In this document: piece by piece, positions 1 through 64,000 of the stretch
Position numbering within the stretch: the stretch's first letter is position 1
Layout of the letters: each line of letters opens with the position of its first letter
DNA from: Candidatus Eiseniibacteriota bacterium
GTDB taxonomy: Bacteria; Eisenbacteria; RBG-16-71-46
NCBI GenBank assembly: GCA_963707915.1
Contig: OY970178.1
Span: 3,136,001-3,200,000, forward strand
Length of the DNA: 64,000 nucleotides
Direction of reading: 5' to 3'
Notes under the pieces: generated by a model
Told to the model about the DNA's origin: nothing
What the model saw: the letters and a program-made list of their open reading frames with translations, nothing else
Database searches by the model: none
Translations under genes and position numbers: made by a program

Positions 1-2
1 CG

Positions 3-245
3 GCGGCCTGCGGGCTCTCGCCCGAGGGCGTGGATTTCGAGTCGGAGGACGGCCAGCCGACCCACCTGTTCGTGCTGCTGGTCTCGCCCGAGAACGCCAC
101 CACGCCGCACGTGCGGCTGCTCGCGAACATCTCGCGCCTGCTCAAGGACGACGCCGTGCGCAAGGGCCTGCTCGAGGCGCGCAGCCCGGAGGAGTTCCTG
201 GCGGTGATCCGGGGCGGCGAGAGCCCGTCCATCCCGCAGGGCTGA
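3..245 (+). CDS. PTS sugar transporter subunit IIA (PtsN/fructose-type EIIA), 5'-truncated by window edge
   Basis: GLSPEGVDFESEDGQPTHLFVLLVSP...HVRLLANISRLL matches the PTS EIIA_2 C-terminal pattern; frame is open to the window start. Confidence 0.85.
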   Translation, partial: AACGLSPEGVDFESEDGQPTHLFVLLVSPENATTPHVRLLANISRLLKDDAVRKGLLEARSPEEFLAVIRGGESPSIPQG

Positions 246-270
246 CACCCGGCCGGCGCCACCGGCCGCG

Positions 271-936
271 ATGGGGGACACGGTGCACTTCCTCGACGCC
301 TGGGCGGCGCTGCCGCTCCCCGAGCTCCTGCGCTTCGCCGTCCCGGCCGCGCTGCTGCTGGTCGCGGTGCTGGCGCCCGGCCGCGTGCCGGCGCGGCTCA
401 CCGCGCTGGGGCTGGCGGCCGCGATCCCGTTCCTGCCCGGGTCGGGTGGTTCGGCGTGGGTCACGGCGGGCTGGGTGCTCCTCTGGCTGGCGATCGCCTG
501 GCGGGCGGGGCGGCCCTCGTGGCGGGCGGGGCGCTCCGGCGCGCGGCTGGGGGGGATCGAGTCCGGCACCGTGGGGCTGCTGCTCGGGGCGTCGTCGCTC
601 GCCTTGCTGCTCGCCGGCGTGGCCCGGCTCGACCTCGACGCCGCCGCGACGCGGCAGTGCTCCTTCGGCGTGCTGCTGGTCAGCCTGGGCTTCCTGCACC
701 TCATGCTGCGCCGCCACGCCGTGCGGGCCGCCACCGCCTTCGCCGCGATGGGGCTCGGCCTGCAGCTCCTGCAGGCCGCGGTGCGGGTGGTGGCGACGGC
801 CGGCAGCGCGCCCCCCGAGGGACTGCCGCTGGCCGCCAGCGCGCTGGCGGTGGCGCTGACGGTGCGCGTCGGCGCGGCGCGCCTGGCGACGGCCGGCTCT
901 CCGTGGGTGAGCGAAGCCCACGACCTGCATGACTGA
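271..936 (+). CDS. Membrane protein, diverged HyfE/NuoK(MrpC)-like subunit
   Basis: 221 aa, multi-TM; C-terminal GVLLVSLGFLHLMLRRHAVRAATAFAAMGLGLQLL resembles the NuoK/MrpC TM1-RRN-TM2 layout; adjacent to NuoL/N-like genes. Confidence 0.5.
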   Translation: MGDTVHFLDAWAALPLPELLRFAVPAALLLVAVLAPGRVPARLTALGLAAAIPFLPGSGGSAWVTAGWVLLWLAIAWRAGRPSWRAGRSGARLGGIESGTVGLLLGASSLALLLAGVARLDLDAAATRQCSFGVLLVSLGFLHLMLRRHAVRAATAFAAMGLGLQLLQAAVRVVATAGSAPPEGLPLAASALAVALTVRVGAARLATAGSPWVSEAHDLHD

Positions 937-939
937 GCC

Positions 940-2274
940 ATGCGCCTCCTGAGCCACCTGTTCCCCGGTCCCCGCACCGCGGGCGGCCTGCTGTGCACGG
1001 CGGGCCTCGTGCTGGCCGTCCTGCCCGCGCGCTTCGCGCCGGCGCTCGGGATCGAGCTGCTCGCGGGCGGATTCTGGTGGTGGGCCCGCGCCAGTGACGA
1101 GCCCGCCTTCCAGGTCCCGCGCTGGCGCTGGCTGCGCCGGCCCGCGACCGCGCTGTGGCTGGCGGCCGCCATCGAGATGGCGCTGCCCGGGGCGGCCGGC
1201 GGTTTCGTGGTGCCGCCCGCCACGCTCGCGTTCTGGTCGCGGGTCGAGGCCATCGCGATCGTCTGGGCCGCGCTCGAGTTGCTGGCCGCGCTCCCGCTGG
1301 CGCGGCCGTTCTCGGACCTGCCGGGCCCGCTGGTCGGCACCGGCGCGTGGTTGCCGGCCCTGCTCCCCGCGGCCGGGTTCCTGCTGCTCTGGCGGTTGGC
1401 GCCGCGCTGGCTCGACGTGGACGAGGTGCGTGACGCGGCCGCCGCGCTGCTGTTGCTCACCGCGGGGCTGGCGGCGCTGCGGGCCTACGGGCGCCGGCGC
1501 TGGACCGCCGGGCTGCGCTGGCTGGTCGTGTTCGACGGCGCACTGGCCGGCGTGCTGCTGGCGAGCGGCGCGGTGCCGCCGTGGATCGCGGGCGTGCTGT
1601 GGGCCGGCGCCTGCGGCACCCACGCCCACCTGCTGGCCGGCGAGCTCGGCGGAGCGAGCGCACGTCGCGGCCCGGTGATGGCGATGTCGTGGCGCATGAC
1701 CTCGTGGATCTCGACCGCCGCGCTGGGCTGGCCGCTGCTCGCCGCCGCGGGCGGGCTGAGCGCGCGCCGCGCCGCGCTCGTGCTGGTCTGCGGGGGCGTC
1801 CCGGTCGCGCTCGCCTCGTGGGTGAACGTGGCCCGCCTGGTCGAGGCCCCCGAGCGCCGCTCGCTCGCCCGGCCGGTGTCGTGGTTCACCCCCACCCGCG
1901 TCGCCCCGGTCGTGCTGCTGGGCGGCGTGCCGCTGGCGCTGGTGAGTGCGTGGTGGGTGGGCTTCGCGCCGCGGCCGCTGTACGCGCTGCTCGCGCTGCT
2001 GCCCGCGGCACTGGGCGGGGCGCTCGGCCTGCTCGCCCTGCACGGCGCGGCGAGCGCCCGCGAGGCGCGCGCCGACCGGGTCGCCCAGCACGCCGCGCGC
2101 CGCCTGTTCCGCCTGGTGATCGGCCTCGAGCGCGCGCTGGTCGCGGGGGCGGGGCGCCTGGTGCGGGTGCTCGCCACCCCGCTGCGCGACCTGCACACCG
2201 GCGACGCCCAGGAGTACGTGCTGTTCCTGGTCGGCGTGGCCGTGCTCGCCATCCTGCTGCCGCTGATGCGATGA
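940..2274 (+). CDS. Membrane protein, diverged NuoL/MrpA/HyfB-like
   Basis: 444 aa hydrophobic; C-terminal LRDLHTGDAQEYVLFLVG resembles the NuoL RxxQTGxxxxY tail; ATGA overlap with next gene. Confidence 0.5.
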   Translation: MRLLSHLFPGPRTAGGLLCTAGLVLAVLPARFAPALGIELLAGGFWWWARASDEPAFQVPRWRWLRRPATALWLAAAIEMALPGAAGGFVVPPATLAFWSRVEAIAIVWAALELLAALPLARPFSDLPGPLVGTGAWLPALLPAAGFLLLWRLAPRWLDVDEVRDAAAALLLLTAGLAALRAYGRRRWTAGLRWLVVFDGALAGVLLASGAVPPWIAGVLWAGACGTHAHLLAGELGGASARRGPVMAMSWRMTSWISTAALGWPLLAAAGGLSARRAALVLVCGGVPVALASWVNVARLVEAPERRSLARPVSWFTPTRVAPVVLLGGVPLALVSAWWVGFAPRPLYALLALLPAALGGALGLLALHGAASAREARADRVAQHAARRLFRLVIGLERALVAGAGRLVRVLATPLRDLHTGDAQEYVLFLVGVAVLAILLPLMR

Positions 2275-3479
2275 GCGCGACCGCCCTGCTCGCCCGCCCC
2301 GCCCTGCCGGTGGCGCTCGCACTGGTCGCGGCCCTGCTGCTGGTCGCGTCGCAGCGCCGGCAGCGCCCGCTCTCCGGCTCGCTCGGCCTGCTGCTCGCGC
2401 TGGTGCCCTGTGCGCTGGTGCTCGCGCGGCTCGACGCGGCCGGCTGGATCATGGCCCCGCTGGTGGCCGCGCTCACCATCGCCGCGCTCGCCCGCGAGCG
2501 TCCCGACCCGCTGCCCGGCGAATGCGCGCTCAAGCTGGTCTGGGTGCTGGGGGGCGCCTTCGCCCTCACCGCGGTGGGGCTCGCGCTGCTGGCGCTCGCC
2601 ACCGGCGTGACCGCGCCGCGCGAGCAGTGGAGCGTGCTGCAACTCGGCCTCTCGCAGCGCATCGTCTGGGCGGTGGCGCTGCCGCTGGTGCTGCTCGCCG
2701 GCGTGGTGCTGCTGGGCGGGGCGCCCTTCCACTTCTGGGTGGCCGACCTGTTCCAGGGCGCCTCCGCCGCGCTGGTGCCGCTGGCGGTCGCGACCCTGCA
2801 GGGGCTGGGGGCGATGTGGCTGGTGCGGTGCCTCGCCGGGATCGAGGCGTTCGCGGACGGCGCCGCGCTGGCGGGGACGCTGCTGCGCACCGCCGCGGTC
2901 GCCGCGCTGCTCGCCGGCGCCGGCACGCTGCTCTTGCAGCGCCGGCCGGAGCGGCGGGTGGGCACGCTCGCGAGCCTGCAGGGCGGTCTCGCGCTGGCCG
3001 CGCTGGCCATCACCGCGGGGCGCGGCCCGCTGGACGCGATGGTCGCTGCCTGGCTGGTGCCCTGGGCCGCGCACCTGGCGCTGGCGCTCTCGGGCGCGGC
3101 GCTGCTCGCGCGCCTCACGCCCGCCGACCCGGCCGCGGGCGCGCCCGGCGGCCACCTGTTCCGCCGCCACCCGCTGAGCGCGTTCGCCGGGCTCTACGCG
3201 CTGTTCTCGCTGGCCGGCGTGCCGGGCACGCCCGGCGCCGCGCTCTGGCTCGAGATCGCGCGCGGGCTCGCGGCCGGCGGCCGCAGCGGACTGCTCGTCG
3301 CGCTCGCGCTCGGCTGGCTCGCGGCCTTCACCACCGCGATGCAGGCGCTGCGCGACGGGTTCGGCGCGCCCACCGCGGTGCGGCCGGAGCGCCGCGTGCC
3401 GGTGCCGGTGCGGGCCGCGCTGTGGGCGAGCGGCGCGGGGCTCGCGGCGCTGGGCGCGGCGCGGGCGCTGCTGCGATAG
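2271..3479 (+). CDS. Proton-conducting transporter-like membrane subunit (NuoN/MrpD-like, diverged)
   Basis: ATG 2271 overlaps previous stop; motifs GGAPFHFWVADLFQGA and FSLAGVPGTPG match NuoN PFHxW and SLAGxPP. Confidence 0.7.
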   Translation: MSATALLARPALPVALALVAALLLVASQRRQRPLSGSLGLLLALVPCALVLARLDAAGWIMAPLVAALTIAALARERPDPLPGECALKLVWVLGGAFALTAVGLALLALATGVTAPREQWSVLQLGLSQRIVWAVALPLVLLAGVVLLGGAPFHFWVADLFQGASAALVPLAVATLQGLGAMWLVRCLAGIEAFADGAALAGTLLRTAAVAALLAGAGTLLLQRRPERRVGTLASLQGGLALAALAITAGRGPLDAMVAAWLVPWAAHLALALSGAALLARLTPADPAAGAPGGHLFRRHPLSAFAGLYALFSLAGVPGTPGAALWLEIARGLAAGGRSGLLVALALGWLAAFTTAMQALRDGFGAPTAVRPERRVPVPVRAALWASGAGLAALGAARALLR

Positions 3480-3676
3480 CCCGGGCCGGGGGAATGGGGG
3501 CTCCCCCGCGGGCGCAGGGCGAAGCGCCCCGGGAGCGCCGCGGCCGGGGGGCGCTCTGCCGCGTTCAGCGTGGCCATGCGGCATCCGGTCACATCGTGGC
3601 TGTGCCTGTCGGCTCGCTGCCGCAGGATCCCCGCAGGCGGAGGTCGGAGGGGCCGGCCGCCGGAACAGGAGGACGG

Positions 3677-4225
3677 ATGGACAGGAAGGCATTCCTCATG
3701 GGCATGTGCGGGCTGGGTGCCTGCAGTTGTGTCGCGGGTCTGCTGGACGCGCCGGCCGCGCGGGCGGCCGAAACGGCGGAGGTCCCGGATCAGCGGCTGG
3801 TGTTCGCGCGCTACCAGGTGGCCCATCTGGTCCGCTTCATGGCGGCGGGGCCCGCGGTGCCCGCCTGCACGGACGCCGTCGAGCGGACCGGCCGCGAGTG
3901 CGCGAAGCTCGGCGGACTCGGCGCGAAGTTCAAGGGCGACCCGCAGGGGTACTTCGAGACCGCCCGCAAGGCGTGGGGCACCGACTTCCAGTGGGACAAG
4001 GCGAAGGGCATCGTCACGGTCGCGGTCGCCGAAGGCCCGTGCGGCTGCCCGCTCGTCGACGTCAAGCGCACGCCGGCCTTCTGGTGCAACTGCTCGGTCG
4101 GCTACCAGAAGGAGATGTTCTCGGCGGTGTTCGACCGGCCGGTGCAGGCGACGCTCAAGGAGTCGAAGCTGGCGGGCGCGAAGCGCTGCGTGTTCGAGGT
4201 CCAGGTGGGTCCGTCGGCGGGATGA
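3677..4225 (+). CDS. Exported Cys-rich protein (V4R/DUF6144-like putative metal-binding fold)
   Basis: AGGAGG RBS at 3667; MDRKAFL Tat-like leader; CGCPLV, FWCNCSVGY and RCVF motifs. Confidence 0.6.
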   Translation: MDRKAFLMGMCGLGACSCVAGLLDAPAARAAETAEVPDQRLVFARYQVAHLVRFMAAGPAVPACTDAVERTGRECAKLGGLGAKFKGDPQGYFETARKAWGTDFQWDKAKGIVTVAVAEGPCGCPLVDVKRTPAFWCNCSVGYQKEMFSAVFDRPVQATLKESKLAGAKRCVFEVQVGPSAG

Positions 4226-4268
4226 GACCGGGAACGCGTCGCCGCACCGGTCGTCGCGCTCCTCTTCT

Positions 4269-4967
4269 TCACCGGGGGGGCGACTCCTTCGACCCGGTGA
4301 GTGACTTGCTCAGGACGACGTGCAGGGCGAGGTCCGAGGAGGCGCGCTCCGTGCACCGGTAGCCGAGGCCCGCCGTATCGATGCCGGCGAGCAGGTGCTC
4401 GCCGCGCCCGAGGAGCACCGGGGACATCACGAGATGCATCTCGTCGATCAGCCCCGCGGTGAGGTACTGGCGGACGGTGGCGACGCCACCACCGAGACGG
4501 ACATCCTTGCCGTGCGCCGACTCCTTCGCGCGCTGCAGCGCGGCCTGGATGCCCTCGGTCACGAAGTGGAAGGTCGTCCCGCCCTGCATGACGATGGGCG
4601 CGCGGGCGTGGTGCGTGAGCACGAACACGGGGACGTGGTAGGGCGGGTCGTCCCCCCACCATCCCTTCCAGTCGTCGCCGGCCCAGGGGCCCCGCATCGG
4701 CCCGAACATGTTCCGGCCGAGGATCCAGGCGCCGACGTTCTCGAAACCGCGCGCGGCGAACGCGTCGTCGACGTCCTCCCGGCCGACCGGGTCGCGGATC
4801 AGCGGCCCGGCGAACCCGGCGTGCATCTTCTGGAAGGTCTTCGTGCCGAAGACCCACTCGTGGAGCGCCATCCCTCCGACGCCCATCGGATCGGCGAGGG
4901 CCTGGTCAGGACCGGCGCCGAAACCATCGATCGAGATCGAGAAAGCGTTCACCCGGAGCCTGGACAC
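4269..4967 (-). CDS. Dihydrofolate reductase family protein (RibD C-terminal domain)
   Basis: FSISIDGFGAGP, ILGRNMF, PVFVLTHH, GKDVRLGGG and GLIDEMHL motifs. Confidence 0.9.
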   Translation of the reverse strand: MSRLRVNAFSISIDGFGAGPDQALADPMGVGGMALHEWVFGTKTFQKMHAGFAGPLIRDPVGREDVDDAFAARGFENVGAWILGRNMFGPMRGPWAGDDWKGWWGDDPPYHVPVFVLTHHARAPIVMQGGTTFHFVTEGIQAALQRAKESAHGKDVRLGGGVATVRQYLTAGLIDEMHLVMSPVLLGRGEHLLAGIDTAGLGYRCTERASSDLALHVVLSKSLTGSKESPPR

Positions 4968-5072
4968 GGCGTGGATCCTCCCCGGCCTGGGTTTCGCCTG
5001 CGCCCCGCCCTTCCGGCGTGGCCCACGGCTTTCGATGCATCGGCCCCGGCCGCGGTTGCAGTTCTCCCGCCT

Positions 5073-6683
5073 TCAGGGTCCGAGCTTCTCGATGGCCGAT
5101 GTCGCCACCCAGAACACCTGGTTCCCGTTCTGGGTCGAATGGCGGTTGTAGAAGAGGTACTTCCCGTCGGGCGACAGATGGGCGCCGTACTCGTCGTCCG
5201 GGCCGTTGAACGCGTCGCCGAGGTTGACCGGCGTCGTCCAACCACCGTGCCCGTCGGTGAAGCTCGCGTACAAGTCGGTCCCGCCGTGCCCGCCGATGCG
5301 GCCCGAGTAGAAGACGAGGAAGTGCCCGTCGGGCGCGATGCACGGGTCGCCCTCGTAGGACTGCGCGTTGATGGGGGCGTCGAGCTTCTTCACCACCATC
5401 GCGCCGGAGGCGTCCCGATACGCCTTGTAGATCTGGTTGGCCAGCCCGGCAGGAGCCCGGCCGAAGTAGCGCGTGCCGTCGGTCATGACGCTGCTGCGGA
5501 CCTCGCGCTGCTCGCTGTTCACGGGGGGTGGCAGCGGCGCCGGCGGGCCCCAGCCCTTGTCCAGCCAGCTCACCTGCCAGAGATCGGGGGCGCCCTGCTT
5601 GATCGCGGTGAACGTGACGGTCCGGCCGTCCGCCGAGAAGACCGGCTCGCCGGTGAAGGCGAAGTCCGCGGCGAAGGGAACCTCCTGGAAGGCGCTCCAG
5701 GTGCCGCGCACGCACTCCGAGGAATACAGGCGGGAGTTCGAGTAGTCGGACGCGCCGACCGCCACCAGGCAGCGCCTGCCGTCGGGCGAGAACGAGATGT
5801 CCTCGACCCAGCGGCTCAGGCTGTCGAGGATCTCCGGGGCGAAGCGCACCGGCCGGTCCCCGGGGCGGGCCGCGCCGAAGTAGACGCCGCGGAGCGGGGC
5901 CGGCAACGGATGGATGACCGGAGGCTCGGTCGGGCTCGGGGCCGCGCTGGTGGGCGTGCCCGGATGATCGGAGAAGTACGCCGTCAGCGCGGCGATCGCC
6001 TCGGTGCGCAGGGGCATGACGATCTCGAGGTTCATGGCGGCGCTCAGCAGTCCGGTGGCCATCTCCTGCGTGAGCCGCCCGTCCGTCACCGCGGGATCGA
6101 GGCCCGCCTCGATGCCGGCGACCAGTTGTGCGGGCGTCGTCGCCTGGAGGTTGCCCTTCACGAGCTGCAGCGTGCCCTGCACGTCGGCGTGGGGGAGCGA
6201 GGCGAGGCGCTCGTCGAAGCGCTTGCGGAAGGCGGCGCGGAGGTCGTTCCCCGGTTCCGCGCTGGCCTCCAGGTAGGTGCCGGTGATCAGGCCCGTCAGG
6301 ACCCGGCCGACCGGGTTCTGGTTGAGATTGCGCACGCGCTCGATGCAGCCCACGGCGCCGTCGTGGTCCCGCTTCAGCAGGGCGACCGCGAGCAACGTGG
6401 TGTAGCTGCGCTGGATCAGGGAGCTGTCCGCGATGGCCGAGGCGGCGAGGTCCGCCCTGAGGTCCTTCTCCACCTGCAGGGCGAGCGCGAGCACCGCCGC
6501 ATGGTTCTGCAGCACCTCGCTCGGCTTGCCCTGGATCGTATACGCATGGGCGGGCAGGGTCGCGGGCGTGTTCTCGGCGGCCCGGGCCGGCGTCGCGGCC
6601 GGTCGGAGGCCGACGCCTGCCGTCACCGCGAGCACCGCGCAGATCAGAGCCGCCCGGCGTGTGAACGATCTTCCTTCCTTCAT
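5073..6683 (-). CDS. Secreted protein with helical N-domain and C-terminal PD40/TolB-like beta-propeller
   Basis: Signal peptide ending ARA; repeated FSPDG, FSADG, IAPDG, LSPDGKYLFY; start uncertain (6683 or 6704). Confidence 0.75.
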   Translation of the reverse strand: MKEGRSFTRRAALICAVLAVTAGVGLRPAATPARAAENTPATLPAHAYTIQGKPSEVLQNHAAVLALALQVEKDLRADLAASAIADSSLIQRSYTTLLAVALLKRDHDGAVGCIERVRNLNQNPVGRVLTGLITGTYLEASAEPGNDLRAAFRKRFDERLASLPHADVQGTLQLVKGNLQATTPAQLVAGIEAGLDPAVTDGRLTQEMATGLLSAAMNLEIVMPLRTEAIAALTAYFSDHPGTPTSAAPSPTEPPVIHPLPAPLRGVYFGAARPGDRPVRFAPEILDSLSRWVEDISFSPDGRRCLVAVGASDYSNSRLYSSECVRGTWSAFQEVPFAADFAFTGEPVFSADGRTVTFTAIKQGAPDLWQVSWLDKGWGPPAPLPPPVNSEQREVRSSVMTDGTRYFGRAPAGLANQIYKAYRDASGAMVVKKLDAPINAQSYEGDPCIAPDGHFLVFYSGRIGGHGGTDLYASFTDGHGGWTTPVNLGDAFNGPDDEYGAHLSPDGKYLFYNRHSTQNGNQVFWVATSAIEKLGP

Positions 6684-7130
6684 GCCTGAGAGAGCCAAGT
6701 CCATCCTCCTTGTCGGCACGACGATCACCTCGGAGTGAGTGGGGCGGAGCCGATCCACGGGCATCATAGCCCGCGACATCTGCGCGGATCGCGGGGAGCG
6801 AACCGATGGCCCGTCTTCCGGCACGAAACGCACGAATCGCGGCACGAGCGCGGGAGAAGAACTCTCCGGGCGCGAGTCCCCCGGGCGCATTCGCCGCAGG
6901 CGACGGCGGCGAATGCGGGATGGCGGGCGCCGGTGCGCGGTCCGGCGCCGCCCGGCACTGGAGCAGCCCGGTCGCGCCATTGTAGGCTCGGTCGCGTGCC
7001 GAAGGTGATCCGACGCGACTTCCCTCCGCGGGACGTCGCGTGGCGATGCGGCACACGACCGGGACCGACCCTTCCTCGAGCGTCCGCCGGATGGGCGGAG
7101 CGTCGGGGATCATGAAGCGGGAGGGGATGT

Positions 7131-8018
7131 ATGAAGCGCAGTCTCGCGGTTGCCGTGATGGCATTGGTCGAGTTGTCGGTGCTCCAGCCCGCGGCTGCGA
7201 CGTGGGCGGCGCCCTACCTGGGACAGAAGCCTCCGGGCGTCACGCCCCGCATCTTCGCGCCCGGCGTGGTCTCCACCGGCAACCTCCACAGCCGGCTGGC
7301 GATCTCGCCCGATGGCCGCGAGATGTTCTGGAACACCGTGGACACGACGACGTTCTCGACGCAACTGATGACGGTGCGGGAGGTCGGCGGTCGGTGGACG
7401 AAGCCGGAGGCCCCGTCCTTCGCGACCGCGGGTTCCACGCAATCGCCCCGGTTCTCGCCGGACGGCGATCGGCTCTACTTCAACACGCGTGCCGAGCAGG
7501 AATGGACGGCGGCGTTCGTGGAACGGCTCGCGTCGGGGTGGGGGGCGCCGCGTCGCGACGGCGTGATGCTGAGCAGTAGCTCGTCGTTCACGCGGTCGGG
7601 GAAGGTCTACCTGTCGTCGGGGATGGAGACCAAGATCTGGGGCACCGGGATCTTCTCGGCCCGGCTCTCGGCGGACGGCATCACCGACGCCGTGCCGCTG
7701 GACTCGGTGATCAACGTCCCGCACGCCATCGACTACACGCCCTTCGTGTCGCCCGACGAGTCCTTCCTGCTGTTCTCGTCGAACCGCCCGGTGGTCGGCG
7801 AGAAGGAGGACATGCACGTGCTGGCGAGCTTCCGCTCCACCGATGGGACGTGGTCGGTGCCGCGCCGCGTGAGCGAGATCCACGCCAGGTTCCCATCGCT
7901 CTCGCCCGATGGCCGCTATCTGTTCTTCTGCGGCGACGACGGCAACATGTACTGGGTGGACGCGAAGGTCATCGAGACCCTGCGGCCCGCTCGGAGTGCG
8001 GGCGCTACGCGGCGCTGA
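7131..8018 (+). CDS. Secreted PD40/TolB-like beta-propeller protein
   Basis: Signal peptide; YLGQKPPG..P..FAPG.VS N-terminus; four SPDG/SPDE repeats. Confidence 0.85.
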   Translation: MKRSLAVAVMALVELSVLQPAAATWAAPYLGQKPPGVTPRIFAPGVVSTGNLHSRLAISPDGREMFWNTVDTTTFSTQLMTVREVGGRWTKPEAPSFATAGSTQSPRFSPDGDRLYFNTRAEQEWTAAFVERLASGWGAPRRDGVMLSSSSSFTRSGKVYLSSGMETKIWGTGIFSARLSADGITDAVPLDSVINVPHAIDYTPFVSPDESFLLFSSNRPVVGEKEDMHVLASFRSTDGTWSVPRRVSEIHARFPSLSPDGRYLFFCGDDGNMYWVDAKVIETLRPARSAGATRR

Positions 8019-8108
8019 GGCGCACGGGCCCCCGCGCGCCACGTTCGATCCCGGCCAGGGCGGCGCACACGGCCCGGCCGGTCTTGCCTGGGCCGCGGAG
8101 GACGGCGA

Positions 8109-8924
8109 TCAGGAGCCGAAGCGTCGCTGCAGGTCGGCGTACGCGATCGCGCCGTCGAGGAAGCCGAGCGTCCCGGAGTCGAGCAGCTCCCGGCCGGCTC
8201 GCTCCAACAGGCTGAGCGAGGCTCGGGCCAGGCTTCCGCCCAGGCTGACCCGCTTGACGCCGAGCGAGAAGAGCGTGGGCGCGTCGATGGTGTTCGCCAG
8301 CCCGGCCACCACGTTGAGCGGGCCCGGGATGGCCGCGGCGAGCCGGCGGATCGTGTCCTCCTCGACGACGCCGGGCACGAAGACGCAGTCGGCCCCGGCT
8401 TCGACGTACCGGACCGCCCGCTCGACCGTTTCGGCGAACGCATCGCCGGTCGTGCCGGCGAAGTAGGTGTCGGTGCGGGCGTTCAGCACGAAGGTGCCCC
8501 TGGGCGCCGCGGCCCGGGCGGCCGCGAGCCGGTCGACGGCCTCATCGATGCTGAACAGCCCGCCCTTCCCGGAATCCTCGAGGTTGCCGCCCACCGCCCC
8601 GAGCTCCACGGCCCGGGCCACGGTGCGGCCGACGTCCTCCGCGGTGTCGCCGTACCCCGCTTCGAGGTCCGCGGTCACGGGCACGCCCACCGCGGCCACG
8701 ATGCGACCGACCTGCTCGAGCATCGTGTCGCGGTCCAGCGGTCCTCCGTCCGGGACTCCGCAGGACCAGGCGATGCCCGCGCTGGTCGTGGCGATGGCCG
8801 GGAAGCCGACCTGCTCGAGGATGCGGGCGGACCCGGCATCCCAGGCGTTGGGGAGCACGAAGCCGGGACCGGCGTGCAGGGCAAGCAGGGCGGCGGCCTT
8901 GTCGGTCGAAGGTCCGGTGGTCAC
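8109..8924 (-). CDS. Isocitrate lyase/phosphoenolpyruvate mutase family protein
   Basis: LPNAWDAGSA, ATTSAG, PVTADLEAGYG, GGNLED, NARTD and GADCVFVPG motifs; GTG start inferred. Confidence 0.9.
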   Translation of the reverse strand: MTTGPSTDKAAALLALHAGPGFVLPNAWDAGSARILEQVGFPAIATTSAGIAWSCGVPDGGPLDRDTMLEQVGRIVAAVGVPVTADLEAGYGDTAEDVGRTVARAVELGAVGGNLEDSGKGGLFSIDEAVDRLAAARAAAPRGTFVLNARTDTYFAGTTGDAFAETVERAVRYVEAGADCVFVPGVVEEDTIRRLAAAIPGPLNVVAGLANTIDAPTLFSLGVKRVSLGGSLARASLSLLERAGRELLDSGTLGFLDGAIAYADLQRRFGS

Positions 8925-9097
8925 GAGCCCCCCACGTCGATGTCGGTGTACGACATACCGCCGGGGAGCCGGGCGTACCCGCCTCCCCGGCCGAAGCGGA
9001 CCTCGACCGGGGCCGGCCGCGATGCGCGTGCCGCTTCCGTCGCTGCCGCGTCGTCGTCGTTCCAGTCTTCCGCGAGCACACCCCATTGTTGGCGGCA

Positions 9098-9116
9098 GGG
9101 TTGACGTTGTCAACCC
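9098..9116. promoter_or_regulatory. Palindrome GGGTTGAC-gtt-GTCAACCC, candidate operator between divergent genes
   Basis: 8-bp perfect inverted repeat containing TTGAC in an intergenic region. Confidence 0.35.
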
Positions 9117-9346
9117 GGAGTGTCCCCATTCCTCGGACCACCGGTCATGACAGGGGCTTCGGCGTGATGGGGTGGACCTCGGGCTTCATCGCCGCGCGGG
9201 GAACAGGTATCTTCGAAGCGCGGCGCCGCGACCGGGAAGACGCAGCTTCCGGCGCGCGCCGCCCGCATCTGGAACCGACGGGCGTCGCGCGGGATGATCA
9301 CCCGCGTCCCCCGGGGGCATCTGCATCATCTCGTCTGGAGGATGGT

Positions 9347-10872
9347 ATGCGAGCTCGGGTCGTCGCCCGGCTTCTCGCCCTGGCGCTGGTGGTGTCGTCG
9401 CCGTGCCCGGCGCAGGCGGGCACGGTGCGCATCGAGAGCGGGGGGATCGATAGGCGTCCCGAGCGGCCTGCCCGGCGTCCTCGTCTTCAGGGGGGTGCCC
9501 TATGCGCGGCCGCCGGTCGGGGCGCTCCGGTGGCAGCCGCCGCAGCCGCCGGCGGCGTGGAGCGGTGTGCGCAGGGCCGACGGCGTCGCTCCGTGCTGCC
9601 AGCAGGTGCCGTGGTCGGCGCCGCCCTGGACGGCGGAGTTCGTCACGCAGGAGCGGACGAGTGAGGACTGCCTCGACCTCAACCTCTGGACCGCGCAAGC
9701 CTCAGGCCGCACGAAGCGCCCGGTGCTCGTGTGGCTGCACGGCGGCGCGCTGACCGGAGGATCCGGCGCGGTGGCCGTGTACGACGGCGCCCAGCTCGCC
9801 CGTCGCGGCCTCGTGGTGGTGACCGTCAACTACCGGTTGGGCGCACTCGGCTTCCTCGCGCATCCCGGGCTGAGCGCGGAGTCCCCGCGGCACGTCTCCG
9901 GGAACTACGGGCTGCTCGATTGCATCGCCGCGCTGCAGTGGGTCCGGCGGAACATCGCGGCCTTCGGTGGCGACCCCGGGCGAGTGACGATCGCCGGGCA
10001 GTCTGCGGGCGCCGACCTGGTCAGCGCGCTGATGCGCTCGCCCCTGGCGACAGGGCTCTTCCACCGCGCCATCCTGATGAGCGGGGGCTCGTCCGACGGA
10101 TACCCTGCCGCTCGCCGAGGCCGAGCGGCAGGGCGCGGCGTGGGCGAGGACCTTCCAGGACAGCTCGCTCGCGGCGCTGCGCGCGCTGCCCGCCGCCGGA
10201 ACCATGGTCGGCGGGCGCTTCGGGCTCGTGGCGGACGGCTGGTGCCTTCCCGCGAACGGATCGACCGCTCCGGTGAGCGACGTGCCGATCCTCTTTGGCC
10301 TGACCGCGGACGAAGGCAGCAGTGACCCCACGTACGGCAAGGTCACGGCCGCGGAGTACGCGGCGTTCGCGCGCTCGCACCTGGACACGCTGGCGGACGA
10401 GGCGCTGCAGCTCTATCCGTTCTCCAACGACGAGCAGGCCGGGCTCGCGCAGAAGCAGAGCATGCGCGACCTCGGGCTCTTCCAGACCCTGCGCTGGGCG
10501 CGCGCGCGCGCCGCTCGGGACCACGCGCCACTGTACGCGTACTATTTCACGCGCGGCATCCCCTGGCCCGAGCATCCGGAGTTCGGCGCGTTCCACAGCT
10601 CCGACGTGCCCTATGCATTCGCGAACCTCCGGCTGCTGCAACGTCCCTGGCAGGAGGCCGATCGCCGCCTGTCCGAGACGCTCGCGGCGTACTGGGTCCG
10701 CTTCGCCCGGACGGGAGATCCGAATGGGCCGGGATTGCCGGAGTGGCCGGCGTTCGATCCCGGCGAGCCGCGGCTGCTGGAGCTGGGCGCGACCGTGGCC
10801 CCGCGCCCGATCCTCGAACCCCGGCGCGTGGAGTTCTACGAGAAGTGCCTGGCGCTTCCCCCGCGCGAGTAG
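9347..10872 (+). pseudogene. Type-B carboxylesterase split by two +1 frameshifts in G runs (or sequencing errors)
   Basis: Signal peptide in one frame, FRGVPYA/SEDCL/HGG/GQSAG in a second, GLTADEG and GAFHSSD in a third; removing one G at 9440-9445 and one at 10083-10087 restores a single ORF. Confidence 0.8.
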
Positions 10873-10943
10873 GCGCGCGCAGCCCGCCTCACGATCCGCC
10901 CGCTGGCCATGCTGCAGTCCGCGCGAAGCGTCGATGATGCCCG

Positions 10944-13919
10944 TCACTCCAGCAACGTCAACTTGCGCGTTCCGACCACACGGTCACCGAGCCGCATGCG
11001 CACGAAGTAGAGCCCCGCCGCGAGTCTCCGGCCGCTGGCGTCCGCCGGTCGCCAGGACGCCGACCATTCGCCGGCACTGCGCGCGCCCGGCTCCACCGAC
11101 GCCACCCGACGGCCAGCCATGTCGAGGACGTCGAACGCCACCTCGCCCTCGGCCCGCAACGCGTAGTCGATGCGCAGCGCGCCGCGGCCCGGGTTGGGCG
11201 AGATGCCGCCTAACGCGTCGCGGTCGGGACGTGGCGTGCCTTCCACGGTGACGGTTCCGCTCCGCAGTCCGACCTCGAAGATGCCTGCGCCCCCGTCGCG
11301 CACCACGACGACGCCGTACCAGCCGGTGACCGGCGCCGTGATCACCACGGACTGCTGACTCTCCACCAGCGCGCTCGCGCGACCCGTCCACAAGGGGCCG
11401 CCGGTGGGCGCGAAGACCAGCACCTTCGCATCGAGCCCGGGGCTGTGCGAGAACGTGAGGGTGTAGGTCTGGCCGGCGATCATGGGCGCATCCCAGCTCT
11501 CCACCAGGAAGTCGCTCGTTGTGGTGCGCACGTTGTCGGGCGCGTCGAGCGTCAGCTCCTGATGGCCTGGGAAGTACTCCACCAGTCCCGCATCGGCGCC
11601 GGTCCAGCGGATCGCGGAAGCGTAGTAGGTGGCGAACGAGTTGAAGTTGAAGTCGCCGACCACGACGTCCGCCTCGGGGTACATGGTCGAGTTCGCCAGC
11701 ATCCCGCTCAGGCACGTGCCGATCGCTCCACCTGTCGGCGACGAGTAGGCGTAGAGACTCCAGTCGCTGCTGCTCGTCAGTCCGGCCGCGGCGATCGCCG
11801 TCCAGTAGGGCAACGCCGGCGCGAACGAGACGAACGCCCTTGGCTCGGTCGGCACGATGAACGCCGGCCCCGGCGTGAGCGACACGATCGGCGGGCAGGT
11901 GCGCACCCTGATCGTGTAGGCGTCCGCCGCTCCGTTCTCGTTGACGACAACGACTCCATAGAATCCGCTGCTCGGCGCCGTGTACGTGTGGGCGCCCGCG
12001 CCGCTCTCGAACTCGGCCATCTGGCGGCCTGCCCAGTACTCGTAGCCGGTCTCGTTGCGGAACAGCATGAGCGTGAGGGAGGCGGCCGGACCGCTCGAGA
12101 GTTCGAACTCGTAGGCCTGCCCGGCCTCCAGGTACACGTCCCAGCAACCCACGACGTCGTCGGGTCCGGTGGTGCGCTGCGTGACGTTGTTGTCATTGGC
12201 GATGATCAGGTTCTCGCCGGAATCCCACTGCACGGCTGTCGACGACACGCTTTCGGCGCGGGGCTGCGCGGCGTTCAGATAGTAGGTGCCGGGCGTGTTG
12301 TAGTTGAAGTCGCCGACGACGACGGGTTGCCGCCCTGAGGGCACGCCATAGGACGTGGCAAAGGGCAGCGTGGTGCAGCTTGGCCACAGCGAACTGAGGT
12401 TGTCGCCGTTGAGGTTCAGCACCCATTCCGGGCTTTCGCCGCGCAATGCGGCGGCGGTCCAGTATCGGGCGGTCTGCGCGATCGAGAAGTACGCCGTCAT
12501 CACCATGCCGGTCGAGGCGGTAACGCCGGGCGAGAGCGCGGTCGGGAACGAGCAGTCGCCGAAGGTAACGCTGTAGTCGCCGGCAACCGCCGCATCGTTG
12601 ACGACCGCCACGCCGTACCATCCGCTCACCGGCGCGGTGTAGGTGGTCGGCCCCGCCCCGCCCCCTGGCGAGCTCAGGACGGCCGCGGACCTACCGGCAA
12701 AGTACGCGCCGCCGCCGCTGTTGGCGAACAACAGCAACGTCCGACCGATGGGGAGTGAGAGGATGAAGCGGTACGTGTGGCCGGCGTGCAAGTAGACGTC
12801 GTAGAAATCGGCGAGATCGCTGCCCGCCATGGACTCGAAATGCGGGAGGCTGTTGGTTTCGAGGATCCCCTGCGTACCGGTGAACTCGACTTCGCCCGCG
12901 GCCGCGCCGCTGAACAGGTGCGGGTAGACGAAGTACCAGCCCGCGGGTGAGAAGCTGAAGTCGCCCACCGTGAGGTCCACGCTGCCGGGGCCGAACCCCG
13001 AGGTGGCGAACAGCCCGTCGAAGCACGTCGGCGGACTGCCGCCGCTCGGCATGTCGTAGAGGCCGAGGTCCCAGTCTGCGGCCGAGGACCGGACCGCACA
13101 TCCCATCCAGAACGGGTCCCTCGCCTCGAAGGCCAGGTTCCCGTTCGGCAGAGCGACGACAACCGGCGTCTGCGCCGTGAGGGCCGAGGGGATCGGGCAG
13201 GTCGAAGCCGTGACGCCCAGCTTGTACGAGAGGGCGGTGCCGGCGTCGTTGGTGAGCACGAGGCCGTAGTAACCGGTCGTTGTCGGCGTGAAGGTCGTTG
13301 TGCCGGTGACGTCGAAGTGGGCTGCGCTGCGGCCGGCCCAGTAAGTGCCGCCCGTGATGTTGGCGAACAACATCAGGTGGGCCCCCGACCAGTTCGTGGG
13401 GAAGAAGTCGAACGTGTAGGTCGTGCCCGTGGACATGTAGACGTCCCAGACGCGGATCAGGTCGGATGTGGCCATCGATCCGGAGATCGCGGAGCCGTTG
13501 GGTACGATGACGTCGGGGCCGTCGTCCCACTGCACGGTCGCATTCCCTCCGGAGTATCGGGACACCGAGGGGTAGTAGGTGCCCGGCGCGTTGTGGTTGA
13601 AATCGCCGACGACGAAGTCCAGCACGCCGACTCCGGCGGTCGATGACGCCAGCAGGCCGGTGGGCGTGCAGGAAGGCTCTGGCGTGGTGCCCGAGTAGAG
13701 GAAGAGGTCCCAGTCCGCGCCCGGCTGCGGTCGCACCGCAACGGCAGTCCAGAAGGCCGAGGACTGCGCGAACTGACAGAGTGCCGGCGTGCTCGATACC
13801 GGCACCGCAGTGCCCGAGGTCAGCACTTGGGTCGGACATGCCGCACGCGCCGGGCCGGCGAGCGCGAGCGCAAGTACGACGGCGCTCGTCGTGTGGTGGA
13901 GAGCGATTCGGAGAGTCAT
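10944..13919 (-). CDS. 991-aa secreted protein with four tandem ~215-aa beta-rich repeats and a C-terminal FlgD-like Ig domain
   Basis: Signal peptide ending ARA; repeats share W(T/M)xxA, GDF, (W/Y)D, GR and G(Y/W/F)YG motifs; C-terminus SPNPGRG...DMAGRRV...LAAGLYFVRM. Confidence 0.85.
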   Translation of the reverse strand: MTLRIALHHTTSAVVLALALAGPARAACPTQVLTSGTAVPVSSTPALCQFAQSSAFWTAVAVRPQPGADWDLFLYSGTTPEPSCTPTGLLASSTAGVGVLDFVVGDFNHNAPGTYYPSVSRYSGGNATVQWDDGPDVIVPNGSAISGSMATSDLIRVWDVYMSTGTTYTFDFFPTNWSGAHLMLFANITGGTYWAGRSAAHFDVTGTTTFTPTTTGYYGLVLTNDAGTALSYKLGVTASTCPIPSALTAQTPVVVALPNGNLAFEARDPFWMGCAVRSSAADWDLGLYDMPSGGSPPTCFDGLFATSGFGPGSVDLTVGDFSFSPAGWYFVYPHLFSGAAAGEVEFTGTQGILETNSLPHFESMAGSDLADFYDVYLHAGHTYRFILSLPIGRTLLLFANSGGGAYFAGRSAAVLSSPGGGAGPTTYTAPVSGWYGVAVVNDAAVAGDYSVTFGDCSFPTALSPGVTASTGMVMTAYFSIAQTARYWTAAALRGESPEWVLNLNGDNLSSLWPSCTTLPFATSYGVPSGRQPVVVGDFNYNTPGTYYLNAAQPRAESVSSTAVQWDSGENLIIANDNNVTQRTTGPDDVVGCWDVYLEAGQAYEFELSSGPAASLTLMLFRNETGYEYWAGRQMAEFESGAGAHTYTAPSSGFYGVVVVNENGAADAYTIRVRTCPPIVSLTPGPAFIVPTEPRAFVSFAPALPYWTAIAAAGLTSSSDWSLYAYSSPTGGAIGTCLSGMLANSTMYPEADVVVGDFNFNSFATYYASAIRWTGADAGLVEYFPGHQELTLDAPDNVRTTTSDFLVESWDAPMIAGQTYTLTFSHSPGLDAKVLVFAPTGGPLWTGRASALVESQQSVVITAPVTGWYGVVVVRDGGAGIFEVGLRSGTVTVEGTPRPDRDALGGISPNPGRGALRIDYALRAEGEVAFDVLDMAGRRVASVEPGARSAGEWSASWRPADASGRRLAAGLYFVRMRLGDRVVGTRKLTLLE

Positions 13920-14536
13920 CGCGAGCCTCCCTTCGCGATGCGACGAAGCTCCGCCTGCTTCTCGAGCTGCGCGGGCGCCAGCGGCGTGGGCGCGGGGTTG
14001 AGGATCGCGCCGGCCGCCAGCCGGTTCTCCGATGCAGACGACGGCGCACTGCGCGCGTGCGCCCGCTTCTCGGTGATCGCCGCGGCCCGCTCCGCCCCCA
14101 GCTTCGGATCCAGCGGCCGTGACGTAACGAGCGGGCCGGGCCTGGTGCGTACGTCACCCGCGGGCGCAGCGCCCGCGGGCAGCCCGAGCATCGTGGCGCG
14201 ATTGCGCTGCTGCATCCTCAGCAGCGCGCCAGACTGCTTCTCGGCCTGCGAATTCTCCGTCGGCCGGTCGGGGCCCGGCGGGCGCGAGGTCGCGACCGGC
14301 GGGGCCTTCGCATCGCCGAGCGCGAACGCCGCTGCCGGCGCCGGAATCGCCGCGTGGATCGACTCCAGCTTGATGCGTTGAGCGGCCGTGGGCGTGGGCG
14401 ATAGCGAAGGCGGCAGTTCGGTGCGCACCTCGGCGGGCTTGCCGGTGGCGTCCGGCGAGGAGTCACCGGCGAGCGCCGGATCGGGTGAGGCGCACAACGC
14501 TACCGCGCTGGCGAGAACCAGGAGAGCGCATTTCAT
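13916..14536 (-). CDS. Secreted low-complexity hypothetical protein, coupled to the 991-aa gene
   Basis: GGAGGAG RBS; MKCALLVLASAVALCASPDPALA signal peptide; ATGA overlap at 13916-13919. Confidence 0.7.
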   Translation of the reverse strand: MKCALLVLASAVALCASPDPALAGDSSPDATGKPAEVRTELPPSLSPTPTAAQRIKLESIHAAIPAPAAAFALGDAKAPPVATSRPPGPDRPTENSQAEKQSGALLRMQQRNRATMLGLPAGAAPAGDVRTRPGPLVTSRPLDPKLGAERAAAITEKRAHARSAPSSASENRLAAGAILNPAPTPLAPAQLEKQAELRRIAKGGSR

Positions 14537-14585
14537 GGGAGACTCCTCCGCGTCGAGGTGAAGAATCGGCATGGGGCTACCGCTC

Positions 14586-14612
14586 AAACGACCCGAGGCC
14601 GCGCGAATCACA
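14586..14612 (-). promoter_or_regulatory. Candidate ECF promoter TGTGATTC-N14-CGTTT for the divergent secreted operon
   Basis: Minus strand TGTGATTCGCGCGGCCTCGGGTCGTTT; same boxes and spacing as 17826-17852. Confidence 0.6.
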
Positions 14613-14894
14613 CGGGAAGTGCGGGCGCGAGGGATCCCCGAGGCGGGGCGGACGGGCCGTGCCGGGGGCCACCGGGAACGAGCTTGCGTCGGGCGAAGGG
14701 CCCGGCTTTACTTGCGCTCACGACGAGGGGTCTGCGTCCGCAAATGACCCCGAGCGGGGCCGGGACGTTCCGCCGGAGCCCGCGCCGGCGAACTCCCGAG
14801 CCGCGGCTGGAGGGTGGGTGTCGAATCCCGAAGGTCAACTCCACTGGGTCGGCGGGGCGCCCGCGGGCGCCGCGCCCCGTTGATCGACTTTTCC

Positions 14895-17858
14895 GTGGCC
14901 GCCACCCGGGCGGGGCCGGTCCGGCTGGGGATGCTCCTCGCCGTGGTGTTGCTCGCGAGCGGCGCGGGTTCCACGCCGTCCGCGCCGGGGCGGGCCGCGG
15001 CGCCCGAGGTCGCCGGGCGCACGTCGCCGGGGGCTTCGGCCCCGGATCGCACTCCCGTCCAGCGCCGCACGCTCGCGCTCCTCGATTCGCTCTGGGCCGC
15101 GGGGAGGACCGATACGCTGTGGACGTGCGCGGAGGCCGCGTTGCGGACGGCCCGCGTCCGCGGCGACGCGAGGCTCACGCTCGATCTGCTGGCGACGCGC
15201 GGGCGGATGCGCGCGAGCCTCGGACTGATCGCGGAATCCGAGCCCGATCTACGAGCCGCCATCCGCATGGCGCGATCGGCCGGCGACGACTCGACGCTGC
15301 GGGCCAGCCTGCGATGGCTCGCCTATGCCCTGGATCGCGAGGGCAGGAACGACGAGGCGCTCCGCGCGTGGCAGCGTCTTCGCGCGCACTCGGAGCGGGC
15401 CGGCGACCTCGTGCACCAGGCGTGGGCCTGGTCGGGCATCGGCTTCCTGCGCTGGCAGTCGGGCGACCCCCGGGCCGCCGAGAGCGCCGACCTGCGGGCG
15501 CTGGGCCTCTTCCGCGCGGCGCACGACGAGCGCGGCGAGGCGTTCGTGCTGAACGCGCTGGGTGTGGTGGCGAACGCGCAGGGTGACTACCTCCGGGCCG
15601 ACCAGCGCTTCCGGCTCGCGGCCGCGAAGGCCGACCGTGCGCGGTGGACGTGGCTGGCGGCCGTTGCCTGGAACAACGTCGCGTCGCTCGAGCAATCGCT
15701 GGGCGATCCGGGGCGCGCCCGCACCCTGTACGTGAAGGCCGCCGAGTTGCATCGCCGCGCAGGTGACCTGGCGGAAGCCCTGGTGACGGGCGAGAACGTC
15801 GCGCGCTGCGACGCGGCGCTGGGCGCGTACGACGAGGCCGCCGCGGAGCTCGAGCTGCTCTTCCGGGAGTGTCGCGAGCACGGGATCGCACACCTGGAGG
15901 GCGGGCTTCGCAACGCGCTCGCCGACGTGCGCACCCGCCAGGGTCGCCCGCACGCGGCCGCCCGTCTCTATCGGGCGAACCTCGAGCGTGGAGCCTCGAT
16001 CACGGCGGATGCGCATCAGGAAGCGGTGCTCGGACTCGCCCGCACGCTTGCCGCCGTGGACAGCGTGCCGGCTGGCCTGGCGCTGATGCGCCGGGAGTCG
16101 AGCTGGATTCGCACGGCGGCGGACGCGATCGGTCGCGCCGAATGCGACGAGGAGCTGGGCGACTTGCTGCTGCGAGCAGGTCGCCCGCAGGAGGCGCTGC
16201 GGGTCCTGCTCTCCGCGGCCGCCGAAGCTCGCCGGCTGGGGGTCGGTGCGCCCCGCATCCGGGCTCTGGCCGGGGCCGCCCGGGCCGCGGAGCGTCTCGG
16301 CATGCGCGATCGCGCGCTGGCGCTGCTCCGCGAGGCACTCGGCGTGTGGGAAGTGGAGCGGGGCCTGCCCGCCGATCCCGAGTGGCGTGAGGTGCGTGGT
16401 GTCGTTGCCGCGGACGTGGTTGCGAGCCTGGGAAGGCTGCTGCTCGTGCTCCCGCCCGACGCCTCCCCTGCCGAGCGCGCCCGGCACGCATTCGACGCGG
16501 TGCAGGCGTTCAAGGCGCGCACGTTGATGGAGCGCATGCTCGGCCCCGCGCGCGGCGACACGTCGTCACCCGCGGCGATCCCGACCACCTGCACGGAGCT
16601 ACAGCGTCGGGTGCTTCGCCCCGGGGAGCTGATGCTCGACTTCTACCTCGGGGCGGATTCCGGGCTGGTGTTCGTCGTGAGTCGCGAGGAGTGTCGCGCC
16701 TACCGCATTCCGCCGCGGCGCGAACTCGAGTCGGTGCTCGCGCCGTACTCGCGAGCCGTCGCCGCGGCCGACGGGAGTGCGGAGCCCGCGAGGGGGCGCG
16801 ACGCCGGTCTGGCGCTCGCACATCGCAGCGTGCGCGAGTTGCTGCTCGGGCCGGCGCTCGATCGCATCGCGCGGAGCCGCAGCCTGATCGTGGTTCCCGA
16901 CGGCATCCTCGATCGCCTAAGCTTCGCCGCGCTGCTCGACGACCCTTCGCCGGACCCGGCGGCGCGTCGGCTCGCGCTGCAGACCGTGCCGTCCGCGTCG
17001 ATCCTCGCCCGACTGCGAGCGACGCTGGCCGACCGCCCGGCGTGGGTGCGTGACGGGCCGTCGATCCTCGCTCTCGCCGGCGGCAGGGACGCGAGCGGCA
17101 ACCGACTCTCCGGCGCGCTGGGCGAAGTCCGGGACCTCGCCTCCGACTTCCGCCGCGTCTCCCTCGCGCTGCCCGGGACGCCGTCGCCCCCGCGGGCGGG
17201 TCCGGTGGACTCGATCCGCGCGGCGGAACTCCGCGGGACGGCGCTGCTCGAGCGCGCGGCGGGTTACGATGTGCTCCACTTCGCGGCGCACACCACGATC
17301 GACGAGCAACGTCCCTGGCGATCCTCGCTCCGCCTCGGCGACGAGACCGACCCGGGGCGGCTACTGCGCCTGACCGGCTCGGCCATCGCGCGATCGACGC
17401 TCTCCGCGCGGCTGGTCGTCCTGTCGACCTGTCGTTCTGCCGACGGCCGGTTGCTGCCGGGGGAAGGCGTGCAGGGGCCGGCGGCGGCGTTCCTGGTCGC
17501 TGGGGTTCCGGCCGTGGTCGCGGCGCTGTGGCCGGTGCAGGACGCCGATGCCCGCTGGATGATGCGACGCCTCTACCTCCACCTGGCGGAGGGTGCGACC
17601 GTGGGCGAAGCGCTGTCGCTGGCCCAGTCGGACGCGCGCAGGACCGCCGAGCGATTCCGTTCGGCGCGCTGGGCGGGCTATGTCGTCGTCGGCGACGGCG
17701 ACTTGCGGATTCCGATTCGACGCAGGACGCTTGCGGAACGCTTCGGGCTCCCGGCCGCGCTCCTGCTGTTCGGATGCGCGGCGGTCCTCGGCTGGCTTCT
17801 CCGGCCACCTGACATCAAGAGGGAATGTGATTCCCGCGAACCGTCGGCGTTTCCATGA
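14895..17858 (+). CDS. TPR-CHAT (caspase-like) protease with putative signal peptide and C-terminal TM anchor
   Basis: TPR-like helical repeats; CHAT motifs IVVPDGILDRLSF, VLHFAAH (His), LVVLSTC (Cys), AGVPAVVAALWPV, WAGY; start uncertain (14814-14931). Confidence 0.9.
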   Translation: MAATRAGPVRLGMLLAVVLLASGAGSTPSAPGRAAAPEVAGRTSPGASAPDRTPVQRRTLALLDSLWAAGRTDTLWTCAEAALRTARVRGDARLTLDLLATRGRMRASLGLIAESEPDLRAAIRMARSAGDDSTLRASLRWLAYALDREGRNDEALRAWQRLRAHSERAGDLVHQAWAWSGIGFLRWQSGDPRAAESADLRALGLFRAAHDERGEAFVLNALGVVANAQGDYLRADQRFRLAAAKADRARWTWLAAVAWNNVASLEQSLGDPGRARTLYVKAAELHRRAGDLAEALVTGENVARCDAALGAYDEAAAELELLFRECREHGIAHLEGGLRNALADVRTRQGRPHAAARLYRANLERGASITADAHQEAVLGLARTLAAVDSVPAGLALMRRESSWIRTAADAIGRAECDEELGDLLLRAGRPQEALRVLLSAAAEARRLGVGAPRIRALAGAARAAERLGMRDRALALLREALGVWEVERGLPADPEWREVRGVVAADVVASLGRLLLVLPPDASPAERARHAFDAVQAFKARTLMERMLGPARGDTSSPAAIPTTCTELQRRVLRPGELMLDFYLGADSGLVFVVSREECRAYRIPPRRELESVLAPYSRAVAAADGSAEPARGRDAGLALAHRSVRELLLGPALDRIARSRSLIVVPDGILDRLSFAALLDDPSPDPAARRLALQTVPSASILARLRATLADRPAWVRDGPSILALAGGRDASGNRLSGALGEVRDLASDFRRVSLALPGTPSPPRAGPVDSIRAAELRGTALLERAAGYDVLHFAAHTTIDEQRPWRSSLRLGDETDPGRLLRLTGSAIARSTLSARLVVLSTCRSADGRLLPGEGVQGPAAAFLVAGVPAVVAALWPVQDADARWMMRRLYLHLAEGATVGEALSLAQSDARRTAERFRSARWAGYVVVGDGDLRIPIRRRTLAERFGLPAALLLFGCAAVLGWLLRPPDIKRECDSREPSAFP
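17826..17852 (+). promoter_or_regulatory. Candidate autoregulatory ECF promoter directly upstream of the sigma gene
   Basis: TGTGATTCCCGCGAACCGTCGGCGTTT ends 2 nt before ATGATG (17855), compatible with a leaderless transcript. Confidence 0.6.
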
Positions 17859-18463
17859 TGAAGCCGGACGCTGAGGATCCCCGAAGCGACGAGGATCTGG
17901 CGCTCCTGGCCGCGGGCTGCCCGGATAGTCCGGCCGGGAGGAAGGCGGCGTGCACGGTTCTCGAACGCTACGCACGGGTCGTCTACCGCTGGTGCTATTC
18001 CTACGTCGGCAACGTCGAACAGGCCGAGGATCTCGCGCAGGACGTGCTGCTACGCGCCTACCGTCACCTCGGGGACTTCGAGGGATGGGGACGATTCTCG
18101 GCCTGGCTCTTCGTGATCACGCGCAACCTCTGCCTGGACGCGGTGCGGCGCGACGCGCGTCGGAAGCGCGAGGAGATCGAGTTGGATCGGCTCGCCGACC
18201 CCGCTCCGGGGCCGGAGGCCGAGTTGGCCGCGCGCCGGGAAGAGGAGCGCACGTTGTCGCTGATTCGAGAGCATCTGTCGGAGCAGGAGCAGGACGCGCT
18301 CTGGCTCCGCTGCTTCGAACGCATGCCCCTCGACGCCATCACCCGTGTGCTCGGTATCACGCAACGCAGTGGAGCGCGCGCGGTGCTCCAGAACGCCCGG
18401 CGCAAGCTCCGCGCGGCGTTGGGCGATGCGCATCCGCTGGCCCGGGAGGGGGACGATGACTGA
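17855..18463 (+). CDS. ECF RNA polymerase sigma-70 factor
   Basis: Region 2 AEDLAQDVLLRAY...FSAWLFVITRNLCLD; region 4 LSEQEQ...ARRKLR. Confidence 0.93.
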   Translation: MMKPDAEDPRSDEDLALLAAGCPDSPAGRKAACTVLERYARVVYRWCYSYVGNVEQAEDLAQDVLLRAYRHLGDFEGWGRFSAWLFVITRNLCLDAVRRDARRKREEIELDRLADPAPGPEAELAARREEERTLSLIREHLSEQEQDALWLRCFERMPLDAITRVLGITQRSGARAVLQNARRKLRAALGDAHPLAREGDDD

Positions 18464-19277
18464 ACGATGCCCGACGCTGCGCGAGCTCCTCGCGCTGGTG
18501 GACCGCGTGCCCGGTGGCGACGCCGCCCACGGCGTGAGCGGCGCCCCGAGCCAGCCGCCGCCGATCCCCACCGACGCGGGCGCCTCCAACCCGCCGCTCC
18601 CGGATGACACCTGGGCGCACGTCCGCAGTTGTCCGCGGTGCCGGAGTCTGCTGGCGGCCTACCACGAGTTCGAGTCGCCGCAGGTCCGAGATCGCTGCGA
18701 GGGCGAGCCCGAGGCAGTGGCGCGCCTGGGCGCATTCCTCGAGTCGATGATCGTCGGGCCCGGCGCCGCCCCGACCGTGGCCGCGATCCCCGGGGCCCGA
18801 CGGCTTGCGGGTGGCAGGGCGGGGGAAGCCACGCGGGTCGGGGAGATCTTCCGTCTACTCACCGGGTCCGGCCGCCTGGTTCCCGTGGCCGGCGCGGCAG
18901 CCATCGTCGCGGCGGTGTTCCTGTTGGTGCGCGGGAACGTGGATACGGCTCTGCGCTCCACCGTGCTTCGCGAGCAGCCGGCCGAATCCGCAGTCGGCAG
19001 TATCGTCGTCTTCCCACCGCGCCCGGTTGCGGGACGCGGGCTCGAGTTGCGCTGGAGGCGCGGGGGACCCGACGACACCTACCGGGTCCGCCTGCTCGAT
19101 TCCGGGATGCGCGAGGTCGGGTGTGTGGAGGCGGGACGTGAGACGCTTCTGGTACTCGCCACGTCGGCGCTTACCGGCCCGCGCCTCCCGGTCTTCTGGC
19201 AGGTGGAAGCGCTGCGCGAGGGCGATCGCGTCGGCGATTCTCCTCCCGGCGAGCTGCCTCTGCTGCGTGGGCGGTAG
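18456..19277 (+). CDS. Putative zinc-binding anti-sigma factor (HxxxCxxC, one TM, C-terminal beta domain)
   Basis: Overlaps sigma stop; HVRSCPRC motif; TM VPVAGAAAIVAAVFLLV; C-terminal LRWR...YRVRL...FWQVEA. Confidence 0.75.
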   Translation: MTERCPTLRELLALVDRVPGGDAAHGVSGAPSQPPPIPTDAGASNPPLPDDTWAHVRSCPRCRSLLAAYHEFESPQVRDRCEGEPEAVARLGAFLESMIVGPGAAPTVAAIPGARRLAGGRAGEATRVGEIFRLLTGSGRLVPVAGAAAIVAAVFLLVRGNVDTALRSTVLREQPAESAVGSIVVFPPRPVAGRGLELRWRRGGPDDTYRVRLLDSGMREVGCVEAGRETLLVLATSALTGPRLPVFWQVEALREGDRVGDSPPGELPLLRGR

Positions 19278-19379
19278 CTCGAGTGGCGCGAGTCCCGCCG
19301 CCCCCCCTCGACCGAGCCGCCGGAGCCGTAGCCGGCGCGCGGCGCTCTGGGTGGCGTGGTTCAGCGGGGACTGAGAACT

Positions 19380-19564
19380 TGGTGCGCCGCCTAGGACTTG
19401 AACCTAGAACCTACTGATCAAGAGACTCTGATCGCCGCCAGCACGCAGCGGTTGTCGCGCAACGCACTGCGAAGAACGGCAAGAAGTTGGCCCGGGAACG
19501 AACGGGCATCTGCGGGCATCCTCGGGCACTTGAAGGGGCACGAAACGGGGAAGGTTTCCCCGCT
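19380..19564 (-). repeat. att-like direct repeat copy 1: 45-bp tRNA-Lys 3' half plus 140-bp arm
   Basis: 19380-19424 matches tRNA 25993-26037 with 1 mismatch; the full 185 bp matches 23855-24039 with 9 mismatches by manual count. Confidence 0.92.
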
Positions 19565-19685
19565 CGGATGGAATGGGGATCGCCATGTTCGCCTCGGCGT
19601 GCCCGGGTGGCGTTTCCGCAGAAATTCATGAAATGCAGTGGACATGCCACTGGATTTCTCTGCCCGCCTGGGCTAGCCTTCGGGC

Positions 19686-20855
19686 ATGTTCCGGCGCTTC
19701 CTCGACCTCCCCGCCCTTGCTGCCGAGCGGAGTTTCTTCCTGCTCGGGCCTCGCCAGACGGGCAAGTCCACGCTGTTGCGGGCCTCCTTTCCGGATGCGC
19801 TGTTTCTCGACTTGCTGGACGCGCAGACGTTCCGCTCGTTGGCGGTGGCCCCGAACCTGATCGGTGAGCGCGCGCGAGCATTGAAGGGGCGTCACCGCGT
19901 TGTCATCGTCGATGAGATCCAGAAGTTGCCCGAGCTGCTTGACGAGATTCACCGGCTCATGGAACTCGACAAGTCCCTGCGCTTCATCCTCACCGGGAGC
20001 AGCACGAGGAAGCTCCGCACTCGCGGGCGAAACCTGCTCGGTGGCAGAGCCGGGCTGGTGCGGATGCATCCGATCGCATACCCGGAGCTGGGGACTGCCA
20101 GCCGACCTCATTCCTGGGCGGACATGCTTCGATGGGGCGGGCTTCCCTCGGTGCTCGGTTCGAAGACGTCGAAGGACGATCTCCAGGCCTACGTGGGCCT
20201 CTATCTCCAGGAGGAGATCAGGGCCGAGGGGTTGGCGCGCTCCGTTCCGAACTTCAGTCGGTTCCTCGAGACCGCGGCCGCCATGAACGGCGAGACCCTG
20301 AACTACACGAAACTGGGCAACGATGCACAGCTCTCACCGCGGACCGTGCGGGACTACTTCCAGATCCTGCAGGACACGTTGGTGGGCGATCTGCTTCCTC
20401 CCTTCCAGCACACCCGCACGCGCAAGGCCGTTGCCACGGAGAAGTTCTACTTCTTCGACATCGGGATGACGAACGCTCTCGTCGAGCGTTGGGCCGTTTC
20501 GCCGCGCACGCCGGAATACGGTCGTCTGCTCGAGCACCTGGTCGAGCGCGAGATCAGGGCCTCGATGGACTACCTCAGAAACGACCGTCATCTGTTCTTC
20601 TGGCGCACGCTGTCGCGGCTGGAAGTCGACTTCGTCGTCGCGGAAGGGCAGAAGCCCGTGGTGGCGATCGAGGTGAAGGCTTCGCGGTCGGTCTCCCAGC
20701 AGGACCTCAAAGGCCTCCGGGCGTTCGCCGAAGACTGGCCGCGGGTTCGCAAGGTCGTGGTGTCGCTGGAGCCCCACCTACGCACGACGGAGGATGGCGT
20801 GGAGATCGTGCCGGTGGAGGAGTTCCTGGCTCGGCTCTGGGGTAAGGCGATTTGA
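19686..20855 (+). CDS. AAA+ ATP-binding protein with DUF4143 (nuclease-like) C-terminus
   Basis: Walker A GPRQTGKST, IVDEIQK, LTGSS, LLGGRA, KFYFFDIG, EVDFV...IEVK. Confidence 0.9.
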   Translation: MFRRFLDLPALAAERSFFLLGPRQTGKSTLLRASFPDALFLDLLDAQTFRSLAVAPNLIGERARALKGRHRVVIVDEIQKLPELLDEIHRLMELDKSLRFILTGSSTRKLRTRGRNLLGGRAGLVRMHPIAYPELGTASRPHSWADMLRWGGLPSVLGSKTSKDDLQAYVGLYLQEEIRAEGLARSVPNFSRFLETAAAMNGETLNYTKLGNDAQLSPRTVRDYFQILQDTLVGDLLPPFQHTRTRKAVATEKFYFFDIGMTNALVERWAVSPRTPEYGRLLEHLVEREIRASMDYLRNDRHLFFWRTLSRLEVDFVVAEGQKPVVAIEVKASRSVSQQDLKGLRAFAEDWPRVRKVVVSLEPHLRTTEDGVEIVPVEEFLARLWGKAI

Positions 20856-20961
20856 TGGTCTGCTGCCAGATTTCGGTCCAGCGTGGCGGGATGCCGACTA
20901 CAAGTGCATCAGCGTCGGGGGCAGGTCAGGCAGTAGTCCCCAGCTCATCTCGGAGGCCGCC

Positions 20962-21861
20962 ATGGGTATTGTGACGAAGCACAAATCACGACGTATACCT
21001 GCCAAGCTTCGAATATCATGCCTGCCACTCCTGACCTGGCTGATCGTTCTGGGTGCAGGGCTCCTGGTCACGGGCTCCACGGCCCGGGCCGCGGTCTGGG
21101 ACTTGCCCCGTCGGCCCCTGGCTGACGACGAGAAGCTCGCCCTCACGGTGAGCCAATCGGACGCGATTGTCATCGCCTGCATCCGGCAGGTGAGGGACAG
21201 CACGATCGAGCTGCGGTCCGACCCTGAGTCCGGCTCCACCGATCACGTTTCCTATGTCGACGTGGCGCTCGTCCCACTGCAGTGGCTCAAGGGCGATCCC
21301 GAACCCGGCGACCTGCACGTCGGGATGTTCCCGACGATGGACAGGGTGCTGGACGAAGTGCAGCGACGCCTCCGGGAAGGATCACTCACCGCGATGTTCT
21401 TCCTGCGGCGCTCTCCTCGGGGCTGGATGATCTCCGATGACCCGAACGGCTTCCGGACGGGAAGCCTGCTGGTTCTCGACCAGCCGACGAGCGCCACTCA
21501 TGACATCGCCGCGGTGCGGGCGGCCGTCGCCCGGCAGAGCCTCGACTCGCTCCTCGTCCGGGCGGATCTCGTTGTCGTCGGCCATCCGGACCTCACGTCG
21601 TCGCGGGTGCACGTGGACAGCGTCGTCGTGGGCGAGTCGCCGGGCGTCTCAATCCGCGTGGACAGCCCCGTCTGGGGCGTGGTCCAGCCCGGTCGGTCGG
21701 TTCTCTTCCTGCGTCGGCTGGCGCCAGACAGGTTCGAGACGCTCGACTTCTTCGCCGGCAGCGTGCCGATGAAGTCGGACTCCCTCGAGCGTCAGGGAAT
21801 CCCGCTCCAACGGCTCTTCGAGCGCGCCGCAGAGTTGCGCCGGGGTGCGGGACCGAGATGA
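20962..21861 (+). CDS. Secreted hypothetical protein with two similar beta domains
   Basis: GGAGG RBS; signal peptide ending ARA; SDAIVIA/ADLVVVG and FFLRR/LFLRR internal duplication. Confidence 0.65.
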   Translation: MGIVTKHKSRRIPAKLRISCLPLLTWLIVLGAGLLVTGSTARAAVWDLPRRPLADDEKLALTVSQSDAIVIACIRQVRDSTIELRSDPESGSTDHVSYVDVALVPLQWLKGDPEPGDLHVGMFPTMDRVLDEVQRRLREGSLTAMFFLRRSPRGWMISDDPNGFRTGSLLVLDQPTSATHDIAAVRAAVARQSLDSLLVRADLVVVGHPDLTSSRVHVDSVVVGESPGVSIRVDSPVWGVVQPGRSVLFLRRLAPDRFETLDFFAGSVPMKSDSLERQGIPLQRLFERAAELRRGAGPR

Positions 21862-23114
21862 GTGCGCCCATGAACTCCCGGAGCAGGTGCGTCTTGCTGC
21901 TCGGAATGGTCCCGTCCATGCTCCCGACCGCGGTCGCGGCCGGGACGATGGACTGAGAGGGCCCCTACGTCTGTGCTCCCTGGTACTGCTACGAGTATAA
22001 CGGGCGATACTGGTACAAACACTGGTACGGCGGTTCGTCGGAATACGTGTACGTATCCGGCTCGACGACCGGTGTCACCACCGCGGCGCTGTCAAGTGCC
22101 GCCTCGCCCGCGGTCTCGCAGTGGACCACCCGGACATACGGACTTCCCCGTCTGACGTTCTACCAGAGCACCATCGAGACGTACTCGTACGTCAAGTTCG
22201 TCTCCGACCAGACCTGGCTTGCCGCCGGGCTGAGTCCCACTGGGCGGGCGGTCACGTTCTGGGTCGAGAACGGCAATGGGACCATCGCCCATTGCCGTAT
22301 CTGGCTGCGGATTCGATCGGCTGACCAACCGGGATGGTGCGCCGATTGCAATGCGCCGGGCGCTGATTGCATCACGCCGCCCCTCAAGTACGACCTGCCA
22401 TCGATTTTGGCGCACGAGTTCGGTCACTGGTGGGTCGTAGGTGACACCTACGACCTGACCTGCGGCGAGAACATGGATCTCATGTACTGGATTGCATCGC
22501 CGGGGATCGTGAACCGCGTTCCATCATCCGAGGACGTGGCGAGCGCGCAATCACTCTACGATCAGCCTGTCGACGTGCTGGCCTCGGTCTCTCGCAGCGA
22601 TGCCACGCCGGAGAACGTCACGCTCGTCTGGTCGCTCGGGGCGGGCGTGAGTTCGGTGGTTGTCGAGCGCTGTGTGCCGGGCGCGGGATGGTCCTCGCTC
22701 GGGACGGCGAGCATCGACGGCACCGGATTCGCGAGCTATGTCGATGCGAACGTCGTGCCTGGCACCCGCTACGGATACCGGCTCCTGCTCTCGACTGGCG
22801 GCGGCGATGTGGTGGCCGGCGAGACCTGGGTGGATGTCCCGCGGTGGGAATTGACGCTCGGAGCGGTCACGCCCAACCCCTCGTGCGACGGCCTTCTGCG
22901 CCTGCACTACGTGCTCGGGGACGCGGCGCCGGCGTCGCTAGACGTGATGGACGTCGGCGGCCGATTGGCGCGGCACGTCGATGTCGGTGCCGCCGGTAGG
23001 GGGGCTCACACGGTCTGTCTGGGGGACGGCGCCCCGTTCGCCGCCGGGCTCTACTGGGTGCGCCTGAGGCAAGGCACGCGCATCCGGACGACGCGCGCCA
23101 TCGTCGTGCGATGA
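21858..23114 (+). pseudogene. Secreted metzincin-like metalloprotease with FlgD-like CTD, interrupted by in-frame TGA at 21954-21956
   Basis: ATG 21858 overlaps upstream stop; 32-aa signal-like leader, TGA, then the same frame continues to LAHEFGHWW, Met-turn-like DLMY and TPNP...AAGLYWVRL. Confidence 0.7.
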
Positions 23115-23148
23115 CCTAGGTTCTGTCCGAGCCTCCCCGGGACAATCG

Positions 23149-23177
23149 AGCCCCGGCGATCGGCGATCGCCGGGGCT
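23149..23177. terminator. Perfect 14-bp inverted repeat, probable terminator
   Basis: AGCCCCGGCGATCG-G-CGATCGCCGGGGCT about 35 bp after the protease stop. Confidence 0.55.
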
Positions 23178-23285
23178 TATCGTTCGGGGGGCTCAGCCCA
23201 GCGACGGGGGCTCGGCCACCGCCTGCGCAATGGCCGCGGCGTCTGCCTGTTCCCCGAAGTCCAGCCGCCGTGCTTCGCGGTCAGC

Positions 23286-23588
23286 GTGGAGAATGCGCCG
23301 CTCGTGGGCGCGGCCGAGCTGCGGCTGCCTGGCGCCAACCCGCGCATGGGCAGCGTCCGTTTCGGCTATCGCACGCCGCAGGTGGGACGCATCGAGGCGA
23401 GCATCCACGACATCGTGGGCCGCAAGCCGGCCCGCCCGGTGTCGGCCTGGCAGCCGGCCGGCGAGCAACTGGGCGGCTGGGATGCCTGCGACGATCGCGG
23501 CGAACGCGTTCATGCGGGCGTCTGCTTCCTGAGCGTGACCCTCGACAGCCAGCCCGTGGGCGGGAAGAAGCTCCTGATCGTGCGGTAG
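23286..23588 (+). pseudogene. Orphan, degenerate FlgD-like C-terminal domain fragment
   Basis: ANP...IHDIVGR...WDACDDRGERVHAGVCFL...KKLLIVR; no signal peptide or N-terminal domain. Confidence 0.6.
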
Positions 23589-23854
23589 CGGGGGCAGCGC
23601 GCCGGGTCGCAAATCCAGGCGGCCAGGAGCGGCGACGTTCCGCGAGAGGTTCTGAAGTTCGACGCCCAAAGACCCGACGGCGTCTTCTGCTTGCCCGGGT
23701 GCGCCTGCGCGCCGCCCCCGACCGATGACTTGGCCGCTCCCTTTGTCGGCGATGACCTCGCCAAACACGAAGCCCCGCGCCGCGTGCAGTATCGCGCACA
23801 AGCGCAGGGCGAAGGGCGGAGCGGGGAAGGTGCTCCGAGCAGCCAGAGGGAAGA

Positions 23855-24039
23855 TGGTGCGCCGCCTAGGACTTGAACCTAGAACCTACTGATTAAGAGA
23901 CTCTGACCGCCGCCAGCACGAAGCGATTGTCGCGCAACGTATTGCGAAGAACGGCAAGAAGTTGGCCCGGGAACAAACGGGCATCCGCGGGCATCCTCGG
24001 GCATTTGAAGGGGCACGAAACGGGGAAGGTTTCCCCGCT
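23855..24039 (-). repeat. att-like direct repeat copy 2: 45-bp tRNA-Lys 3' half plus 140-bp arm
   Basis: 23855-23899 is identical to tRNA 25993-26037; arm nearly identical to copy 1. Confidence 0.92.
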
Positions 24040-24317
24040 GGCTCATGACTGCACCCTCCGTGCGGTCCTGTCCCCGGGGTCCGGAGTCATGTCCCTGTGC
24101 CGGCGCGGCATCCCACACGCTAGTGATCGACCCGAGGTCGCCCTCGCGGGCGCCTCCGTTCCCTCAATCGTGGTCTGTCGGCCGGGTCGGATCTCCCATC
24201 TAGTGCACGCGGTCGCGAGAAGCGCCTCCAACGCACAATCGGAATCTCGGACCCAGCCGACATCTTGCGCCGTCACCGTCGCCAGGAACATCCCAAGAAC
24301 CCGGCGACGTGATCGTA

Positions 24318-24824
24318 CTATCGCACCAAGACCACCCCGGTGTTGGCCGTGGCCGAGCCAAGTCGGAATCTCACGACGTACTTCCCAGCAGGCATCACCG
24401 CCCCAGTCTCGCTGACTCCTGACCAGTAGTAGTCGACGCGCCCATCAACCACCGGCAGCGATCGCGAGTAGGCGCGGCGTCCGGCCGCATCGAAGACATC
24501 GACGGTTGCCAATCCCGAGCGCGCGATCGCGGCCCGCTGGTCAAGCGTGGGGTAGGTGTCGCCGCTATGCGTCAGCAGCGCCAAGTAGCCACCGATGAGG
24601 AGGACGTTCGCGATCTGGCCAGCCGTCTGCCGGGTGACGACCTTTTCCTGTGTTCCCCCGACGCCGATGTTGCCGGGATCGGTTCCGCCGTGGCCCGGGT
24701 CAATCCAGACGTCGATCTGTGCCTCGGCTCGTAGCGACCAGAGAGCTCCACTGAGCAGCAGCAGGGACGAAGACAGCGCCAGCGAGGAGAAAGACCGGAA
24801 CAGACTGCGAGAAGAGTGGATCAT
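24318..24824 (-). pseudogene. N-acetylmuramoyl-L-alanine amidase N-half fused to a partial FlgD-like CTD (probable internal deletion)
   Basis: Signal peptide, VWIDPGHGG..DPG, EK, TLDQRAAIA, then directly VDVFDAAGRR...MPAGKYVVRF; the SxHxN motif and catalytic Glu region are absent. Confidence 0.7.
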
Positions 24825-25687
24825 GACGCCCTCCCAGCCTTGGTGCCGCGTCTTGGCACCAACTCGATCACCTTCTGCCACGAGGCGTCCTCGCCGTTGC
24901 CGGAAGGCACCTCGAACAGCAGACGAGTGCGGTCAATCCAATGCGGCTCACGTTCGGCCTCAGGCGTGTCGGTCAAGCGGCACTTGCCGCCGCGCCGATC
25001 GAAGAGCCACAGATCGGCCGCGGCGACTTCCTCGTATTGATTGACGGACGTTGGCTTGGACACCACAAGTAGCCGGGAATCGGGGGACCAGCTGAAGTCG
25101 TAGTCGGCGTGAATCGAGAGCGTGTCAACGACGCGAACCTGTCCCGACGGAATGGAGACGAGCACAAGTACGCACGTCGGTCGTCCGTAGAGGACGCCTG
25201 CCACAGCGAGCGTCCGCGAATCCGGGGCCCAGCGGAACCTGGATACGAGCGCACCGAACTCAGGCCGAAGGGTGCGCCGAGATGCGACGTCGACGACGCA
25301 GAGCAGCCAGGGGCGCTGTCTCGACTCCCAGGTCGTGCACGCGATCCACTTGCCGTCGGGAGACCACCGTGGCTGGGATAGCGACCGTTCAAGCAGCGGC
25401 CGGGATGAACCTGTCGCTGAATCCTCGAGGAAGATGTGGGGGTGATGCTGCGCGTCGCTCTTGACGACGGCTTGAAGTGAACCGGGGCCTGGCGCTACCC
25501 GCGCATCATCGAGTTCGCGGAGCAGCCGATGGGTGGAGACGAAGGGGCGATCGGCGGAGGTCGCGGGCCTTCTCGTCTGCACCCTCCAATCGCACGCGCC
25601 GAGCGGCGACGCCGGGCCGGTGGCCTTGGTGGCCGCCGCCAAGAGCAGCAGGCCAGCGCTCACGATTCCTACGAAGTATCGGGCCAT
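24821..25687 (-). CDS. Secreted TolB-like (PD40) beta-propeller protein
   Basis: Signal peptide; PRWSPDGKWIA, WAPDS, WSPDS and LTDTPEAEREPHW; ATGA overlap with amidase gene. Confidence 0.8.
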   Translation of the reverse strand: MARYFVGIVSAGLLLLAAATKATGPASPLGACDWRVQTRRPATSADRPFVSTHRLLRELDDARVAPGPGSLQAVVKSDAQHHPHIFLEDSATGSSRPLLERSLSQPRWSPDGKWIACTTWESRQRPWLLCVVDVASRRTLRPEFGALVSRFRWAPDSRTLAVAGVLYGRPTCVLVLVSIPSGQVRVVDTLSIHADYDFSWSPDSRLLVVSKPTSVNQYEEVAAADLWLFDRRGGKCRLTDTPEAEREPHWIDRTRLLFEVPSGNGEDASWQKVIELVPRRGTKAGRAS

Positions 25688-25951
25688 GTTCGCCTCGCTG
25701 TCCCTCATTGCGTATTCCGGCCATCGCGAACGCTCATCGGAGCGAAGCGACGCGGGTCAGGTTGTGCCTCGCGCCTCCGTGCCTCAGGTCTGCTGCATCT
25801 TAGCGCCTCCTCGTTCTGCGCGGGTGGTCTTCCTGATGCGGGGCGGGTCATGGCGGACAGCCGGAGTGATCTGCGACCCATCGGGCCAGGGGCAGCCGTG
25901 AGCCCACGCAGGCCGTCCGCCCGTGTCACCGCGGACGGGCCGGAAACGCGA

Positions 25952-25976
25952 AGGGCCCGACCGTGGGCCGGGTCCT
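25952..25976 (-). terminator. Hairpin downstream of tRNA-Lys
   Basis: Minus strand AGGACCCGGCC-CAC-GGTCGGGCCCT, imperfect stem just 3' of the CCA end. Confidence 0.45.
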
Positions 25977-25992
25977 CGGGAGTTCGAGAAGT

Positions 25993-26068
25993 TGGTGCGC
26001 CGCCTAGGACTTGAACCTAGAACCTACTGATTAAGAGTCAGTTGCTCTACCAATTGAGCTAGCGGCGC
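25993..26068 (-). tRNA. tRNA-Lys (anticodon CTT)
   Basis: 76 nt GCGCCGCTAGCTCAATTGGTAGAGCAACTGACTCTTAATCAGTAGGTTCTAGGTTCAAGTCCTAGGCGGCGCACCA; cloverleaf, TTC loop, encoded CCA. Confidence 0.97.
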
Positions 26069-26409
26069 AACACTGGACTGCGGGGCTGCGATCGAGGGTC
26101 GGCGAGCCTGCCCGTCTCGCCACGCGTCAGGCAACGTGGACGGGAAACCTACCCGGAAACCGCCCGCCCCGCAAGCGTGCCCGCGGTCCGCGCCGAGGGA
26201 CGCCCGGCCGGGCGGGCCCGCAGGCGCGCCGGGGCGATCCCCGGGCGGTGCTCGTCCGACGCTGGCGCGCCCGCGCCTGGCTGGTAGAATCGGCGTCGCG
26301 CTCGCACGTCGCCGGCGACGGACCGGGTCGCCCCGGGGGCGCCCTGAGCGCGGTGGCATCCCCACGCGCCGGCCGGACCTCGCGGCGGACACCGGAAGGG
26401 AGTCGCTCG

Positions 26410-27993
26410 TTGAGAAGGTCGCTGCCGCTCCTCCTCCTCCTGGCCCTGCTCCGCGCCGACGCGGTCCCAGCCGCCGCGCCGCCGCCGGCCGCGCCGCTGG
26501 AACTCTCGTTCTACTACGGCGTGGACCTGCGGAAGGACGAGGCGGTCCGCGAGCTCGAGCGGGTGTGGCGCCGCGCGGCGGCCGCCGGATACACGCGGGT
26601 GATGCTGGCCGACCTCCGCTTCGCCCGGCCGGACGAGATGGACGCGCACTACCGGGCGAACGCCGCGCGCGTGCGGAGCCTGGCGGGCGGTCTCGGGCTG
26701 GCGATCGTGCCCGGGGCCTTCCAAGTGGGGCGTTCCAACGTCATGCTGGGCCGCGATCCGAACCTGGCCGAGGGCCTGCCGGTGCGGCGCGCCCGTTTCG
26801 TGGTGCGCGGGGGCGAGGCGCGGCTGGTCGCCGATCCGCCGGTGTCGCTGCCCGGCCGGCCGGAGTGGGCGGATCCCGGCGTGCGGCTGGCCGGCGCGGT
26901 GGCCGTCAGCGTCGACAACCCGGGGCGCGCCCGCTTCCGCCTGCGAGTGCGCGTCGCCCCGTTCCGCTGCTACCGCGTGTCGGTCAAGGTGCGCAGCCGC
27001 GGCTTCTCCGGCGCGGCGCAGGTCAGCGCGGTGGGCGGCCGGCAGGCGCTGGACTTCCCCGGGCCGCTCGACGTCCGACCCACCCAGGACTGGCGCGGCT
27101 ACGACGTCGTCTTCAACTCGCTCGACCACCGCGAGGTCGAGGTGTACATGGGCCTGTGGAAGGCCGCGCGCGGCCGGCTCGAGTGGACCGACTGGCGGAT
27201 CGAGGAGGTCGGCCTGCTCAACGTGCTGCGCCGCCCCGGCGCGCCGTGCGTGGTCGAGGGCCGGGTCGAGGGTCGCGACTACGAACTCATCCGCGACCCC
27301 GCGCTCGAGCGGGCGCGCGGCGACGGAACGTACTCCGAATGGCACGAGCCGCCGCGGATCCGCACCCGGCTCCCCGACGGCACGGAGCTGCGGGTGTCCT
27401 GGTACCACCCGGCCTTCTTCTTCGGCGGGACGACGACCTGCTGCCCCTCGGAGCCCGGGACCTACGCCCTGCTGCGCGACGAGGCCGCGCGGCTGCGGGA
27501 GCTGTGGGGCGCCTCCGGCCGCCTGCTGATGCACAACGAGATCCGCTGCCTGGGCTGGGACGCCTCGTGCGCCGCGCAGGGCCGCACCGCCGGCGTGGTG
27601 CTGGCGGCGCACCTGCGGCGCTGCCGCGCATTGCTCGCCGGCGCGCAGGTCTACGCCTGGAGCGACCTGTTCGACCCGTTCCACAACGCCCACGACGGCT
27701 ACTACCTGGTGCACGGCGACCTGGCGCGCGCCTGGGAGGGGCTCGGTCGGGACGTCATCATCCTCAACTGGAACTTCGAGAACCGCGGCGAGTCGCTGCG
27801 CCTGTTCGCGCGGCGCGGCCAGCGCCAGGTCATCGCCGGCTACTACGACGGCGACCCCGCCGCGATCCGCGACGCGCTGGCCGCCGCGCGGGGCGTGCCG
27901 GGGATCGTCGGCGTGATGTACACGACCTGGCAGGGGCGCTACGACGATCTCGAGGAGTTCGCGCGGATCGTACGAGGGGCCGCGCGGGACTGA
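26410..27993 (+). CDS. Secreted hypothetical protein, glycoside hydrolase-like barrel with inserted beta/CBM-like region
   Basis: TTG start after GAAGGGAG; signal peptide; LMHNEIR, AWSDLFDPFHNA, ILNWN, IAGYYD and GVMYTTW resemble GH20-like barrel strands. Confidence 0.55.
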   Translation: MRRSLPLLLLLALLRADAVPAAAPPPAAPLELSFYYGVDLRKDEAVRELERVWRRAAAAGYTRVMLADLRFARPDEMDAHYRANAARVRSLAGGLGLAIVPGAFQVGRSNVMLGRDPNLAEGLPVRRARFVVRGGEARLVADPPVSLPGRPEWADPGVRLAGAVAVSVDNPGRARFRLRVRVAPFRCYRVSVKVRSRGFSGAAQVSAVGGRQALDFPGPLDVRPTQDWRGYDVVFNSLDHREVEVYMGLWKAARGRLEWTDWRIEEVGLLNVLRRPGAPCVVEGRVEGRDYELIRDPALERARGDGTYSEWHEPPRIRTRLPDGTELRVSWYHPAFFFGGTTTCCPSEPGTYALLRDEAARLRELWGASGRLLMHNEIRCLGWDASCAAQGRTAGVVLAAHLRRCRALLAGAQVYAWSDLFDPFHNAHDGYYLVHGDLARAWEGLGRDVIILNWNFENRGESLRLFARRGQRQVIAGYYDGDPAAIRDALAAARGVPGIVGVMYTTWQGRYDDLEEFARIVRGAARD

Positions 27994-28014
27994 CCGGGGC
28001 CCGGGGGACTGCGG

Positions 28015-28683
28015 TCAGGTCGTGCGGAACAGCGCGTGCCGGCGCAGTCCCTGGAACTCGTCGGTCTTCGCGATCCACGCGGCGCCGGCCAGCGCCTTCT
28101 CGAAGTGATCGGGATTCGAGGCGATCAGCGCGAGCCGGCGGGGGGCGCGCGCCAGCGAGCGGCGCAGGTTCTCGACCACCGCCGCGAGCACGGTCCCGAC
28201 GAACGGGTTGTAGACGAACAGGCAGGTCAGGTCGTCCGGGAACTCGTAGGCGGTCGCGTCCACGGTGACGAACCCGACGTCGCGGCAGCGCAGTCGCGGT
28301 CGCGCGGCCTCCAGGTTCCGTTCGGCGATGCGGGTCAGCACCGGCGAGATCTCGACCCCGATCACGCGGCGGAACGGGAAGCGCGCCGCGGCCAGCACGA
28401 TCCGGCCCTTGCCCGAGCCGCAGTCGAGGAACACGCCCCGACGTTCGTCGGCCGAGAGCCACCGCATCGACCGGTGGAAGTCGAGGTAGCTCTCCGGCGC
28501 GTAGTCGTGGTCGTCGCGATCCACGACGCCCTCCGTCTCCAGCCGGTAGCCGCCGAAGGAGCGGATGCCGAGCCGGCGCTCCCAGTACTCCGCGTGCAGC
28601 CGGTGCACGGCGTAGCGCAGCGAGGGCGCGGGCCCCTCGCGCCGCAGCCTGTCGAGGATCCGGACGGGAGACGGGAACGGCAT
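28015..28683 (-). CDS. Class I SAM-dependent methyltransferase
   Basis: FLDCGSGKGR, VIGVEIS, VDAT, FVYNPF. Confidence 0.85.
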   Translation of the reverse strand: MPFPSPVRILDRLRREGPAPSLRYAVHRLHAEYWERRLGIRSFGGYRLETEGVVDRDDHDYAPESYLDFHRSMRWLSADERRGVFLDCGSGKGRIVLAAARFPFRRVIGVEISPVLTRIAERNLEAARPRLRCRDVGFVTVDATAYEFPDDLTCLFVYNPFVGTVLAAVVENLRRSLARAPRRLALIASNPDHFEKALAGAAWIAKTDEFQGLRRHALFRTT

Positions 28684-28958
28684 GCACGGCCTCCGATGAC
28701 GGCGCTTCCGGCCCCGGGAACTCCCGGCGGACGCGAGCCGGAGCGGGCGCGCGCGAGGATCGCCATCGTCCGCGCGCGCCGGCGAGTCTAGCCCGCCGCC
28801 CGGCCGCTGCTCAAGGCGGGGGCGCCGTTCCCGCCGCCGCGCGCGCTCGGCGGGACACCGCGCCCGGCGCCGCCGCGCCGCATGACGGAGGGGGGGGCGC
28901 ATGCTATCCTGCGGTCCCTTTCTGACCCGCATGCGGCCCGCCGCGAGAGGATCCGGGC

Positions 28959-29351
28959 ATGGTGACTCGACCGCCGAAACGCAGGTTCTTCGTGCTCTTC
29001 ATGGGCTTCTGGCTGCCGGTGCTGGCCTACGTCAGTCTCATCTTCGTCGTCAGCGCGCAGCCGAACCTGCAGTCCCCGCTCACGTTCACGAACGGGGACA
29101 AGGTCGCGCACGTGTGCGAGTACGTCCTGCTGGGGCTCCTGCTGGTGCGGGCGCTGCGCGCGACCCTGCGGGTGAGCCGCCCGCTCTTCGCCGCCATGAT
29201 CGCGATCGCCCTGGTGGTGGCGGTGGGCGCGGGGGACGAGTTCCTCCAGTCGTTCATCCCGGGCCGGACGTCGGACATCTTCGACCTGCTGGCCGACGTG
29301 GTGGGTGGGGGAATCGCCCAGCTCGTCTACGTGACGTTCGTGAGGAGCTGA
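28959..29351 (+). CDS. VanZ family membrane protein
   Basis: DKVAHVCEY, DEFLQSFIPGR..DIFDLLAD. Confidence 0.9.
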   Translation: MVTRPPKRRFFVLFMGFWLPVLAYVSLIFVVSAQPNLQSPLTFTNGDKVAHVCEYVLLGLLLVRALRATLRVSRPLFAAMIAIALVVAVGAGDEFLQSFIPGRTSDIFDLLADVVGGGIAQLVYVTFVRS

Positions 29352-29354
29352 CCC

Positions 29355-30671
29355 ATGGCACCCAGGTTCCAGGCCCCGCGCGGCACCCGCGACCTGCTGC
29401 CCGAGGACCTCGGCCGCTGGCAGTGGGCGGAGGCCCGGGCCCGCGGCGTGCTCGAGCGGTACGGCTACGGCGAGATCCGCACGCCGCTGTTCGAGGACTT
29501 CGAGCTCTTCGCCCGCACCTCGGGCGAGTCGAGCGACGTCGTGCAGAAGGAGATGTACCGCTTCAAGGACCTCGGCGAGCGCGACCTCGCGCTGCGGCCC
29601 GAGTTCACCGCGGGCGTGATGCGGGCCTACCTGGAGCGCGGCCTCGGCGGGCGCACCCGCATCCACCGGCTGTGGAGCGCGGGCCCGGTGTTCCGCTACG
29701 GCCGGCCGCAGAAGGGCCGCTACCGGCAGTTCTCGCAGGTCAACTGCGAGCTGGTGGGCTCGGCCGCGCCGGGCGCGGACGTGGAGATGATCACGCTCTT
29801 CGTGGACCTCTACGAGGCCTGGGGCTTCCGCGACCTGGTCGTGGTGCTGAACAGCGTCGGGCAGCCGGCCTCGCGTCGCGCCTACGGCGACCGCCTGCGC
29901 GAGTGGCTCGCGCCGGCGCACGGGCGGCTGAGCGCCGACTCGCAGCAGCGCCTGGTCGTGAACCCGCTGCGGGTGCTCGACACCAAGGACGAGGGCGACC
30001 TGGCGTTGTTCCGCGAGCTGGGCGAGGTGCCGCGCATGCTCGACGCCATCGACGAGGCCGACCGCGCGCACTGGGAGGCGGTGCTCGCCGGGCTCGCGTC
30101 CGCGGGCGTCGCCTACGAGGTGGACCACGGGCTGGTGCGCGGGCTCGACTACTACACCCGTACCGCCTTCGAGGTGCACGACCGTTCGCTCGGCGCGCAG
30201 AGCGCGCTGGGGGGCGGCGGGCGCTACGACGGGCTGATCGCCGAGCTGGGCGGCCCGCCCACGCCGGGCGTGGGCTTCGCCATCGGGCTCGACCGCGCCA
30301 TGCTGGTGCTGGAGGAGCGCGGCGCCGCGGTCCCCGCGCCGCCCGCCGGCGTGTTCGTCGCGGCGATGGAGGCCACGCACGGTGCCGCGCTCGCGCTGGC
30401 GCGCGAGCTGAGGCGCCGCTTCGCGGTGGACCTCGACGTCGAGGCGCGCGGCTTCGGCGCGCAGATGAAGGCGGCCGGCAAGAGCGGCGCGCGGCTGCTG
30501 GTCATCCTCGGGGAGGAGGAGTGGGCGCGCGGCGAGGTGGCGGTGAAGGACCTCGCCAGCGGCACGCAGGAGACGGTCGCCCGCGCGGGCCTGGCGGAGG
30601 CCCTCGGCGCGCGATTGGCGCAGGCACCCGCGCCCGCCCGCGGCGGCGCGAAGGAGACGGGAACGCCATGA
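29355..30671 (+). CDS. hisS: Histidine--tRNA ligase
   Basis: PRGTRD, LRPEFTA, FRYGRPQKGRYRQF, LVRGLDYY, GGGRYDGL. Confidence 0.97.
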   Translation: MAPRFQAPRGTRDLLPEDLGRWQWAEARARGVLERYGYGEIRTPLFEDFELFARTSGESSDVVQKEMYRFKDLGERDLALRPEFTAGVMRAYLERGLGGRTRIHRLWSAGPVFRYGRPQKGRYRQFSQVNCELVGSAAPGADVEMITLFVDLYEAWGFRDLVVVLNSVGQPASRRAYGDRLREWLAPAHGRLSADSQQRLVVNPLRVLDTKDEGDLALFRELGEVPRMLDAIDEADRAHWEAVLAGLASAGVAYEVDHGLVRGLDYYTRTAFEVHDRSLGAQSALGGGGRYDGLIAELGGPPTPGVGFAIGLDRAMLVLEERGAAVPAPPAGVFVAAMEATHGAALALARELRRRFAVDLDVEARGFGAQMKAAGKSGARLLVILGEEEWARGEVAVKDLASGTQETVARAGLAEALGARLAQAPAPARGGAKETGTP

Positions 30672-32473
30672 CGGAGCCTCAAGGCATCGTGCTCGAAGAC
30701 CTCGGCGGCTGGCGCCGCTCGCACACCTGCGGCGAGCTGCGCCGCTCCCACGCGGACGCCACCGCCACGCTGATGGGCTGGGTGCACCGGGTGCGCGACC
30801 ACGGCGGCGTGCTGTTCGTGGACCTGCGCGACCGGCACGGGCTCACGCAGATCGTCTTCCGCCCCGAGACCGGCGGCGGGGCGCTGCTCGAGCGCGCCAC
30901 GCGCCTGGGGCTCGAGTACGTGGTCGCGGTGAAGGGCGTCGTGGCCGCGCGCCCGGCGGAGGCCCGCAACGCCGAGATGCCGACCGGCGAGATCGAGCTG
31001 GACGTGCGCGAGCTGAAGACGCTGGCCGCCTCGGACCCGCTGCCGGTGCTGCCCAGCGAGGAGGTCAACCTCGCCAACGAGGACCTGCGCCTGCGCTACC
31101 GCTACCTCGACCTGCGCCGCCCCGAGTTGTCGCGGGTGCTGGCATTGCGCCACCGGGCCGCGCAGGCCGCCCGCTCGCACCTCTCGGCGGCGGGTTTCCT
31201 CGAGGTCGAGACCCCGCTGCTGGTCAAGCCGACGCCCGAGGGCGCGCGCGACTACGTGGTGCCCAGCCGCGTGCACCCGGGCACGTTCTACGCCCTGCCC
31301 CAGTCGCCGCAGCTCTACAAGCAGACGCTGATGATCGCCGGCGTGGACCGCTACTTCCAGCTCGCGCGCTGCCTGCGCGACGAGGACCTGCGGGCGGACC
31401 GCCAGCCCGAGCACACCCAGATCGACCTCGAGATGTCCTTCGTCGACGAGGAGCAGGTGTTCGAGGCGGTCGAAGGCCTGTTCGTGGCGCTGTGGAAGGA
31501 CGTGCTCGGCATCGAGGTCCCGCGCCCCTTCCAGCGGCTGACCTTCCGCGAGGCGATGGGCCGCTACGGCAGCGACAAGCCCGACCTGCGCTTCGGGCTC
31601 GAGTTCCACGACGTGACCGCGATCCTGGCGCGCTCGCCGCGCAACGTGGTCGCCGGTCCGGCGCAGGCCGAGGGCGGCACCGGCGTGGCGCTGACCCTGC
31701 CGGGCGGCGCGGCGGTCTCGGGTTCTCAGCTGCGCAAGTACGAGGAGGTCGTGAAGGGCGCGGGCGCGGCGGGGCTGGGGTTCCTGAAGGTGCTGCCAGC
31801 CGAGCGGGCGAAGGCCGAGGCGGTCTTCCCGGGGGCGCTGCTCGACGAGTTGTTCGCGGCGGCCAGCGCGCGGGAGGGCGACGCGGTGCTCTACACCTCG
31901 GGCCCGTGGGAGCCCACGCTCAAGGCGCTGGGCGTGCTGCGCAGCCAGCTCGGCCAGCCGCTGGTCAAGGGGAAGGAGCGCGAGTGGCGCTTCCTCTGGG
32001 TGCGCGACTTCCCGCTCTTCGAGTGGGACGAGGGGGCGGGCCGCTGGGCGCCGCGCCACCACATGTTCACCATGCCCAAGCCGGAGCACCTCGGCTTCCT
32101 CGAGAGCGATCCGGGCAAGGTCTACGCCACGCTCTACGACCTGGTCCTGAACGGGACCGAGCTGGGCTCGGGCTCGATGCGCATCCACCGGCCCGACATC
32201 CAGGAGCGCGTGATGAAGGTGGTGGGGCTCTCGCGCGAGCAGGCGCACGCCAAGTTCGGCTTCCTGCTCGAGGCCTATCGCTACGCGGCGCCGCCGCACG
32301 GCGGCATCGGGCTGGGTTTCGACCGGATCGTCATGCTCATGGCCGGGCGCGACAACATCCGCGACACCATCGCCTTCCCCAAGACCACCACCGCCGCGAG
32401 CCTGATGGACGGCTGCCCGAGCGAGGTGGAGCCGGAGATCTGGAAGGAGCTGCACCTCAAGCCGCAGGAGTAG
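30668..32473 (+). CDS. aspS: Aspartate--tRNA ligase
   Basis: RSHTCGEL, RDHGG..FVDLRD, PEGARDY, LPQSPQLYKQ, PPHGGIGLGFDR, IAFPKT. Confidence 0.97.
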   Translation: MTEPQGIVLEDLGGWRRSHTCGELRRSHADATATLMGWVHRVRDHGGVLFVDLRDRHGLTQIVFRPETGGGALLERATRLGLEYVVAVKGVVAARPAEARNAEMPTGEIELDVRELKTLAASDPLPVLPSEEVNLANEDLRLRYRYLDLRRPELSRVLALRHRAAQAARSHLSAAGFLEVETPLLVKPTPEGARDYVVPSRVHPGTFYALPQSPQLYKQTLMIAGVDRYFQLARCLRDEDLRADRQPEHTQIDLEMSFVDEEQVFEAVEGLFVALWKDVLGIEVPRPFQRLTFREAMGRYGSDKPDLRFGLEFHDVTAILARSPRNVVAGPAQAEGGTGVALTLPGGAAVSGSQLRKYEEVVKGAGAAGLGFLKVLPAERAKAEAVFPGALLDELFAAASAREGDAVLYTSGPWEPTLKALGVLRSQLGQPLVKGKEREWRFLWVRDFPLFEWDEGAGRWAPRHHMFTMPKPEHLGFLESDPGKVYATLYDLVLNGTELGSGSMRIHRPDIQERVMKVVGLSREQAHAKFGFLLEAYRYAAPPHGGIGLGFDRIVMLMAGRDNIRDTIAFPKTTTAASLMDGCPSEVEPEIWKELHLKPQE

Positions 32474-32514
32474 CGGCGGAGCGGAAGCGCGCGGCCCGGT
32501 ATGGAGCAGGAAGC

Positions 32515-32541
32515 GGCCCGGGGCTCGACGAGCCCCGGGCC
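32515..32541. terminator. Probable bidirectional terminator hairpin
   Basis: GGCCCGGGGCTCG-A-CGAGCCCCGGGCC between convergent genes. Confidence 0.6.
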
Positions 32542-32564
32542 TTCGCCTGGCGCGGCGCTTCGGC

Positions 32565-33149
32565 CTACGGCTTCGCCGGCATCGCGTCTGCGGGCCTGGG
32601 ACCGCGGCCCGAGCGGGCGTCCTGCGCGCCGTCGAGCAGTCGCCGGGCGTGGTCCAGCGCGGCGGTCGCCTCGTAGTCCGCGAGCCACGTCCCGACGTTG
32701 CCGACCGTCTTGCTCGCGGCCACCAGCCCGCCGTGGTCGTCGAACAGCATGGCGCGCTGGAATGGCACGAGGCGGGGCGTGCTGTCGACGGGCGCCATGC
32801 CCGTCTCGACGGCGAGACGCGGCACGCCCCGCTCGAAGTAGTAGCGGTTCGAGTGCGAGCCCCGCGCCCCGAGACCCAGGTCCTCGTGGATGACGCGCAC
32901 CCCGCCGCGGTCGAGCCAGGCCGCGTAGGTCGAGGTCCCGGCGGGTTGGGCGAACTCGCCCTCCACCCGCTGCAGCGAGTCGAGCACGCCGTCCATGGAA
33001 TCGGCGCGCGCGCGCCAGGCGGAGAGCGAGTCCGCGGCCGTGCGCGGGCCGTGCGCGGCGTCGCGGCGCGCGCCGCAGCCCGAGCTGGCGGCCAGCAGGC
33101 CCGCGACCAGCAGGGTGAGGAGGGCGAGGGCGGCGGGTCGTCGGATCAT
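32565..33149 (-). CDS. Hypothetical lipoprotein
   Basis: GAAGGAG RBS; MIRR plus hydrophobic stretch and SSGC lipobox-like motif. Confidence 0.6.
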   Translation of the reverse strand: MIRRPAALALLTLLVAGLLAASSGCGARRDAAHGPRTAADSLSAWRARADSMDGVLDSLQRVEGEFAQPAGTSTYAAWLDRGGVRVIHEDLGLGARGSHSNRYYFERGVPRLAVETGMAPVDSTPRLVPFQRAMLFDDHGGLVAASKTVGNVGTWLADYEATAALDHARRLLDGAQDARSGRGPRPADAMPAKP

Positions 33150-33349
33150 GTCGGCGGCTCCTTCGGCGGCCCGGGCGCCCGCGAGGTGACGGGGCCCCGG
33201 GGCGCGCCTATCATGGCAGGCGTGTGCCGGAGGCGGCGTTCGGGGAAGTGCCCGCGAATCCACCTCCGGGCGGAACGACTCCAACCTTTCGTGATGGCCG
33301 CGGGTCCCGGCCGGTTCGCGGCGGGCGGCCTGCAGCCGGGGAGGAAGAG

Positions 33350-33538
33350 ATGAAGCCGAACGTCGGAAGCCTGGACAAGGCGGTTCGCATCATCGTGGGG
33401 CTCGGGTTGCTGAGCCTGGTCTTCATCGGCCCGCGCACGCCGTGGGGCTGGATCGGGATCATCCCGCTGATCACCGGCTTCATCGGGGTCTGCCCGCTCT
33501 ACGCGCCGTTCCGCATCGACACGCGCAAGACCCGCTGA
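33350..33538 (+). CDS. DUF2892 (YgaP-like) membrane protein
   Basis: MKPNVGSLDKAVRIIVG...PLITGFIGVCPLY..F.IDT. Confidence 0.88.
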   Translation: MKPNVGSLDKAVRIIVGLGLLSLVFIGPRTPWGWIGIIPLITGFIGVCPLYAPFRIDTRKTR

Positions 33539-33592
33539 GCGGGCGCATTCGCACCAGCCGGCCGGCCGGGCGCCGCGGCATGCCCGCCACGC

Positions 33593-35536
33593 CTACTTCT
33601 GCGCGACGCCCAGCGCCATCAGCGCGCTGATGAGCACCGCCATCAGGCTCTCGCCCGCGATCAGGCCCGAGGCGATGGGCACGACGTACTCCTCGGCCGT
33701 CCGGCGCCGGATCTGCTCGAACAGGAACACCAGCAGCGCGCCCGCGAACATCGAGATCGAGATGAACCCGGGCATGACGAAGGCGAGGCCCAGCCCCATC
33801 GGCGAAGGGATCCAGGCCTTGGCCCGCGGGAACGCCTTCTCGAGCAGCGGCAGCACCAGGCCCACCACCGCGCCGGCGAGCGCGCCCACGCGCGCGGTGT
33901 GGTGCAGCGACTCCAGGCCGTGCGAGAGCAACTCGGCCACGCCCTTCCAGACCACCGCCATCGAGGCCGGGAAGTGCTCGCCGCCGAGCACGGAGGCGTC
34001 CGGCACGAGCAGCGCCCAGGCCAGCCCCACGACCAGCGCGCCGGGCACGATGCCCGCGAGCTGCGCGAGGAATTGCTGGCGGGCGTTCGCGCCGAGCAGG
34101 TAGCCGCTCTTCAGGTCGGTGAGCAGGTCGGCCGCGCAGCCCGAGGCGTTGGCCGTGACCGAGGCGGTCATCAGGTTGGCGGTCATGTTCTGGGGAGCCA
34201 GCACGCCGTAGGTCAGCTGGGTCACCTTGCCGAGCGCGCCGGTCGGCGTGGTGTCGGTCTCGCCGGTGGCGCGGCAGGCCACCACGCTCAGCACGAAGGT
34301 GAGCAGCACCGCGACCACGCCCAGCCCGACCGGGATGTGCCAGATGAGCTTCTGCATCGCCACCACGCCCACCATGCCGAACAGGAACAGGCCGAGGAAC
34401 CAGGAGTTCGGCACCTCGATGGCGGCGAGCGGGTCGTCCGGCGCGGCCCGGCGCCGCGGCGCGAGCCACGTGAACGAGCGGCCGATGGTCCGCCAGCTGA
34501 AGCCGAGCGTGACGAAGCTCGAGACCACCATGATGGGGACCCCGGTCCACAGGCTCCAGCGCGCGATGTCGCCGAAGCCGAGCCCGCGCGCCGGGTCGGC
34601 GGCGACGATCACGCCGGCGCGCGCCATCATCGGGGCGAGGACGAGGTAGTTCACCAGCGCGCCCAGCAGCAGGCTCCAGCCCACGCGGAAGCCGATCAGC
34701 GCCCCGGCCCCGAGCGTGATGAGCCCCATGTCCCAGCGCAGGCTGAGTCCCGCGAGCGGGATTCCGGAGACGGCCAGCCGGCCGAAGGGGAGCGTGGCCG
34801 GCAGGTTCCAGGGCATGAACGTGAACGTGGCGTCGCGCAGCCACGCCACCGCCGCGCCCAGCAGGCCGGCCACGCCCAGCGCCCGCGCCTTGAGCAGCGC
34901 CGCGCCGCCGCGCGAGTGCAGGCTGCGCAGCGTCTCGGCGGCGGCCGTGCCGCTGGGGAACTTGAGCTGCTCGACGTTGATCATCTGGCGCTTCAGGGGC
35001 ACCGCCATGGCCACGCCGATGACCGCCAGGAACACGTTCCAGCCGAACAGCGTCCAGAAGTCCATCTGCTGGCCGGTGATCATGAGCATGGCCGCGATCG
35101 CCGAGGCCATGGTGCCGCCCACCGAGAAGCCCGCCGCGTTGGCGGTGGACTGCATGCAGTTGTTCTCGAGGATGCAGAAGTCGGTGCGCACCACGCTCGG
35201 CAACAGCACGCGCAGGCCGCGCCAGATGGAGTAGGACAGGATGCAGGCGGTGATGGCCACGCTCGAGGTGAAGCCGATGCGCAGCGCGACGTAGAGGTTG
35301 GTGAGCGCCATGACGCCGCCGAGCAGGGCGCCCATCACGATCGCCCGCACGGTGAGCTGGGGCAGCGTGTCGCCGGCGCCCCGGTAGACGGTCTCGTACC
35401 ACTCGCGCTCGATCGCCTCGGCGGAGCGGGCACGCTCGCTGCCCGGCGAGTCCGGGTCGGGCTCGTGCGTGGGGATCCCGGTCAGCGGGTTCAGTCCCGT
35501 GACGTCCTGGTGTGCGCTCGCTTCCGTCGCGGCCAT
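33593..35536 (-). CDS. OPT family oligopeptide transporter
   Basis: QLTVRA, ILENNCMQS, LKFPSGTAAAE, GETDTTP, DLKSGYLLGA, ASGLIAGES. Confidence 0.92.
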   Translation of the reverse strand: MAATEASAHQDVTGLNPLTGIPTHEPDPDSPGSERARSAEAIEREWYETVYRGAGDTLPQLTVRAIVMGALLGGVMALTNLYVALRIGFTSSVAITACILSYSIWRGLRVLLPSVVRTDFCILENNCMQSTANAAGFSVGGTMASAIAAMLMITGQQMDFWTLFGWNVFLAVIGVAMAVPLKRQMINVEQLKFPSGTAAAETLRSLHSRGGAALLKARALGVAGLLGAAVAWLRDATFTFMPWNLPATLPFGRLAVSGIPLAGLSLRWDMGLITLGAGALIGFRVGWSLLLGALVNYLVLAPMMARAGVIVAADPARGLGFGDIARWSLWTGVPIMVVSSFVTLGFSWRTIGRSFTWLAPRRRAAPDDPLAAIEVPNSWFLGLFLFGMVGVVAMQKLIWHIPVGLGVVAVLLTFVLSVVACRATGETDTTPTGALGKVTQLTYGVLAPQNMTANLMTASVTANASGCAADLLTDLKSGYLLGANARQQFLAQLAGIVPGALVVGLAWALLVPDASVLGGEHFPASMAVVWKGVAELLSHGLESLHHTARVGALAGAVVGLVLPLLEKAFPRAKAWIPSPMGLGLAFVMPGFISISMFAGALLVFLFEQIRRRTAEEYVVPIASGLIAGESLMAVLISALMALGVAQK

Positions 35537-35565
35537 GCGGTCCCTCCCTGGGCGGCCGTCCGAGA

Positions 35566-36894
35566 CTACGGGTATGTCCGCGCCCGCGCCAGCCGGCGGG
35601 CCAGGGCGCGGGAGGCGGCCAGGATCCCGCCGCAACCGTAGATGATGACGAAGGAGTCCAGCGGCAGGCGGAACCGCACCTTGGACAGGATGACGGCGTG
35701 CACCGCCGTGTACACCAGGAACAGGAGCAGGACGAGCACCGCCACCCGGCTCCTGCGCAGCGACCCGAGGAGCCAGGCCAGCGCGAAGGGCAGGAGCAGC
35801 CCGTAGGAGAGGAGGCTGGCGAGCCGCTCGAGCCCGAGACGCGGCCGGTCGTCGGTCATCGGCCGGGGATAGAGCGCCCAGAGCTCCAGCGACTTGTCGA
35901 GCGAGAGCCTGAGGAAGCGCGGGACGTCGGCCGCGATGTAGCCGAGTGCCCGCCGGTTGAACGCGGAGTCCCGCGTCGCCTCGTTGCCGGGGAGGTCCCA
36001 GACGCTCCGGGCCTCCTCCTCCATCCCCGCCACTTCGTCCCGGTTGCCGGTCGAGGCCCTCACGCCCGGGTGGTTGCCGAGCCAGAGGTTGTAGCCGCCG
36101 TTGGTGGAGACCAGCACCGGGTGCCCAAAGGCGCGCTGGTTGCGGGCGACCCAGGTGCCGAGCACGACGACGATGGGAAGCAGGCAGGCGAGCGCGAGCC
36201 GCAGGCTCCGCCCGTGGCCGCGGCGGGGCGCATCGCTCCGGCGCCACGCCATCCACAGGGCGACCAGCACGAACGCCGGCAGCGCCGAGGCGGCCACCAG
36301 CGTGGCCCACGCCCCCAGCAGGCCGGCGCCCGCGGCCGCGGCGACCGAGTCCCGTTCCACCGCCACGAGCGCCAGCAGGACCCCGCCGGCGATGAGCGCG
36401 ACCTGCAGGGTGACCGGCATGTCGGCGCCGGTGGAGTAGACGTAGAGCGGGTACACCGCGGTCGCCAGCGCGGCCAGGCGGGCGCCGGCGCTGTCCAGCA
36501 CCCTGCGGGCGATGCCGTGGACCACGGCCACGGTGCCCGCGCCGAGCAGGCACTGCGCCACGCGAACGGCGAGGATGTCCGCGCCGAAGAAACGGTAGAT
36601 CGTGGCCAGGAAGAGCGGGTAGCCCGGGGGCCAGTAGGCGGTCGGCCGGCCCTTGGGGGTCAGGTAGGAGCCGTGCTCGACCAGCCCCTGCGCCAGGCGG
36701 GAGTAGTTCTCGCCGTCGAACCAGTAGCTCCGCGGCTCGAGCGTGAGCACGTAGGCGAGGCGGACGAGGAACGCCAGCAGGCAGAGCGCCGCCAGGACGA
36801 CGAGCTCGCGGTCGGGGCCGGTCCTGCCGGGCGCCGGGGGCGCGGGTGACGACGATCGCTTCCGCGCCCTCGCGTCATCGAAGTCCTCTTCCAT
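35566..36894 (-). CDS. GT-C fold glycosyltransferase (ArnT/PMT-like, family 39)
   Basis: Multi-TM; FDGENY, PTAYWPPGYPLFLA, STNGGYNLWLGN, RFRLP. Confidence 0.8.
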   Translation of the reverse strand: MEEDFDDARARKRSSSPAPPAPGRTGPDRELVVLAALCLLAFLVRLAYVLTLEPRSYWFDGENYSRLAQGLVEHGSYLTPKGRPTAYWPPGYPLFLATIYRFFGADILAVRVAQCLLGAGTVAVVHGIARRVLDSAGARLAALATAVYPLYVYSTGADMPVTLQVALIAGGVLLALVAVERDSVAAAAGAGLLGAWATLVAASALPAFVLVALWMAWRRSDAPRRGHGRSLRLALACLLPIVVVLGTWVARNQRAFGHPVLVSTNGGYNLWLGNHPGVRASTGNRDEVAGMEEEARSVWDLPGNEATRDSAFNRRALGYIAADVPRFLRLSLDKSLELWALYPRPMTDDRPRLGLERLASLLSYGLLLPFALAWLLGSLRRSRVAVLVLLLFLVYTAVHAVILSKVRFRLPLDSFVIIYGCGGILAASRALARRLARARTYP

Positions 36895-37009
36895 CGGGCT
36901 CCATCCTGTCCTGTGCACGCCCGTCCGACCGGGCGGTGGCGCGTCGGCCGCGTTCCCGTCGGCCGCGGGGCGGGCCGTGTCCCGGGTGACGCGCGACCGC
37001 GCGATCTCC

Positions 37010-38572
37010 TCAGGGCCTCGTTCCGGCCGCCGGGCTGTCGGTCCTGGTGAAGAGGTAGACCGGCAGCCGCGTGAATCGCCAGCTCCTTTCCAGGGTCATG
37101 GTGCTGCGGCAGACCCGCAGGAGCCGGTCGTCCCGGTCCATCCACCAACCCTGGCACTGCACGATCCAGACGCGCCGGCTTCCGCCGGTGTTCGCGCGGA
37201 GCCACGCGCCCACGGTCCGCTCGTCGGTGAAGTCGGACTGGCCCGGCAGCAGGAACGCCATCGATTCCGGGACATAGTATCGCAGCGGGTAGTCCAGGGC
37301 GTACACCACCACGGCGTCGCCGGCACCGGCCTCGCGGGTGAGCAGCCGTCCGGCGGCCCGGGCGTCCGGCCGCCAGCACGCCGGGTCCGTGAAGTAGCGG
37401 TAGTCCGAGCACGCCGAGAAGAGCACGACCGCCGCCAGCGCCCCGTTGCGCAGCGTCCGCGATCGGATCGAGCTCGCGCCGATCGCGAGCAGGGCGACGT
37501 AGGGGGCGAACGCGAGGAAGGCGTAGCGGGAGTTGGGAGCCTTCAGGTTCAGCGCCGAGAAGCCCGCCATCAGGAGGATCGGCAGGACCAGCCAGGGCAG
37601 CAGCAACGAGCGCGCGGGGCCGCTGGCCCGGCGGCAACCCCGCAGGGCGAGGAGCGCGAAGAGCGCGCCGGCGGGGACCAGGAACCAGAGGTACGGGACC
37701 ACGGCCGCGAACCGGTGGAGCTTGAGCTCGTCCACCGTGGGCCCGAGGGACAGCCCCAGCGAGAAATCGTAGAAGGTGTACGGGATGCTGAGGAACCCGG
37801 GCGGGGACTCGCCCTTGGGCACGGACACGGCGCCGCCCGTCCCCGGCCCGCCCAGGCGCAGCGGTGCGGTCGTGGCCGCGCCGCGGACGATCCAGGGCGA
37901 CAGGACGATCGCGCAGAGCGCGGCCAGCAGCAGGAAGCGCCGCACGGGATAGCGCAGGCGCCGCCCCACGGTCAGCACGTAGAGGCCCTCCACCGCGAAC
38001 AGGAAGAACCCCGAGAGGTTCGCGAGGCAGGTCGCCACCAGCGTCACGGCCGCGAGGGCGAAGCTCCGCGGCGTGCGCTGCTCGACCTCGTCCATGAACG
38101 CGGGGACGGCGAGGAGGCCGGTGACGAAGAGCAGCACGTAGTTCCTCGCCTCCTGGCTGTACCAGAGGTGGTAGGGCGAAGTCGCCAGGATGACCAGGGC
38201 GACGAGCCCCACGGCCGGCCCGGCCAGCCGCCGCACCAGCCGGTGGAAGAGCAGGAGCCCGATCGCGCCGAGCAGTGCGGAGAGGAGCCTGACCATGGCC
38301 TCGCTGTCCCCGAAGACCTGCATCCAGCCGCGCAGGAGCACCAGGTAGAGGGGACCGTGCGGGTTGAAGATGGTGTCCGCGAGGCCGGCGCCGGCCTCGC
38401 CCCGGGCGCTGACGACCGAGTGGATCTCGTCGTGCCAGAAGCTCTGCTGCCCCAGCGCGAGGAGGCGGATCGCGATGCCGGCCGCGAGGACGCACAGGAC
38501 CGCGACGGTGCGGTGGTCCGGTCTCCACGAGCCCGGAGCGCGGACGCCCGGGCCGGCGGCCGCGGCGCTCAC
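37010..38572 (-). CDS. GT-C fold glycosyltransferase (PMT-like mannosyltransferase family)
   Basis: QSFWHDE, HGPLY, RLLSA, YSQEARNY; GTGA overlap with upstream gene. Confidence 0.82.
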   Translation of the reverse strand: MSAAAAGPGVRAPGSWRPDHRTVAVLCVLAAGIAIRLLALGQQSFWHDEIHSVVSARGEAGAGLADTIFNPHGPLYLVLLRGWMQVFGDSEAMVRLLSALLGAIGLLLFHRLVRRLAGPAVGLVALVILATSPYHLWYSQEARNYVLLFVTGLLAVPAFMDEVEQRTPRSFALAAVTLVATCLANLSGFFLFAVEGLYVLTVGRRLRYPVRRFLLLAALCAIVLSPWIVRGAATTAPLRLGGPGTGGAVSVPKGESPPGFLSIPYTFYDFSLGLSLGPTVDELKLHRFAAVVPYLWFLVPAGALFALLALRGCRRASGPARSLLLPWLVLPILLMAGFSALNLKAPNSRYAFLAFAPYVALLAIGASSIRSRTLRNGALAAVVLFSACSDYRYFTDPACWRPDARAAGRLLTREAGAGDAVVVYALDYPLRYYVPESMAFLLPGQSDFTDERTVGAWLRANTGGSRRVWIVQCQGWWMDRDDRLLRVCRSTMTLERSWRFTRLPVYLFTRTDSPAAGTRP

Positions 38573-40065
38573 CGGAGCAGTTCTCCCGCGAGCCGGACCA
38601 GCCTGGCCACCACGGCGGGCTGGTTCGCGGCGATGGTCGCCAGCGGGACGGGCCCGGTGTGGCTGATCATCCCCAGGGCGTACTGGGCCAGGAGCAGCAG
38701 GTTCCAGGCCGAGAAGACGCCGAACGCCAGCGGGGCGAGCCACCGCGGCCCGGCGCCGGCGGCCGCCGCGAGGTTCCCGCGGCGGGGCGCAGTCCATCGC
38801 GCCAGCGCGCGGCCAAGGTCGTCGAGGAACACCGCGAGCCCCAGCGCGAGCAGCGGCGTGCCGCTCAGCAGCCGTCGCATGCCGAACGAAGCTCCGCCCC
38901 ACCAGTCGCGCACCATGCAGTTGGACGCCACCAGCAGGAGGAAGGCGGCGAGGCCGACCCCGGCGAGCTCGCGGTCACGGCGGAACAGCAGGCCCAGCCC
39001 GGCCACGGCGGGCAGCGCGATCGGCGTCCAGACGAAGAGGCCGTGCCGGGAGGAGAACAGCGTCTCCCACAGGGCGGCCGGAGCGAAGCCGAGATACTCC
39101 ACGGGATAGCGGACCCAGGGCCGGCCGTGGAAGTACTGCCAGGCGCCGAACTGGGGCGACGCGGCGAGGAGGAATCCGGCGCTCGCCGCCGCCACGCACC
39201 CGAGCAGGCGCCGGGCCGCGGCCCCCGCGTCGCGGGTCCCGTCCCCGCGCAGTTGCCGGGCCGCCTCGACCGCGAACACCGGGAGAGCGAGCACGACGTC
39301 GTTCCAGCGCGCCAGGAAGAGCACGCCCGCGAGCAGGCCCCAGCGGAACCACGTCGCCGCCCGGTCGGCGTGGCGCGTCCGCCACCAGTAGAGGAAGAAC
39401 GCCCCGGAGGCGAACACCGTGAGGGCGTGGCTGTAGCTCGGGGCGAGGTAGAGGTAGTAGACGAGGGGAGTGGCCCAGGCCATGGCCAGGACGGCCCACG
39501 ACGCCTCCCGGCGCGGCGCGACCCGGGACGTGAGCCGGTAGGCGAACAGCAGGCCCACCGCCCCGAAGGCGAGCGAGCTGAGGGCGATCGCGAGGTAGTA
39601 GAGCCCACCGTAGCCGTCCGCGCGCGCGGCGGCCCCGGCGCCTCCGCCCGCGCCCAGGAGCATCAGCCCGTGCGCGGCGAGGTAGGCCGGGGCCCAGGAG
39701 ATCGGCGGGCCCACGCTGAAGAAGGCGGGCACCCGCCCGGTGACCGGATCGGGCTGCGGCGTGTGGTAGGTCGGGTCGATGCCCGGCCGGTGCGAGCTGC
39801 GCGAGAGGAACCGGGCGGGCAGGCCCCAGGCGTCGGCCTGGATGTGGCCGGCCAGGTGCTCGAACTCGTCGGCGAGGTCGAGGTTCCGCTCCACCACGGC
39901 CGAACGGAGGAGCGCGACGTAGCCGATGCCGTCGCCGTGGACCCAGGAGGTGAGCAGGAACGGGGCGGCCGCGAGGAGGCAGAGCAGGATCATCCATTCC
40001 GGACGGGGCAGGGGAGACCTCGCCGTCGAACGGAGGTTCTCCCCAGCGGGTTCGCTCTGCTTCAT
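38569..40065 (-). CDS. Multi-TM GT-C-like glycosyltransferase
   Basis: GDGIGY, YSHA, LFSSRHGLFVWTP, WWGGASFGMRR. Confidence 0.7.
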   Translation of the reverse strand: MKQSEPAGENLRSTARSPLPRPEWMILLCLLAAAPFLLTSWVHGDGIGYVALLRSAVVERNLDLADEFEHLAGHIQADAWGLPARFLSRSSHRPGIDPTYHTPQPDPVTGRVPAFFSVGPPISWAPAYLAAHGLMLLGAGGGAGAAARADGYGGLYYLAIALSSLAFGAVGLLFAYRLTSRVAPRREASWAVLAMAWATPLVYYLYLAPSYSHALTVFASGAFFLYWWRTRHADRAATWFRWGLLAGVLFLARWNDVVLALPVFAVEAARQLRGDGTRDAGAAARRLLGCVAAASAGFLLAASPQFGAWQYFHGRPWVRYPVEYLGFAPAALWETLFSSRHGLFVWTPIALPAVAGLGLLFRRDRELAGVGLAAFLLLVASNCMVRDWWGGASFGMRRLLSGTPLLALGLAVFLDDLGRALARWTAPRRGNLAAAAGAGPRWLAPLAFGVFSAWNLLLLAQYALGMISHTGPVPLATIAANQPAVVARLVRLAGELLR

Positions 40066-40274
40066 GGGCTCGGGCTCCGGCGACCGATCGATCCGTGATC
40101 CGGGACGAAGATTCCCCTGCTCGGTGCCGAGTGTAACACCGGACCGGGACTTCCGTGTCCGCGCCCCACGGCCCGGATCGCGCGCGTGGCCGCGAGGTCG
40201 CGGGGCACCTCGCCGCGCAGACGAACCAGGGGGGCGCCGGGACCGGCACCCCCCTGCGTTCCGCGCTTCCGATC

Positions 40275-41435
40275 TCAGCGCCGGCGGAGACTCACGCCGC
40301 CCGAGCCGGTGTCCACCTTGATCCGGCCGTGCCCCTCGCCGATGGTGCCCTGCAGGGAGCCGTGCTCCTTGCTCGTGACGGTCATGGCGTAGTCGGTCTC
40401 GATGCCGCCGCTGCCGCAATCGAAGTCCACCGTGGCGTCGAGGTCGTCGGGTCCCACGATGGTCACTCCGCCCGAGCCGGTGTCCACCAGCAGGGAGCGC
40501 GGCGCGGCGAGCAGGCCCACGTGGACGCCGCCGCTGCCGGTGTCGATGCTGATCCGGCCGGAGCGCACGTCGTCGAGCCCGACGCTGCCCGAGCCGGTGT
40601 CGACGAGCACGTCCTCCGACTCGACGCTGTGGCCCGTGACCCCGCCCGAACCGGTGTCCACCTTCAGGCGGCTGCCCGCCACGTCCGAGAGCTCGACCCC
40701 GCCCGAGCCGGTGTCGACCAGGATGTCCCCCCGGTTCCCGCGCAGCACCACGCGGCCCGAGCCGGTGTCCACGACCAGCGAGCCGGTCGTGCGCTCGGCC
40801 TCGACCGACGCGGCCGCCACGTCGATGGTCAGGTCACCGTCCACCCCCAGCGCCACGGCTTCGCCCACGCCGAGACGGAACGTGGTCTGGCAGCCGCGCG
40901 GCAGCCGCACCTCGATGTCGGCCCAGGCGTGCAGGCCGTGGCCCGAGCCCGCGACGGTCACGCGGTGGCCGCCGAAGGGGAAGCCCCCGCCGTGCTCGAG
41001 GCAGCCGTCGGAGCCGACGTGGAGGGTCGAGCTCCCCCAGCCGTGCATCGAGCTCCAGGGCTTGGTCCGCGGGTAGATCACGCGGTTGCCCGGGTAGATG
41101 ACGTGCAGCCGGGACTCGCCGCCCCGCTCGACCTGCTCGGCGCGGAGCCGGGCCGCATCCGGGCCGCAGCGGGTCACCAGCACCTCGGCGCGCGTGCCGG
41201 TGCCCTCGACGATGCGTACCGCGCCCGCGAGGTTGCAGATCTCGATGCGCTGGCCCTGCAGCCAGAAGCGCTGCACGGCCGGTTCGGCGCAGGCCATCAT
41301 CGCCAGGAACGAGGCGTTGGCCAGCAGGGCGATGAGCGCGATGGTCAGCATGCTCGCGATGGCGAAGAGGACGGCGAGGGCGCCGGGGCCCGCACGGCGC
41401 TGGCGCTGGGTCATCGTCAGGACGGCACTTCTCAT
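40275..41435 (-). CDS. DUF4097 family beta-strand repeat protein
   Basis: Eight (V/I/F)D(T/C)GSG repeats; N-terminal hydrophobic leader; GAAGGAG RBS. Confidence 0.85.
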   Translation of the reverse strand: MRSAVLTMTQRQRRAGPGALAVLFAIASMLTIALIALLANASFLAMMACAEPAVQRFWLQGQRIEICNLAGAVRIVEGTGTRAEVLVTRCGPDAARLRAEQVERGGESRLHVIYPGNRVIYPRTKPWSSMHGWGSSTLHVGSDGCLEHGGGFPFGGHRVTVAGSGHGLHAWADIEVRLPRGCQTTFRLGVGEAVALGVDGDLTIDVAAASVEAERTTGSLVVDTGSGRVVLRGNRGDILVDTGSGGVELSDVAGSRLKVDTGSGGVTGHSVESEDVLVDTGSGSVGLDDVRSGRISIDTGSGGVHVGLLAAPRSLLVDTGSGGVTIVGPDDLDATVDFDCGSGGIETDYAMTVTSKEHGSLQGTIGEGHGRIKVDTGSGGVSLRRR

Positions 41436-41492
41436 GGCAGCGGCTCCTTCGATGGTCGGGTGGGGAGCGGACATGGGTCCGGTCACTCTGGG

Positions 41493-41519
41493 TTACGCAG
41501 CGGGGGCAAGGATGGTTTC
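41493..41519 (-). promoter_or_regulatory. Candidate ECF promoter GAAACC-N16-CGTAA
   Basis: AAC/CGT ECF consensus upstream of the divergent DUF4097 gene. Confidence 0.5.
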
Positions 41520-41689
41520 GTTTCCCCGTCCGGTTCTGACACGGTCCGGGGCGGAATGGTTGGCAGCCGGGGGCCGTCGCGCCCCCGGCAACCTGCGGAG
41601 TGCCCCCGCCGTAGAGCGGGACGAGGCCCCCGACGCGGGGCAGGGATCGCCCCTGCCATCCGGTGTCGCTTTCCCGCTATCCTGCCTTC

Positions 41690-41714
41690 CAACCTTCCGT
41701 CCGGGCGGGCCGTC
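41690..41714 (+). promoter_or_regulatory. Candidate ECF promoter CAACC-N16-CGTC upstream of sigma gene
   Basis: AAC/CGT boxes ending 7 nt before ATG 41722. Confidence 0.5.
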
Positions 41715-41721
41715 GAAGAGG

Positions 41722-42300
41722 ATGCATGGAGTGTCGCCCCGGGTGACCAGCGCCAGCGGAACGCCAGAGGTGGCCCCGGTGGCCACCGACCTCGAGGAGG
41801 CCGCGCTGGCCGCGGCCGGGGACACCCGTGCGTTCGAGCGGCTCTACCGCGCCCACGTGGCGCGCATCCACGGCCTGGTCCGGCGGATGCTGGGTACGGA
41901 TGAAGCGACGGAGGTCACTCAGGACGTGTTCGTCAGAGCCTGGCAGAAGATCGGGAGCTTCCGGGGCGAGGCCGCCTTCGGGACCTGGCTGCACCGGGTG
42001 GCGGTGAACGTGGTGCTCACCCGCCGGGCCCAGCTCGGCACCCGCCGCAGCCGCTTCATCAGCGACGAGCAGGTGCTGGAGAACGTGCCCGCCCGCCCGG
42101 GCTCGCGGGACTTCGGCATCGATTTCGAGGGCGCCGTCGCCCGCCTGCCCGAGGGGGCGCGGCACATCTTCGTCCTGCACGACGTCGAGGGCTACCGCCA
42201 CGAGGAGATCGCCGGGCTGCTCGGCGTCACCTCGGGCACGACCAAGGCCCAGCTCCACCGTGCGCGCATGCTGCTGCGCGGCCACCTCGGGACCGCGTGA
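41722..42300 (+). CDS. ECF RNA polymerase sigma factor
   Basis: AFERLY, EVTQDVFVRAW, FGTWLHRVAVN, LHDVEGYRHEEIA, TKAQLHRAR. Confidence 0.93.
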   Translation: MHGVSPRVTSASGTPEVAPVATDLEEAALAAAGDTRAFERLYRAHVARIHGLVRRMLGTDEATEVTQDVFVRAWQKIGSFRGEAAFGTWLHRVAVNVVLTRRAQLGTRRSRFISDEQVLENVPARPGSRDFGIDFEGAVARLPEGARHIFVLHDVEGYRHEEIAGLLGVTSGTTKAQLHRARMLLRGHLGTA

Positions 42301-43025
42301 TGATCCCCGATCGGGACGCCTGGACCGACCGCCTGTCGGAGTACGTGGACGGCGAGCTGGATGCCGCCGAGCGCGCGGCGCTCGAGGTGCACCTGCAACT
42401 CTGCGAAGGCTGCGCCGGCACGGTCGAGGAGTTGCGCGCCGTGGTCCGGCGTGCCGGGACGATGGAGTCGGGGGCGCCCGGAACGGACCTGTGGCCCGCC
42501 ATCGAGGCGCGGATCTCCGCCCCGCGGAAGGCGCAGGTGTTCGACCTGCGCGATGGTCACGGACACGAGGCCGGGCGGCGGGCGGAAACGTGGCTGCCGC
42601 GCCGCTGGAGCTTCACGCTCCCGCAACTGGCCGCCGCCGCGGCATTGATCGTCCTGCTCTCGAGCGTGACCGTGTGGAGCGTGCTCTCGCGCCGCCCGGC
42701 CGCCGTCGCGCCGCCGGCCGGCCCGTCGGCCGCCGCCCCGCTCGCCGCCGCCGTGCAGCCGGCGGGGTTCGAGGCCGCCCGCTACGACGCGGCCATCGCC
42801 GACCTCGAGCGCGTACTGAAGGAGCACCGCGGCGAGCTGGACCCGGCCACGGTCCGCGTCATCGAGCGGAATCTGGCCATCATCGATCAGGCGACCGACC
42901 AGGCGCGCAAGGCCCTGGCCGCCGATCCGGCGAACCGCTACCTGAACGGACATCTCGCTTCACAACTCATGCGCAAGATGGCGCTGCTGAGGCAGGCGAC
43001 GGCCCTCGTCGCCGTGCACGGCTAG
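42297..43025 (+). CDS. zf-HC2 anti-sigma factor
   Basis: LSEYVDGEL...HLQLCEGC; one TM; C-terminal helical domain. Confidence 0.88.
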   Translation: MMIPDRDAWTDRLSEYVDGELDAAERAALEVHLQLCEGCAGTVEELRAVVRRAGTMESGAPGTDLWPAIEARISAPRKAQVFDLRDGHGHEAGRRAETWLPRRWSFTLPQLAAAAALIVLLSSVTVWSVLSRRPAAVAPPAGPSAAAPLAAAVQPAGFEAARYDAAIADLERVLKEHRGELDPATVRVIERNLAIIDQATDQARKALAADPANRYLNGHLASQLMRKMALLRQATALVAVHG

Positions 43026-43037
43026 GAGAGGAAGACC

Positions 43038-44117
43038 ATGTTCCTTCGATTCGCGCTGATCGCACTGCTGGCCTCGAGCGCCGGGGCCTGGGCCGCCGGG
43101 GCGGGCGAGCCTCGCGCCCCCCGGGCTCCCGCCCGCCCGGCTGCACCCGAGCGCGCCGTGCCGCCGGCGCCTCCACATCCTCCGGAGCTGGCCGGGGATG
43201 ACGAGCCGGAGAGCACCGACACGACGTTCTCGGTTCCGCCGCGGGGCAGGCTCGAACTGGAGAACCTGTCCGGCGACATCGTGGTCTCGGGCTGGGACCG
43301 GAGCGCGATGCGGGTCCGGGCCGAGCACGGACCGCGCACGCATCTCGAGATGGACGTCCGCCCGGCCACGGTCAGGCTGCGCTCGGTCCGGCGCATCCGG
43401 ATCCCCATGCTGGGGAACAGCCGGCACGAGCGGGTCGAGGACATCGAGGTCCCGTCGCGGGTGGAGTATCGGCTGACGGTCCCGCGCTGGATGAGCATGC
43501 GGCTCTCCGGGGTCAACTCGGTGATCTCCGTCGCGGGCGTCGAGGGAGACGTGAGTGCCGAGACGGTGAACGGGCCGGTGACCGTACGGGGCGGCAGGGG
43601 CTCGATCCGCGCCAACTCGATCAACGGCCCGGTGGAGATCACCGGGGCCCGCGGCTCGGTCGAGGCCGGATCGATGAACGATGGGGTCATCCTGCGGGAC
43701 GTGGAGGGCCGGGTGCGGATCGAGACCGTCAGCGGGGACGTGGCCCTCGAGCGGATCGTCTCGGACGCGGTCGAGGCGGCCACGGTGAGCGGGAACCTGC
43801 GCTATTCCGGCGCGCTGAGCCCGGGTGGCAGCTATCGGCTCGAGAGCCACAGCGGCGACTTGACCGTGATCCTGCCGGAGCGCCCGGACGTGACCGTCTC
43901 GGTGGACACCTACAGCGGCGAGTTCACGTCGAGCGTTCCCATGCAGTCGAAGTCCACGTCCACGGTGGTGAGGGGGCGCGGGAAGGAGTTCAACTTCACG
44001 CTCGGTGACGGCCGCGCCGAGCTGAGCCTGGAGTCGTTCTCGGGCTTCATCCGGCTGGTGCGCGCGACCGAGCCTGCGCCGCGCGTCCGCGTGGTCAAGG
44101 TGCGAAGGGACAAGTGA
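43038..44117 (+). CDS. DUF4097 family beta-strand repeat protein
   Basis: Signal peptide; repeated NLSGDI, TVNGPV, TVSGDV, SHSGDL. Confidence 0.85.
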   Translation: MFLRFALIALLASSAGAWAAGAGEPRAPRAPARPAAPERAVPPAPPHPPELAGDDEPESTDTTFSVPPRGRLELENLSGDIVVSGWDRSAMRVRAEHGPRTHLEMDVRPATVRLRSVRRIRIPMLGNSRHERVEDIEVPSRVEYRLTVPRWMSMRLSGVNSVISVAGVEGDVSAETVNGPVTVRGGRGSIRANSINGPVEITGARGSVEAGSMNDGVILRDVEGRVRIETVSGDVALERIVSDAVEAATVSGNLRYSGALSPGGSYRLESHSGDLTVILPERPDVTVSVDTYSGEFTSSVPMQSKSTSTVVRGRGKEFNFTLGDGRAELSLESFSGFIRLVRATEPAPRVRVVKVRRDK

Positions 44118-44137
44118 AGCGCGACAGGAGATCCGAC

Positions 44138-45019
44138 ATGAAGATGCACGGCCGAAGTCTCGTCAACCGGTCCCTGCGCAGGGCCCTCGGACGGCTCGTG
44201 ATCGTGGCCGCAACCACAGTGGGGCCCGCTGCGGGCGCGGCGCTGGCCGCACCGCACCAGGGGGCGGCCACGACCCCGAGCCGGTCCTCCGGCGGGACCA
44301 TGGACTTCGACGGGTCCTGGCGGCTGGCGCCGGGCCAGGCCCTCGAGATCGAGGGCGTGAACGGAGCGATCCGCGCCACCGGCACCCCGGGGAAGGAAGT
44401 CGTGGTCCACGCGCGCAAGCACGCCCGGCACAGCGACCCGTCCAGGGTCACGATCGAGGTCATCGAGCACGCGGACGGGATCACGCTGTGCGTGCGCTAC
44501 CCGGACACCCGGGGGCACCGCAACGAATGTGCCCCCCACGGCGGGAGCCACATGACCACCGGCGACAACGACGTCACGGTGGACTTCGACGTGCAGCTGC
44601 CGGCCGATGTGCGCCTGCTCGCGCGCACGGTCAACGGCGAGGTGGAGGCCCGGGGTCTCGGCGCCGACGCCGAGGCGCACACCGTCAACGGCTCCGTGAC
44701 GCTCGAGACCCGCGGCCGCGCCGAGGCGACGACGGTGAACGGCTCGGTCAGCGCACGCCTGGGCTCGCTGGGTGTGAAGGAGCCCCTGGACTTCTCGACG
44801 GTGAACGGCAGCATCACGCTGGAACTGCCGGAGAACGCCGGCGCCGAGGTCGCGGCGCGGAACGTGAACGGCGGGATCGAGACCGACTTCCCGATCGCGG
44901 TGCGGCGGGCGGGCCTCGTGGGCCACCGGTTGCAGGGCGCCATCGGACACGGCGGACCGCGGCTCGATCTCTCCACCGTGAACGGGAGCATCCACCTGCG
45001 GAAGGTGCGCGACCGCTAG
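44138..45019 (+). CDS. DUF4097 family beta-strand repeat protein
   Basis: AGGAG RBS; signal peptide; repeated TVNG motifs. Confidence 0.85.
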   Translation: MKMHGRSLVNRSLRRALGRLVIVAATTVGPAAGAALAAPHQGAATTPSRSSGGTMDFDGSWRLAPGQALEIEGVNGAIRATGTPGKEVVVHARKHARHSDPSRVTIEVIEHADGITLCVRYPDTRGHRNECAPHGGSHMTTGDNDVTVDFDVQLPADVRLLARTVNGEVEARGLGADAEAHTVNGSVTLETRGRAEATTVNGSVSARLGSLGVKEPLDFSTVNGSITLELPENAGAEVAARNVNGGIETDFPIAVRRAGLVGHRLQGAIGHGGPRLDLSTVNGSIHLRKVRDR

Positions 45020-45032
45020 CCGGAAGGCGCCG

Positions 45033-45065
45033 GGCCGCGGGCCGGTGACGCGCCGGCCCGCGGCC
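45033..45065. terminator. Hairpin between convergent genes
   Basis: GGCCGCGGGCCGG-N7-CCGGCCCGCGGCC. Confidence 0.55.
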
Positions 45066-45095
45066 GCCGGCCCCGTTCTCCGGTTCGGAGCGCGC

Positions 45096-46577
45096 TCACT
45101 CGCCCGGGTAGTCGCCCTCCGCCACCTTCCACGCGGTCCGGTAGGCCAGGCGCGTGAGCGCCTCGAACAGGCGCGGGTTGAGCGTGCCCGGCGTGTCGCC
45201 CGGCTGGTGGAGATGGGGGTAGGAGAAGCGCGAGGCGAAGTAGAGCGTGGGGATGCCCCGCTCGGCGAAGGGCGTCGCGTCGGCCCCGCCGCCGCCCCAG
45301 GTGTCCTCGACCGAGAGCCGCGCGCCGCGCTGGTCGAGCTCGCGCGCGAGTCGCCAGAGCTTCGGCGAGGTCTTGCCGCTCCCGAGTTGGATCGAGTCGC
45401 CGACCGCGATGCAGTCGAGGTTCAGGTAGGCGACGATGTCGCCAAGCGGGACCGGCGGGTGATCGACGAAGCGCTTCGCCCCCTCGAGCCCGGACTCCTC
45501 GGAGGAGAGGAGTACGAAGACGACCGACCGCTTCGGCGGTGCGCCGGCGCGCGCGAAGGCTTCGGCGAGCGCCATCACGGCTGCCGCGCCCGAGGCGTTG
45601 TCGTTGGCGCCGGGAAAGGTGAGACCCGCCTGGCTGCCGACGTGGTCGAGGTGCGCGCCGATCACCAGGCACTGGTCGCGCAGCGCCGGGTCGGCGCCCG
45701 CGAGGATGCCGACCACGTTCGCCGAGGGCCGCCTCGCCTGGTAGCGGGCCGTGACGCCGACGCGGACCGAGACGCCGAGCTCGCGTGAGCGCGGCTGCCG
45801 GGTCGAGTCGATCGCCGCCTTGAGGTCCGCGAGCCGCAGGCCCGTGGCGGCCAGCATCTCCTGCGCGACCGGGACGTCCACCATCAGCCGGGGGAAGGCT
45901 TCGTCCTGCGGCCCGGGACCTTCGAGCACGCTGCCGATCGGCTTCGTCAGCCCCTCCGGGTCGGCGGCCGCGACCAGGAGCAGGCCCCGCGCGCCGTGCG
46001 CGGCGGCGACCCGTCCCCGGGGCCGCGGCAGCACGCGGTCGCCCCAGCCGGTCGAGTCGAGCGCGAAGGGCGGGGGGGGCTTGAACGCGAGCACGACCTT
46101 GCCGCGCACGTCGAGCCCGGCGTAATCGTCGTAGCCCAGGCCGGGCTCCGAGATGCCGTAACCCGCGAAGACGGCCGGCGCGGTGAAGGCGCCGGAGCCG
46201 GTCAGGCCGCGGGCGACGAAGTCGGGGCCGAGCCTCAGCTCGCGCGTCACGCCGCCGGGCAGCACCAGCGCGAGGCGGCACGTGTCGATCTCCAGGTACT
46301 CGACGTCGAGGGGCTGGAAGAATCCGCCGTCGCCGCCGGGCCTCAGGCCCAGCCTTCCGAAGCGCCCGGCCGCCTCGTGGGCCGCCTCCATGTAGCCGGG
46401 TCCGCCGGCCAGGCGCCCGGCGTAGCGCGGGGAGGCCCAACGCTCGACCGTCTTCATGAGCCCCGCTGCGCGGATGGTCTCGACGCCGGGGAATTCCCGG
46501 GTGGCGGCGCCGCCGGCTCGCGCGATGAGCAGAGCCGGCAGGACCAGGCCCACGACGATGATGAGGATGCGGCGCAT
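45096..46577 (-). CDS. M28 family peptidase with PA domain
   Basis: Signal peptide; FAGYGI..DDYAGLDVRGK, GAHLDH, GANDNASG, SEESGL, NLD, HQPGDT. Confidence 0.9.
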   Translation of the reverse strand: MRRILIIVVGLVLPALLIARAGGAATREFPGVETIRAAGLMKTVERWASPRYAGRLAGGPGYMEAAHEAAGRFGRLGLRPGGDGGFFQPLDVEYLEIDTCRLALVLPGGVTRELRLGPDFVARGLTGSGAFTAPAVFAGYGISEPGLGYDDYAGLDVRGKVVLAFKPPPPFALDSTGWGDRVLPRPRGRVAAAHGARGLLLVAAADPEGLTKPIGSVLEGPGPQDEAFPRLMVDVPVAQEMLAATGLRLADLKAAIDSTRQPRSRELGVSVRVGVTARYQARRPSANVVGILAGADPALRDQCLVIGAHLDHVGSQAGLTFPGANDNASGAAAVMALAEAFARAGAPPKRSVVFVLLSSEESGLEGAKRFVDHPPVPLGDIVAYLNLDCIAVGDSIQLGSGKTSPKLWRLARELDQRGARLSVEDTWGGGGADATPFAERGIPTLYFASRFSYPHLHQPGDTPGTLNPRLFEALTRLAYRTAWKVAEGDYPGE

Positions 46578-46640
46578 GGGGAACCTCCGGGCGGCTGCAG
46601 GTGACGTCTTGCGACCCAACGTTTCCACGCTACCACTTCC

Positions 46641-46823
46641 GTGCGGGGGACGGGGCTGGCCCTGGGCGAGCGCATGGTGCCTCTGCTCGCCCAGGACCAG
46701 CCCCGTCCCCCGCACCCGCGGGGCGCGCCCGCCACGACGGCGGGCGATGCCGGATCGGGGCGCCGGAGCGAGGGTGGGCGAGCGCATGGTGCCGCTGCTC
46801 GCCCGTCCTCGCTCCGGCGCCCC
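46641..46823. repeat. Two long intergenic hairpins sharing a 30-bp apical direct repeat
   Basis: Hairpins 46641-46715 and 46757-46823, both topped by TGGGCGAGCGCATGGTGCC(T/G)CTGCTCGCCC. Confidence 0.8.
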
Positions 46824-46913
46824 CGTGACCGCACGCGTGCCGTGTCGGGGTGGCGCACGACCGCGGCGGCGGCGTAACCTCGCGGCCTCGCAACGCCGAC
46901 CCGGAGGGCAGCC

Positions 46914-48611
46914 ATGAACGTCGCGACCATCGCACTGATGCTCGTCGTCCTCGTCCACGGCGGCGGCAGTGGGCTCGCGGGCCCGTACCTGCCGCCCGCC
47001 GACCTTGTCGTGCGCGGCGCGGTCATCCACACCGGCACCGGCGGCGCGTGGACGCCCAGCGCCATGGCCATCCGCCACGGGCGCATCATCCAGATCGGCA
47101 ACGAGCCCTCGGTCTCGCCCTTGATCGGCGCGGGCACGCACGTGCTCGACCTCGGCGGCCTCACGGTCCTGCCCGGGTTGGTGGACTCGCACGGTCACGT
47201 GCTGGGGCTCGGCGGCCTGCTCGCCGACGCGGACGTGACGGCGACGACCTCGTACGCGGCGGTGGTCGAGTCGGTGCGGGTGCGCGCCGCGCGCACGCCG
47301 GCCGGGGAGTGGATCCGGGGACGCGGCTGGGACCAGAACGACTGGGCGGATCCGTCCTTCCCGCATCACGCCGCGCTCTCGGCCGCGGTGCCGGACCATC
47401 CGGTGGCGCTCACCCGCGTGGACGGGCACGCGCTGCTGGTCAACCGCCGCGCGCTCGAGCGGGCCCACATCACGCGCGACACCCCCGATCCGCCGGGCGG
47501 CGAGATCCTGCACGGCGCCGACGGCGAGCCCACCGGCGTGCTGGTGGACGCCGCGATCGACCTGGTCACGGCGGTCATTCCCCCGTTCACGCCCGCGCAG
47601 CGCGAGGAGCGAATGCTCGCCGCCATGCGCGAGTGCGCCCGCGTCGGTCTCACCATGGTCGGCGACGCGGGCATCGAACGCGAGACCTGGGATGCCTACC
47701 GGGCGCTGCTGGCGCGCGGCACGTTCCCGATCCGCATCAACGCCATGGCGAGCGTGCCCGGGGGCCTGGCCGACGAGTTGCTGGCGACCGGCCCGCGGGA
47801 GGGCGACCGCCTGATGCTGCGCGCGCTCAAGGTCGTGGCCGACGGCGCGCTGGGCTCGCGCGGGGCGCTGCTCTCGGCCGACTACAGCGACCAGCCCGGG
47901 CACCGCGGGCTCGTGACCTTCCCCTTCGACAGCCTCGAGCGCGTGGCCGGACGCGCACGGGCGAAGGGCCTGCAGGTGCGCGTGCACTGCATCGGCGACC
48001 TCGCCGTCACGAAGACCCTGGACGCCTTCGAGCACGCCTTCGGCGGGCGGCCGCGCCCCGCCCTGCGCTGGGCCATCGAGCACGCGCAGGTCGTGCGCCC
48101 CGAGGACGTCCGGCGCTTCGCGCGGCTCGGCGTCGTCGCGTCGATGCAGGCCACGCACGCGACCTCCGACGGCCCGTGGGCCGGGCGCCGCCTGGGCCCG
48201 GAGCGCGTGACGTGGTCCTACGCCTGGCGGCAGTTCCTCGACGCCGGCGCGCGCTTCGCCGACGGCAGCGACTTCCCGGTCGAGAGCGCGAACCCGATGC
48301 TGGGCCTCTACGCCGCGATCACGCGGCGCGACCTGGCGGGGGAGCTGCCCGCGGGCGGCTGGCGGCCTGAGGAGCGCCTCACCGCGGACGAGGCGCTCAG
48401 GAGCTTCACTATCTGGGGCGCCTGGCTCGCCTTCCGCGACCGCGACCTGGGCTCGCTCGAGATCGGCAAGCAGGCCGACTTCATCGTGCTGGACCGCGAC
48501 CCCATCCTCGGCCCGGTCGCCGACATCCCGAAGACGCGTGTCCTGCGCACCGTGGTGGCGGGCGAGACGGTGTACGAGGCGGACACGCCGGGCGAACCCC
48601 TCCGGCCATGA
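46914..48611 (+). CDS. Amidohydrolase (YtcJ-like, Amidohydro_3)
   Basis: PGLVDSHGH, WIRGRGWDQ, DGALGSRGA, VHCIGD, IEHAQ, GSDFPVE, GKQADF. Confidence 0.92.
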   Translation: MNVATIALMLVVLVHGGGSGLAGPYLPPADLVVRGAVIHTGTGGAWTPSAMAIRHGRIIQIGNEPSVSPLIGAGTHVLDLGGLTVLPGLVDSHGHVLGLGGLLADADVTATTSYAAVVESVRVRAARTPAGEWIRGRGWDQNDWADPSFPHHAALSAAVPDHPVALTRVDGHALLVNRRALERAHITRDTPDPPGGEILHGADGEPTGVLVDAAIDLVTAVIPPFTPAQREERMLAAMRECARVGLTMVGDAGIERETWDAYRALLARGTFPIRINAMASVPGGLADELLATGPREGDRLMLRALKVVADGALGSRGALLSADYSDQPGHRGLVTFPFDSLERVAGRARAKGLQVRVHCIGDLAVTKTLDAFEHAFGGRPRPALRWAIEHAQVVRPEDVRRFARLGVVASMQATHATSDGPWAGRRLGPERVTWSYAWRQFLDAGARFADGSDFPVESANPMLGLYAAITRRDLAGELPAGGWRPEERLTADEALRSFTIWGAWLAFRDRDLGSLEIGKQADFIVLDRDPILGPVADIPKTRVLRTVVAGETVYEADTPGEPLRP

Positions 48612-50392
48612 TGCGGGCCGCGTCCCGCGCCGTCCGCCCCTTCGAGCGGACCTGGGGGCAGGCGGCCGCGTTCCTGGACCGCTCGCGGCGGCTGAACCTC
48701 GCGGACCTGCTGGTGCTGCTGGGGATCGCGGGGCTGTTCATCGGCGTCGCGCGGGTCGGGCACGAGTGGACCGGGACGCTGCGGCCGGTCGTGAGCATCG
48801 ACCTCTCGCCCGCGGCGCTGCCGCGCTACGCGTTCTATTCGCTCTCCCGCGGGCTGCTGGCCTACGTGCTGTCGCTGGCCTTCACGCTGGTCTACGGCTA
48901 CTGGGCCGCCAAGGACCGGCTGGCCGAGCGCGTGCTGATGCCGCTGCTCGACGTCCTGCAGAGCGTGCCGATCCTGGGCTTCATGCCGGGGCTGGTGCTG
49001 GCCCTGGTCGCGCTCTTCCCGCGCACCAATACCGGCCTCGAGCTGGCCGCCGTGCTCATGATGTTCACCGGCCAGGTGTGGAACATGACCTTCAGCTTCC
49101 ACCACTCCCTGCGCTCGGTCCCGCAGGAGCTCCAGGAGGTGGCGTCGGCCTACCGCTTCACCGCCTGGCAGCGGCTCCGGCGGGTCGAGCTGCCGTCGGC
49201 CACCACCGGGCTGGTGTGGAACAGCATGATGAGCATGGCCGGCGGCTGGTTCTTCCTGATGATCAACGAGGCCTTCGTGCTCGGCGACCGCGACTTCCGC
49301 CTGCCCGGGCTGGGTTCCTACATGAGCGTCGCGGTGGCGCACGGCGACGGGCGCGCGATGGTGTGGGCGGTGATCGCGATGACCGGGATGATCGTGCTGC
49401 TCGACCAGTTGCTCTGGCGGCCGGCGGTGGTGTGGGCGCAGCGCTTCCGCACCGAGGAGACGGCCTCCGCGCAGTCCGAGACCTCGTGGTTCCTGGACTG
49501 GCTGCGTCGCTCGCACCTGCCGCGCGCGCTGGCGCGCCTGCTGCGCGTGGCGGGGCGCCGGCTGCCGGGGCCGGGGCGCGGCGCGCGGCGCGAGGCGGCG
49601 CCGCCCGCCCCCGTGCCACGGTCGCCGGCCGGTCGCGGCATCGGGCGCCGGGCGCTCTCGATCGCGGCCTTCGCCGCGTTGACCGGCCTGCTGCTCTTCG
49701 CCGGGGTCCGCCTGGTCGCGCTGCTCGGCGCGCTGGCCCCGGCGCGCTGGCTGGCGCTGGTCGGCGCCGCGCTGGTGACGCTGCTGCGCGTGCTGGTGGC
49801 GGTGGTGCTGGGCACGCTGTGGACGCTGCCGGCCGGCCTGGCGATCGGCCTCTCGCCCCGGCTCTCCCGCGCGCTCCAGCCGGTGACGCAGGTGGCGGCC
49901 TCGTTCCCGGCGCCGATGCTGTTCCCGGCGGTGCTGGCGCTGCTGCACCTCATGGGTGTGCCGCTCACGGTCGGCAGCGTCGTGCTCATGCTGCTGGGCA
50001 CGCAGTGGTACATCCTCTTCAACGTCGTGGCCGGGGCGAGCGCGATCCCCACCGACCTGCGGGAGGCCGCGACCAGCTACCGCCTGACGCGCTGGCAGCG
50101 CTTCAGGTCGCTCCACGCGCCGGCGGTGTTCCCCTACCTGGTGACCGGGTGGGTGACCGCGGCGGGCGGGGCCTGGAACGCCAGCATCGTCGCCGAGTAC
50201 GTCAGCTTCCACGGCCAGGTGCATACCGCCTGGGGCGTGGGCTCGCAGATCAGCCTGGCCGCGCAGCACGCGGACTTCCCCGCCCTGGCCGCGGGCGTGA
50301 CGGTGCTCTCGGTCATGGTCGTGATCTTCAACCGCCTGGTGTGGCGACGCTGCTATCATCTGGCCGAGCGGCGCTACTCGCTGGACTTCTGA
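48608..50392 (+). CDS. ABC transporter permease (duplicated BPD_transp_1, NitT/TauT-like)
   Basis: LDVLQSVPILGF, QVWNMTFS, WNSMMSMAGGWFFL, GGAWNASIVAE. Confidence 0.9.
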   Translation: MMRAASRAVRPFERTWGQAAAFLDRSRRLNLADLLVLLGIAGLFIGVARVGHEWTGTLRPVVSIDLSPAALPRYAFYSLSRGLLAYVLSLAFTLVYGYWAAKDRLAERVLMPLLDVLQSVPILGFMPGLVLALVALFPRTNTGLELAAVLMMFTGQVWNMTFSFHHSLRSVPQELQEVASAYRFTAWQRLRRVELPSATTGLVWNSMMSMAGGWFFLMINEAFVLGDRDFRLPGLGSYMSVAVAHGDGRAMVWAVIAMTGMIVLLDQLLWRPAVVWAQRFRTEETASAQSETSWFLDWLRRSHLPRALARLLRVAGRRLPGPGRGARREAAPPAPVPRSPAGRGIGRRALSIAAFAALTGLLLFAGVRLVALLGALAPARWLALVGAALVTLLRVLVAVVLGTLWTLPAGLAIGLSPRLSRALQPVTQVAASFPAPMLFPAVLALLHLMGVPLTVGSVVLMLLGTQWYILFNVVAGASAIPTDLREAATSYRLTRWQRFRSLHAPAVFPYLVTGWVTAAGGAWNASIVAEYVSFHGQVHTAWGVGSQISLAAQHADFPALAAGVTVLSVMVVIFNRLVWRRCYHLAERRYSLDF

Positions 50393-50402
50393 GAGGAGAG
50401 CC

Positions 50403-51710
50403 ATGAGCGCGACCATCTCCACGGGGACCGCGACGAAGGCGCTGTGCGAGGCGCGCGGGGTCGGGCACGTGTTCCGCCAGGCCGGCGGGCGCGACCTGCG
50501 CGTGCTCGAGGGCATCGACCTCGAGATCCGGCCCGGCGAGATCGTCGCCCTGCTCGGGCCCTCGGGTTGCGGCAAGTCCACGCTGATGCGGATCCTCGCC
50601 GGGCTGATCCGGGCCACGGAGGGCGAGGTGCTGGCGGGCGGCGTGCCGCTGGCGGGGCTCCACCCCGGCGTGGCGGTGGTGTTCCAGAGCGCGGCGCTCT
50701 ACCCGTGGATGACGGTCACCGGGAACATCCGCGCGGTGCTGGAGACGCGCGGCCTGCCGGCGGACGAGATCGCCCGCCGCGTCGCCGCCGCGGTCGCCAC
50801 CGTCGGCCTCGCCGGCTTCGAGGATTCCTACCCGCGCCAGCTCTCGGGCGGCATGAAGCAGCGCGCCGGCATCGCGCGCGCCCTCTCGGTCGAGCCCGCC
50901 CTGCTCTTCATGGACGAGCCCTTCAGCGCGGTGGACGCGCTCACCGCCGAGAGCCTGCGCGCCGAGGTGGTGGACATCTGGCTCTCGCACCGCACGCCGC
51001 TGTCCTCGATCCTGATGGTCAGCCACGACATCAAGGAGGTCGTCTACATGGCGGACCGGGTGGTGGTGCTGAGCGCGAACCCGGGCCGCATCCACACCGT
51101 GATCGAGAACCGCCTGGCCCGGCCGCGGGACTACCGTTCCCCCGAGCTGTTGCGCCTGGTGGACGAACTGCACGACGTCATCACCGGCCGCGAGCTGCCC
51201 GACGCGGGCGTCCCGCCGCCGGGCGCCGAGCCGATCGAGCCGCTGCCCGACGCCTCGGCCAGCGAGATCAAGGGCCTGCTCGAGTACCTCGACGCGCGCG
51301 GCGGGCGCGAGGACGTGTTCCGCATCTCCGCCGAGACCAACCGCGAGTTCGGCCGGGTCATCACCGTGGTCAAGGCGGCGGAGATGCTCGACTTCGTGGA
51401 CACGCCGAGGCGGACGGTGGTCCTCGAGGCGGAGGGCCGGCGCTTCGTCGCCGCCCCGCCGGCGGAGCGCACCGCGATCTGGCACGAGCGGCTGCTCACG
51501 CTTCGGCTGTTCCGGCAGCTGGTCGCGGCGCTGGAGCGCGAACCACGGCGGCGGGTCGAGCGCGACGCGGTGCTCGAGATCCTGGCCATCGCGATGCCCC
51601 AGGAGGACCTCGAGCGCGTCTTCGCCACGCTGGTCCGCTGGGCCCAGGCCGGCGACCTGTTCGACTACGACGAGCACTCCGGGGAGTTGGTGATGGAGCG
51701 GCCGGGCTGA
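50403..51710 (+). CDS. Nitrate/sulfonate-type ABC transporter ATP-binding protein with C-terminal AAA-associated domain
   Basis: GPSGCGKST, LSGGMKQR, FMDEPF, VSHD; C-terminal extension ending WAQAGDLFDYD. Confidence 0.9.
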   Translation: MSATISTGTATKALCEARGVGHVFRQAGGRDLRVLEGIDLEIRPGEIVALLGPSGCGKSTLMRILAGLIRATEGEVLAGGVPLAGLHPGVAVVFQSAALYPWMTVTGNIRAVLETRGLPADEIARRVAAAVATVGLAGFEDSYPRQLSGGMKQRAGIARALSVEPALLFMDEPFSAVDALTAESLRAEVVDIWLSHRTPLSSILMVSHDIKEVVYMADRVVVLSANPGRIHTVIENRLARPRDYRSPELLRLVDELHDVITGRELPDAGVPPPGAEPIEPLPDASASEIKGLLEYLDARGGREDVFRISAETNREFGRVITVVKAAEMLDFVDTPRRTVVLEAEGRRFVAAPPAERTAIWHERLLTLRLFRQLVAALEREPRRRVERDAVLEILAIAMPQEDLERVFATLVRWAQAGDLFDYDEHSGELVMERPG

Positions 51711-51794
51711 GGCCGGCGGGCGGGCGGCTCATCCCGGGCCCTCGGCCGGCCGATAACCCCTCCGGGGCCGGGAAGGGGCGCGAAATCGCCAGGA

Positions 51795-51823
51795 TTGACG
51801 GTCCCGGACCCCCATGCTACGGT
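51795..51823 (+). promoter_or_regulatory. Sigma70-like promoter upstream of phoH
   Basis: TTGACG-N17-TACGGT with TG extended -10. Confidence 0.45.
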
Positions 51824-52074
51824 CGATTCGTCGCCCGGAGAGGACCTCCGGGCCGCCGGGTTGGCAGCTCGTCGCGCGGGTGCGTCAACTCAATGGACCA
51901 TAACAGGTTGACTACGACCGACCTTGTCCGACAGGCAGCCGGCCTCACGCTTGCCCCGCCCCGTCATCGGGCCTCAAGGGTCGGGAACCTCGTGTCCTTC
52001 CCGGCCCAAAGGATGATGGCCGCGCCACTCCTGAACGCCCCGCGCCCCGCACCGGCGCGCCGGAGGCTCCCAAC

Positions 52075-53157
52075 GTGATCGTCCGCAAGTTCCCCATCGA
52101 GCACCTCGACGCCATCACCCTGCTGGGGCAGAACGACGCCAACATCCGGCACATCGAGCGCGTCCTGCCGGTGCGCCTCACGCTGCGCGACGGCACGATC
52201 ACGGTGGCGGGCGAGGAGGCGCCGGTGACGGCGGCCGCCGCCGCGCTGCAACAGCTGGTGAACCTGGCCGAGCGCGGCAAGGTGGTCGAGGAGGCGGACG
52301 TCGCCACGGCGCTCGGGGCCGGGGGCAGGGACGGCAGGAACGCCCGGCTCGCCGAGGCCTACGAGGGCGCGCCGGGCTACGCGTTCGACCGGCGCGCGGT
52401 GCGCCCGCGCACGCCCACGCAGGCCGAGTACATGAAGGCGCTCGAGGAGTTCGACGTCGTCTTCGGCATCGGTCCCGCCGGCACCGGCAAGACCTACCTG
52501 GCGGTGGCGGCGGCGGTGAACGCCCTGCGTCGCAAGAGCGTGGACCGCATCGTGCTGGTCCGCCCGGCGGTCGAGGCGGGGGAGAACCTCGGCTTCCTCC
52601 CGGGCGACATGCAGGAGAAGGTGGATCCCTACCTGCGCCCGATGTACGACGCGCTCTCGGACATGATGTCCTACGACAAGATGCGCCGCTACATCGAGAT
52701 GGGCGTGATCGAGATCGCGCCGCTGGCGTTCATGCGCGGCCGCACGCTGCACAATTCGCTGGTCATCCTGGACGAGGCGCAGAACACCACGCTGCGGCAG
52801 ATGAAGATGTTCCTGACGCGCCTGGGCGTGAACTCGAAGGCGGTGGTGACCGGCGATGTCACCCAGATCGACCTGCAGAGCCCGGAGTCCTCGGGGCTGG
52901 TGCGCATCCAGACCATCCTCGGCGGCATCCCGGGGATGAAGTTCGTCTACTTCCACCCGGAGGACGTGGTGCGCCACCGGCTGGTGCGCGACATCCTGCA
53001 GGCGTTCGAGTCGTACCACGCCCGCGTGGACGGCAAGGAGGAGGACGGCGTGGGCGAGAGCCTCGAGTCCGGAGCGCAGCCCGAAGCTCCCGCCGGCCCG
53101 CCGCCGGCGTCCGCGGCCACCGACCCTGCCGCGTCCGGACGCGGCTCCGCGCACTGA
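52075..53157 (+). CDS. phoH: PhoH family ATPase
   Basis: GPAGTGKTY, RPAVEAGENLGFLPGD, PLAFMRGRT, DEAQN, GDVTQIDL, DVVRH. Confidence 0.95.
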   Translation: MIVRKFPIEHLDAITLLGQNDANIRHIERVLPVRLTLRDGTITVAGEEAPVTAAAAALQQLVNLAERGKVVEEADVATALGAGGRDGRNARLAEAYEGAPGYAFDRRAVRPRTPTQAEYMKALEEFDVVFGIGPAGTGKTYLAVAAAVNALRRKSVDRIVLVRPAVEAGENLGFLPGDMQEKVDPYLRPMYDALSDMMSYDKMRRYIEMGVIEIAPLAFMRGRTLHNSLVILDEAQNTTLRQMKMFLTRLGVNSKAVVTGDVTQIDLQSPESSGLVRIQTILGGIPGMKFVYFHPEDVVRHRLVRDILQAFESYHARVDGKEEDGVGESLESGAQPEAPAGPPPASAATDPAASGRGSAH

Positions 53158-53179
53158 GCCCCGACCGGCTGCCGGCTCG

Positions 53180-55378
53180 ATGACCCTCCAGGAACAGCCC
53201 GCCCTTCCCGACCGGGCCCGCCGCGTCCGGTGGGGCTACTTCGGCGTGCGCCTGCTGCTCGTCCTGCTGCTGCTCGCGCTCGCCGCGCTGCTGCCCGGCC
53301 TGCGGGGCGGAGGCGAGCGCTTCCACTACCGCGAGGGCGACATCATGCGCGAGCGCGTGGTGGCGCCCTACGACTTCCGGGTCGAGAAGGACGAGGCCAC
53401 GCTGCGCCACGAACAGGCCCAGGCCGCGGCCGCCGTGCCTCCCGTGTTCGTGGTGGACACGCGGGTCTCGGCCGAGATGCTGGCGCGCCTGGCCACCTTC
53501 CAGGAGAAGGTGTTCGGCGTGGTGCTCTCGCCCGGGGTCAAGCCCGCCGACCGCGCGCGGCGCGTGCGCGCGCTGGGGGTGACGCTGAGCGAGGAGAGCG
53601 CGATCGCGCTGTCGGCCCCGGGGCGCGCGCGTCGGGCGCTGCGCGAACTGGGCGGCTGGCTCAACGACCTCTACGGCTCCGGCGTGGTGGCGGAGAAGCG
53701 CAACGGCACGGTCCAGGGCGACCGCTCGATCAACCTGCGGGACGGCGAGTCGGAGGCGCCGCGCTCGGTGAGCCTGCTGTACGACCGGCGCGAGGCGCTG
53801 GCGCTCATCGCCCGTCGCGCCGCGAGCGCGTTCCCGGACGACGCGCCCGGGGTGCGGCTGGTGGCCGAGCTGGCGGGCTCGTTCCTGCAGCCCAACATCG
53901 TCCCCGACCGGGCCGAGACCGAGTGGCGCCGCGTGCAGGCGCAGGGGGCGGTCCCGGCGCTGCTGGGTTTCGTCAAGAAGGACGAGCTCATCGTGGACGC
54001 CAACGAGAAGATCACGCGGGAGACGCTCAACCGGCTGCGCTCGCTGGAGAATCTCGAGGCCGCGCAGCGGGAGCCGCGCGAGCTGTTCTATCCGCCGCTG
54101 GCGCGCGCGCTGCTGCTGCTGCTCTTCATGGCCGCCTTCGTGACCTACCTGCGCATGGAGCTGCCGGCGGTCTACCGCGACAACGCCATGCTCGCGCTGT
54201 TCGCGCTGCTGACGGCGATCGTCATGGCCGCGGCCGAATCGCTGGTGGGCCGCTACGGCCTCCCGGTGCTGATCGTCCCGCTGGCGGCGGCGCCGCTGGT
54301 GACCGCCTCGGTGCTCGAGAAGCGCCCGGCGGTGGTGTTCACCCTGATGCTCGCGGTGGCGGTGACCGCGGTGAGCGAGCTCAAGGCGCCGTTCGTGGCG
54401 ATGGCCGTGATGGGCGGCGTGACCGCGGTCTACTCGGTGGCGCGGCTGCGCCACCGCTGGCACTTCGCCGTGGCCGCCTTCTCCATCGCCTTCGCCAACC
54501 TGTTCGCCATCCTGACGTGGGACCTGGGGCAGCAGGCCAAGCCCGAGATGCTGGCGCAGGACGCGGCCTGGGGCGTGGGCGGAGCGTTCCTCTCGGTGGC
54601 GCTGGCCTACCTGCTGCTGCCCGTCGCGGAGCACCTGTTCGGCCTGACCTCGGACATCACGCTGCTCGAACTGTCGGACCTGAACCGGCCGCTGCTGAAG
54701 CGGCTGCAACTCGAGGCGCCGGGGACCTACCACCACAGCATGGTGGTGGGCAGCCTGGCGGAGCGCGCGGCCGAGGCGATCGGCGCCAACTCGCTGCTGG
54801 CGCGGGTCTCGGCCTACTACCACGACATCGGCAAGCTGGCGAAGCCCGAGTACTTCAACGAGAACATCCTGCCCCACGTGCGCAACCCGCACGAGAAGCT
54901 CTCGCCTAACATGAGCATGCTGGTGGTGAAGTCGCACCTCAACGAGGGGACGGACATGGCGCGCCGCGAGCACCTGCCGCGCGCGGTCCGCGCTGCCATC
55001 CCCGAGCACCACGGCACCATGACGATGGCGTTCTTCTACGCCAAGGCGCTCGAGCTGGATCCCGGGGCGCGGCGCGAGGACTTCTCCTACCCCGGCCCGC
55101 GTCCGCGATCGCGCGAGACCGCCATCCTGATGCTCGCCGACGGCATCGAGGGCGCCTCGCGCGCGCTCTCGGAGCCGACCCCGAGCCGCATCCGCGGCCT
55201 GGTGACGCGCAACATCGAGGAGCGCGTGCACCAGGGGCAGCTCGACGAGTGCGGGCTGACGCTGCAGGAGCTGGCGAGGATCCGCGAGGCCTTCATCCCG
55301 GTGCTGATCGCCACCTTCCACGTGCGGGTCAAGTACCCCGAGATCCCGCGGCCGGCCGATGCCCGTCTCCGTCGCTAG
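53180..55378 (+). CDS. 7TM-HD phosphohydrolase (PgpH-like cyclic-dinucleotide phosphodiesterase family)
   Basis: Extracellular domain, multiple TMs, APGTYHHS, YYHDIGK, EHHGT, YPGPRP, MLAD. Confidence 0.9.
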   Translation: MTLQEQPALPDRARRVRWGYFGVRLLLVLLLLALAALLPGLRGGGERFHYREGDIMRERVVAPYDFRVEKDEATLRHEQAQAAAAVPPVFVVDTRVSAEMLARLATFQEKVFGVVLSPGVKPADRARRVRALGVTLSEESAIALSAPGRARRALRELGGWLNDLYGSGVVAEKRNGTVQGDRSINLRDGESEAPRSVSLLYDRREALALIARRAASAFPDDAPGVRLVAELAGSFLQPNIVPDRAETEWRRVQAQGAVPALLGFVKKDELIVDANEKITRETLNRLRSLENLEAAQREPRELFYPPLARALLLLLFMAAFVTYLRMELPAVYRDNAMLALFALLTAIVMAAAESLVGRYGLPVLIVPLAAAPLVTASVLEKRPAVVFTLMLAVAVTAVSELKAPFVAMAVMGGVTAVYSVARLRHRWHFAVAAFSIAFANLFAILTWDLGQQAKPEMLAQDAAWGVGGAFLSVALAYLLLPVAEHLFGLTSDITLLELSDLNRPLLKRLQLEAPGTYHHSMVVGSLAERAAEAIGANSLLARVSAYYHDIGKLAKPEYFNENILPHVRNPHEKLSPNMSMLVVKSHLNEGTDMARREHLPRAVRAAIPEHHGTMTMAFFYAKALELDPGARREDFSYPGPRPRSRETAILMLADGIEGASRALSEPTPSRIRGLVTRNIEERVHQGQLDECGLTLQELARIREAFIPVLIATFHVRVKYPEIPRPADARLRR

Positions 55379-55844
55379 CCCGGACCCGACTTCGTCGGGT
55401 GCCCGGCTCACGGGCGCGGCGGCGCCGCTGCGCACCGCCGTGCTGGCGGCGCTGGCGCTCGAGGGCCGGCGCGCCGGCGAGGTCGCGGTGGTGCTGGCCG
55501 ACGACGCGAAGCTGCGCGAGCTGAACCGGGAGTAGCGCGGCCTCGACCGTGCCACCGACGTGCTCTCCTTCGGCTACGACGAGGGCGGCGACGACGAGGT
55601 GGACGGCGACATCGTGGTCTCGCTCGCCCGGGTGCGCGCCCAGGCCGGGCGCTTCCGCGTGACCCCGGGCCGGGAGCTGGCGCGCGTGGTGGTGCACGGG
55701 GCGCTGCACCTGGCGGGGCTCGACCACCAGGGCGCCGCGGAGCGCCGCCGCATGCGCGCCCGCGAGGACCGCGTGCTGCGCTCGCTGCGCGAGGCGGTCG
55801 CGGATCTGGACGAGGCGCTGAAGCGGAGCCGGGCCGGGCGCTGA
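55359..55844 (+). pseudogene. ybeY: rRNA maturation factor YbeY with in-frame TAG at 55533-55535
   Basis: LRELNRE*RGLDRATDVLSF, GDIVVS, HGALHLAGLDH; the stop falls where homologues usually have Y/W/F. Confidence 0.85.
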
Positions 55845-55894
55845 GATCCCCGGCGGGTCCGCGGGGCGACCGCCCCGCCGGGAAGCACGGTCGC

Positions 55895-57277
55895 TCACGC
55901 CGCCGGGCGCGTGACCGTCGTGCGGGGCCTCCCGAAGCACTTCAGCGCGTGGCGCAGGCGCTCCTCGAGCGGGGCATCGGGCATGGCCTCGCAGCACTCC
56001 GCCGCCCGGCGCGCCTCGTCCGCGCGCATCCCGAGGGTGCGCAGCCAGGGCACGACCTCCGCCGCCGCTGCGGCACGGACGCGGGCTTCCTCGGCTGCCG
56101 CCGCCGCGCGTGCGCGCGCCTCCTCGGCCGCCGCGGCACGGACGCGAGTCTCTTCGGCAGCAGCGGCTGCGGCGCGACGATGCGCTGGTTCCGCCGCGTG
56201 CTGCGCCGCCTCGCGCTTGTGGCTCATGAAGCCCGCCCCGAACGCGCACTCGGCCGCGTACTGGTTGTGGGCCCGGCAGCGCAGCCGCATCCCGTTCACC
56301 GTCGCGCGGCCGCCGCGCGCCACCGGCTCGACATGGTCGAACTCGAGCCGATGACGCGCCTCACAGCGGTGACCGGCGGCGCTCACGAACGTGCACTGCC
56401 CGCCGTCGCGCCGCCACACCTCGCGCCGTACGTCGGCCGGGACGTGGCGCGGGTTCCGGGAGATGCGTCGTGCTGACCGCGGCCGCGGCCGGTCGGTGGC
56501 GGCGCACTTGCGTCGCTCGAGTTGGCGGATGAGAGCGTCGAGGGCGCGGTCGAGCACCTGCGCGATCTCCCCGGAGGGGACGGCGTGGCCGAGCATCGCT
56601 TGGGCGTGGCGCAGCTTCTCGTGGGTGGCGCCGGAGATGGTCAACTGGAGCGAGTAGCGTCCGGGCGCGGTGGGTGCGAGGCGGGCGGGCGGCGCAGCCT
56701 CGACCCGCGCAGGTTGCGTGACGCTTAACTTTACTCGCTCCAGAGCGAGTGATTTCAAGTCAAACTGAACATCGCCATCCGTGGGAGGCGTCACGTCGGA
56801 GTCCGTGCCGTTGGAACCCATCGCGGCAGGTCCTTCCACGGGCAGCCCGGTCACCAGCGGGAGCAGGTCGGTGCGGGGGAAGCGGTGCGCCAGCCACTCG
56901 TCGATCTCGGTCCTGGTTCTGCCGGCCACGGCGGCGAGCAACTCGCCGGCGTTGGCCTCCGACAGATACGGGGCGAGCAGGATCACGGCGGTGAGGTTGA
57001 GGCGGCCGTCGGCCAGCCGATCGAAGACGGCAGGGAAGCGGCGGGCGACGCGGGCGGCCTGGATGCGGCGATAGGCCGCGTCGGCGGCGAGGCCCAACTC
57101 CGCGACGCACCAGGTGAACATCGAGGGGTAGCCGGCATCGGCGTACAGCCGGCGGGCATCCACCTCGGCAAGGTGGGCGACGAGCATGGCGGTGGTGGTG
57201 CGGTCCTGGGCGACCAGTGAGCGCAGGCCCCGGAGCAGGTCGGGATCGGCGAGGTGGAAGAGCGAGAAGCGGTTCAC
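55895..57277 (-). CDS. DUF222-like domain plus HNH endonuclease protein
   Basis: HLAEVDARRLY..AGYPSMF; VRREVWRRDGGQC..C..LEFDHVEPVARGG...RCRAHN; Ala/Glu-rich repeats and helical C-tail. Confidence 0.85.
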   Translation of the reverse strand: MNRFSLFHLADPDLLRGLRSLVAQDRTTTAMLVAHLAEVDARRLYADAGYPSMFTWCVAELGLAADAAYRRIQAARVARRFPAVFDRLADGRLNLTAVILLAPYLSEANAGELLAAVAGRTRTEIDEWLAHRFPRTDLLPLVTGLPVEGPAAMGSNGTDSDVTPPTDGDVQFDLKSLALERVKLSVTQPARVEAAPPARLAPTAPGRYSLQLTISGATHEKLRHAQAMLGHAVPSGEIAQVLDRALDALIRQLERRKCAATDRPRPRSARRISRNPRHVPADVRREVWRRDGGQCTFVSAAGHRCEARHRLEFDHVEPVARGGRATVNGMRLRCRAHNQYAAECAFGAGFMSHKREAAQHAAEPAHRRAAAAAAEETRVRAAAAEEARARAAAAAEEARVRAAAAAEVVPWLRTLGMRADEARRAAECCEAMPDAPLEERLRHALKCFGRPRTTVTRPAA

Positions 57278-57511
57278 GGCAGCAGCTCCGCGGGAGCGGG
57301 TGGTGCGGGGGCGCTGTCTTCATAACACACGCGATTCCGGCGCACGCAGGTCGCGGCAGGATGCGAAACGCGGGCGCGCGCAGCGCGTTTTGAAGCGTTG
57401 GTGCAGAAGCGCCGCGTGCGCTCATCCTCCGCAGCGTGGTCGTGCGCCGGCGCGTGACCGTCGGGCTCGCGTCGGGCACTCCCGGAAAGCTGTCAAGCGA
57501 ATTCGGTGGTT

Positions 57512-58883
57512 GGTTCAGACCGGGCACACTGGTAACAGATCAGACCGGGGACATGGGTTACAGCCCGCGGGCATCATGGGTGGTTCGAGGAGGACCACAC
57601 GATGCCCTGGGCGAGGACCGACTGGATGTCTGAACGAGTGAAGTTCATTGCCGCCTACCTGCAGGCGGAGGCCAGCTTCTCCGACTTGTGCCACGACTTC
57701 GGGGTCAGCCGGAAGACGGGGTACAAGTGGGTCCGTCGTTATGAGGCCGACGGGGTCGCGGCCCTCGAGGAGATCTCACGCGCGCCGCACTCTCATCCCA
57801 ACGCCGTCGCCGCCGACCTCGTGCAGGCGATCGTCGCGATCCGACGTCGCCATCCGCGTTGGGGACCACGCAAGGTGCGGGTGGTGCTGAAGCGGGAACG
57901 GCCGCCGGTCGCGCTCCCGGCGGCCAGCACGATCGGCGACATCCTGAGGCGCAGCGGACTGGTTCGCCCGCGCCGGCGAGTCCGGCGCAGCTCACCGTAC
58001 GGGGACCGGCTGCGGCAGTACGACGCACCCAACGCCGTCTGGTGTGCCGACTTCAAGGGCCACTTCCCGCTGGGTCGCCGGGGTGAACGCTGTCATCCGC
58101 TGACCATCAGCGATGGATACAGTCGCCTGCTCCTTCGCTGCCGCGCCCTGCGTCGTCCGCTCACTCAGCATGTCCGGCGCGTCTTCGAGTCCGCTTTCAC
58201 CGAATACGGCTTGCCGAGGGCGATCCGCACCGATAACGGGCCGCCGTTCTCGACGCTCGCCCCGGGCGGACTGTCGCGTCTCTCGGTCTGGTGGATCCGA
58301 CTCGGGATCCGTCCCGAACGCATCATGCCAGGTCGTCCCGAACAGAACGGGCGCCACGAGCGCATGCATCGCACCTTGAAAGCCGAGACCGCCAGACCGC
58401 CGCGCTCGAGCTTCAGCGCCCAGCAACGCGCGTTCGATCGCTTCCAGACGGAGTACAACCAGGAGCGGCCGCACGAGGCGCTCGGCCAGGAGGTGCCGGC
58501 CGCGCTTTACCGCCCATCGCTTCGCTCGTACCCGCGCGAGCTCCCCGAACCAGAGTACCCGCGACACTTCGAGACCCGGGTGGCCTATCCCAACGGCGTG
58601 ATCACCTTCGGCACCACGCAGTGGTACGTGAGCAACTGCCTCGTCGGCGAACGGGTCGGACTCGAGCCCTGCGACGATGGCCGGTGGCGTGTCCACTTCG
58701 GCTGGGTGCCGATCGGACTGCTAGATCTCAAGCAGGCCACCGACCGCGGACCCCGCCACTTTGGGCGGCTCGAACCCATCGTTGATCCTGCCTTGAGCAG
58801 ACGTCGTCGCCGCCGTTATGGAAGCTAGAATGTGTTACCCATGTGCCCGGTCTGTCCTGTCACCCATGTCCCCGGTTGCTTCA
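57512..58883 (+). mobile_element. IS481-family insertion sequence with ~51-bp imperfect terminal inverted repeats
   Basis: IRL 57512-57562 and IRR 58833-58883, each with two ~25-bp subrepeats, flank a single DDE transposase. Confidence 0.88.
57602..58828 (+). CDS. IS481-family transposase (HTH plus rve integrase core)
   Basis: FGVSRKTGYKW, WGPRK, WCADFKG, IRTDNG, NGRHERMHRTLK, YNQERPHEAL. Confidence 0.93.
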   Translation: MPWARTDWMSERVKFIAAYLQAEASFSDLCHDFGVSRKTGYKWVRRYEADGVAALEEISRAPHSHPNAVAADLVQAIVAIRRRHPRWGPRKVRVVLKRERPPVALPAASTIGDILRRSGLVRPRRRVRRSSPYGDRLRQYDAPNAVWCADFKGHFPLGRRGERCHPLTISDGYSRLLLRCRALRRPLTQHVRRVFESAFTEYGLPRAIRTDNGPPFSTLAPGGLSRLSVWWIRLGIRPERIMPGRPEQNGRHERMHRTLKAETARPPRSSFSAQQRAFDRFQTEYNQERPHEALGQEVPAALYRPSLRSYPRELPEPEYPRHFETRVAYPNGVITFGTTQWYVSNCLVGERVGLEPCDDGRWRVHFGWVPIGLLDLKQATDRGPRHFGRLEPIVDPALSRRRRRRYGS

Positions 58884-58924
58884 GTTCAGACCGGGCACAC
58901 TGGTAACAGATCAGACCGGGGACA
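58884..58924 (+). repeat. 41-bp exact copy of the IS left end abutting the right end
   Basis: Identical to 57513-57553. Confidence 0.9.
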
Positions 58925-59161
58925 CGGTGGCGGTTCGAGCAGGCATCGGCGACCGAGGAGACTGGCGCGATGCCCGGGCGAGAGCGGTCGAGGTCCGGCG
59001 CGCCTGCGAGCGATGGGTTCCGCAGCGCGAGTGCCGCACGCGTCAGGGAGCGACGGCCTGCGCGCGGGGCGCATGCAAGGGGCGAGGGCGCACGCCAGAG
59101 CCCGCGGTCGGGCCCGTTCCCCGGTTTGACCGCGGCGGGTCCATCGTGGACTCTTCGCCCC

Positions 59162-59866
59162 ATGAACCCGCCGTCGCCCGAGTCCCCGAACCGTCCCACC
59201 GCCGCCGGTCGGCTCCGCACCTACCTCATCGCGGGACTGCTGGCGATCGCGCCCACCGCCATCACGCTGTGGGTGCTGGTCGTGCTGCTCAACTGGACCG
59301 ACAACCTGCTCGGGCGCTACCTGCGGTTCCACGTGCTCGGCGACCACCGTATCCCCGGGCTGGGCCTGGTGGCCACTTTCGTCCTGCTGCTGATCGTCGG
59401 CTGGATGGTGACCGTCATCGGCCGCTGGCTGGGCGGGAAGCCGATGCTCCGGATGTGGGACCACCTGCTGAGCCGCATCCCCGGCGTGGGCCTGCTCTAC
59501 GGCTCGACCAAGTCCTTCGGCGAGGCGTTCTTCCAGAGCCGGGCGACCACGTTCAAGCAGGTGGTGCTGGTGCCCTGGCCCACTCCCGGGATCTACCGCA
59601 TCGGCTTCCTCGCGGCGCGGGCGAGCGCGAGCGTGCGCCGGCACCTCGGGGATGACATCGAGGTCGTGTTCCTCCCGCACACCCCCAACCCGGCCTCGGG
59701 CTTCGTCCATTACGTGCCGCGCGCCCAGCTCGTCTACCTGGACTGGGCGGTGGAGGAGGGGCTCAAGGTCATCGTCTCGGGCGGCGTGCTGCAGCCCGGC
59801 GAGTTCGCGGCGACCGCCGCGCCCGGCCCGGCCCCGTCCCAGGAGGGCCCCGGTGGCCCTGGTTAG
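59162..59866 (+). CDS. DUF502 family membrane protein
   Basis: YLIAGLL..P...T, RIPGV..LY, VVLVPWP, VFLPHTPNPASGF. Confidence 0.88.
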   Translation: MNPPSPESPNRPTAAGRLRTYLIAGLLAIAPTAITLWVLVVLLNWTDNLLGRYLRFHVLGDHRIPGLGLVATFVLLLIVGWMVTVIGRWLGGKPMLRMWDHLLSRIPGVGLLYGSTKSFGEAFFQSRATTFKQVVLVPWPTPGIYRIGFLAARASASVRRHLGDDIEVVFLPHTPNPASGFVHYVPRAQLVYLDWAVEEGLKVIVSGGVLQPGEFAATAAPGPAPSQEGPGGPG

Positions 59867-60628
59867 CGCCGAGGGGATCGTCCTCAAGACGCACGCGCTC
59901 GGCGACACGAGCCGCATCGTGGTGGTCTACACGCGCGAGCACGGCATGGTGCGCCTGGTGGCGAAGGGCGCGCGCAAGACGCCGAGCCGGTTCGGCTACG
60001 CGCTCGAGCCGCTCTCGCGCGGGCGCTACGTCTACTACTTCAAGAACGACCGCGACCTGCACCTGCTGTCGCAGGCCGACACGCTCGCCGCGACCGGCAG
60101 CCGGCTCGCGGAGCTCACGCGGCTGGCGCACGCCGAGGCGGCGCTCGAGCTGATCGACCGGCTGGTGTGGGGCGAGGAGCCGCACGCGGAGCTCTACGAC
60201 CTGCTGGTGCGGGTGCTCGAGGCCGTGGTGGTCGCGCCCGAGGCGGCGCTGCCCGCCATCACCATCGCCTTCGAGCTGCAGGTGGCGAGCCTGCTCGGCT
60301 ACCGCCCGCGGCTCGACGCCTGCGCCCAGTGCGGCGGCCCGCCCTCGTCGGCGCTGCTCTTCTCGCCGGCTCGCGGCGGCATGGTGTGCGACCGCTGCGC
60401 CGCCGAGGGCGGCGTGATGAAGCTCTCGGCCGACGCCCTGGCCGGGCTCTCGCTGCTGCTCTCGCGCCCGGTGGGCGAGGCCGGCGACTACGTCGAGGTG
60501 AAGCGCGCGGGCGAGATCCTGCGCGTCATCGAAGCCTTCCTGCGTCACCACTTCCACCGCTTCCAGGGCCTGCGTTCGCTCGAGCTGCTGCGCGCGCTGC
60601 AGGGCCCCGGCTCGTCGGAGGCTGCCTG

Positions 60629-60629
<1 letters not shown>
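59853..60629 (+). CDS. recO: DNA repair protein RecO
   Basis: AGGAGG RBS, GTG start; GIVLK...GDTSRIV..YTREHG..VAKGAR; CAQCG...CDRC zinc finger. Confidence 0.93.
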
Positions 60630-61653
<1,024 letters not shown>

Positions 61654-61657
<4 letters not shown>

Positions 61658-63792
61658 GCCGCGACCTGCTGTTCGAGATCGGCGTCGAGGAGTTGCCGGC
61701 CGGCTACATCCCGCCGGCGCTGGAGCAGCTCGAGCGCGGGATCGCCGCGGCGCTCGACGACGCGCGTCTCCCGCACGGCGCGGTGCGCACCCGCGCCACG
61801 CCGCGCCGGCTGGCGCTCTACGTCGAGTCGGTCGAGGAGCGCCAGCCCGACCGCGACGAGGAGGTGATGGGCCCGGCCGCACGCGTGTCGTACGACGCGG
61901 AGGGGAAGCCGACGAAGGCGTTGCTCGGCTTCTGCCAGGGCAAGGGCGCCGACCTCGCGGACGTGCGGCGGGTCGAGACGCCGAAGGGCGAGTACGTGGC
62001 CGTGACCGTTCACCAGGCGGGCCGGCCCGCCGCCGAGGTGCTGCCGGCGCTGCTCGCCGGGATGGCGCGCGGCCTGGCCTTCCCCAAGGTCATGCGCTGG
62101 CTCGACGACGACACCCGCTTCGCGCGCCCGGTGCGCTGGCTGGTGGCGCTGCTTGGCGAGGAGGTGCTGCCGGTGCGCGCCTTTGGCCTCGAGGCCGGGC
62201 GCGAGTCGCGCGGCCACCGCTTCCTCTCGCCGGCGCCGGTGACGCTGCGCCGCGCGCAGGACTACCTCGCCGTGCTCGAGCAGGTGTGCGTGCTGGCCGC
62301 CCCGCTGGCGATGCGCGCCCGCATCGCCAAGCAGGTCGCCGACGTCGCCGCGGAGCGCGGCGGCCGTCCGGTGGCCGACGAGGAGCTGCTCGAGATCTGC
62401 AGCTACCTGGTGGAGTGGCCCACGGCGTTCGCCGGCTCGTTCGACGCGCACTACCTCGACCTGCCGCGCGAGGTCATCGTCACGGCGCTGCGCGAGCACC
62501 AGCGCTTCTTCGCGGTCGAGCGCGAGGACGGCACGCTCCTGCCGTGCTTCGTCGCCGTGCGCAACGGGGACGCGCGCGGGCTCGACGTCATCCGGCGGGG
62601 CAACGAGGGCGTGCTCATCGCGCGGCTCGAGGACGCGAAGTTCTACTGGGAGGCGGACCTCAGGCACCCGCCCGCCGCGCGCGTCGAGGCGCTGTCGGGC
62701 GTGGTGTGGATGGAGGGGCTGGGCTCGCTGCGCGAGAAGGCGGCGCGGCTCGAGGCGCTGGCCGGGACCGTGGCGCGGAGCATCGCGCCCGACGCGGAAG
62801 CCGCGGTGCGGCGCGCCGCGCTGCTGTGCAAGACCGACCTGCTCTCCGAGATGATCGGCAGCGGCAAGGAGTACGCGAGCCTCGAGGGCGTGATGGGCGG
62901 GCACTACGCGCGCCGCGCGGGCGAGCCCGAGGACGTCGCCGCGGCCATCGCCGGGCACTACCGGCCGCGCGGGCCGGCGGACTCGCTGCCGGACACGCCG
63001 GCCGGCGCCGTGCTCGCGATCGCGGACAAGCTCGACCACGTCGCCGGCGCGTTCGTGGCCGGCAAGGCGCCGAGCGGGAGCGAGGACCCCTACGGCGTGC
63101 GCCGCGCCGCCAACGGCGTGGTCCGCATCCTGGTCGAGGGCGGGCATCACCTCGACCTGCTCGAGGCCACGGAGCGGGCGCTGGCGCCGTTCGCCGCCGC
63201 CGGCGCGGAGCCGGCGCAGGACGAGCGGCTGCCGAAGCTCGCGGCGTTCTGGCGCGAGCGGGTGCGCGGCGCGCTCGAGGAGCGCGGCGTGCGCTACGAC
63301 GCGGGCGAGGCGGCGCTCGAGGCGCGGCCGGCGGGGGAGGCGGGGGGCGATCGTCCGGGCTGGAGCGACCCGCCGGACTGCCTGCGGCGCGGCCAGGTCA
63401 TGGACGAGTTCCGCGGGGACGAGCGCTTCGAGCCGCTGGTCGTGCTGTTCAAGCGCGTGGCCAACATCCTGGCCAAGGCGACCGAGACGCTGCCGGACCG
63501 GCTGGACGCGGCGCGTCTCGCCGAGCCGATGGAGCGCGAGCTGGCCGCCGCGCTGGAGCAGGCGCGCGAGCGCACCGAGCCGCTGTGGCGGACGCGCGAC
63601 TACGAGGCCATCCTGCCCGCGCTGCTCGAGATGGAGCAGGTCATCCACGGCTTCTTCGAGGCGGTGCTGGTCAACGCGGAGGACCTGCCCACGCGCCTGA
63701 ACCGCCTGCGCCTGCTGAGCGAGGTGCGCGCGCTGTTCGTGCGCGGCTGGGACCTGTCGAAGATCGTGGTGGAGGGGGAGCGGGGGCAGTAG
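61654..63792 (+). CDS. glyS: Glycine--tRNA ligase beta subunit
   Basis: [57 protein letters not shown]. Confidence 0.96.
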
Positions 63793-63961
63793 GCGGGGGC
63801 CCGCCGGTCGCGGGGCCGGCGCTTGCCCCGTGGCCGCTGCTGCGGCTATGGTCCGTCCGCTCCTCTCGACGCGCATCGGCGGGGGATTCCCGCCCGCGCC
63901 GCTGGTCTGGCGACCGGCGTGCGCCGCGCGCCGGGCACTCCATCCGTCTCCGGGAGGGACC

Positions 63962-64000
63962 ATGGCGCTGAGGGAGAAGGCCGAGATCGTGGACGCCGAT
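63962..64000 (+). CDS. Probable PyrR (pyr regulator/UPRTase) N-terminus, truncated by window edge
   Basis: GGGAGG RBS; MALREKAEIVDAD resembles PyrR N-termini; only 13 codons visible. Confidence 0.45.
   Translation, partial: MALREKAEIVDAD

Follow-up and report, generated by a model that had tools for sequence, protein, structure and literature searches.

A three-gene cassette in the genome of a Candidatus Eiseniibacteriota bacterium probably constitutes a portable switch that acts across the envelope through regulated intramembrane proteolysis, in which a TPR-CHAT protein would act as the site-1 protease and an RseP-like protease of the host would finish the release of an ECF sigma factor from its anti-sigma. 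The cassette is a split variant of the DdvA/DdvS system of Myxococcus xanthus. It lies in a stretch of 64,000 nucleotides, here called the window, where its genes follow in the order CHAT, sigma and anti-sigma as separate ORFs that overlap at every junction (Table 1). All five ORFs of a preliminary description of this DNA were found where it had placed them; profile matches and the junction overlaps bear out the overlapping trio, and the divergent operon of two secreted proteins, whose ORFs also overlap, is present as described. A duplicated 3' half of a tRNA-Lys is located 100 bp from the end of the triad. The gene next to the triad matches the PADLOC candidate PDC-S01 (E 4e-63), and a motif scan of the window found no copy of the sigma motif at this gene.

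Table 1 Features of the cassette and its divergent operon (positions in the window)
Feature	Position	Strand	Evidence or remark
991-aa secreted output protein	10944-13919	-	Signal peptide, PPC-like repeats, FlgD_ig/T9SS-like tail
Leading gene of divergent operon: secreted ORF of 206 aa, rich in Ala and Pro	13916-14536	-	ATG 14536
Promoter TGTGATTC-N14-CGTTT before divergent operon	14586-14612	-	ECF type; one of the two exact copies in the genome
TPR-CHAT protein	14931-17858	+	PF12770 E 4e-41 and TPR_12
Two CHAT helices (aa 601-612, 625-637), predicted to dock the anti-sigma Fn3 domain	16731-16841	+	Complex model
Invariant Glu732, helix alpha1, candidate S1 acid for Arg substrate	17124-17126	+	64/64
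Catalytic His783	17277-17279	+	Kept in 82/82 loci
Catalytic Cys834 (TGT)	17430-17432	+	81/82 loci, remaining one truncated
Other S1 acid candidate: Asp871 in the L5 loop region, past Trp867 (both residues invariant)	17541-17543	+	64/64
C-terminal membrane helix of CHAT, then basic residues	17742-17801	+	Sequence
Promoter TGTGATTC-N14-CGTTT before sigma, inside CHAT 3' end	17826-17852	+	5 nt upstream of sigma ATG 17858
ECF sigma	17855/17858-18463	+	Sigma70_r2 E 3e-20; TIGR02937 E 7e-27
Anti-sigma, 273 aa	18456-19277	+	Start ATG 18456
Invariant Arg172 in periplasmic linker, motif hydrophobic-R-small, candidate P1	18969-18971	+	66/66

The TPR-CHAT protein comprises 975 aa when read from ATG 14931, while an alternative start (GTG 14895) adds an Arg-containing n-region. 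A signal-like h-region is followed by a TPR superhelix, a pseudo-caspase and a caspase domain with the catalytic His and Cys intact, as had been claimed, and a C-terminal membrane helix. The h-region recurs in 76 of 82 CHATs of the family (30/30 versus 1/30 for a TPR control window), and the membrane helix in 63 of the 79 complete members, with at least two Arg or Lys residues behind it in 61 of these 63. Because of this signal-like N-terminus and C-terminal helix, CHAT most likely acts in the periplasm. An exported and membrane-anchored protease could make only the first, periplasmic cut, so that release should require an intramembrane protease of the host, and the earlier idea of a self-contained unit is not borne out; an RseP-like M50 gene, the candidate for site 2, lies elsewhere in the genome (PF02163 E 7e-57).

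The structure model of CHAT (pLDDT 89.5) combines the TPR region with a pseudo-caspase and caspase fold and finds separase, Csx29 and DdvA as its top matches; the modelled caspase region matches separase 5fby of C. thermophilum with Z 24.9 and an rmsd of 3.5 over 319 aligned residues. Separase is reported to require a P1 Arg (PMC10317155), and its P1-Arg-binding residue, D2151, is found 41 residues past the catalytic Cys, which maps eight residues beyond the conserved Trp of the family. Most family members carry Ala at this position and a minority an acidic residue. The separase S1 Asp was rejected as the source of Arg specificity, D2151 being a different residue from the invariant Asp in the alignment, and a preference of CHAT for Arg would rest on the two other invariant acids (Table 1) and on analogy. 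S1 acids of clan CD proteases are described at alpha1 (PMC4357240); the related Csx29 enzymes cleave after Met or Leu (PMC11506125).

The sigma factor consists of sigma2 and sigma4 domains only and is preceded by an autoregulatory -35/-10 promoter. The preliminary description had one promoter-like motif linking the two sides without spelling it out; the best candidate, TGTGATTC-N14-CGTTT, has exactly two copies in the 3.62 Mb genome, one ahead of sigma and one ahead of the divergent operon (two matches in the window versus 0.02 expected from shuffles). The link thus stands in the form of two exact copies, but the plus-strand copy precedes sigma and not CHAT. Judging from its spacing to the start codon, the sigma mRNA is probably leaderless. 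In the relatives a -35 box of this type was assignable ahead of sigma at 65 of the 69 loci, and the -10 box particular to each locus recurs before neighbouring genes (37 matches versus 6.4 expected). With swapped boxes as the reference, it recurs before the downstream gene in 21/60 cases (3.9 expected) and before the divergent gene in 16/58 (2.5 expected), compared to 2/60 (3.1 expected) in the control orientation. Sigma Asp94 (codon 18137-18139, with ATG 17858 as the first codon) and the first base of the -10 box vary together in the family, and a residue-to-base rule derived from training loci was right in 30 of 32 held-out cases; on phylogenetically independent pairs the covariation is not significant (p 0.625) in a comparison that is underpowered at six supported pairs. 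Given the uniqueness of the motif copies and the recurrence of the -10 box, it is very likely that sigma switches on the divergent operon, as had been proposed, and we regard it as highly probable, from these motifs, that it drives both promoters. Relaxed motif scans for a wider regulon gave no convincing extra promoter (five sites were inspected, none clearly before a gene), no matched promoter was found before the neighbours of the second triad of this genome, and scans for sigma-70 promoters and terminators were uninformative.

The first ORF of the divergent operon has a strong Shine-Dalgarno sequence (GGAGGAG) before its ATG and joins the 991-aa gene in an ATGA overlap. A word search of the database with this 206-aa ORF returned only itself; tblastn on the fetched loci revealed a homologue in L087 (38% identical, E 8e-14) upstream of a homologue of the cargo gene, and similar ORFs precede cargo homologues in L085, L086 and L096. 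The 991-aa protein is built of four PPC-like repeats of about 215 aa (anchors at aa 56, 270, 486 and 705) and a C-terminal tail matching PF13860 (E 5e-8), which stays below the cut-off of TIGR04183 (19.4 versus 23). In the ESM Atlas it leads to PPC clusters at 0.93, with PF04151 on 53-93% of their members. A profile search found no catalytic domain in the protein; some of its 123 homologues are fused to M4, S8 or C25 peptidases. The genome contains SprA and PorV matches and 98 FlgD_ig/T9SS-like tails.

A conserved divergent cargo was considered and rejected, since none of the 20 top loci with homologues of the 991-aa protein (nine spanning the full 19.9 kb, the others shorter) carries a family CHAT or anti-sigma. 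For this reason the output gene is, on comparison of the loci, swappable, and the divergent 991-aa protein is not the fixed part it had been taken for: both cargo and orientation vary. Among 67 triads a tailed gene lies divergently upstream in 15 and collinearly downstream in 36. Tailed genes occur in 40 of 46 long triad loci compared to 37% of random 20-kb windows of this genome, other genomes differing in density, and as evidence for triad output they are weak. A Pfam scan of 29 genes behind locus-matched promoters gave matches to FlgD tails, FG-GAP, CARDB, DUF11, a C10 peptidase, an OMP barrel and OmpA, or no match.

Sigma and anti-sigma adjoin CHAT in 67 of 82 CHAT loci from 43 genomes and seven families (51 of the 60 loci with adequate flanks), and these genomes represent one phylum, probably Ca. 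Eisenbacteria. In a reciprocal set picked by anti-sigma, sigma is adjacent in 57/60 loci and CHAT lies within 4.5 kb in 38/60, and the neighbourhood predicted earlier is thereby conserved in relatives. Of the 202 genomes searched, 61 gave a strong match to the anti-sigma, and in 58 of these CHAT was strongly matched too. The distribution is patchy, with the triad in one of six same-genus genomes, and the single-protein locus search retrieved one relative, on the contig of L005. The proposed independence from CRISPR holds for this 94.8%-complete genome, in which neither a Cas1 match nor a CRISPR-like array was found.

The anti-sigma is of the anticipated type: a CHCC zinc motif (C5, H55, C59, C62) with HxxxCxxC at 55-62 is followed by a single membrane helix (142-158), a disordered linker (162-177) and a periplasmic Fn3-like domain (181-266). 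From what is known of the family, its zinc domain very probably holds sigma. Arg172 sits in the linker where pLDDT is below 50. A linker Arg is present in 66/66 anti-sigmas in one count and in 141/141 in another, including 114/114 at less than 60% identity to the training set, and the strict motif is found in 43 of 66 linkers compared to a mean of 5.0 and a maximum of 13 in shuffles.

Co-folding, which had been suggested as a check, supports an interaction of CHAT with the anti-sigma: the modelled complex scores 0.76 versus 0.02 for the best control, at least 42% of the contacts are common to the runs and the partner pLDDT is at least 73. In calibration, solved complexes reached the same mark in 116 of 157 cases and mismatched pairs in 2 of 215, counts that are rough for the alignments used. 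On the strength of this model CHAT is likely to bind the anti-sigma, and the two proteins track each other: the locus of the nearest CHAT is among those of the three nearest anti-sigmas in 43/64 cases versus 4.8% by chance, the nearest CHAT being from the same genome in only 1/64. Orphans match less uniformly, the best orphan pair being in the same genome for three of eight orphan CHATs.

On balance we expect CHAT to perform a regulated cut at R172. An alternative that we consider unlikely casts CHAT as an RseB-like protector or co-sensor, with a different Arg-specific envelope protease cutting site 1 and the CHAT dyad acting on the ligand, the cargo or another substrate. The confident contacts of the model fall on the Fn3 domain, away from R172, which would suit such a protector, as would the C10 and C1 secreted peptidases that adjoin some triads and the SAVED-CHAT enzyme, described as cleaving a second protease and not a sigma factor or inhibitor (bioRxiv 2023.06.23.546230). 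Furthermore, 22 of 60 held-out anti-sigma loci lack a CHAT within 4.5 kb (13/38 with full flanks) and keep the Arg in 22/22, which calls for a different protease or for a CHAT that works in trans. However, 21 of these 22 orphan pairs reside in genomes with a family CHAT elsewhere, the exception being a 69% complete genome, and in G110 the orphan CHAT nearest the clade of the window best matches the orphan pair of that genome (rank 1/22). The Arg motif is also absent from six of six unrelated CHAT-free ZAS anti-sigmas and present in the one unrelated anti-sigma that is adjacent to a CHAT.

It is still less probable that CHAT cuts R172 constitutively as a maturation step, after which the fragments would stay together until a signal separates them. 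Such periplasmic self-cleavage with signal-induced separation is known from other anti-sigmas (PMC11506125), and a stable CHAT-Fn3 complex as modelled would suit a clamp; yet the cut would reduce the part outside the membrane to about 14 residues (family median 12-13), little to join the fragments and probably an RseP substrate, and other TPR-CHATs are inactive at rest. A role as an anti-phage alarm in the manner of DdvA/DdvS, which governs a CBASS-CRISPR island, with defence genes as the true outputs of the cassette, is very improbable: the tRNA-Lys duplication, the PDC-S01-like neighbour and the patchy distribution would fit, but the 29 scanned genes behind locus-matched promoters include no Pfam defence family, the neighbour has no motif copy and Cas1 was not found in the genome.

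Under the regulated cut that we favour, the TPR-CHAT would be exported and, in most members, held by its C-terminal helix with the protease outside the inner membrane, while the single-pass anti-sigma would keep sigma bound through its zinc domain and dock its Fn3 domain on two CHAT helices. A signal, which is probably a protein or peptide that the TPR superhelix binds, would induce the His-Cys dyad to cleave the disordered linker after Arg172, whereupon the host RseP-like protease, as proposed for DdvA, would cleave the membrane helix and free sigma. Sigma would then use the promoter in the 3' end of CHAT to transcribe its own gene and that of the anti-sigma, and the second motif copy to transcribe the adjacent secreted operon, leaving CHAT outside its regulon at the window locus; the output slot would hold different secreted, mostly T9SS-tailed proteins from locus to locus.

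DdvA/DdvS (PDB 8ROT, 8RW5) replaces type III-E Craspase, named in the preliminary description, as the nearest precedent. The two systems share a CHCC zinc anti-sigma with one membrane helix and an ECF sigma (PMC11506125; PMC6061681), a periplasmic TPR-CHAT with a His-Cys dyad (on the cassette side by sequence only) and a proposed site-1 cut in the juxtamembrane linker followed by RseP (PMC11506125); the CHAT model aligns with DdvA 8rw5 at Z 20.1 and rmsd 4.4 over 603 residues. DdvA, however, is a single fused protein with proposed self-cleavage in a dimer, whereas in the cassette protease and anti-sigma are separate genes, the former with its own putative signal peptide and C-terminal anchor and the latter ending in an Fn3-like domain. 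DdvA/DdvS outputs are CBASS/CRISPR and those of the cassette would be secreted proteins, the motif being found ahead of sigma and of the secreted operon and nowhere else. At rest, mutation of the DdvA dyad caused no phenotype, and no autoproteolysis was observed (PMC11506125).

In Craspase (Csx29, Csx30, CASP-sigma) a TPR-CHAT likewise pre-binds a sigma inhibitor from a nearby gene and cleaves it, but Craspase is described as cytoplasmic, RNA-guided through Cas7-11 and cleaving after Met or Leu (PMC10028731), unlike a cassette whose genome has no Cas1 match or CRISPR array; the CHAT model aligns with 8eey at Z 25.1 and rmsd 10.2 over 574 residues. HetF of Anabaena is reported as a bacterial CHAT protease that cuts a regulator, PatU3, after Arg followed by a small residue (R117-S118), although PatU3 is a division/differentiation regulator and not a membrane anti-sigma (PMC9457339). 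The DegS/RseA/RseP system of E. coli resembles the proposed mechanism in that its site-1 protease is a protein of its own, anchored in the membrane on the periplasmic side and equipped with a sensor domain, its anti-sigma is single-pass and RseP makes the second cut (PMC8103513). DegS is described as a PDZ-gated serine protease (PMC8103513), whereas the cassette candidate would be a clan CD cysteine protease that is gated by TPRs and serves a single cassette, with several paralogous cassettes per genome. Finally, actinobacterial ECF54 has a conserved nearby TPR-CHAT gene and proposed proteolytic control, as presented without an anti-sigma and beside subtilase and carboxypeptidase-regulatory genes (PMC7826278; PMC8999054); the cassette does have an anti-sigma, and neighbours of these kinds were not found in the window.

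The DdvA study proposed a periplasmic CHAT domain as anti-sigma site-1 protease (PMC11506125), a proposal that could not be put to the test there for lack of a known signal and with enzyme and substrate in one chain. The cassette separates the putative enzyme from its substrate and makes this type of idea directly testable: the docking surface is predicted, R172 is the one candidate for the scissile residue, the promoter for a reporter is defined, and dozens of natural paralogues lend themselves to specificity swaps. It is conceivable, if rather doubtful, that these are phylum-wide, orthogonal plug-in surface-signalling cassettes, several per genome and each with its own T9SS-type cargo, in which each TPR-CHAT senses its own extracellular protein, cleaves no anti-sigma but its own, always at the fixed Arg, and releases a sigma whose -10 specificity depends on one residue. 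If the proposed mechanism is true, a caspase/separase-fold enzyme would be a dedicated site-1 protease for a separate substrate, and caspase/separase-like signalling would extend beyond immunity to trans-envelope gene control. The cassettes may then be a source of orthogonal protease-sigma switches, and they would account for the switching-on of individual members among the roughly 100 tailed secreted proteins per genome in this uncultured phylum.

All five open reading frames that the preliminary description had proposed for this locus are present where it had placed them (see the table), and the adjoining genes for a TPR-CHAT protease with its catalytic dyad, for an ECF sigma factor and for a zinc anti-sigma factor, here termed the triad, share both of their junctions by overlap. 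The host genome is a single 3.62 Mb contig, 94.8% complete, in which neither a Cas1 match nor a CRISPR-like array was found, in keeping with the earlier claim that the circuit is independent of CRISPR. The same genome encodes a second triad of this family, flanked by collinear genes that differ from those at the first locus; its sigma factor carries R at position 94, its -10 box is GACTC, the search for matched promoters ahead of the flanking genes gave none, and transposase-like ORFs lie nearby. Elsewhere in the window an ECF sigma factor and zinc anti-sigma factor (41098-43025(+)) stand without a CHAT gene and without the linker arginine motif described below, and a carboxylesterase is split across two frames (9294-10325 and 10204-10872(+)), reflecting a frameshift or an assembly error.

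Features of the triad locus, its second genomic copy and the adjacent tRNA-Lys island (window positions unless a contig is named)
Feature	Position	Strand	Remarks
TPR-CHAT gene	14931-17858	+	PF12770, E 4e-41; overlaps sigma gene
Catalytic His783 of CHAT	codon 17277	+	
Catalytic Cys834 of CHAT	codon 17430	+	
ECF sigma gene	17855/17858-18463	+	overlaps anti-sigma gene
Anti-sigma gene, 273 aa	18456-19277	+	
206-aa ORF	ATG 14536	-	overlaps 991-aa ORF
991-aa ORF		-	four ~215-aa repeats and FlgD_ig tail
Second triad	G000:C1:439828-444036 (L004 9829-14037)		between FG-GAP tailed protein and papain-family tailed protein
tRNA-Lys(CTT)	25993-26068	-	
Two downstream copies of tRNA-Lys(CTT) 3' half	23855-23935, 19380-19460		
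AAA_14/DUF4143 gene	19686-20855	+	matches PADLOC candidate PDC-S01, E 4e-63; between tRNA repeats
Three further genes with the same C-terminal tail	22047-23114, 23301-23585, 24321-24881	+, +, -	inside tRNA-Lys island

CHAT genes of any kind occur in 114 of 151 genomes of the phylum, and a profile built from three close CHAT proteins found matches in 78 of 202 genomes. The search for CHAT, ECF and anti-sigma neighbourhoods that the preliminary description had suggested covered 82 loci: 80 taken from the best of the 150 matches listed, all near full length, together with the host genome's own two loci (a fragment at a contig edge and the two listed rows from the host genome itself were passed over). 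It recovered the triad in 67, spread over 43 genomes that belong to 29 genera and 7 families, counts that are not independent because the genomes are related. The order was CHAT-sigma-anti in 57 loci and sigma-anti-CHAT in 10; two CHAT genes were accompanied by a sigma factor only, one by an anti-sigma factor only and 12 by neither, several of the last on short contigs, and among loci with adequate flanks triads made up 51 of 60. Reciprocally, in 60 further loci picked by anti-sigma score, sigma was adjacent in 57 and CHAT lay within 4.5 kb in 38; full flanks were available at 38 loci, and 13 of these had no CHAT within this distance. At the level of whole genomes, 58 of the 61 with a strong anti-sigma match (profile E 1e-30) also encode a strong CHAT of the family (profile E 1e-55); the anti-sigma profile at E 1e-30 returns 893 clusters at 50% identity, including some Fn3-repeat proteins. 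Two loci, L003 (99-6191) and L071 (12695-17396), hold a CHAT/sigma/anti-sigma cluster of another kind, whose divergent CHAT protein lacks the C-terminal helix; in the L071 anti-sigma the membrane helix is followed by a hydrophobic-Arg-Gly motif.

The structure model of the CHAT protein (pLDDT 89.5) resembles separase, Csx29 and DdvA. Of 82 proteins, 76 have a signal-like hydrophobic stretch 590-650 residues ahead of the CHAT domain, and four of the six exceptions are truncated or frameshifted; the stretch was found in 30/30 proteins versus 1/30 in a control window. Among the 79 complete proteins, 63 carry a membrane helix at the C-terminus, which a basic tail follows in 61. Judged from the hydropathy of this start and helix alone, the protease most likely sits in the periplasm, where the anti-sigma C-terminal domain also lies. 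A subgroup of family CHAT proteins has the signal-like start without the C-terminal helix (loci L060, L065-L067, L070, L071, L073, L075, L076, L078, L082-L084), and in several of these loci the anti-sigma zinc motif is lost.

The reading that we hold to be moderately probable is regulated intramembrane proteolysis, in which the CHAT protein would serve as a dedicated site-1 protease cutting the anti-sigma factor after R172 in response to a presumed signal, and an RseP-like protease, whose gene is present in the host genome, would act at site 2 and release sigma. Only R172, W200 and Y209 are invariant among 66 anti-sigmas; the arginine lies a median 12-13 residues past the membrane helix, in a linker predicted to be disordered, ahead of an Fn3-like domain. 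A loose arginine motif occurs in 62 of the 66 linkers (shuffle mean 28, maximum 41) and a strict one in 43 (mean 5.0, maximum 13). The residue is aligned in 54 of 60 held-out anti-sigmas, the other six having a hydrophobic-Arg-small motif nearby, and is present in 141/141 library representatives after nine long Fn3-repeat matches were dropped, a count slightly favoured because the profile used to rank the representatives includes the arginine. The motif is absent from six of six unrelated zinc anti-sigmas without CHAT and present in the one unrelated CHAT-adjacent anti-sigma. Cleavage after arginine is reported for HetF (Arg117; PMC9457339) and for separase (P1 Arg; PMC10317155). E732 on helix alpha1 and D871 after a conserved Trp are invariant in the CHAT family, and S1 specificity in clan CD is described as set in regions that match alpha1 and the post-Trp segment (PMC4357240). 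Against arginine specificity count the lack of conservation of the separase D2151 position in the CHAT family and the report that Csx29 enzymes cut after Met or Leu (PMC11506125).

Co-folding of CHAT with its anti-sigma, another check proposed in the preliminary description, gave a score of 0.76 for anti-sigma residues 159-270 against 0.02 for the best control, with at least 42% of contacts agreeing between runs and a partner pLDDT of at least 73. Of 157 solved complexes, 116 attained the score mark, as did two of 215 mismatched pairs; these counts are only approximate for the alignments used. In the model the Fn3 domain is predicted to dock on CHAT helices 601-612 and 625-637 via M218; most relatives (109 of 126) have Leu at this position. 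Structure searches found no solved complex of this pair, but a bias of the model from the separase and Craspase complexes in the PDB is possible. Similarity among CHAT proteins runs in parallel with similarity among anti-sigmas (43/64 versus 4.8% by chance), to which shared ancestry contributes. For the orphan CHAT nearest the window's clade, in genome G110, the best match is an orphan sigma/anti-sigma pair of the same genome (rank 1 of 22), which has D94 and a near-identical promoter; five of eight orphan CHATs find their best match in another genome, and for two of these five the set contained no orphan pair of the same genome. The confident contacts of the complex model do not include R172. 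We regard it as unlikely that CHAT binds as a protector and another protease does the cutting. Cleavage that is constitutive, with a signal driving the fragments apart, appears to us less probable still.

The promoter-like motif previously thought to join both sides of the locus has a candidate in TGTGATTC-N14-CGTTT, found before sigma (17826-17852(+)) and before the divergent operon (14612-14586(-)) and nowhere else in the genome (0.02 copies expected in the window). The plus-strand copy lies within the 3' end of the CHAT gene, 5 nt ahead of the sigma ATG, an arrangement that would leave sigma and anti-sigma autoregulated and CHAT outside this control. In 65 of 69 loci a -35 box of this kind could be placed ahead of sigma, and TGTGAT/TGTGAC -35 boxes are reported as common to several ECF groups (PMC7826278); the -10 box is variable. 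The -10 box of a given locus is found again ahead of its downstream gene in 21 of 60 cases (3.9 expected when boxes are swapped) and ahead of its divergent upstream gene in 16 of 58 (2.5 expected), versus two of 60 in the control orientation (3.1 expected); the same-strand upstream region (13/58 matches) was left out because seven matches are sigma's own promoter in sigma-anti-CHAT loci. Covariation is described as an accepted route linking ECF residues to promoter bases (PMC7776599), and here the first -10 base varies together with residue 94 of sigma (z 13.4): D, S or T accompanies C in 25 of 28 cases, other residues in five of 37. The -35 filter passed 35 of 57 loci, and among the held-out cases that these supplied the rule was correct 30 times out of 32; on independent tree pairs p is 0.625, an underpowered comparison of six pairs. 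At many CHAT/sigma junctions, for example those of loci L006, L007, L009 and L012, the TGA of the -35 box is the CHAT stop codon; at many loci, these four included, sigma starts 5-7 nt past the -10 box, which points to a leaderless mRNA.

The cargo genes, which the preliminary description had proposed to list, were surveyed by scanning 29 of the 52 ORFs behind matched promoters, mainly those next to the triad, and the two neighbours of the second host triad. FlgD_ig was matched in 15 of the 29, other matches being FG-GAP, CARDB, DUF11, C10 peptidase and OMP barrel or OmpA, and eight had no domain match. T9SS-like export is plausible, since matches to SprA and PorV, together with 98 tailed genes, were found in the host genome. 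The 991-aa protein is a member of a PPC-like repeat family; its homologs travel with a similar small first ORF, and the triad is absent from 20 of 20 loci with such homologs. The two-gene operon and the triad are separate modules, joined in the window by a promoter. An integration hot spot anchored at a tRNA gene is marked by tRNA-Lys(CTT) and its 3'-half copies; the last copy lies about 100 bp to the right of the triad's end, and GC content is reduced across ~4 to 26 kb of the window. No copy of the sigma motif was found at the PDC-S01-like gene of this island, and an anti-phage role for the triad seems to us very improbable.

The closest known system is DdvA/DdvS of Myxococcus xanthus, which has the same parts but fused in DdvA (PMC11506125; PMC6061681); there RseP cleavage is shown and CHAT cleavage only proposed (PMC11506125). 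In Craspase a TPR-CHAT protein cuts a sigma inhibitor in the cytoplasm (PMC10028731). CHAT neighbours have been noted for ECF54 (PMC8999054; PMC7826278), and caspase genes with ECF sigmas mentioned (PMC8195603). We found no publication describing the arginine motif, or a TPR-CHAT exported as a separate protein and paired with an Fn3-type anti-sigma, in a literature that covered few subscription journals and whose supplements may list such neighbourhoods. The triad is a real, conserved system, in which sigma, once freed, would drive its own gene, the anti-sigma gene and the secreted operon next to them.

Follow-up and report, generated by a model that had tools for sequence, protein, structure and literature searches.

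The tRNA-Lys(CTT) gene of this Eisenbacteria genome is followed by what is probably (estimated probability about 0.72) a tandem array of decayed, CIME-like integrative elements, formed by repeated site-specific insertion at that gene. Two units, A and B, are present in the window (the whole 64-kb stretch of DNA that was analysed). They are read as eroded islands and not as a purpose-built integron, because block A keeps the tail of an integrase and an amidase gene in block B has lost 515 codons. The sequence-only reading had named 'larger related islands that have eroded' as one of two explanations. This one is supported by the intact integrase in relatives, the tail in A, the varied points at which such tails are cut and the deletion in B, as is its proposal of sequential site-specific loading at the anticodon loop.

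Target gene and attachment sites

The intact tRNA-Lys(CTT) gene (25993..26068, minus strand) is the sole tRNA gene within the window, the target gene and the attL of the array. Adjoining it, the interior of block B (24040..25992) is bounded by a right (P-type) arm (23900..24039, minus strand) and a tRNA-Lys 3' half (23855..23899, minus strand; 45 of 45 positions identical), which forms an internal hybrid att site. Block A (19565-23854) ends likewise in a right (P-type) arm (19425..19564, minus strand) and a distal tRNA-Lys 3' half (19380..19424, minus strand). The distal half matches at 44 of 45 positions, and its one change, at 19419, falls within the presumed crossover region. In all, three tRNA 3' ends were counted, as against 0.01 expected by chance.

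Alignment of 19380-19564 with 23855-24039 confirmed the two 185-bp ends seen earlier, with exactly 9 of 185 positions unlike. Eight of these lie in the 140-bp arm and one in the tRNA half, the latter being position 37 of the anticodon loop. In both ends the match to the tRNA stops exactly at position 32, so that the tRNA half does begin at the anticodon loop; judging from where identity stops, the loop (26031-26037) is likely the 7-bp crossover region. The description of each end as arm plus tRNA half stands, but its assignment to a single block does not: from the logic of the crossover, each 185-bp end is made up of two parts of different origin, the arm being that of the tRNA-nearer block and the 45-bp half that of the next occupant.

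The 140-bp arm belongs to an integrative element of tRNA-Lys(CTT), of which it forms the right-hand attachment arm. The arm of unit B contains an inverted pair (GGGGAA/TTCCCC), TGCCC repeats with a 10-bp period and two CAA-N4-TTG boxes, the roles of which we take to be those of a lambda-type attP. The comparison of the arm with its own genome, suggested earlier, returned only the two window copies in the 3.62-Mb single contig.

Gene content of the units

Unit A has four ORFs, all on the plus strand. These encode an AAA_14 + DUF4143 ATPase (19686..20855; best PADLOC model PDC-S01, E 4e-63), a cargo protein of ~298 aa of no known family (20962..21861), a secreted-looking protein with an HEXXH-like motif (21858..23114; one in-frame TGA at codon 33, no match in the family search) and a 100-aa product (23286..23588) that by eye resembles a C-terminal sorting-domain fragment and has no match in Pfam or NCBIfam. 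The ATPase gene moves with the arm, separately from the remainder of the block. At the other end lie the 24 3'-terminal codons of the cognate tyrosine integrase (23745..23816, plus strand), which match P0005 at 18 of 24 positions and reached E 0.003 when the whole genome was searched, and a single left arm-type site (CCTTCCCCGCT, 23820..23830, minus strand), at a place where intact elements have two such repeats; this left end can be aligned with the left ends of intact elements. The earlier description 'integrase-free' therefore holds for whole genes, none of which was found in the 64-kb window, and fails for block A, given the integrase 3' remnant and the single arm-type site at its start. 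Both ends of unit A are there, the left with one arm site in place of two and the distal crossover region altered.

Block B consists of a left stub with two hairpins, in which no integrase arm was recognised, and two genes, both on the minus strand. One encodes a TolB/PD40-like beta-propeller protein, considered cargo (24821..25687). The other, an Amidase_3-FlgD gene (24318..24824), has an internal in-frame deletion near 24522: the protein has 168 aa here and 683 aa in P0034, 515 of 683 codons being gone. By this comparison unit B is one with its right arm kept and an internal deletion present; it is not a textbook CIME because its left arm is unrecognised. Its interior is 99% identical to contigs from runs X1-X3. 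The two blocks have no sequence in common, as had been claimed of their cargo.

Genomic context

The G+C content of the blocks is 0.64-0.70 per kb, compared with 0.74-0.76 in the kilobases right of the tRNA. Between the array and a conserved nuoN-like gene ending at 3479 lies older variable DNA without att sites (3480..19379), some genes of which sit inside att-bounded units in relatives. In the same genome, decayed arrays also occur at tRNA-Cys, -Leu, -Glu, -Arg, -Lys(TTT) and -Ser. The genome, 94.8% complete, yielded no cognate integrase. Seven PF00589 matches were rejected as candidates: two are XerC/D-like, from their high scores and their pairing in all relatives, and the others lie at tRNA-Ser, tRNA-Glu or elsewhere, with at most 40% full-length identity to P0002/P0003 and with other arm repeats. 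A promoter and terminator scan gave nothing that exceeded chance, and Rfam no family above threshold other than tRNA. The arm had 0 matches in each of the sets of viral contigs, phages and plasmids; the integrase had one weak viral match.

Parent element in relatives

The cognate integrase is a 337-aa tyrosine integrase encoded directly behind tRNA-Lys(CTT). It was found in 4 of 206 genomes (E<=1e-85), and intact genes adjoin tRNA-Lys(CTT), with the 3' end against the tRNA, in L154, L155, L184, L185 and L186. The cassette reading would be refuted, according to the earlier proposal, if relatives showed the blocks to be remnants of ordinary integrase-bearing islands; the intact gene behind the same tRNA, the tail in block A, the varied cut points of such tails and the deletion in block B bear this out. 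The L185 element combines the integrase with an HTH_17 excisionase-like gene, a PF13814 relaxase and a coupling-protein-like ATPase, and is therefore considered an integrative mobilisable element.

The left arm of intact elements has a repeat motif in common with the 140-bp right arm, and the motif co-varies at both ends (GTCCCG vs TTCCCCG). Because no single contig running from an intact integrase to its own right arm was found, the pairing of the two rests on the common target, the common motif and unit A. In G170 the integrase contig has no arm match and the arms lie on a different contig; the L091 contig has three arms. The TTCCCCG subtype is represented by P0005, which consists of the C-terminal half only, joined to a 12-residue transposase piece, and an intact integrase of this subtype was not found. 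The codon-bias gene caller misses low-GC genes and called almost none in L200 and L201.

Decay and traffic of units

From 24 arrays, 45 units of 0.9-14.7 kb (median 2.4 kb) were picked by hand, and none of them contains a whole integrase. Both arms are present in 13, with matching arm types in 11. The right arm is kept in 36 of the 45 units and the left in 15, an excess that is partly one of ascertainment because most arrays were located by way of their right arm, and that is also seen inside arrays. Integrase tails end ~75, 110, 150, 190, 320 or 420 bp from the att site, varying by unit. Private changes in 25 arms amount to 0.29 per conserved site, 0.48 per variable site and 0.49 per site in the tRNA half, which is as expected from decay; the sparing of conserved positions is a weak trend and not significant (p 0.076).

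Cargo and arms are far less diverged between hosts than core genes. At four-fold sites, divergence between the window and G005/L149 is 0.26-0.33 in flanking genes and 0.05-0.07 in a shared carboxylesterase cargo gene; arm B is 95.7% identical to that of G005, 95.0% to that of L118 and 94.3% to arm A. In the arm tree, 0 of 17 inner branches are starred. The same cargo genes reappear with other neighbours and in merged multi-gene units, and the units of relatives hold up to six genes each. An arm-containing match was obtained in 19 of 89 family genomes, as against the integrase in 3 of 88. The divergence values suggest that units without an integrase have moved between hosts recently; some traffic driven by a helper or by recombination is therefore likely.

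Under the preferred reading of decayed elements, each element would have recombined within the 7-bp anticodon loop, and each arrival would have supplied the 3' half that made the tRNA whole again and displaced earlier ones outwards, A arriving first and then B. Later deletions would have taken the integrase and the mobilisation backbone at the tRNA-proximal end, while the cargo beside the right arm remained. Stripped units would still be moved and reshuffled among related hosts whenever an intact member of that element family comes through, either by co-excision with it or by excision between neighbouring att sites, and homologous recombination between the repeated ends would aid this traffic. 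In this genome the units are probably inert: the search for a cognate integrase found none, and the crossover region of the distal site is changed.

Alternative explanations

Decay alone leaves an IS91-type gene inside ~13 arms of several lineages unexplained, and the first alternative starts from that gene. In a working gene-capture system of the CR2-sul2/ISCR type, an IS91-family rolling-circle transposase inside the right arm would circularise itself, the arm, the tRNA half and variable downstream DNA, and a helper integrase or RecA would insert the circle at the tRNA. Units would then start out small, their right end fixed and their left end variable, and those in the window would be later products minus the transposase. 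This is considered unlikely, but several observations speak for it. In L128, Zn_Tnp_IS91 and Y2_Tnp begin ~120 bp inside the arm. IS91 traces were obtained for 17 of 83 arm matches with 300 bp of interior (background ~1%; these counts include repeats and weak matches); three of these were dropped as chance matches in the DUF4143 gene and one as doubtful, and L125 duplicates L124. G024 has a trace as well, and altogether the gene occurs in ~13 arms, in G005, G024, G045, G204 and metagenome loci. Cargo in G005 borders on an oriIS-like end lying 33 bp within the arm, P0005 joins its transposase piece to the C-half of an integrase, and pieces of a downstream chromosomal gene follow the att site in L149 and, over 25 bp only, in the window. 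The same layout is described as experimentally mobile in GIsul2 (PMC9376610).

Neither window unit, however, has a transposase or oriIS trace or an IS91-family gene just inside the att site, and tblastn of the L128 transposase against the genome itself gave no match. Most arms are without an IS91-type gene, the transposase family is itself mostly arm-free (an arm at 2 of the 30 loci, of which many are short), and its copies beside arms are mostly broken. By eye, the breakpoints of the integrase tails have no obvious common terminator motif. A more general version, held to be distinctly unlikely, makes the attR arm and tRNA-Lys half a portable module fused to an IS91/ISCR-type transposase, with a rare helper integrase loading captured circles at the tRNA. 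The outcome would be an integron-like, reshufflable, chromosomal and attC-independent array, of which the window units are late products. A search of the openly accessible literature returned no paper combining IS91, tyrosine recombinase, tRNA, rolling circle and integrative element, and nothing on mobile elements of Eisenbacteria.

The other explanation offered by the sequence-only reading, integron-like cassettes loaded by a trans-acting integrase, is not borne out: no cognate integrase turned up in this genome, the arm has no attC-like fold, the units are multi-gene and of mixed orientation, and private mutations are not significantly kept off conserved arm positions. Part of the proposal holds up, given the recent movement of integrase-less units between hosts. 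Folding of the arm as single-stranded DNA gave z -0.50, and the arm was rejected as a structured RNA or attC (no Rfam match, no stable fold). An integron integrase was also rejected, the cognate family scoring 46-49 bits against the TIGR02249 cut-off of 265 and none occurring in the window, as were single-gene, one-orientation cassettes, A having four ORFs on the plus strand and B two on the minus.

A further, improbable reading has the units inert as att substrates and the arrays growing and reshuffling mainly through RecA, which would recombine the 185-bp repeats, and cargo held in common, of incoming DNA with those of the chromosome. The recurrence of cargo beside different neighbours and in merged multi-gene units would fit, as would mismatched left and right arm types in some units, tRNA halves that mostly agree with the host's own T-arm variant and the rarity of the integrase; yet boundaries lie at the anticodon loop in most copies, 57 of them with the exact 7-mer, and the arms retain protein-site-like blocks over 37 copies. 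An assembly artefact or a local duplication of one end is extremely improbable: no public run (contigs only) covers half of the stretch and no contig from them spans it, but the two copies differ at 9 sites, arm B resembles arms from other genomes more closely than it does arm A, single contigs of other sources (L118, L149) have up to five such ends, and the genome is one contig.

Comparison with known systems

The CIMEs described from Streptococcus thermophilus/salivarius and S. agalactiae (PMC5704250, PMC7563491) likewise arise from an IME/ICE by deletion. Such an origin is indicated here by the integrase tail and left arm of unit A and the parent anatomy in L185, and for unit B by the right arm and the internal cargo deletion only. 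Further likenesses in those accounts are the absence of integrase and transfer genes (neither window unit has a functional integrase or mobilisation genes), the retained cargo, sizes of 1.2-13 kb and stacking at one target. There, tRNA-Lys(CTT) is reported as a hot spot, with 215 CIMEs in 303 S. agalactiae genomes, and the tyrosine integrase and PF13814 relaxase of the parent fit the IME superfamily described. The present units differ from the Streptococcus CIMEs so described in phylum and integrase clade, in the lack of a functional element in tandem, in unit B without a recognisable left arm, in right arms being commoner and in the IS91-type gene of some arms.

GIsul2/CR2-sul2, as reported (PMC9376610), shares an integrase-free unit between two att sites and an IS91-related gene ~120 bp inside one att site, as in ~13 related arms. 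The CR2-sul2 unit is moved by the tyrosine integrase of the island, and tandem insertions are reported. The target of GIsul2 is guaA and its cargo drug resistance, whereas a tRNA is the target here; mobility was demonstrated by experiment there, whereas the present units are known from sequence and those of the window are without the IS91-type gene.

Tandem arrangement, bounds made of target-gene repeats and older cargo past the last repeat are likewise described for the Dehalococcoides ssrA islands (PMC3146451), 15 of 31 of which are without an integration module and are proposed to be cis-mobilisable; they differ in their serine integrase, tmRNA target, 20-bp repeat and larger units. In the Prochlorococcus tycheposons and tRNA-seeded islands, too, earlier arrivals are shifted outwards by newcomers, pieces of integrases and incomplete tRNAs stay behind and cargo builds up distally; assignment to the tycheposons was rejected, their own integrase and replication module being absent from the window units (10.1101/2020.12.28.424599). 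The intact tRNA and displaced 3' fragment opening at the anticodon loop have the layout of the anticodon-centred site A of Islander tDNA islands, which belongs to tyrosine integrases (PMC4383910). Of the integrase expected inside such an island 24 codons are left, the whole gene being in relatives, and Islander, as described, would filter out such arrays because an integrase is required per unit (PMC4383910). With integrons, according to PMC3575428, the array has in common unrelated cargo parted by a repeated element, and with ISCR1-linked complex class 1 integrons the order repeat-transposase-cargo-repeat; unlike integrons as described there, it has no intI, attI or attC fold, and its units are multi-gene and of mixed orientation.

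Biological significance

If the link between IS91 and the arm is functional, CR2-sul2 capture, known for resistance islands, would also operate in an environmental system anchored at a tRNA; if the portable-module reading is true, the CR2-sul2 principle would be a general means of taking up genes for secreted enzymes and for defence. As decayed elements, the units illustrate clearly how islands erode and accumulate in an uncultured group, with parent integrase, target and both arms identified. Integrase-free units outnumber the parents, and island finders for which an integrase is obligatory would overlook them. The stacking of islands at one spot is a known way of amassing foreign genes, seen here across an uncultured bacterial group.

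Organization of the array

The tRNA-Lys(CTT) gene (25993-26068, minus strand) is followed by two stretches of cargo, block B (24040-25992) beside the tRNA and block A (19565-23854) beyond it. Each is closed by a 185-bp end (23855-24039 and 19380-19564) consisting of a tRNA 3' half, whose 45 bases repeat tRNA positions 32-76 and mark this gene as the target, and a 140-bp attachment arm (arm B, 23900-24039; arm A, 19425-19564). The two ends differ at 9 of 185 positions, and the near-identity claimed in the sequence-only reading is borne out; the distal tRNA half has a single change, at 19419. Three tRNA ends were found versus 0.01 expected. Just past the distal attachment (att) site, a 25-bp piece (19331-19353) matches the 3' end of a nuoN-like gene, and in the related locus L149 about 230 bp of this gene end follow an internal att.

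No whole integrase gene is present within the 64-kb window, as had been noted, but block A encodes the last 24 residues of one (23745-23816; 18 identical to protein P0005), with a match at E 0.003 when the whole genome was searched. Over the 110 bp nearest the tRNA, block A aligns with the left ends of intact integrase-bearing elements, with one arm site versus two in the latter, and the left-end motif variant, TTCCCCG, is that of its right arm. Related units retain about 75, 110, 150, 190, 320 or 420 bp of this left end, a spread expected of independent deletions. No left arm was recognised in block B. Its amidase gene has 168 codons versus 683 aa in the whole protein P0034, with 97-99% identity on both sides of the gap, and contigs of the public runs X1-X3 carry an extra 1,543 bases at 24522-24523 within the gene. 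Judged from these sequence comparisons, blocks A and B are remnants of integrase-bearing elements. Of the two origins first proposed, larger related islands that have eroded is supported by the integrase tail, the left-end alignment and the amidase deletion, whereas integron-like accretion is not. The array is not an integron. Block A also encodes a secreted-looking protein with a HEXXH-like motif (21858-23114, plus strand). Its single in-frame TGA, at codon 33, is either a nonsense mutation or, with lower probability, a selenocysteine codon, as a tRNA-Sec is present in the genome.

The variable region extends to the conserved nuoN-like gene ending at 3479, whose copy in genome G005 has a weak PF00361 match. 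Carboxylesterase, RibD_C, DUF6144 and other genes of 3480-19379 belong to att-bounded units in G005, L118, L149 and L130; no att or arm remains in this interval of the window, so that here the arms have been lost as well. The carboxylesterase gene (9294-10872) is split in two frames in the window and whole (493-509 aa) in G005, L118, L149 and G045. Just past the distal att site, a gene cluster (10944-19277) encodes an ECF sigma factor, a putative anti-sigma factor, a TPR-CHAT protein and a repeat protein of 991 aa with a FlgD-Ig tail. A 36-45-bp coding repeat occurs at 40281-40772 in five to six copies at 57-bp multiples.

Related integrases and arms

In genome G004, translation of the DNA directly behind the tRNA revealed the tail of an integrase, and from it tyrosine integrases of 337 aa (P0002, P0003, P0009) were identified. 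The integrase 3' end abuts tRNA-Lys(CTT) in L154, L155, L184, L185 and L186, with two direct repeats of the right-arm motif between them; the sequence-only reading had proposed to look for an integrase next to a matching arm, and here one lies next to repeats of the arm motif. The family is rare, being present in 4 of 206 genomes. Ahead of the integrase, L185 carries an HTH_17 gene, a PF13814 Replic_Relax gene and a gene for an ATPase whose coupling-protein matches are weak and below cut-off. Integrative mobilisable elements have this layout, and the parents are known here from their integrase end. Across the class, related integrases of 320-340 aa (L154-L183) target 5' halves of tRNA-Ser, -Cys, -Arg(CCT) and -Lys(TTT), each target with its own paired arm repeat.

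The arm was also searched for in the genome and its relatives, as suggested earlier. It has only two copies in the 3.62-Mb single-contig genome, and 19 of the family's 89 genomes, counting the window's own, have an arm-including match at E<=1e-15; in G004 it covers little beyond the tRNA half. Among the metagenome matches listed, a 23-base arm motif gave 68 stretches. Of 60 distinct contexts classified by eye, 46 run into the tRNA-Lys 3' half and 3 into one of tRNA-Arg type; in 6 the half is absent or broken, and 5 are chance matches in genes. The arm family stands ahead of a tRNA-Arg-type 3' half in L089, L100 and L143, possibly a change of target. The arm was not found in the viral contigs, phages or plasmids searched. 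Full-length arms (n=37) share an outer-end inverted pair, TGCCC repeats with 10-bp periodicity and a pair of CAA-N4-TTG boxes, which, from lambda-type attP anatomy, we take to be arm sites for the integrase along with excisionase and IHF-like sites. The arm's fold is no more stable than that of shuffled sequences (z -0.5), and no Rfam family matched.

At least two other arm types occur at the same tRNA-Lys. Units with matched arms of the second and third type, without integrase, are seen in L041 (2591-4113), L040 and L116, so this tRNA is shared by at least three integrase families. Insertion sequences have landed within the tRNA half or arm, or next to it, in L095 (2476-2752), L205 (4705-5907) and L126 (1595-1900).

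By hand, 45 units were delimited in 24 arrays (913-14,694 bp, median 2,415), none with a whole integrase. A right arm of some type is present in 36, a count inflated because most arrays were found via that arm, a left arm in 15, both in 13 and matched arms in 11. In six loci chosen by tRNA alone (L257-L262), the 3-17 kb examined contained no additional tRNA half.

Six other tRNAs of the same genome bear similar scars. A tRNA-Cys array (G000:C1 153194-179433) has three 27-bp 3' fragments, two behind related arms, and metal-resistance-like cargo without an integrase. A tRNA-Ser(CGA) element (G000:C1 3337935-3386539) has an intact related integrase, a HerA-like ATPase and an MT-A70 methyltransferase, along with two 5' tRNA halves that have been displaced.

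Exchange between hosts and origin of the array

Compared with G005 or L149, the window differs at four-fold sites by 0.26-0.33 in flanking genes versus 0.05-0.07 in the common carboxylesterase. Contigs of X1-X3 match block B at about 99% identity, in runs that barely cover the window's flanks. The DUF4143 gene and its arm occur in other units, lacking the remainder of block A, in L127, L138 and a 1.5-kb contig of X5. These four runs represent at most three samples from two studies, read as contigs that do not span the stretch. Recent exchange between hosts is thus evident from sequence, and units appear still to travel. The cognate integrase was not found in the window's own genome. Private changes in 25 arms number 0.29 per conserved versus 0.48 per variable site (p 0.076), and 0.49 per site in their tRNA halves, which fits decay better than maintained function; weak constraint may remain.

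The array is most probably (about 0.7) the product of successive integrase-bearing elements stacked at the tRNA and decayed by deletion, with pieces still reshuffled. We infer that such elements would recombine in the anticodon loop, each arrival restoring the tRNA and displacing earlier elements outwards. Deletion would then strip the backbone at the tRNA-proximal end, leaving cargo and right arm, and passing intact elements and homologous recombination would keep reshuffling pieces between hosts.

Capture by rolling-circle transposition with a helper integrase is unlikely, though relatives offer some signs of it. An IS91-family transposase (Zn_Tnp_IS91, Y2_Tnp) in L128, below NCBIfam cut-offs because it is split in two frames, begins about 120 bp inside the arm and is directed into the unit. 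Its start, upstream motif or downstream end was traced in about 13 of 83 arm matches, four doubtful ones dropped, versus about 1% background. G024 has traces of the gene too, and in P0005 12 transposase residues are joined to an integrase C-half. Behind the transposase stop of L149, L124, L088, L216 and L218 lies the downstream end (GTTCCTAT), presumably oriIS by its position and its likeness to IS91-family ends. Against such capture, neither unit A nor B has a transposase trace, and of 30 transposase loci from across the class, just 2 have the arm. Shuffling by RecA alone is less probable still. An artefact is very improbable; arm B is nearer to the G005 and L118 arms than to arm A, which fits exchange between hosts and also argues against local duplication.

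Comparison with known systems

Decay to cis-mobilisable elements (CIMEs) and their tandem accretion are described, at 1.2-13 kb and with tRNA-Lys(CTT) as a hot spot, in PMC5704250 and PMC7563491. Also reported are Dehalococcoides ssrA arrays with many islands lacking integration modules (PMC3146451), Prochlorococcus islands with the same growth mode as here (10.1101/2020.12.28.424599) and the rejection of integrase-less units by Islander (PMC4383910). The array works like a CIME array, with att sites at both unit ends found in part only. No description of such elements in Eisenbacteria was found in the open literature searched. The array is real and well explained, and its kind, decayed and stacked islands, is already known.

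One-ended transposition of IS91 is treated in PMC13181058 and PMC3575428. For GIsul2, the island integrase was shown to move a unit that has no integrase of its own and whose IS91-related gene lies about 120 bp inward of an att site (PMC9376610). The link between IS91-type gene and arm in the relatives is the one lead that merits experiment.
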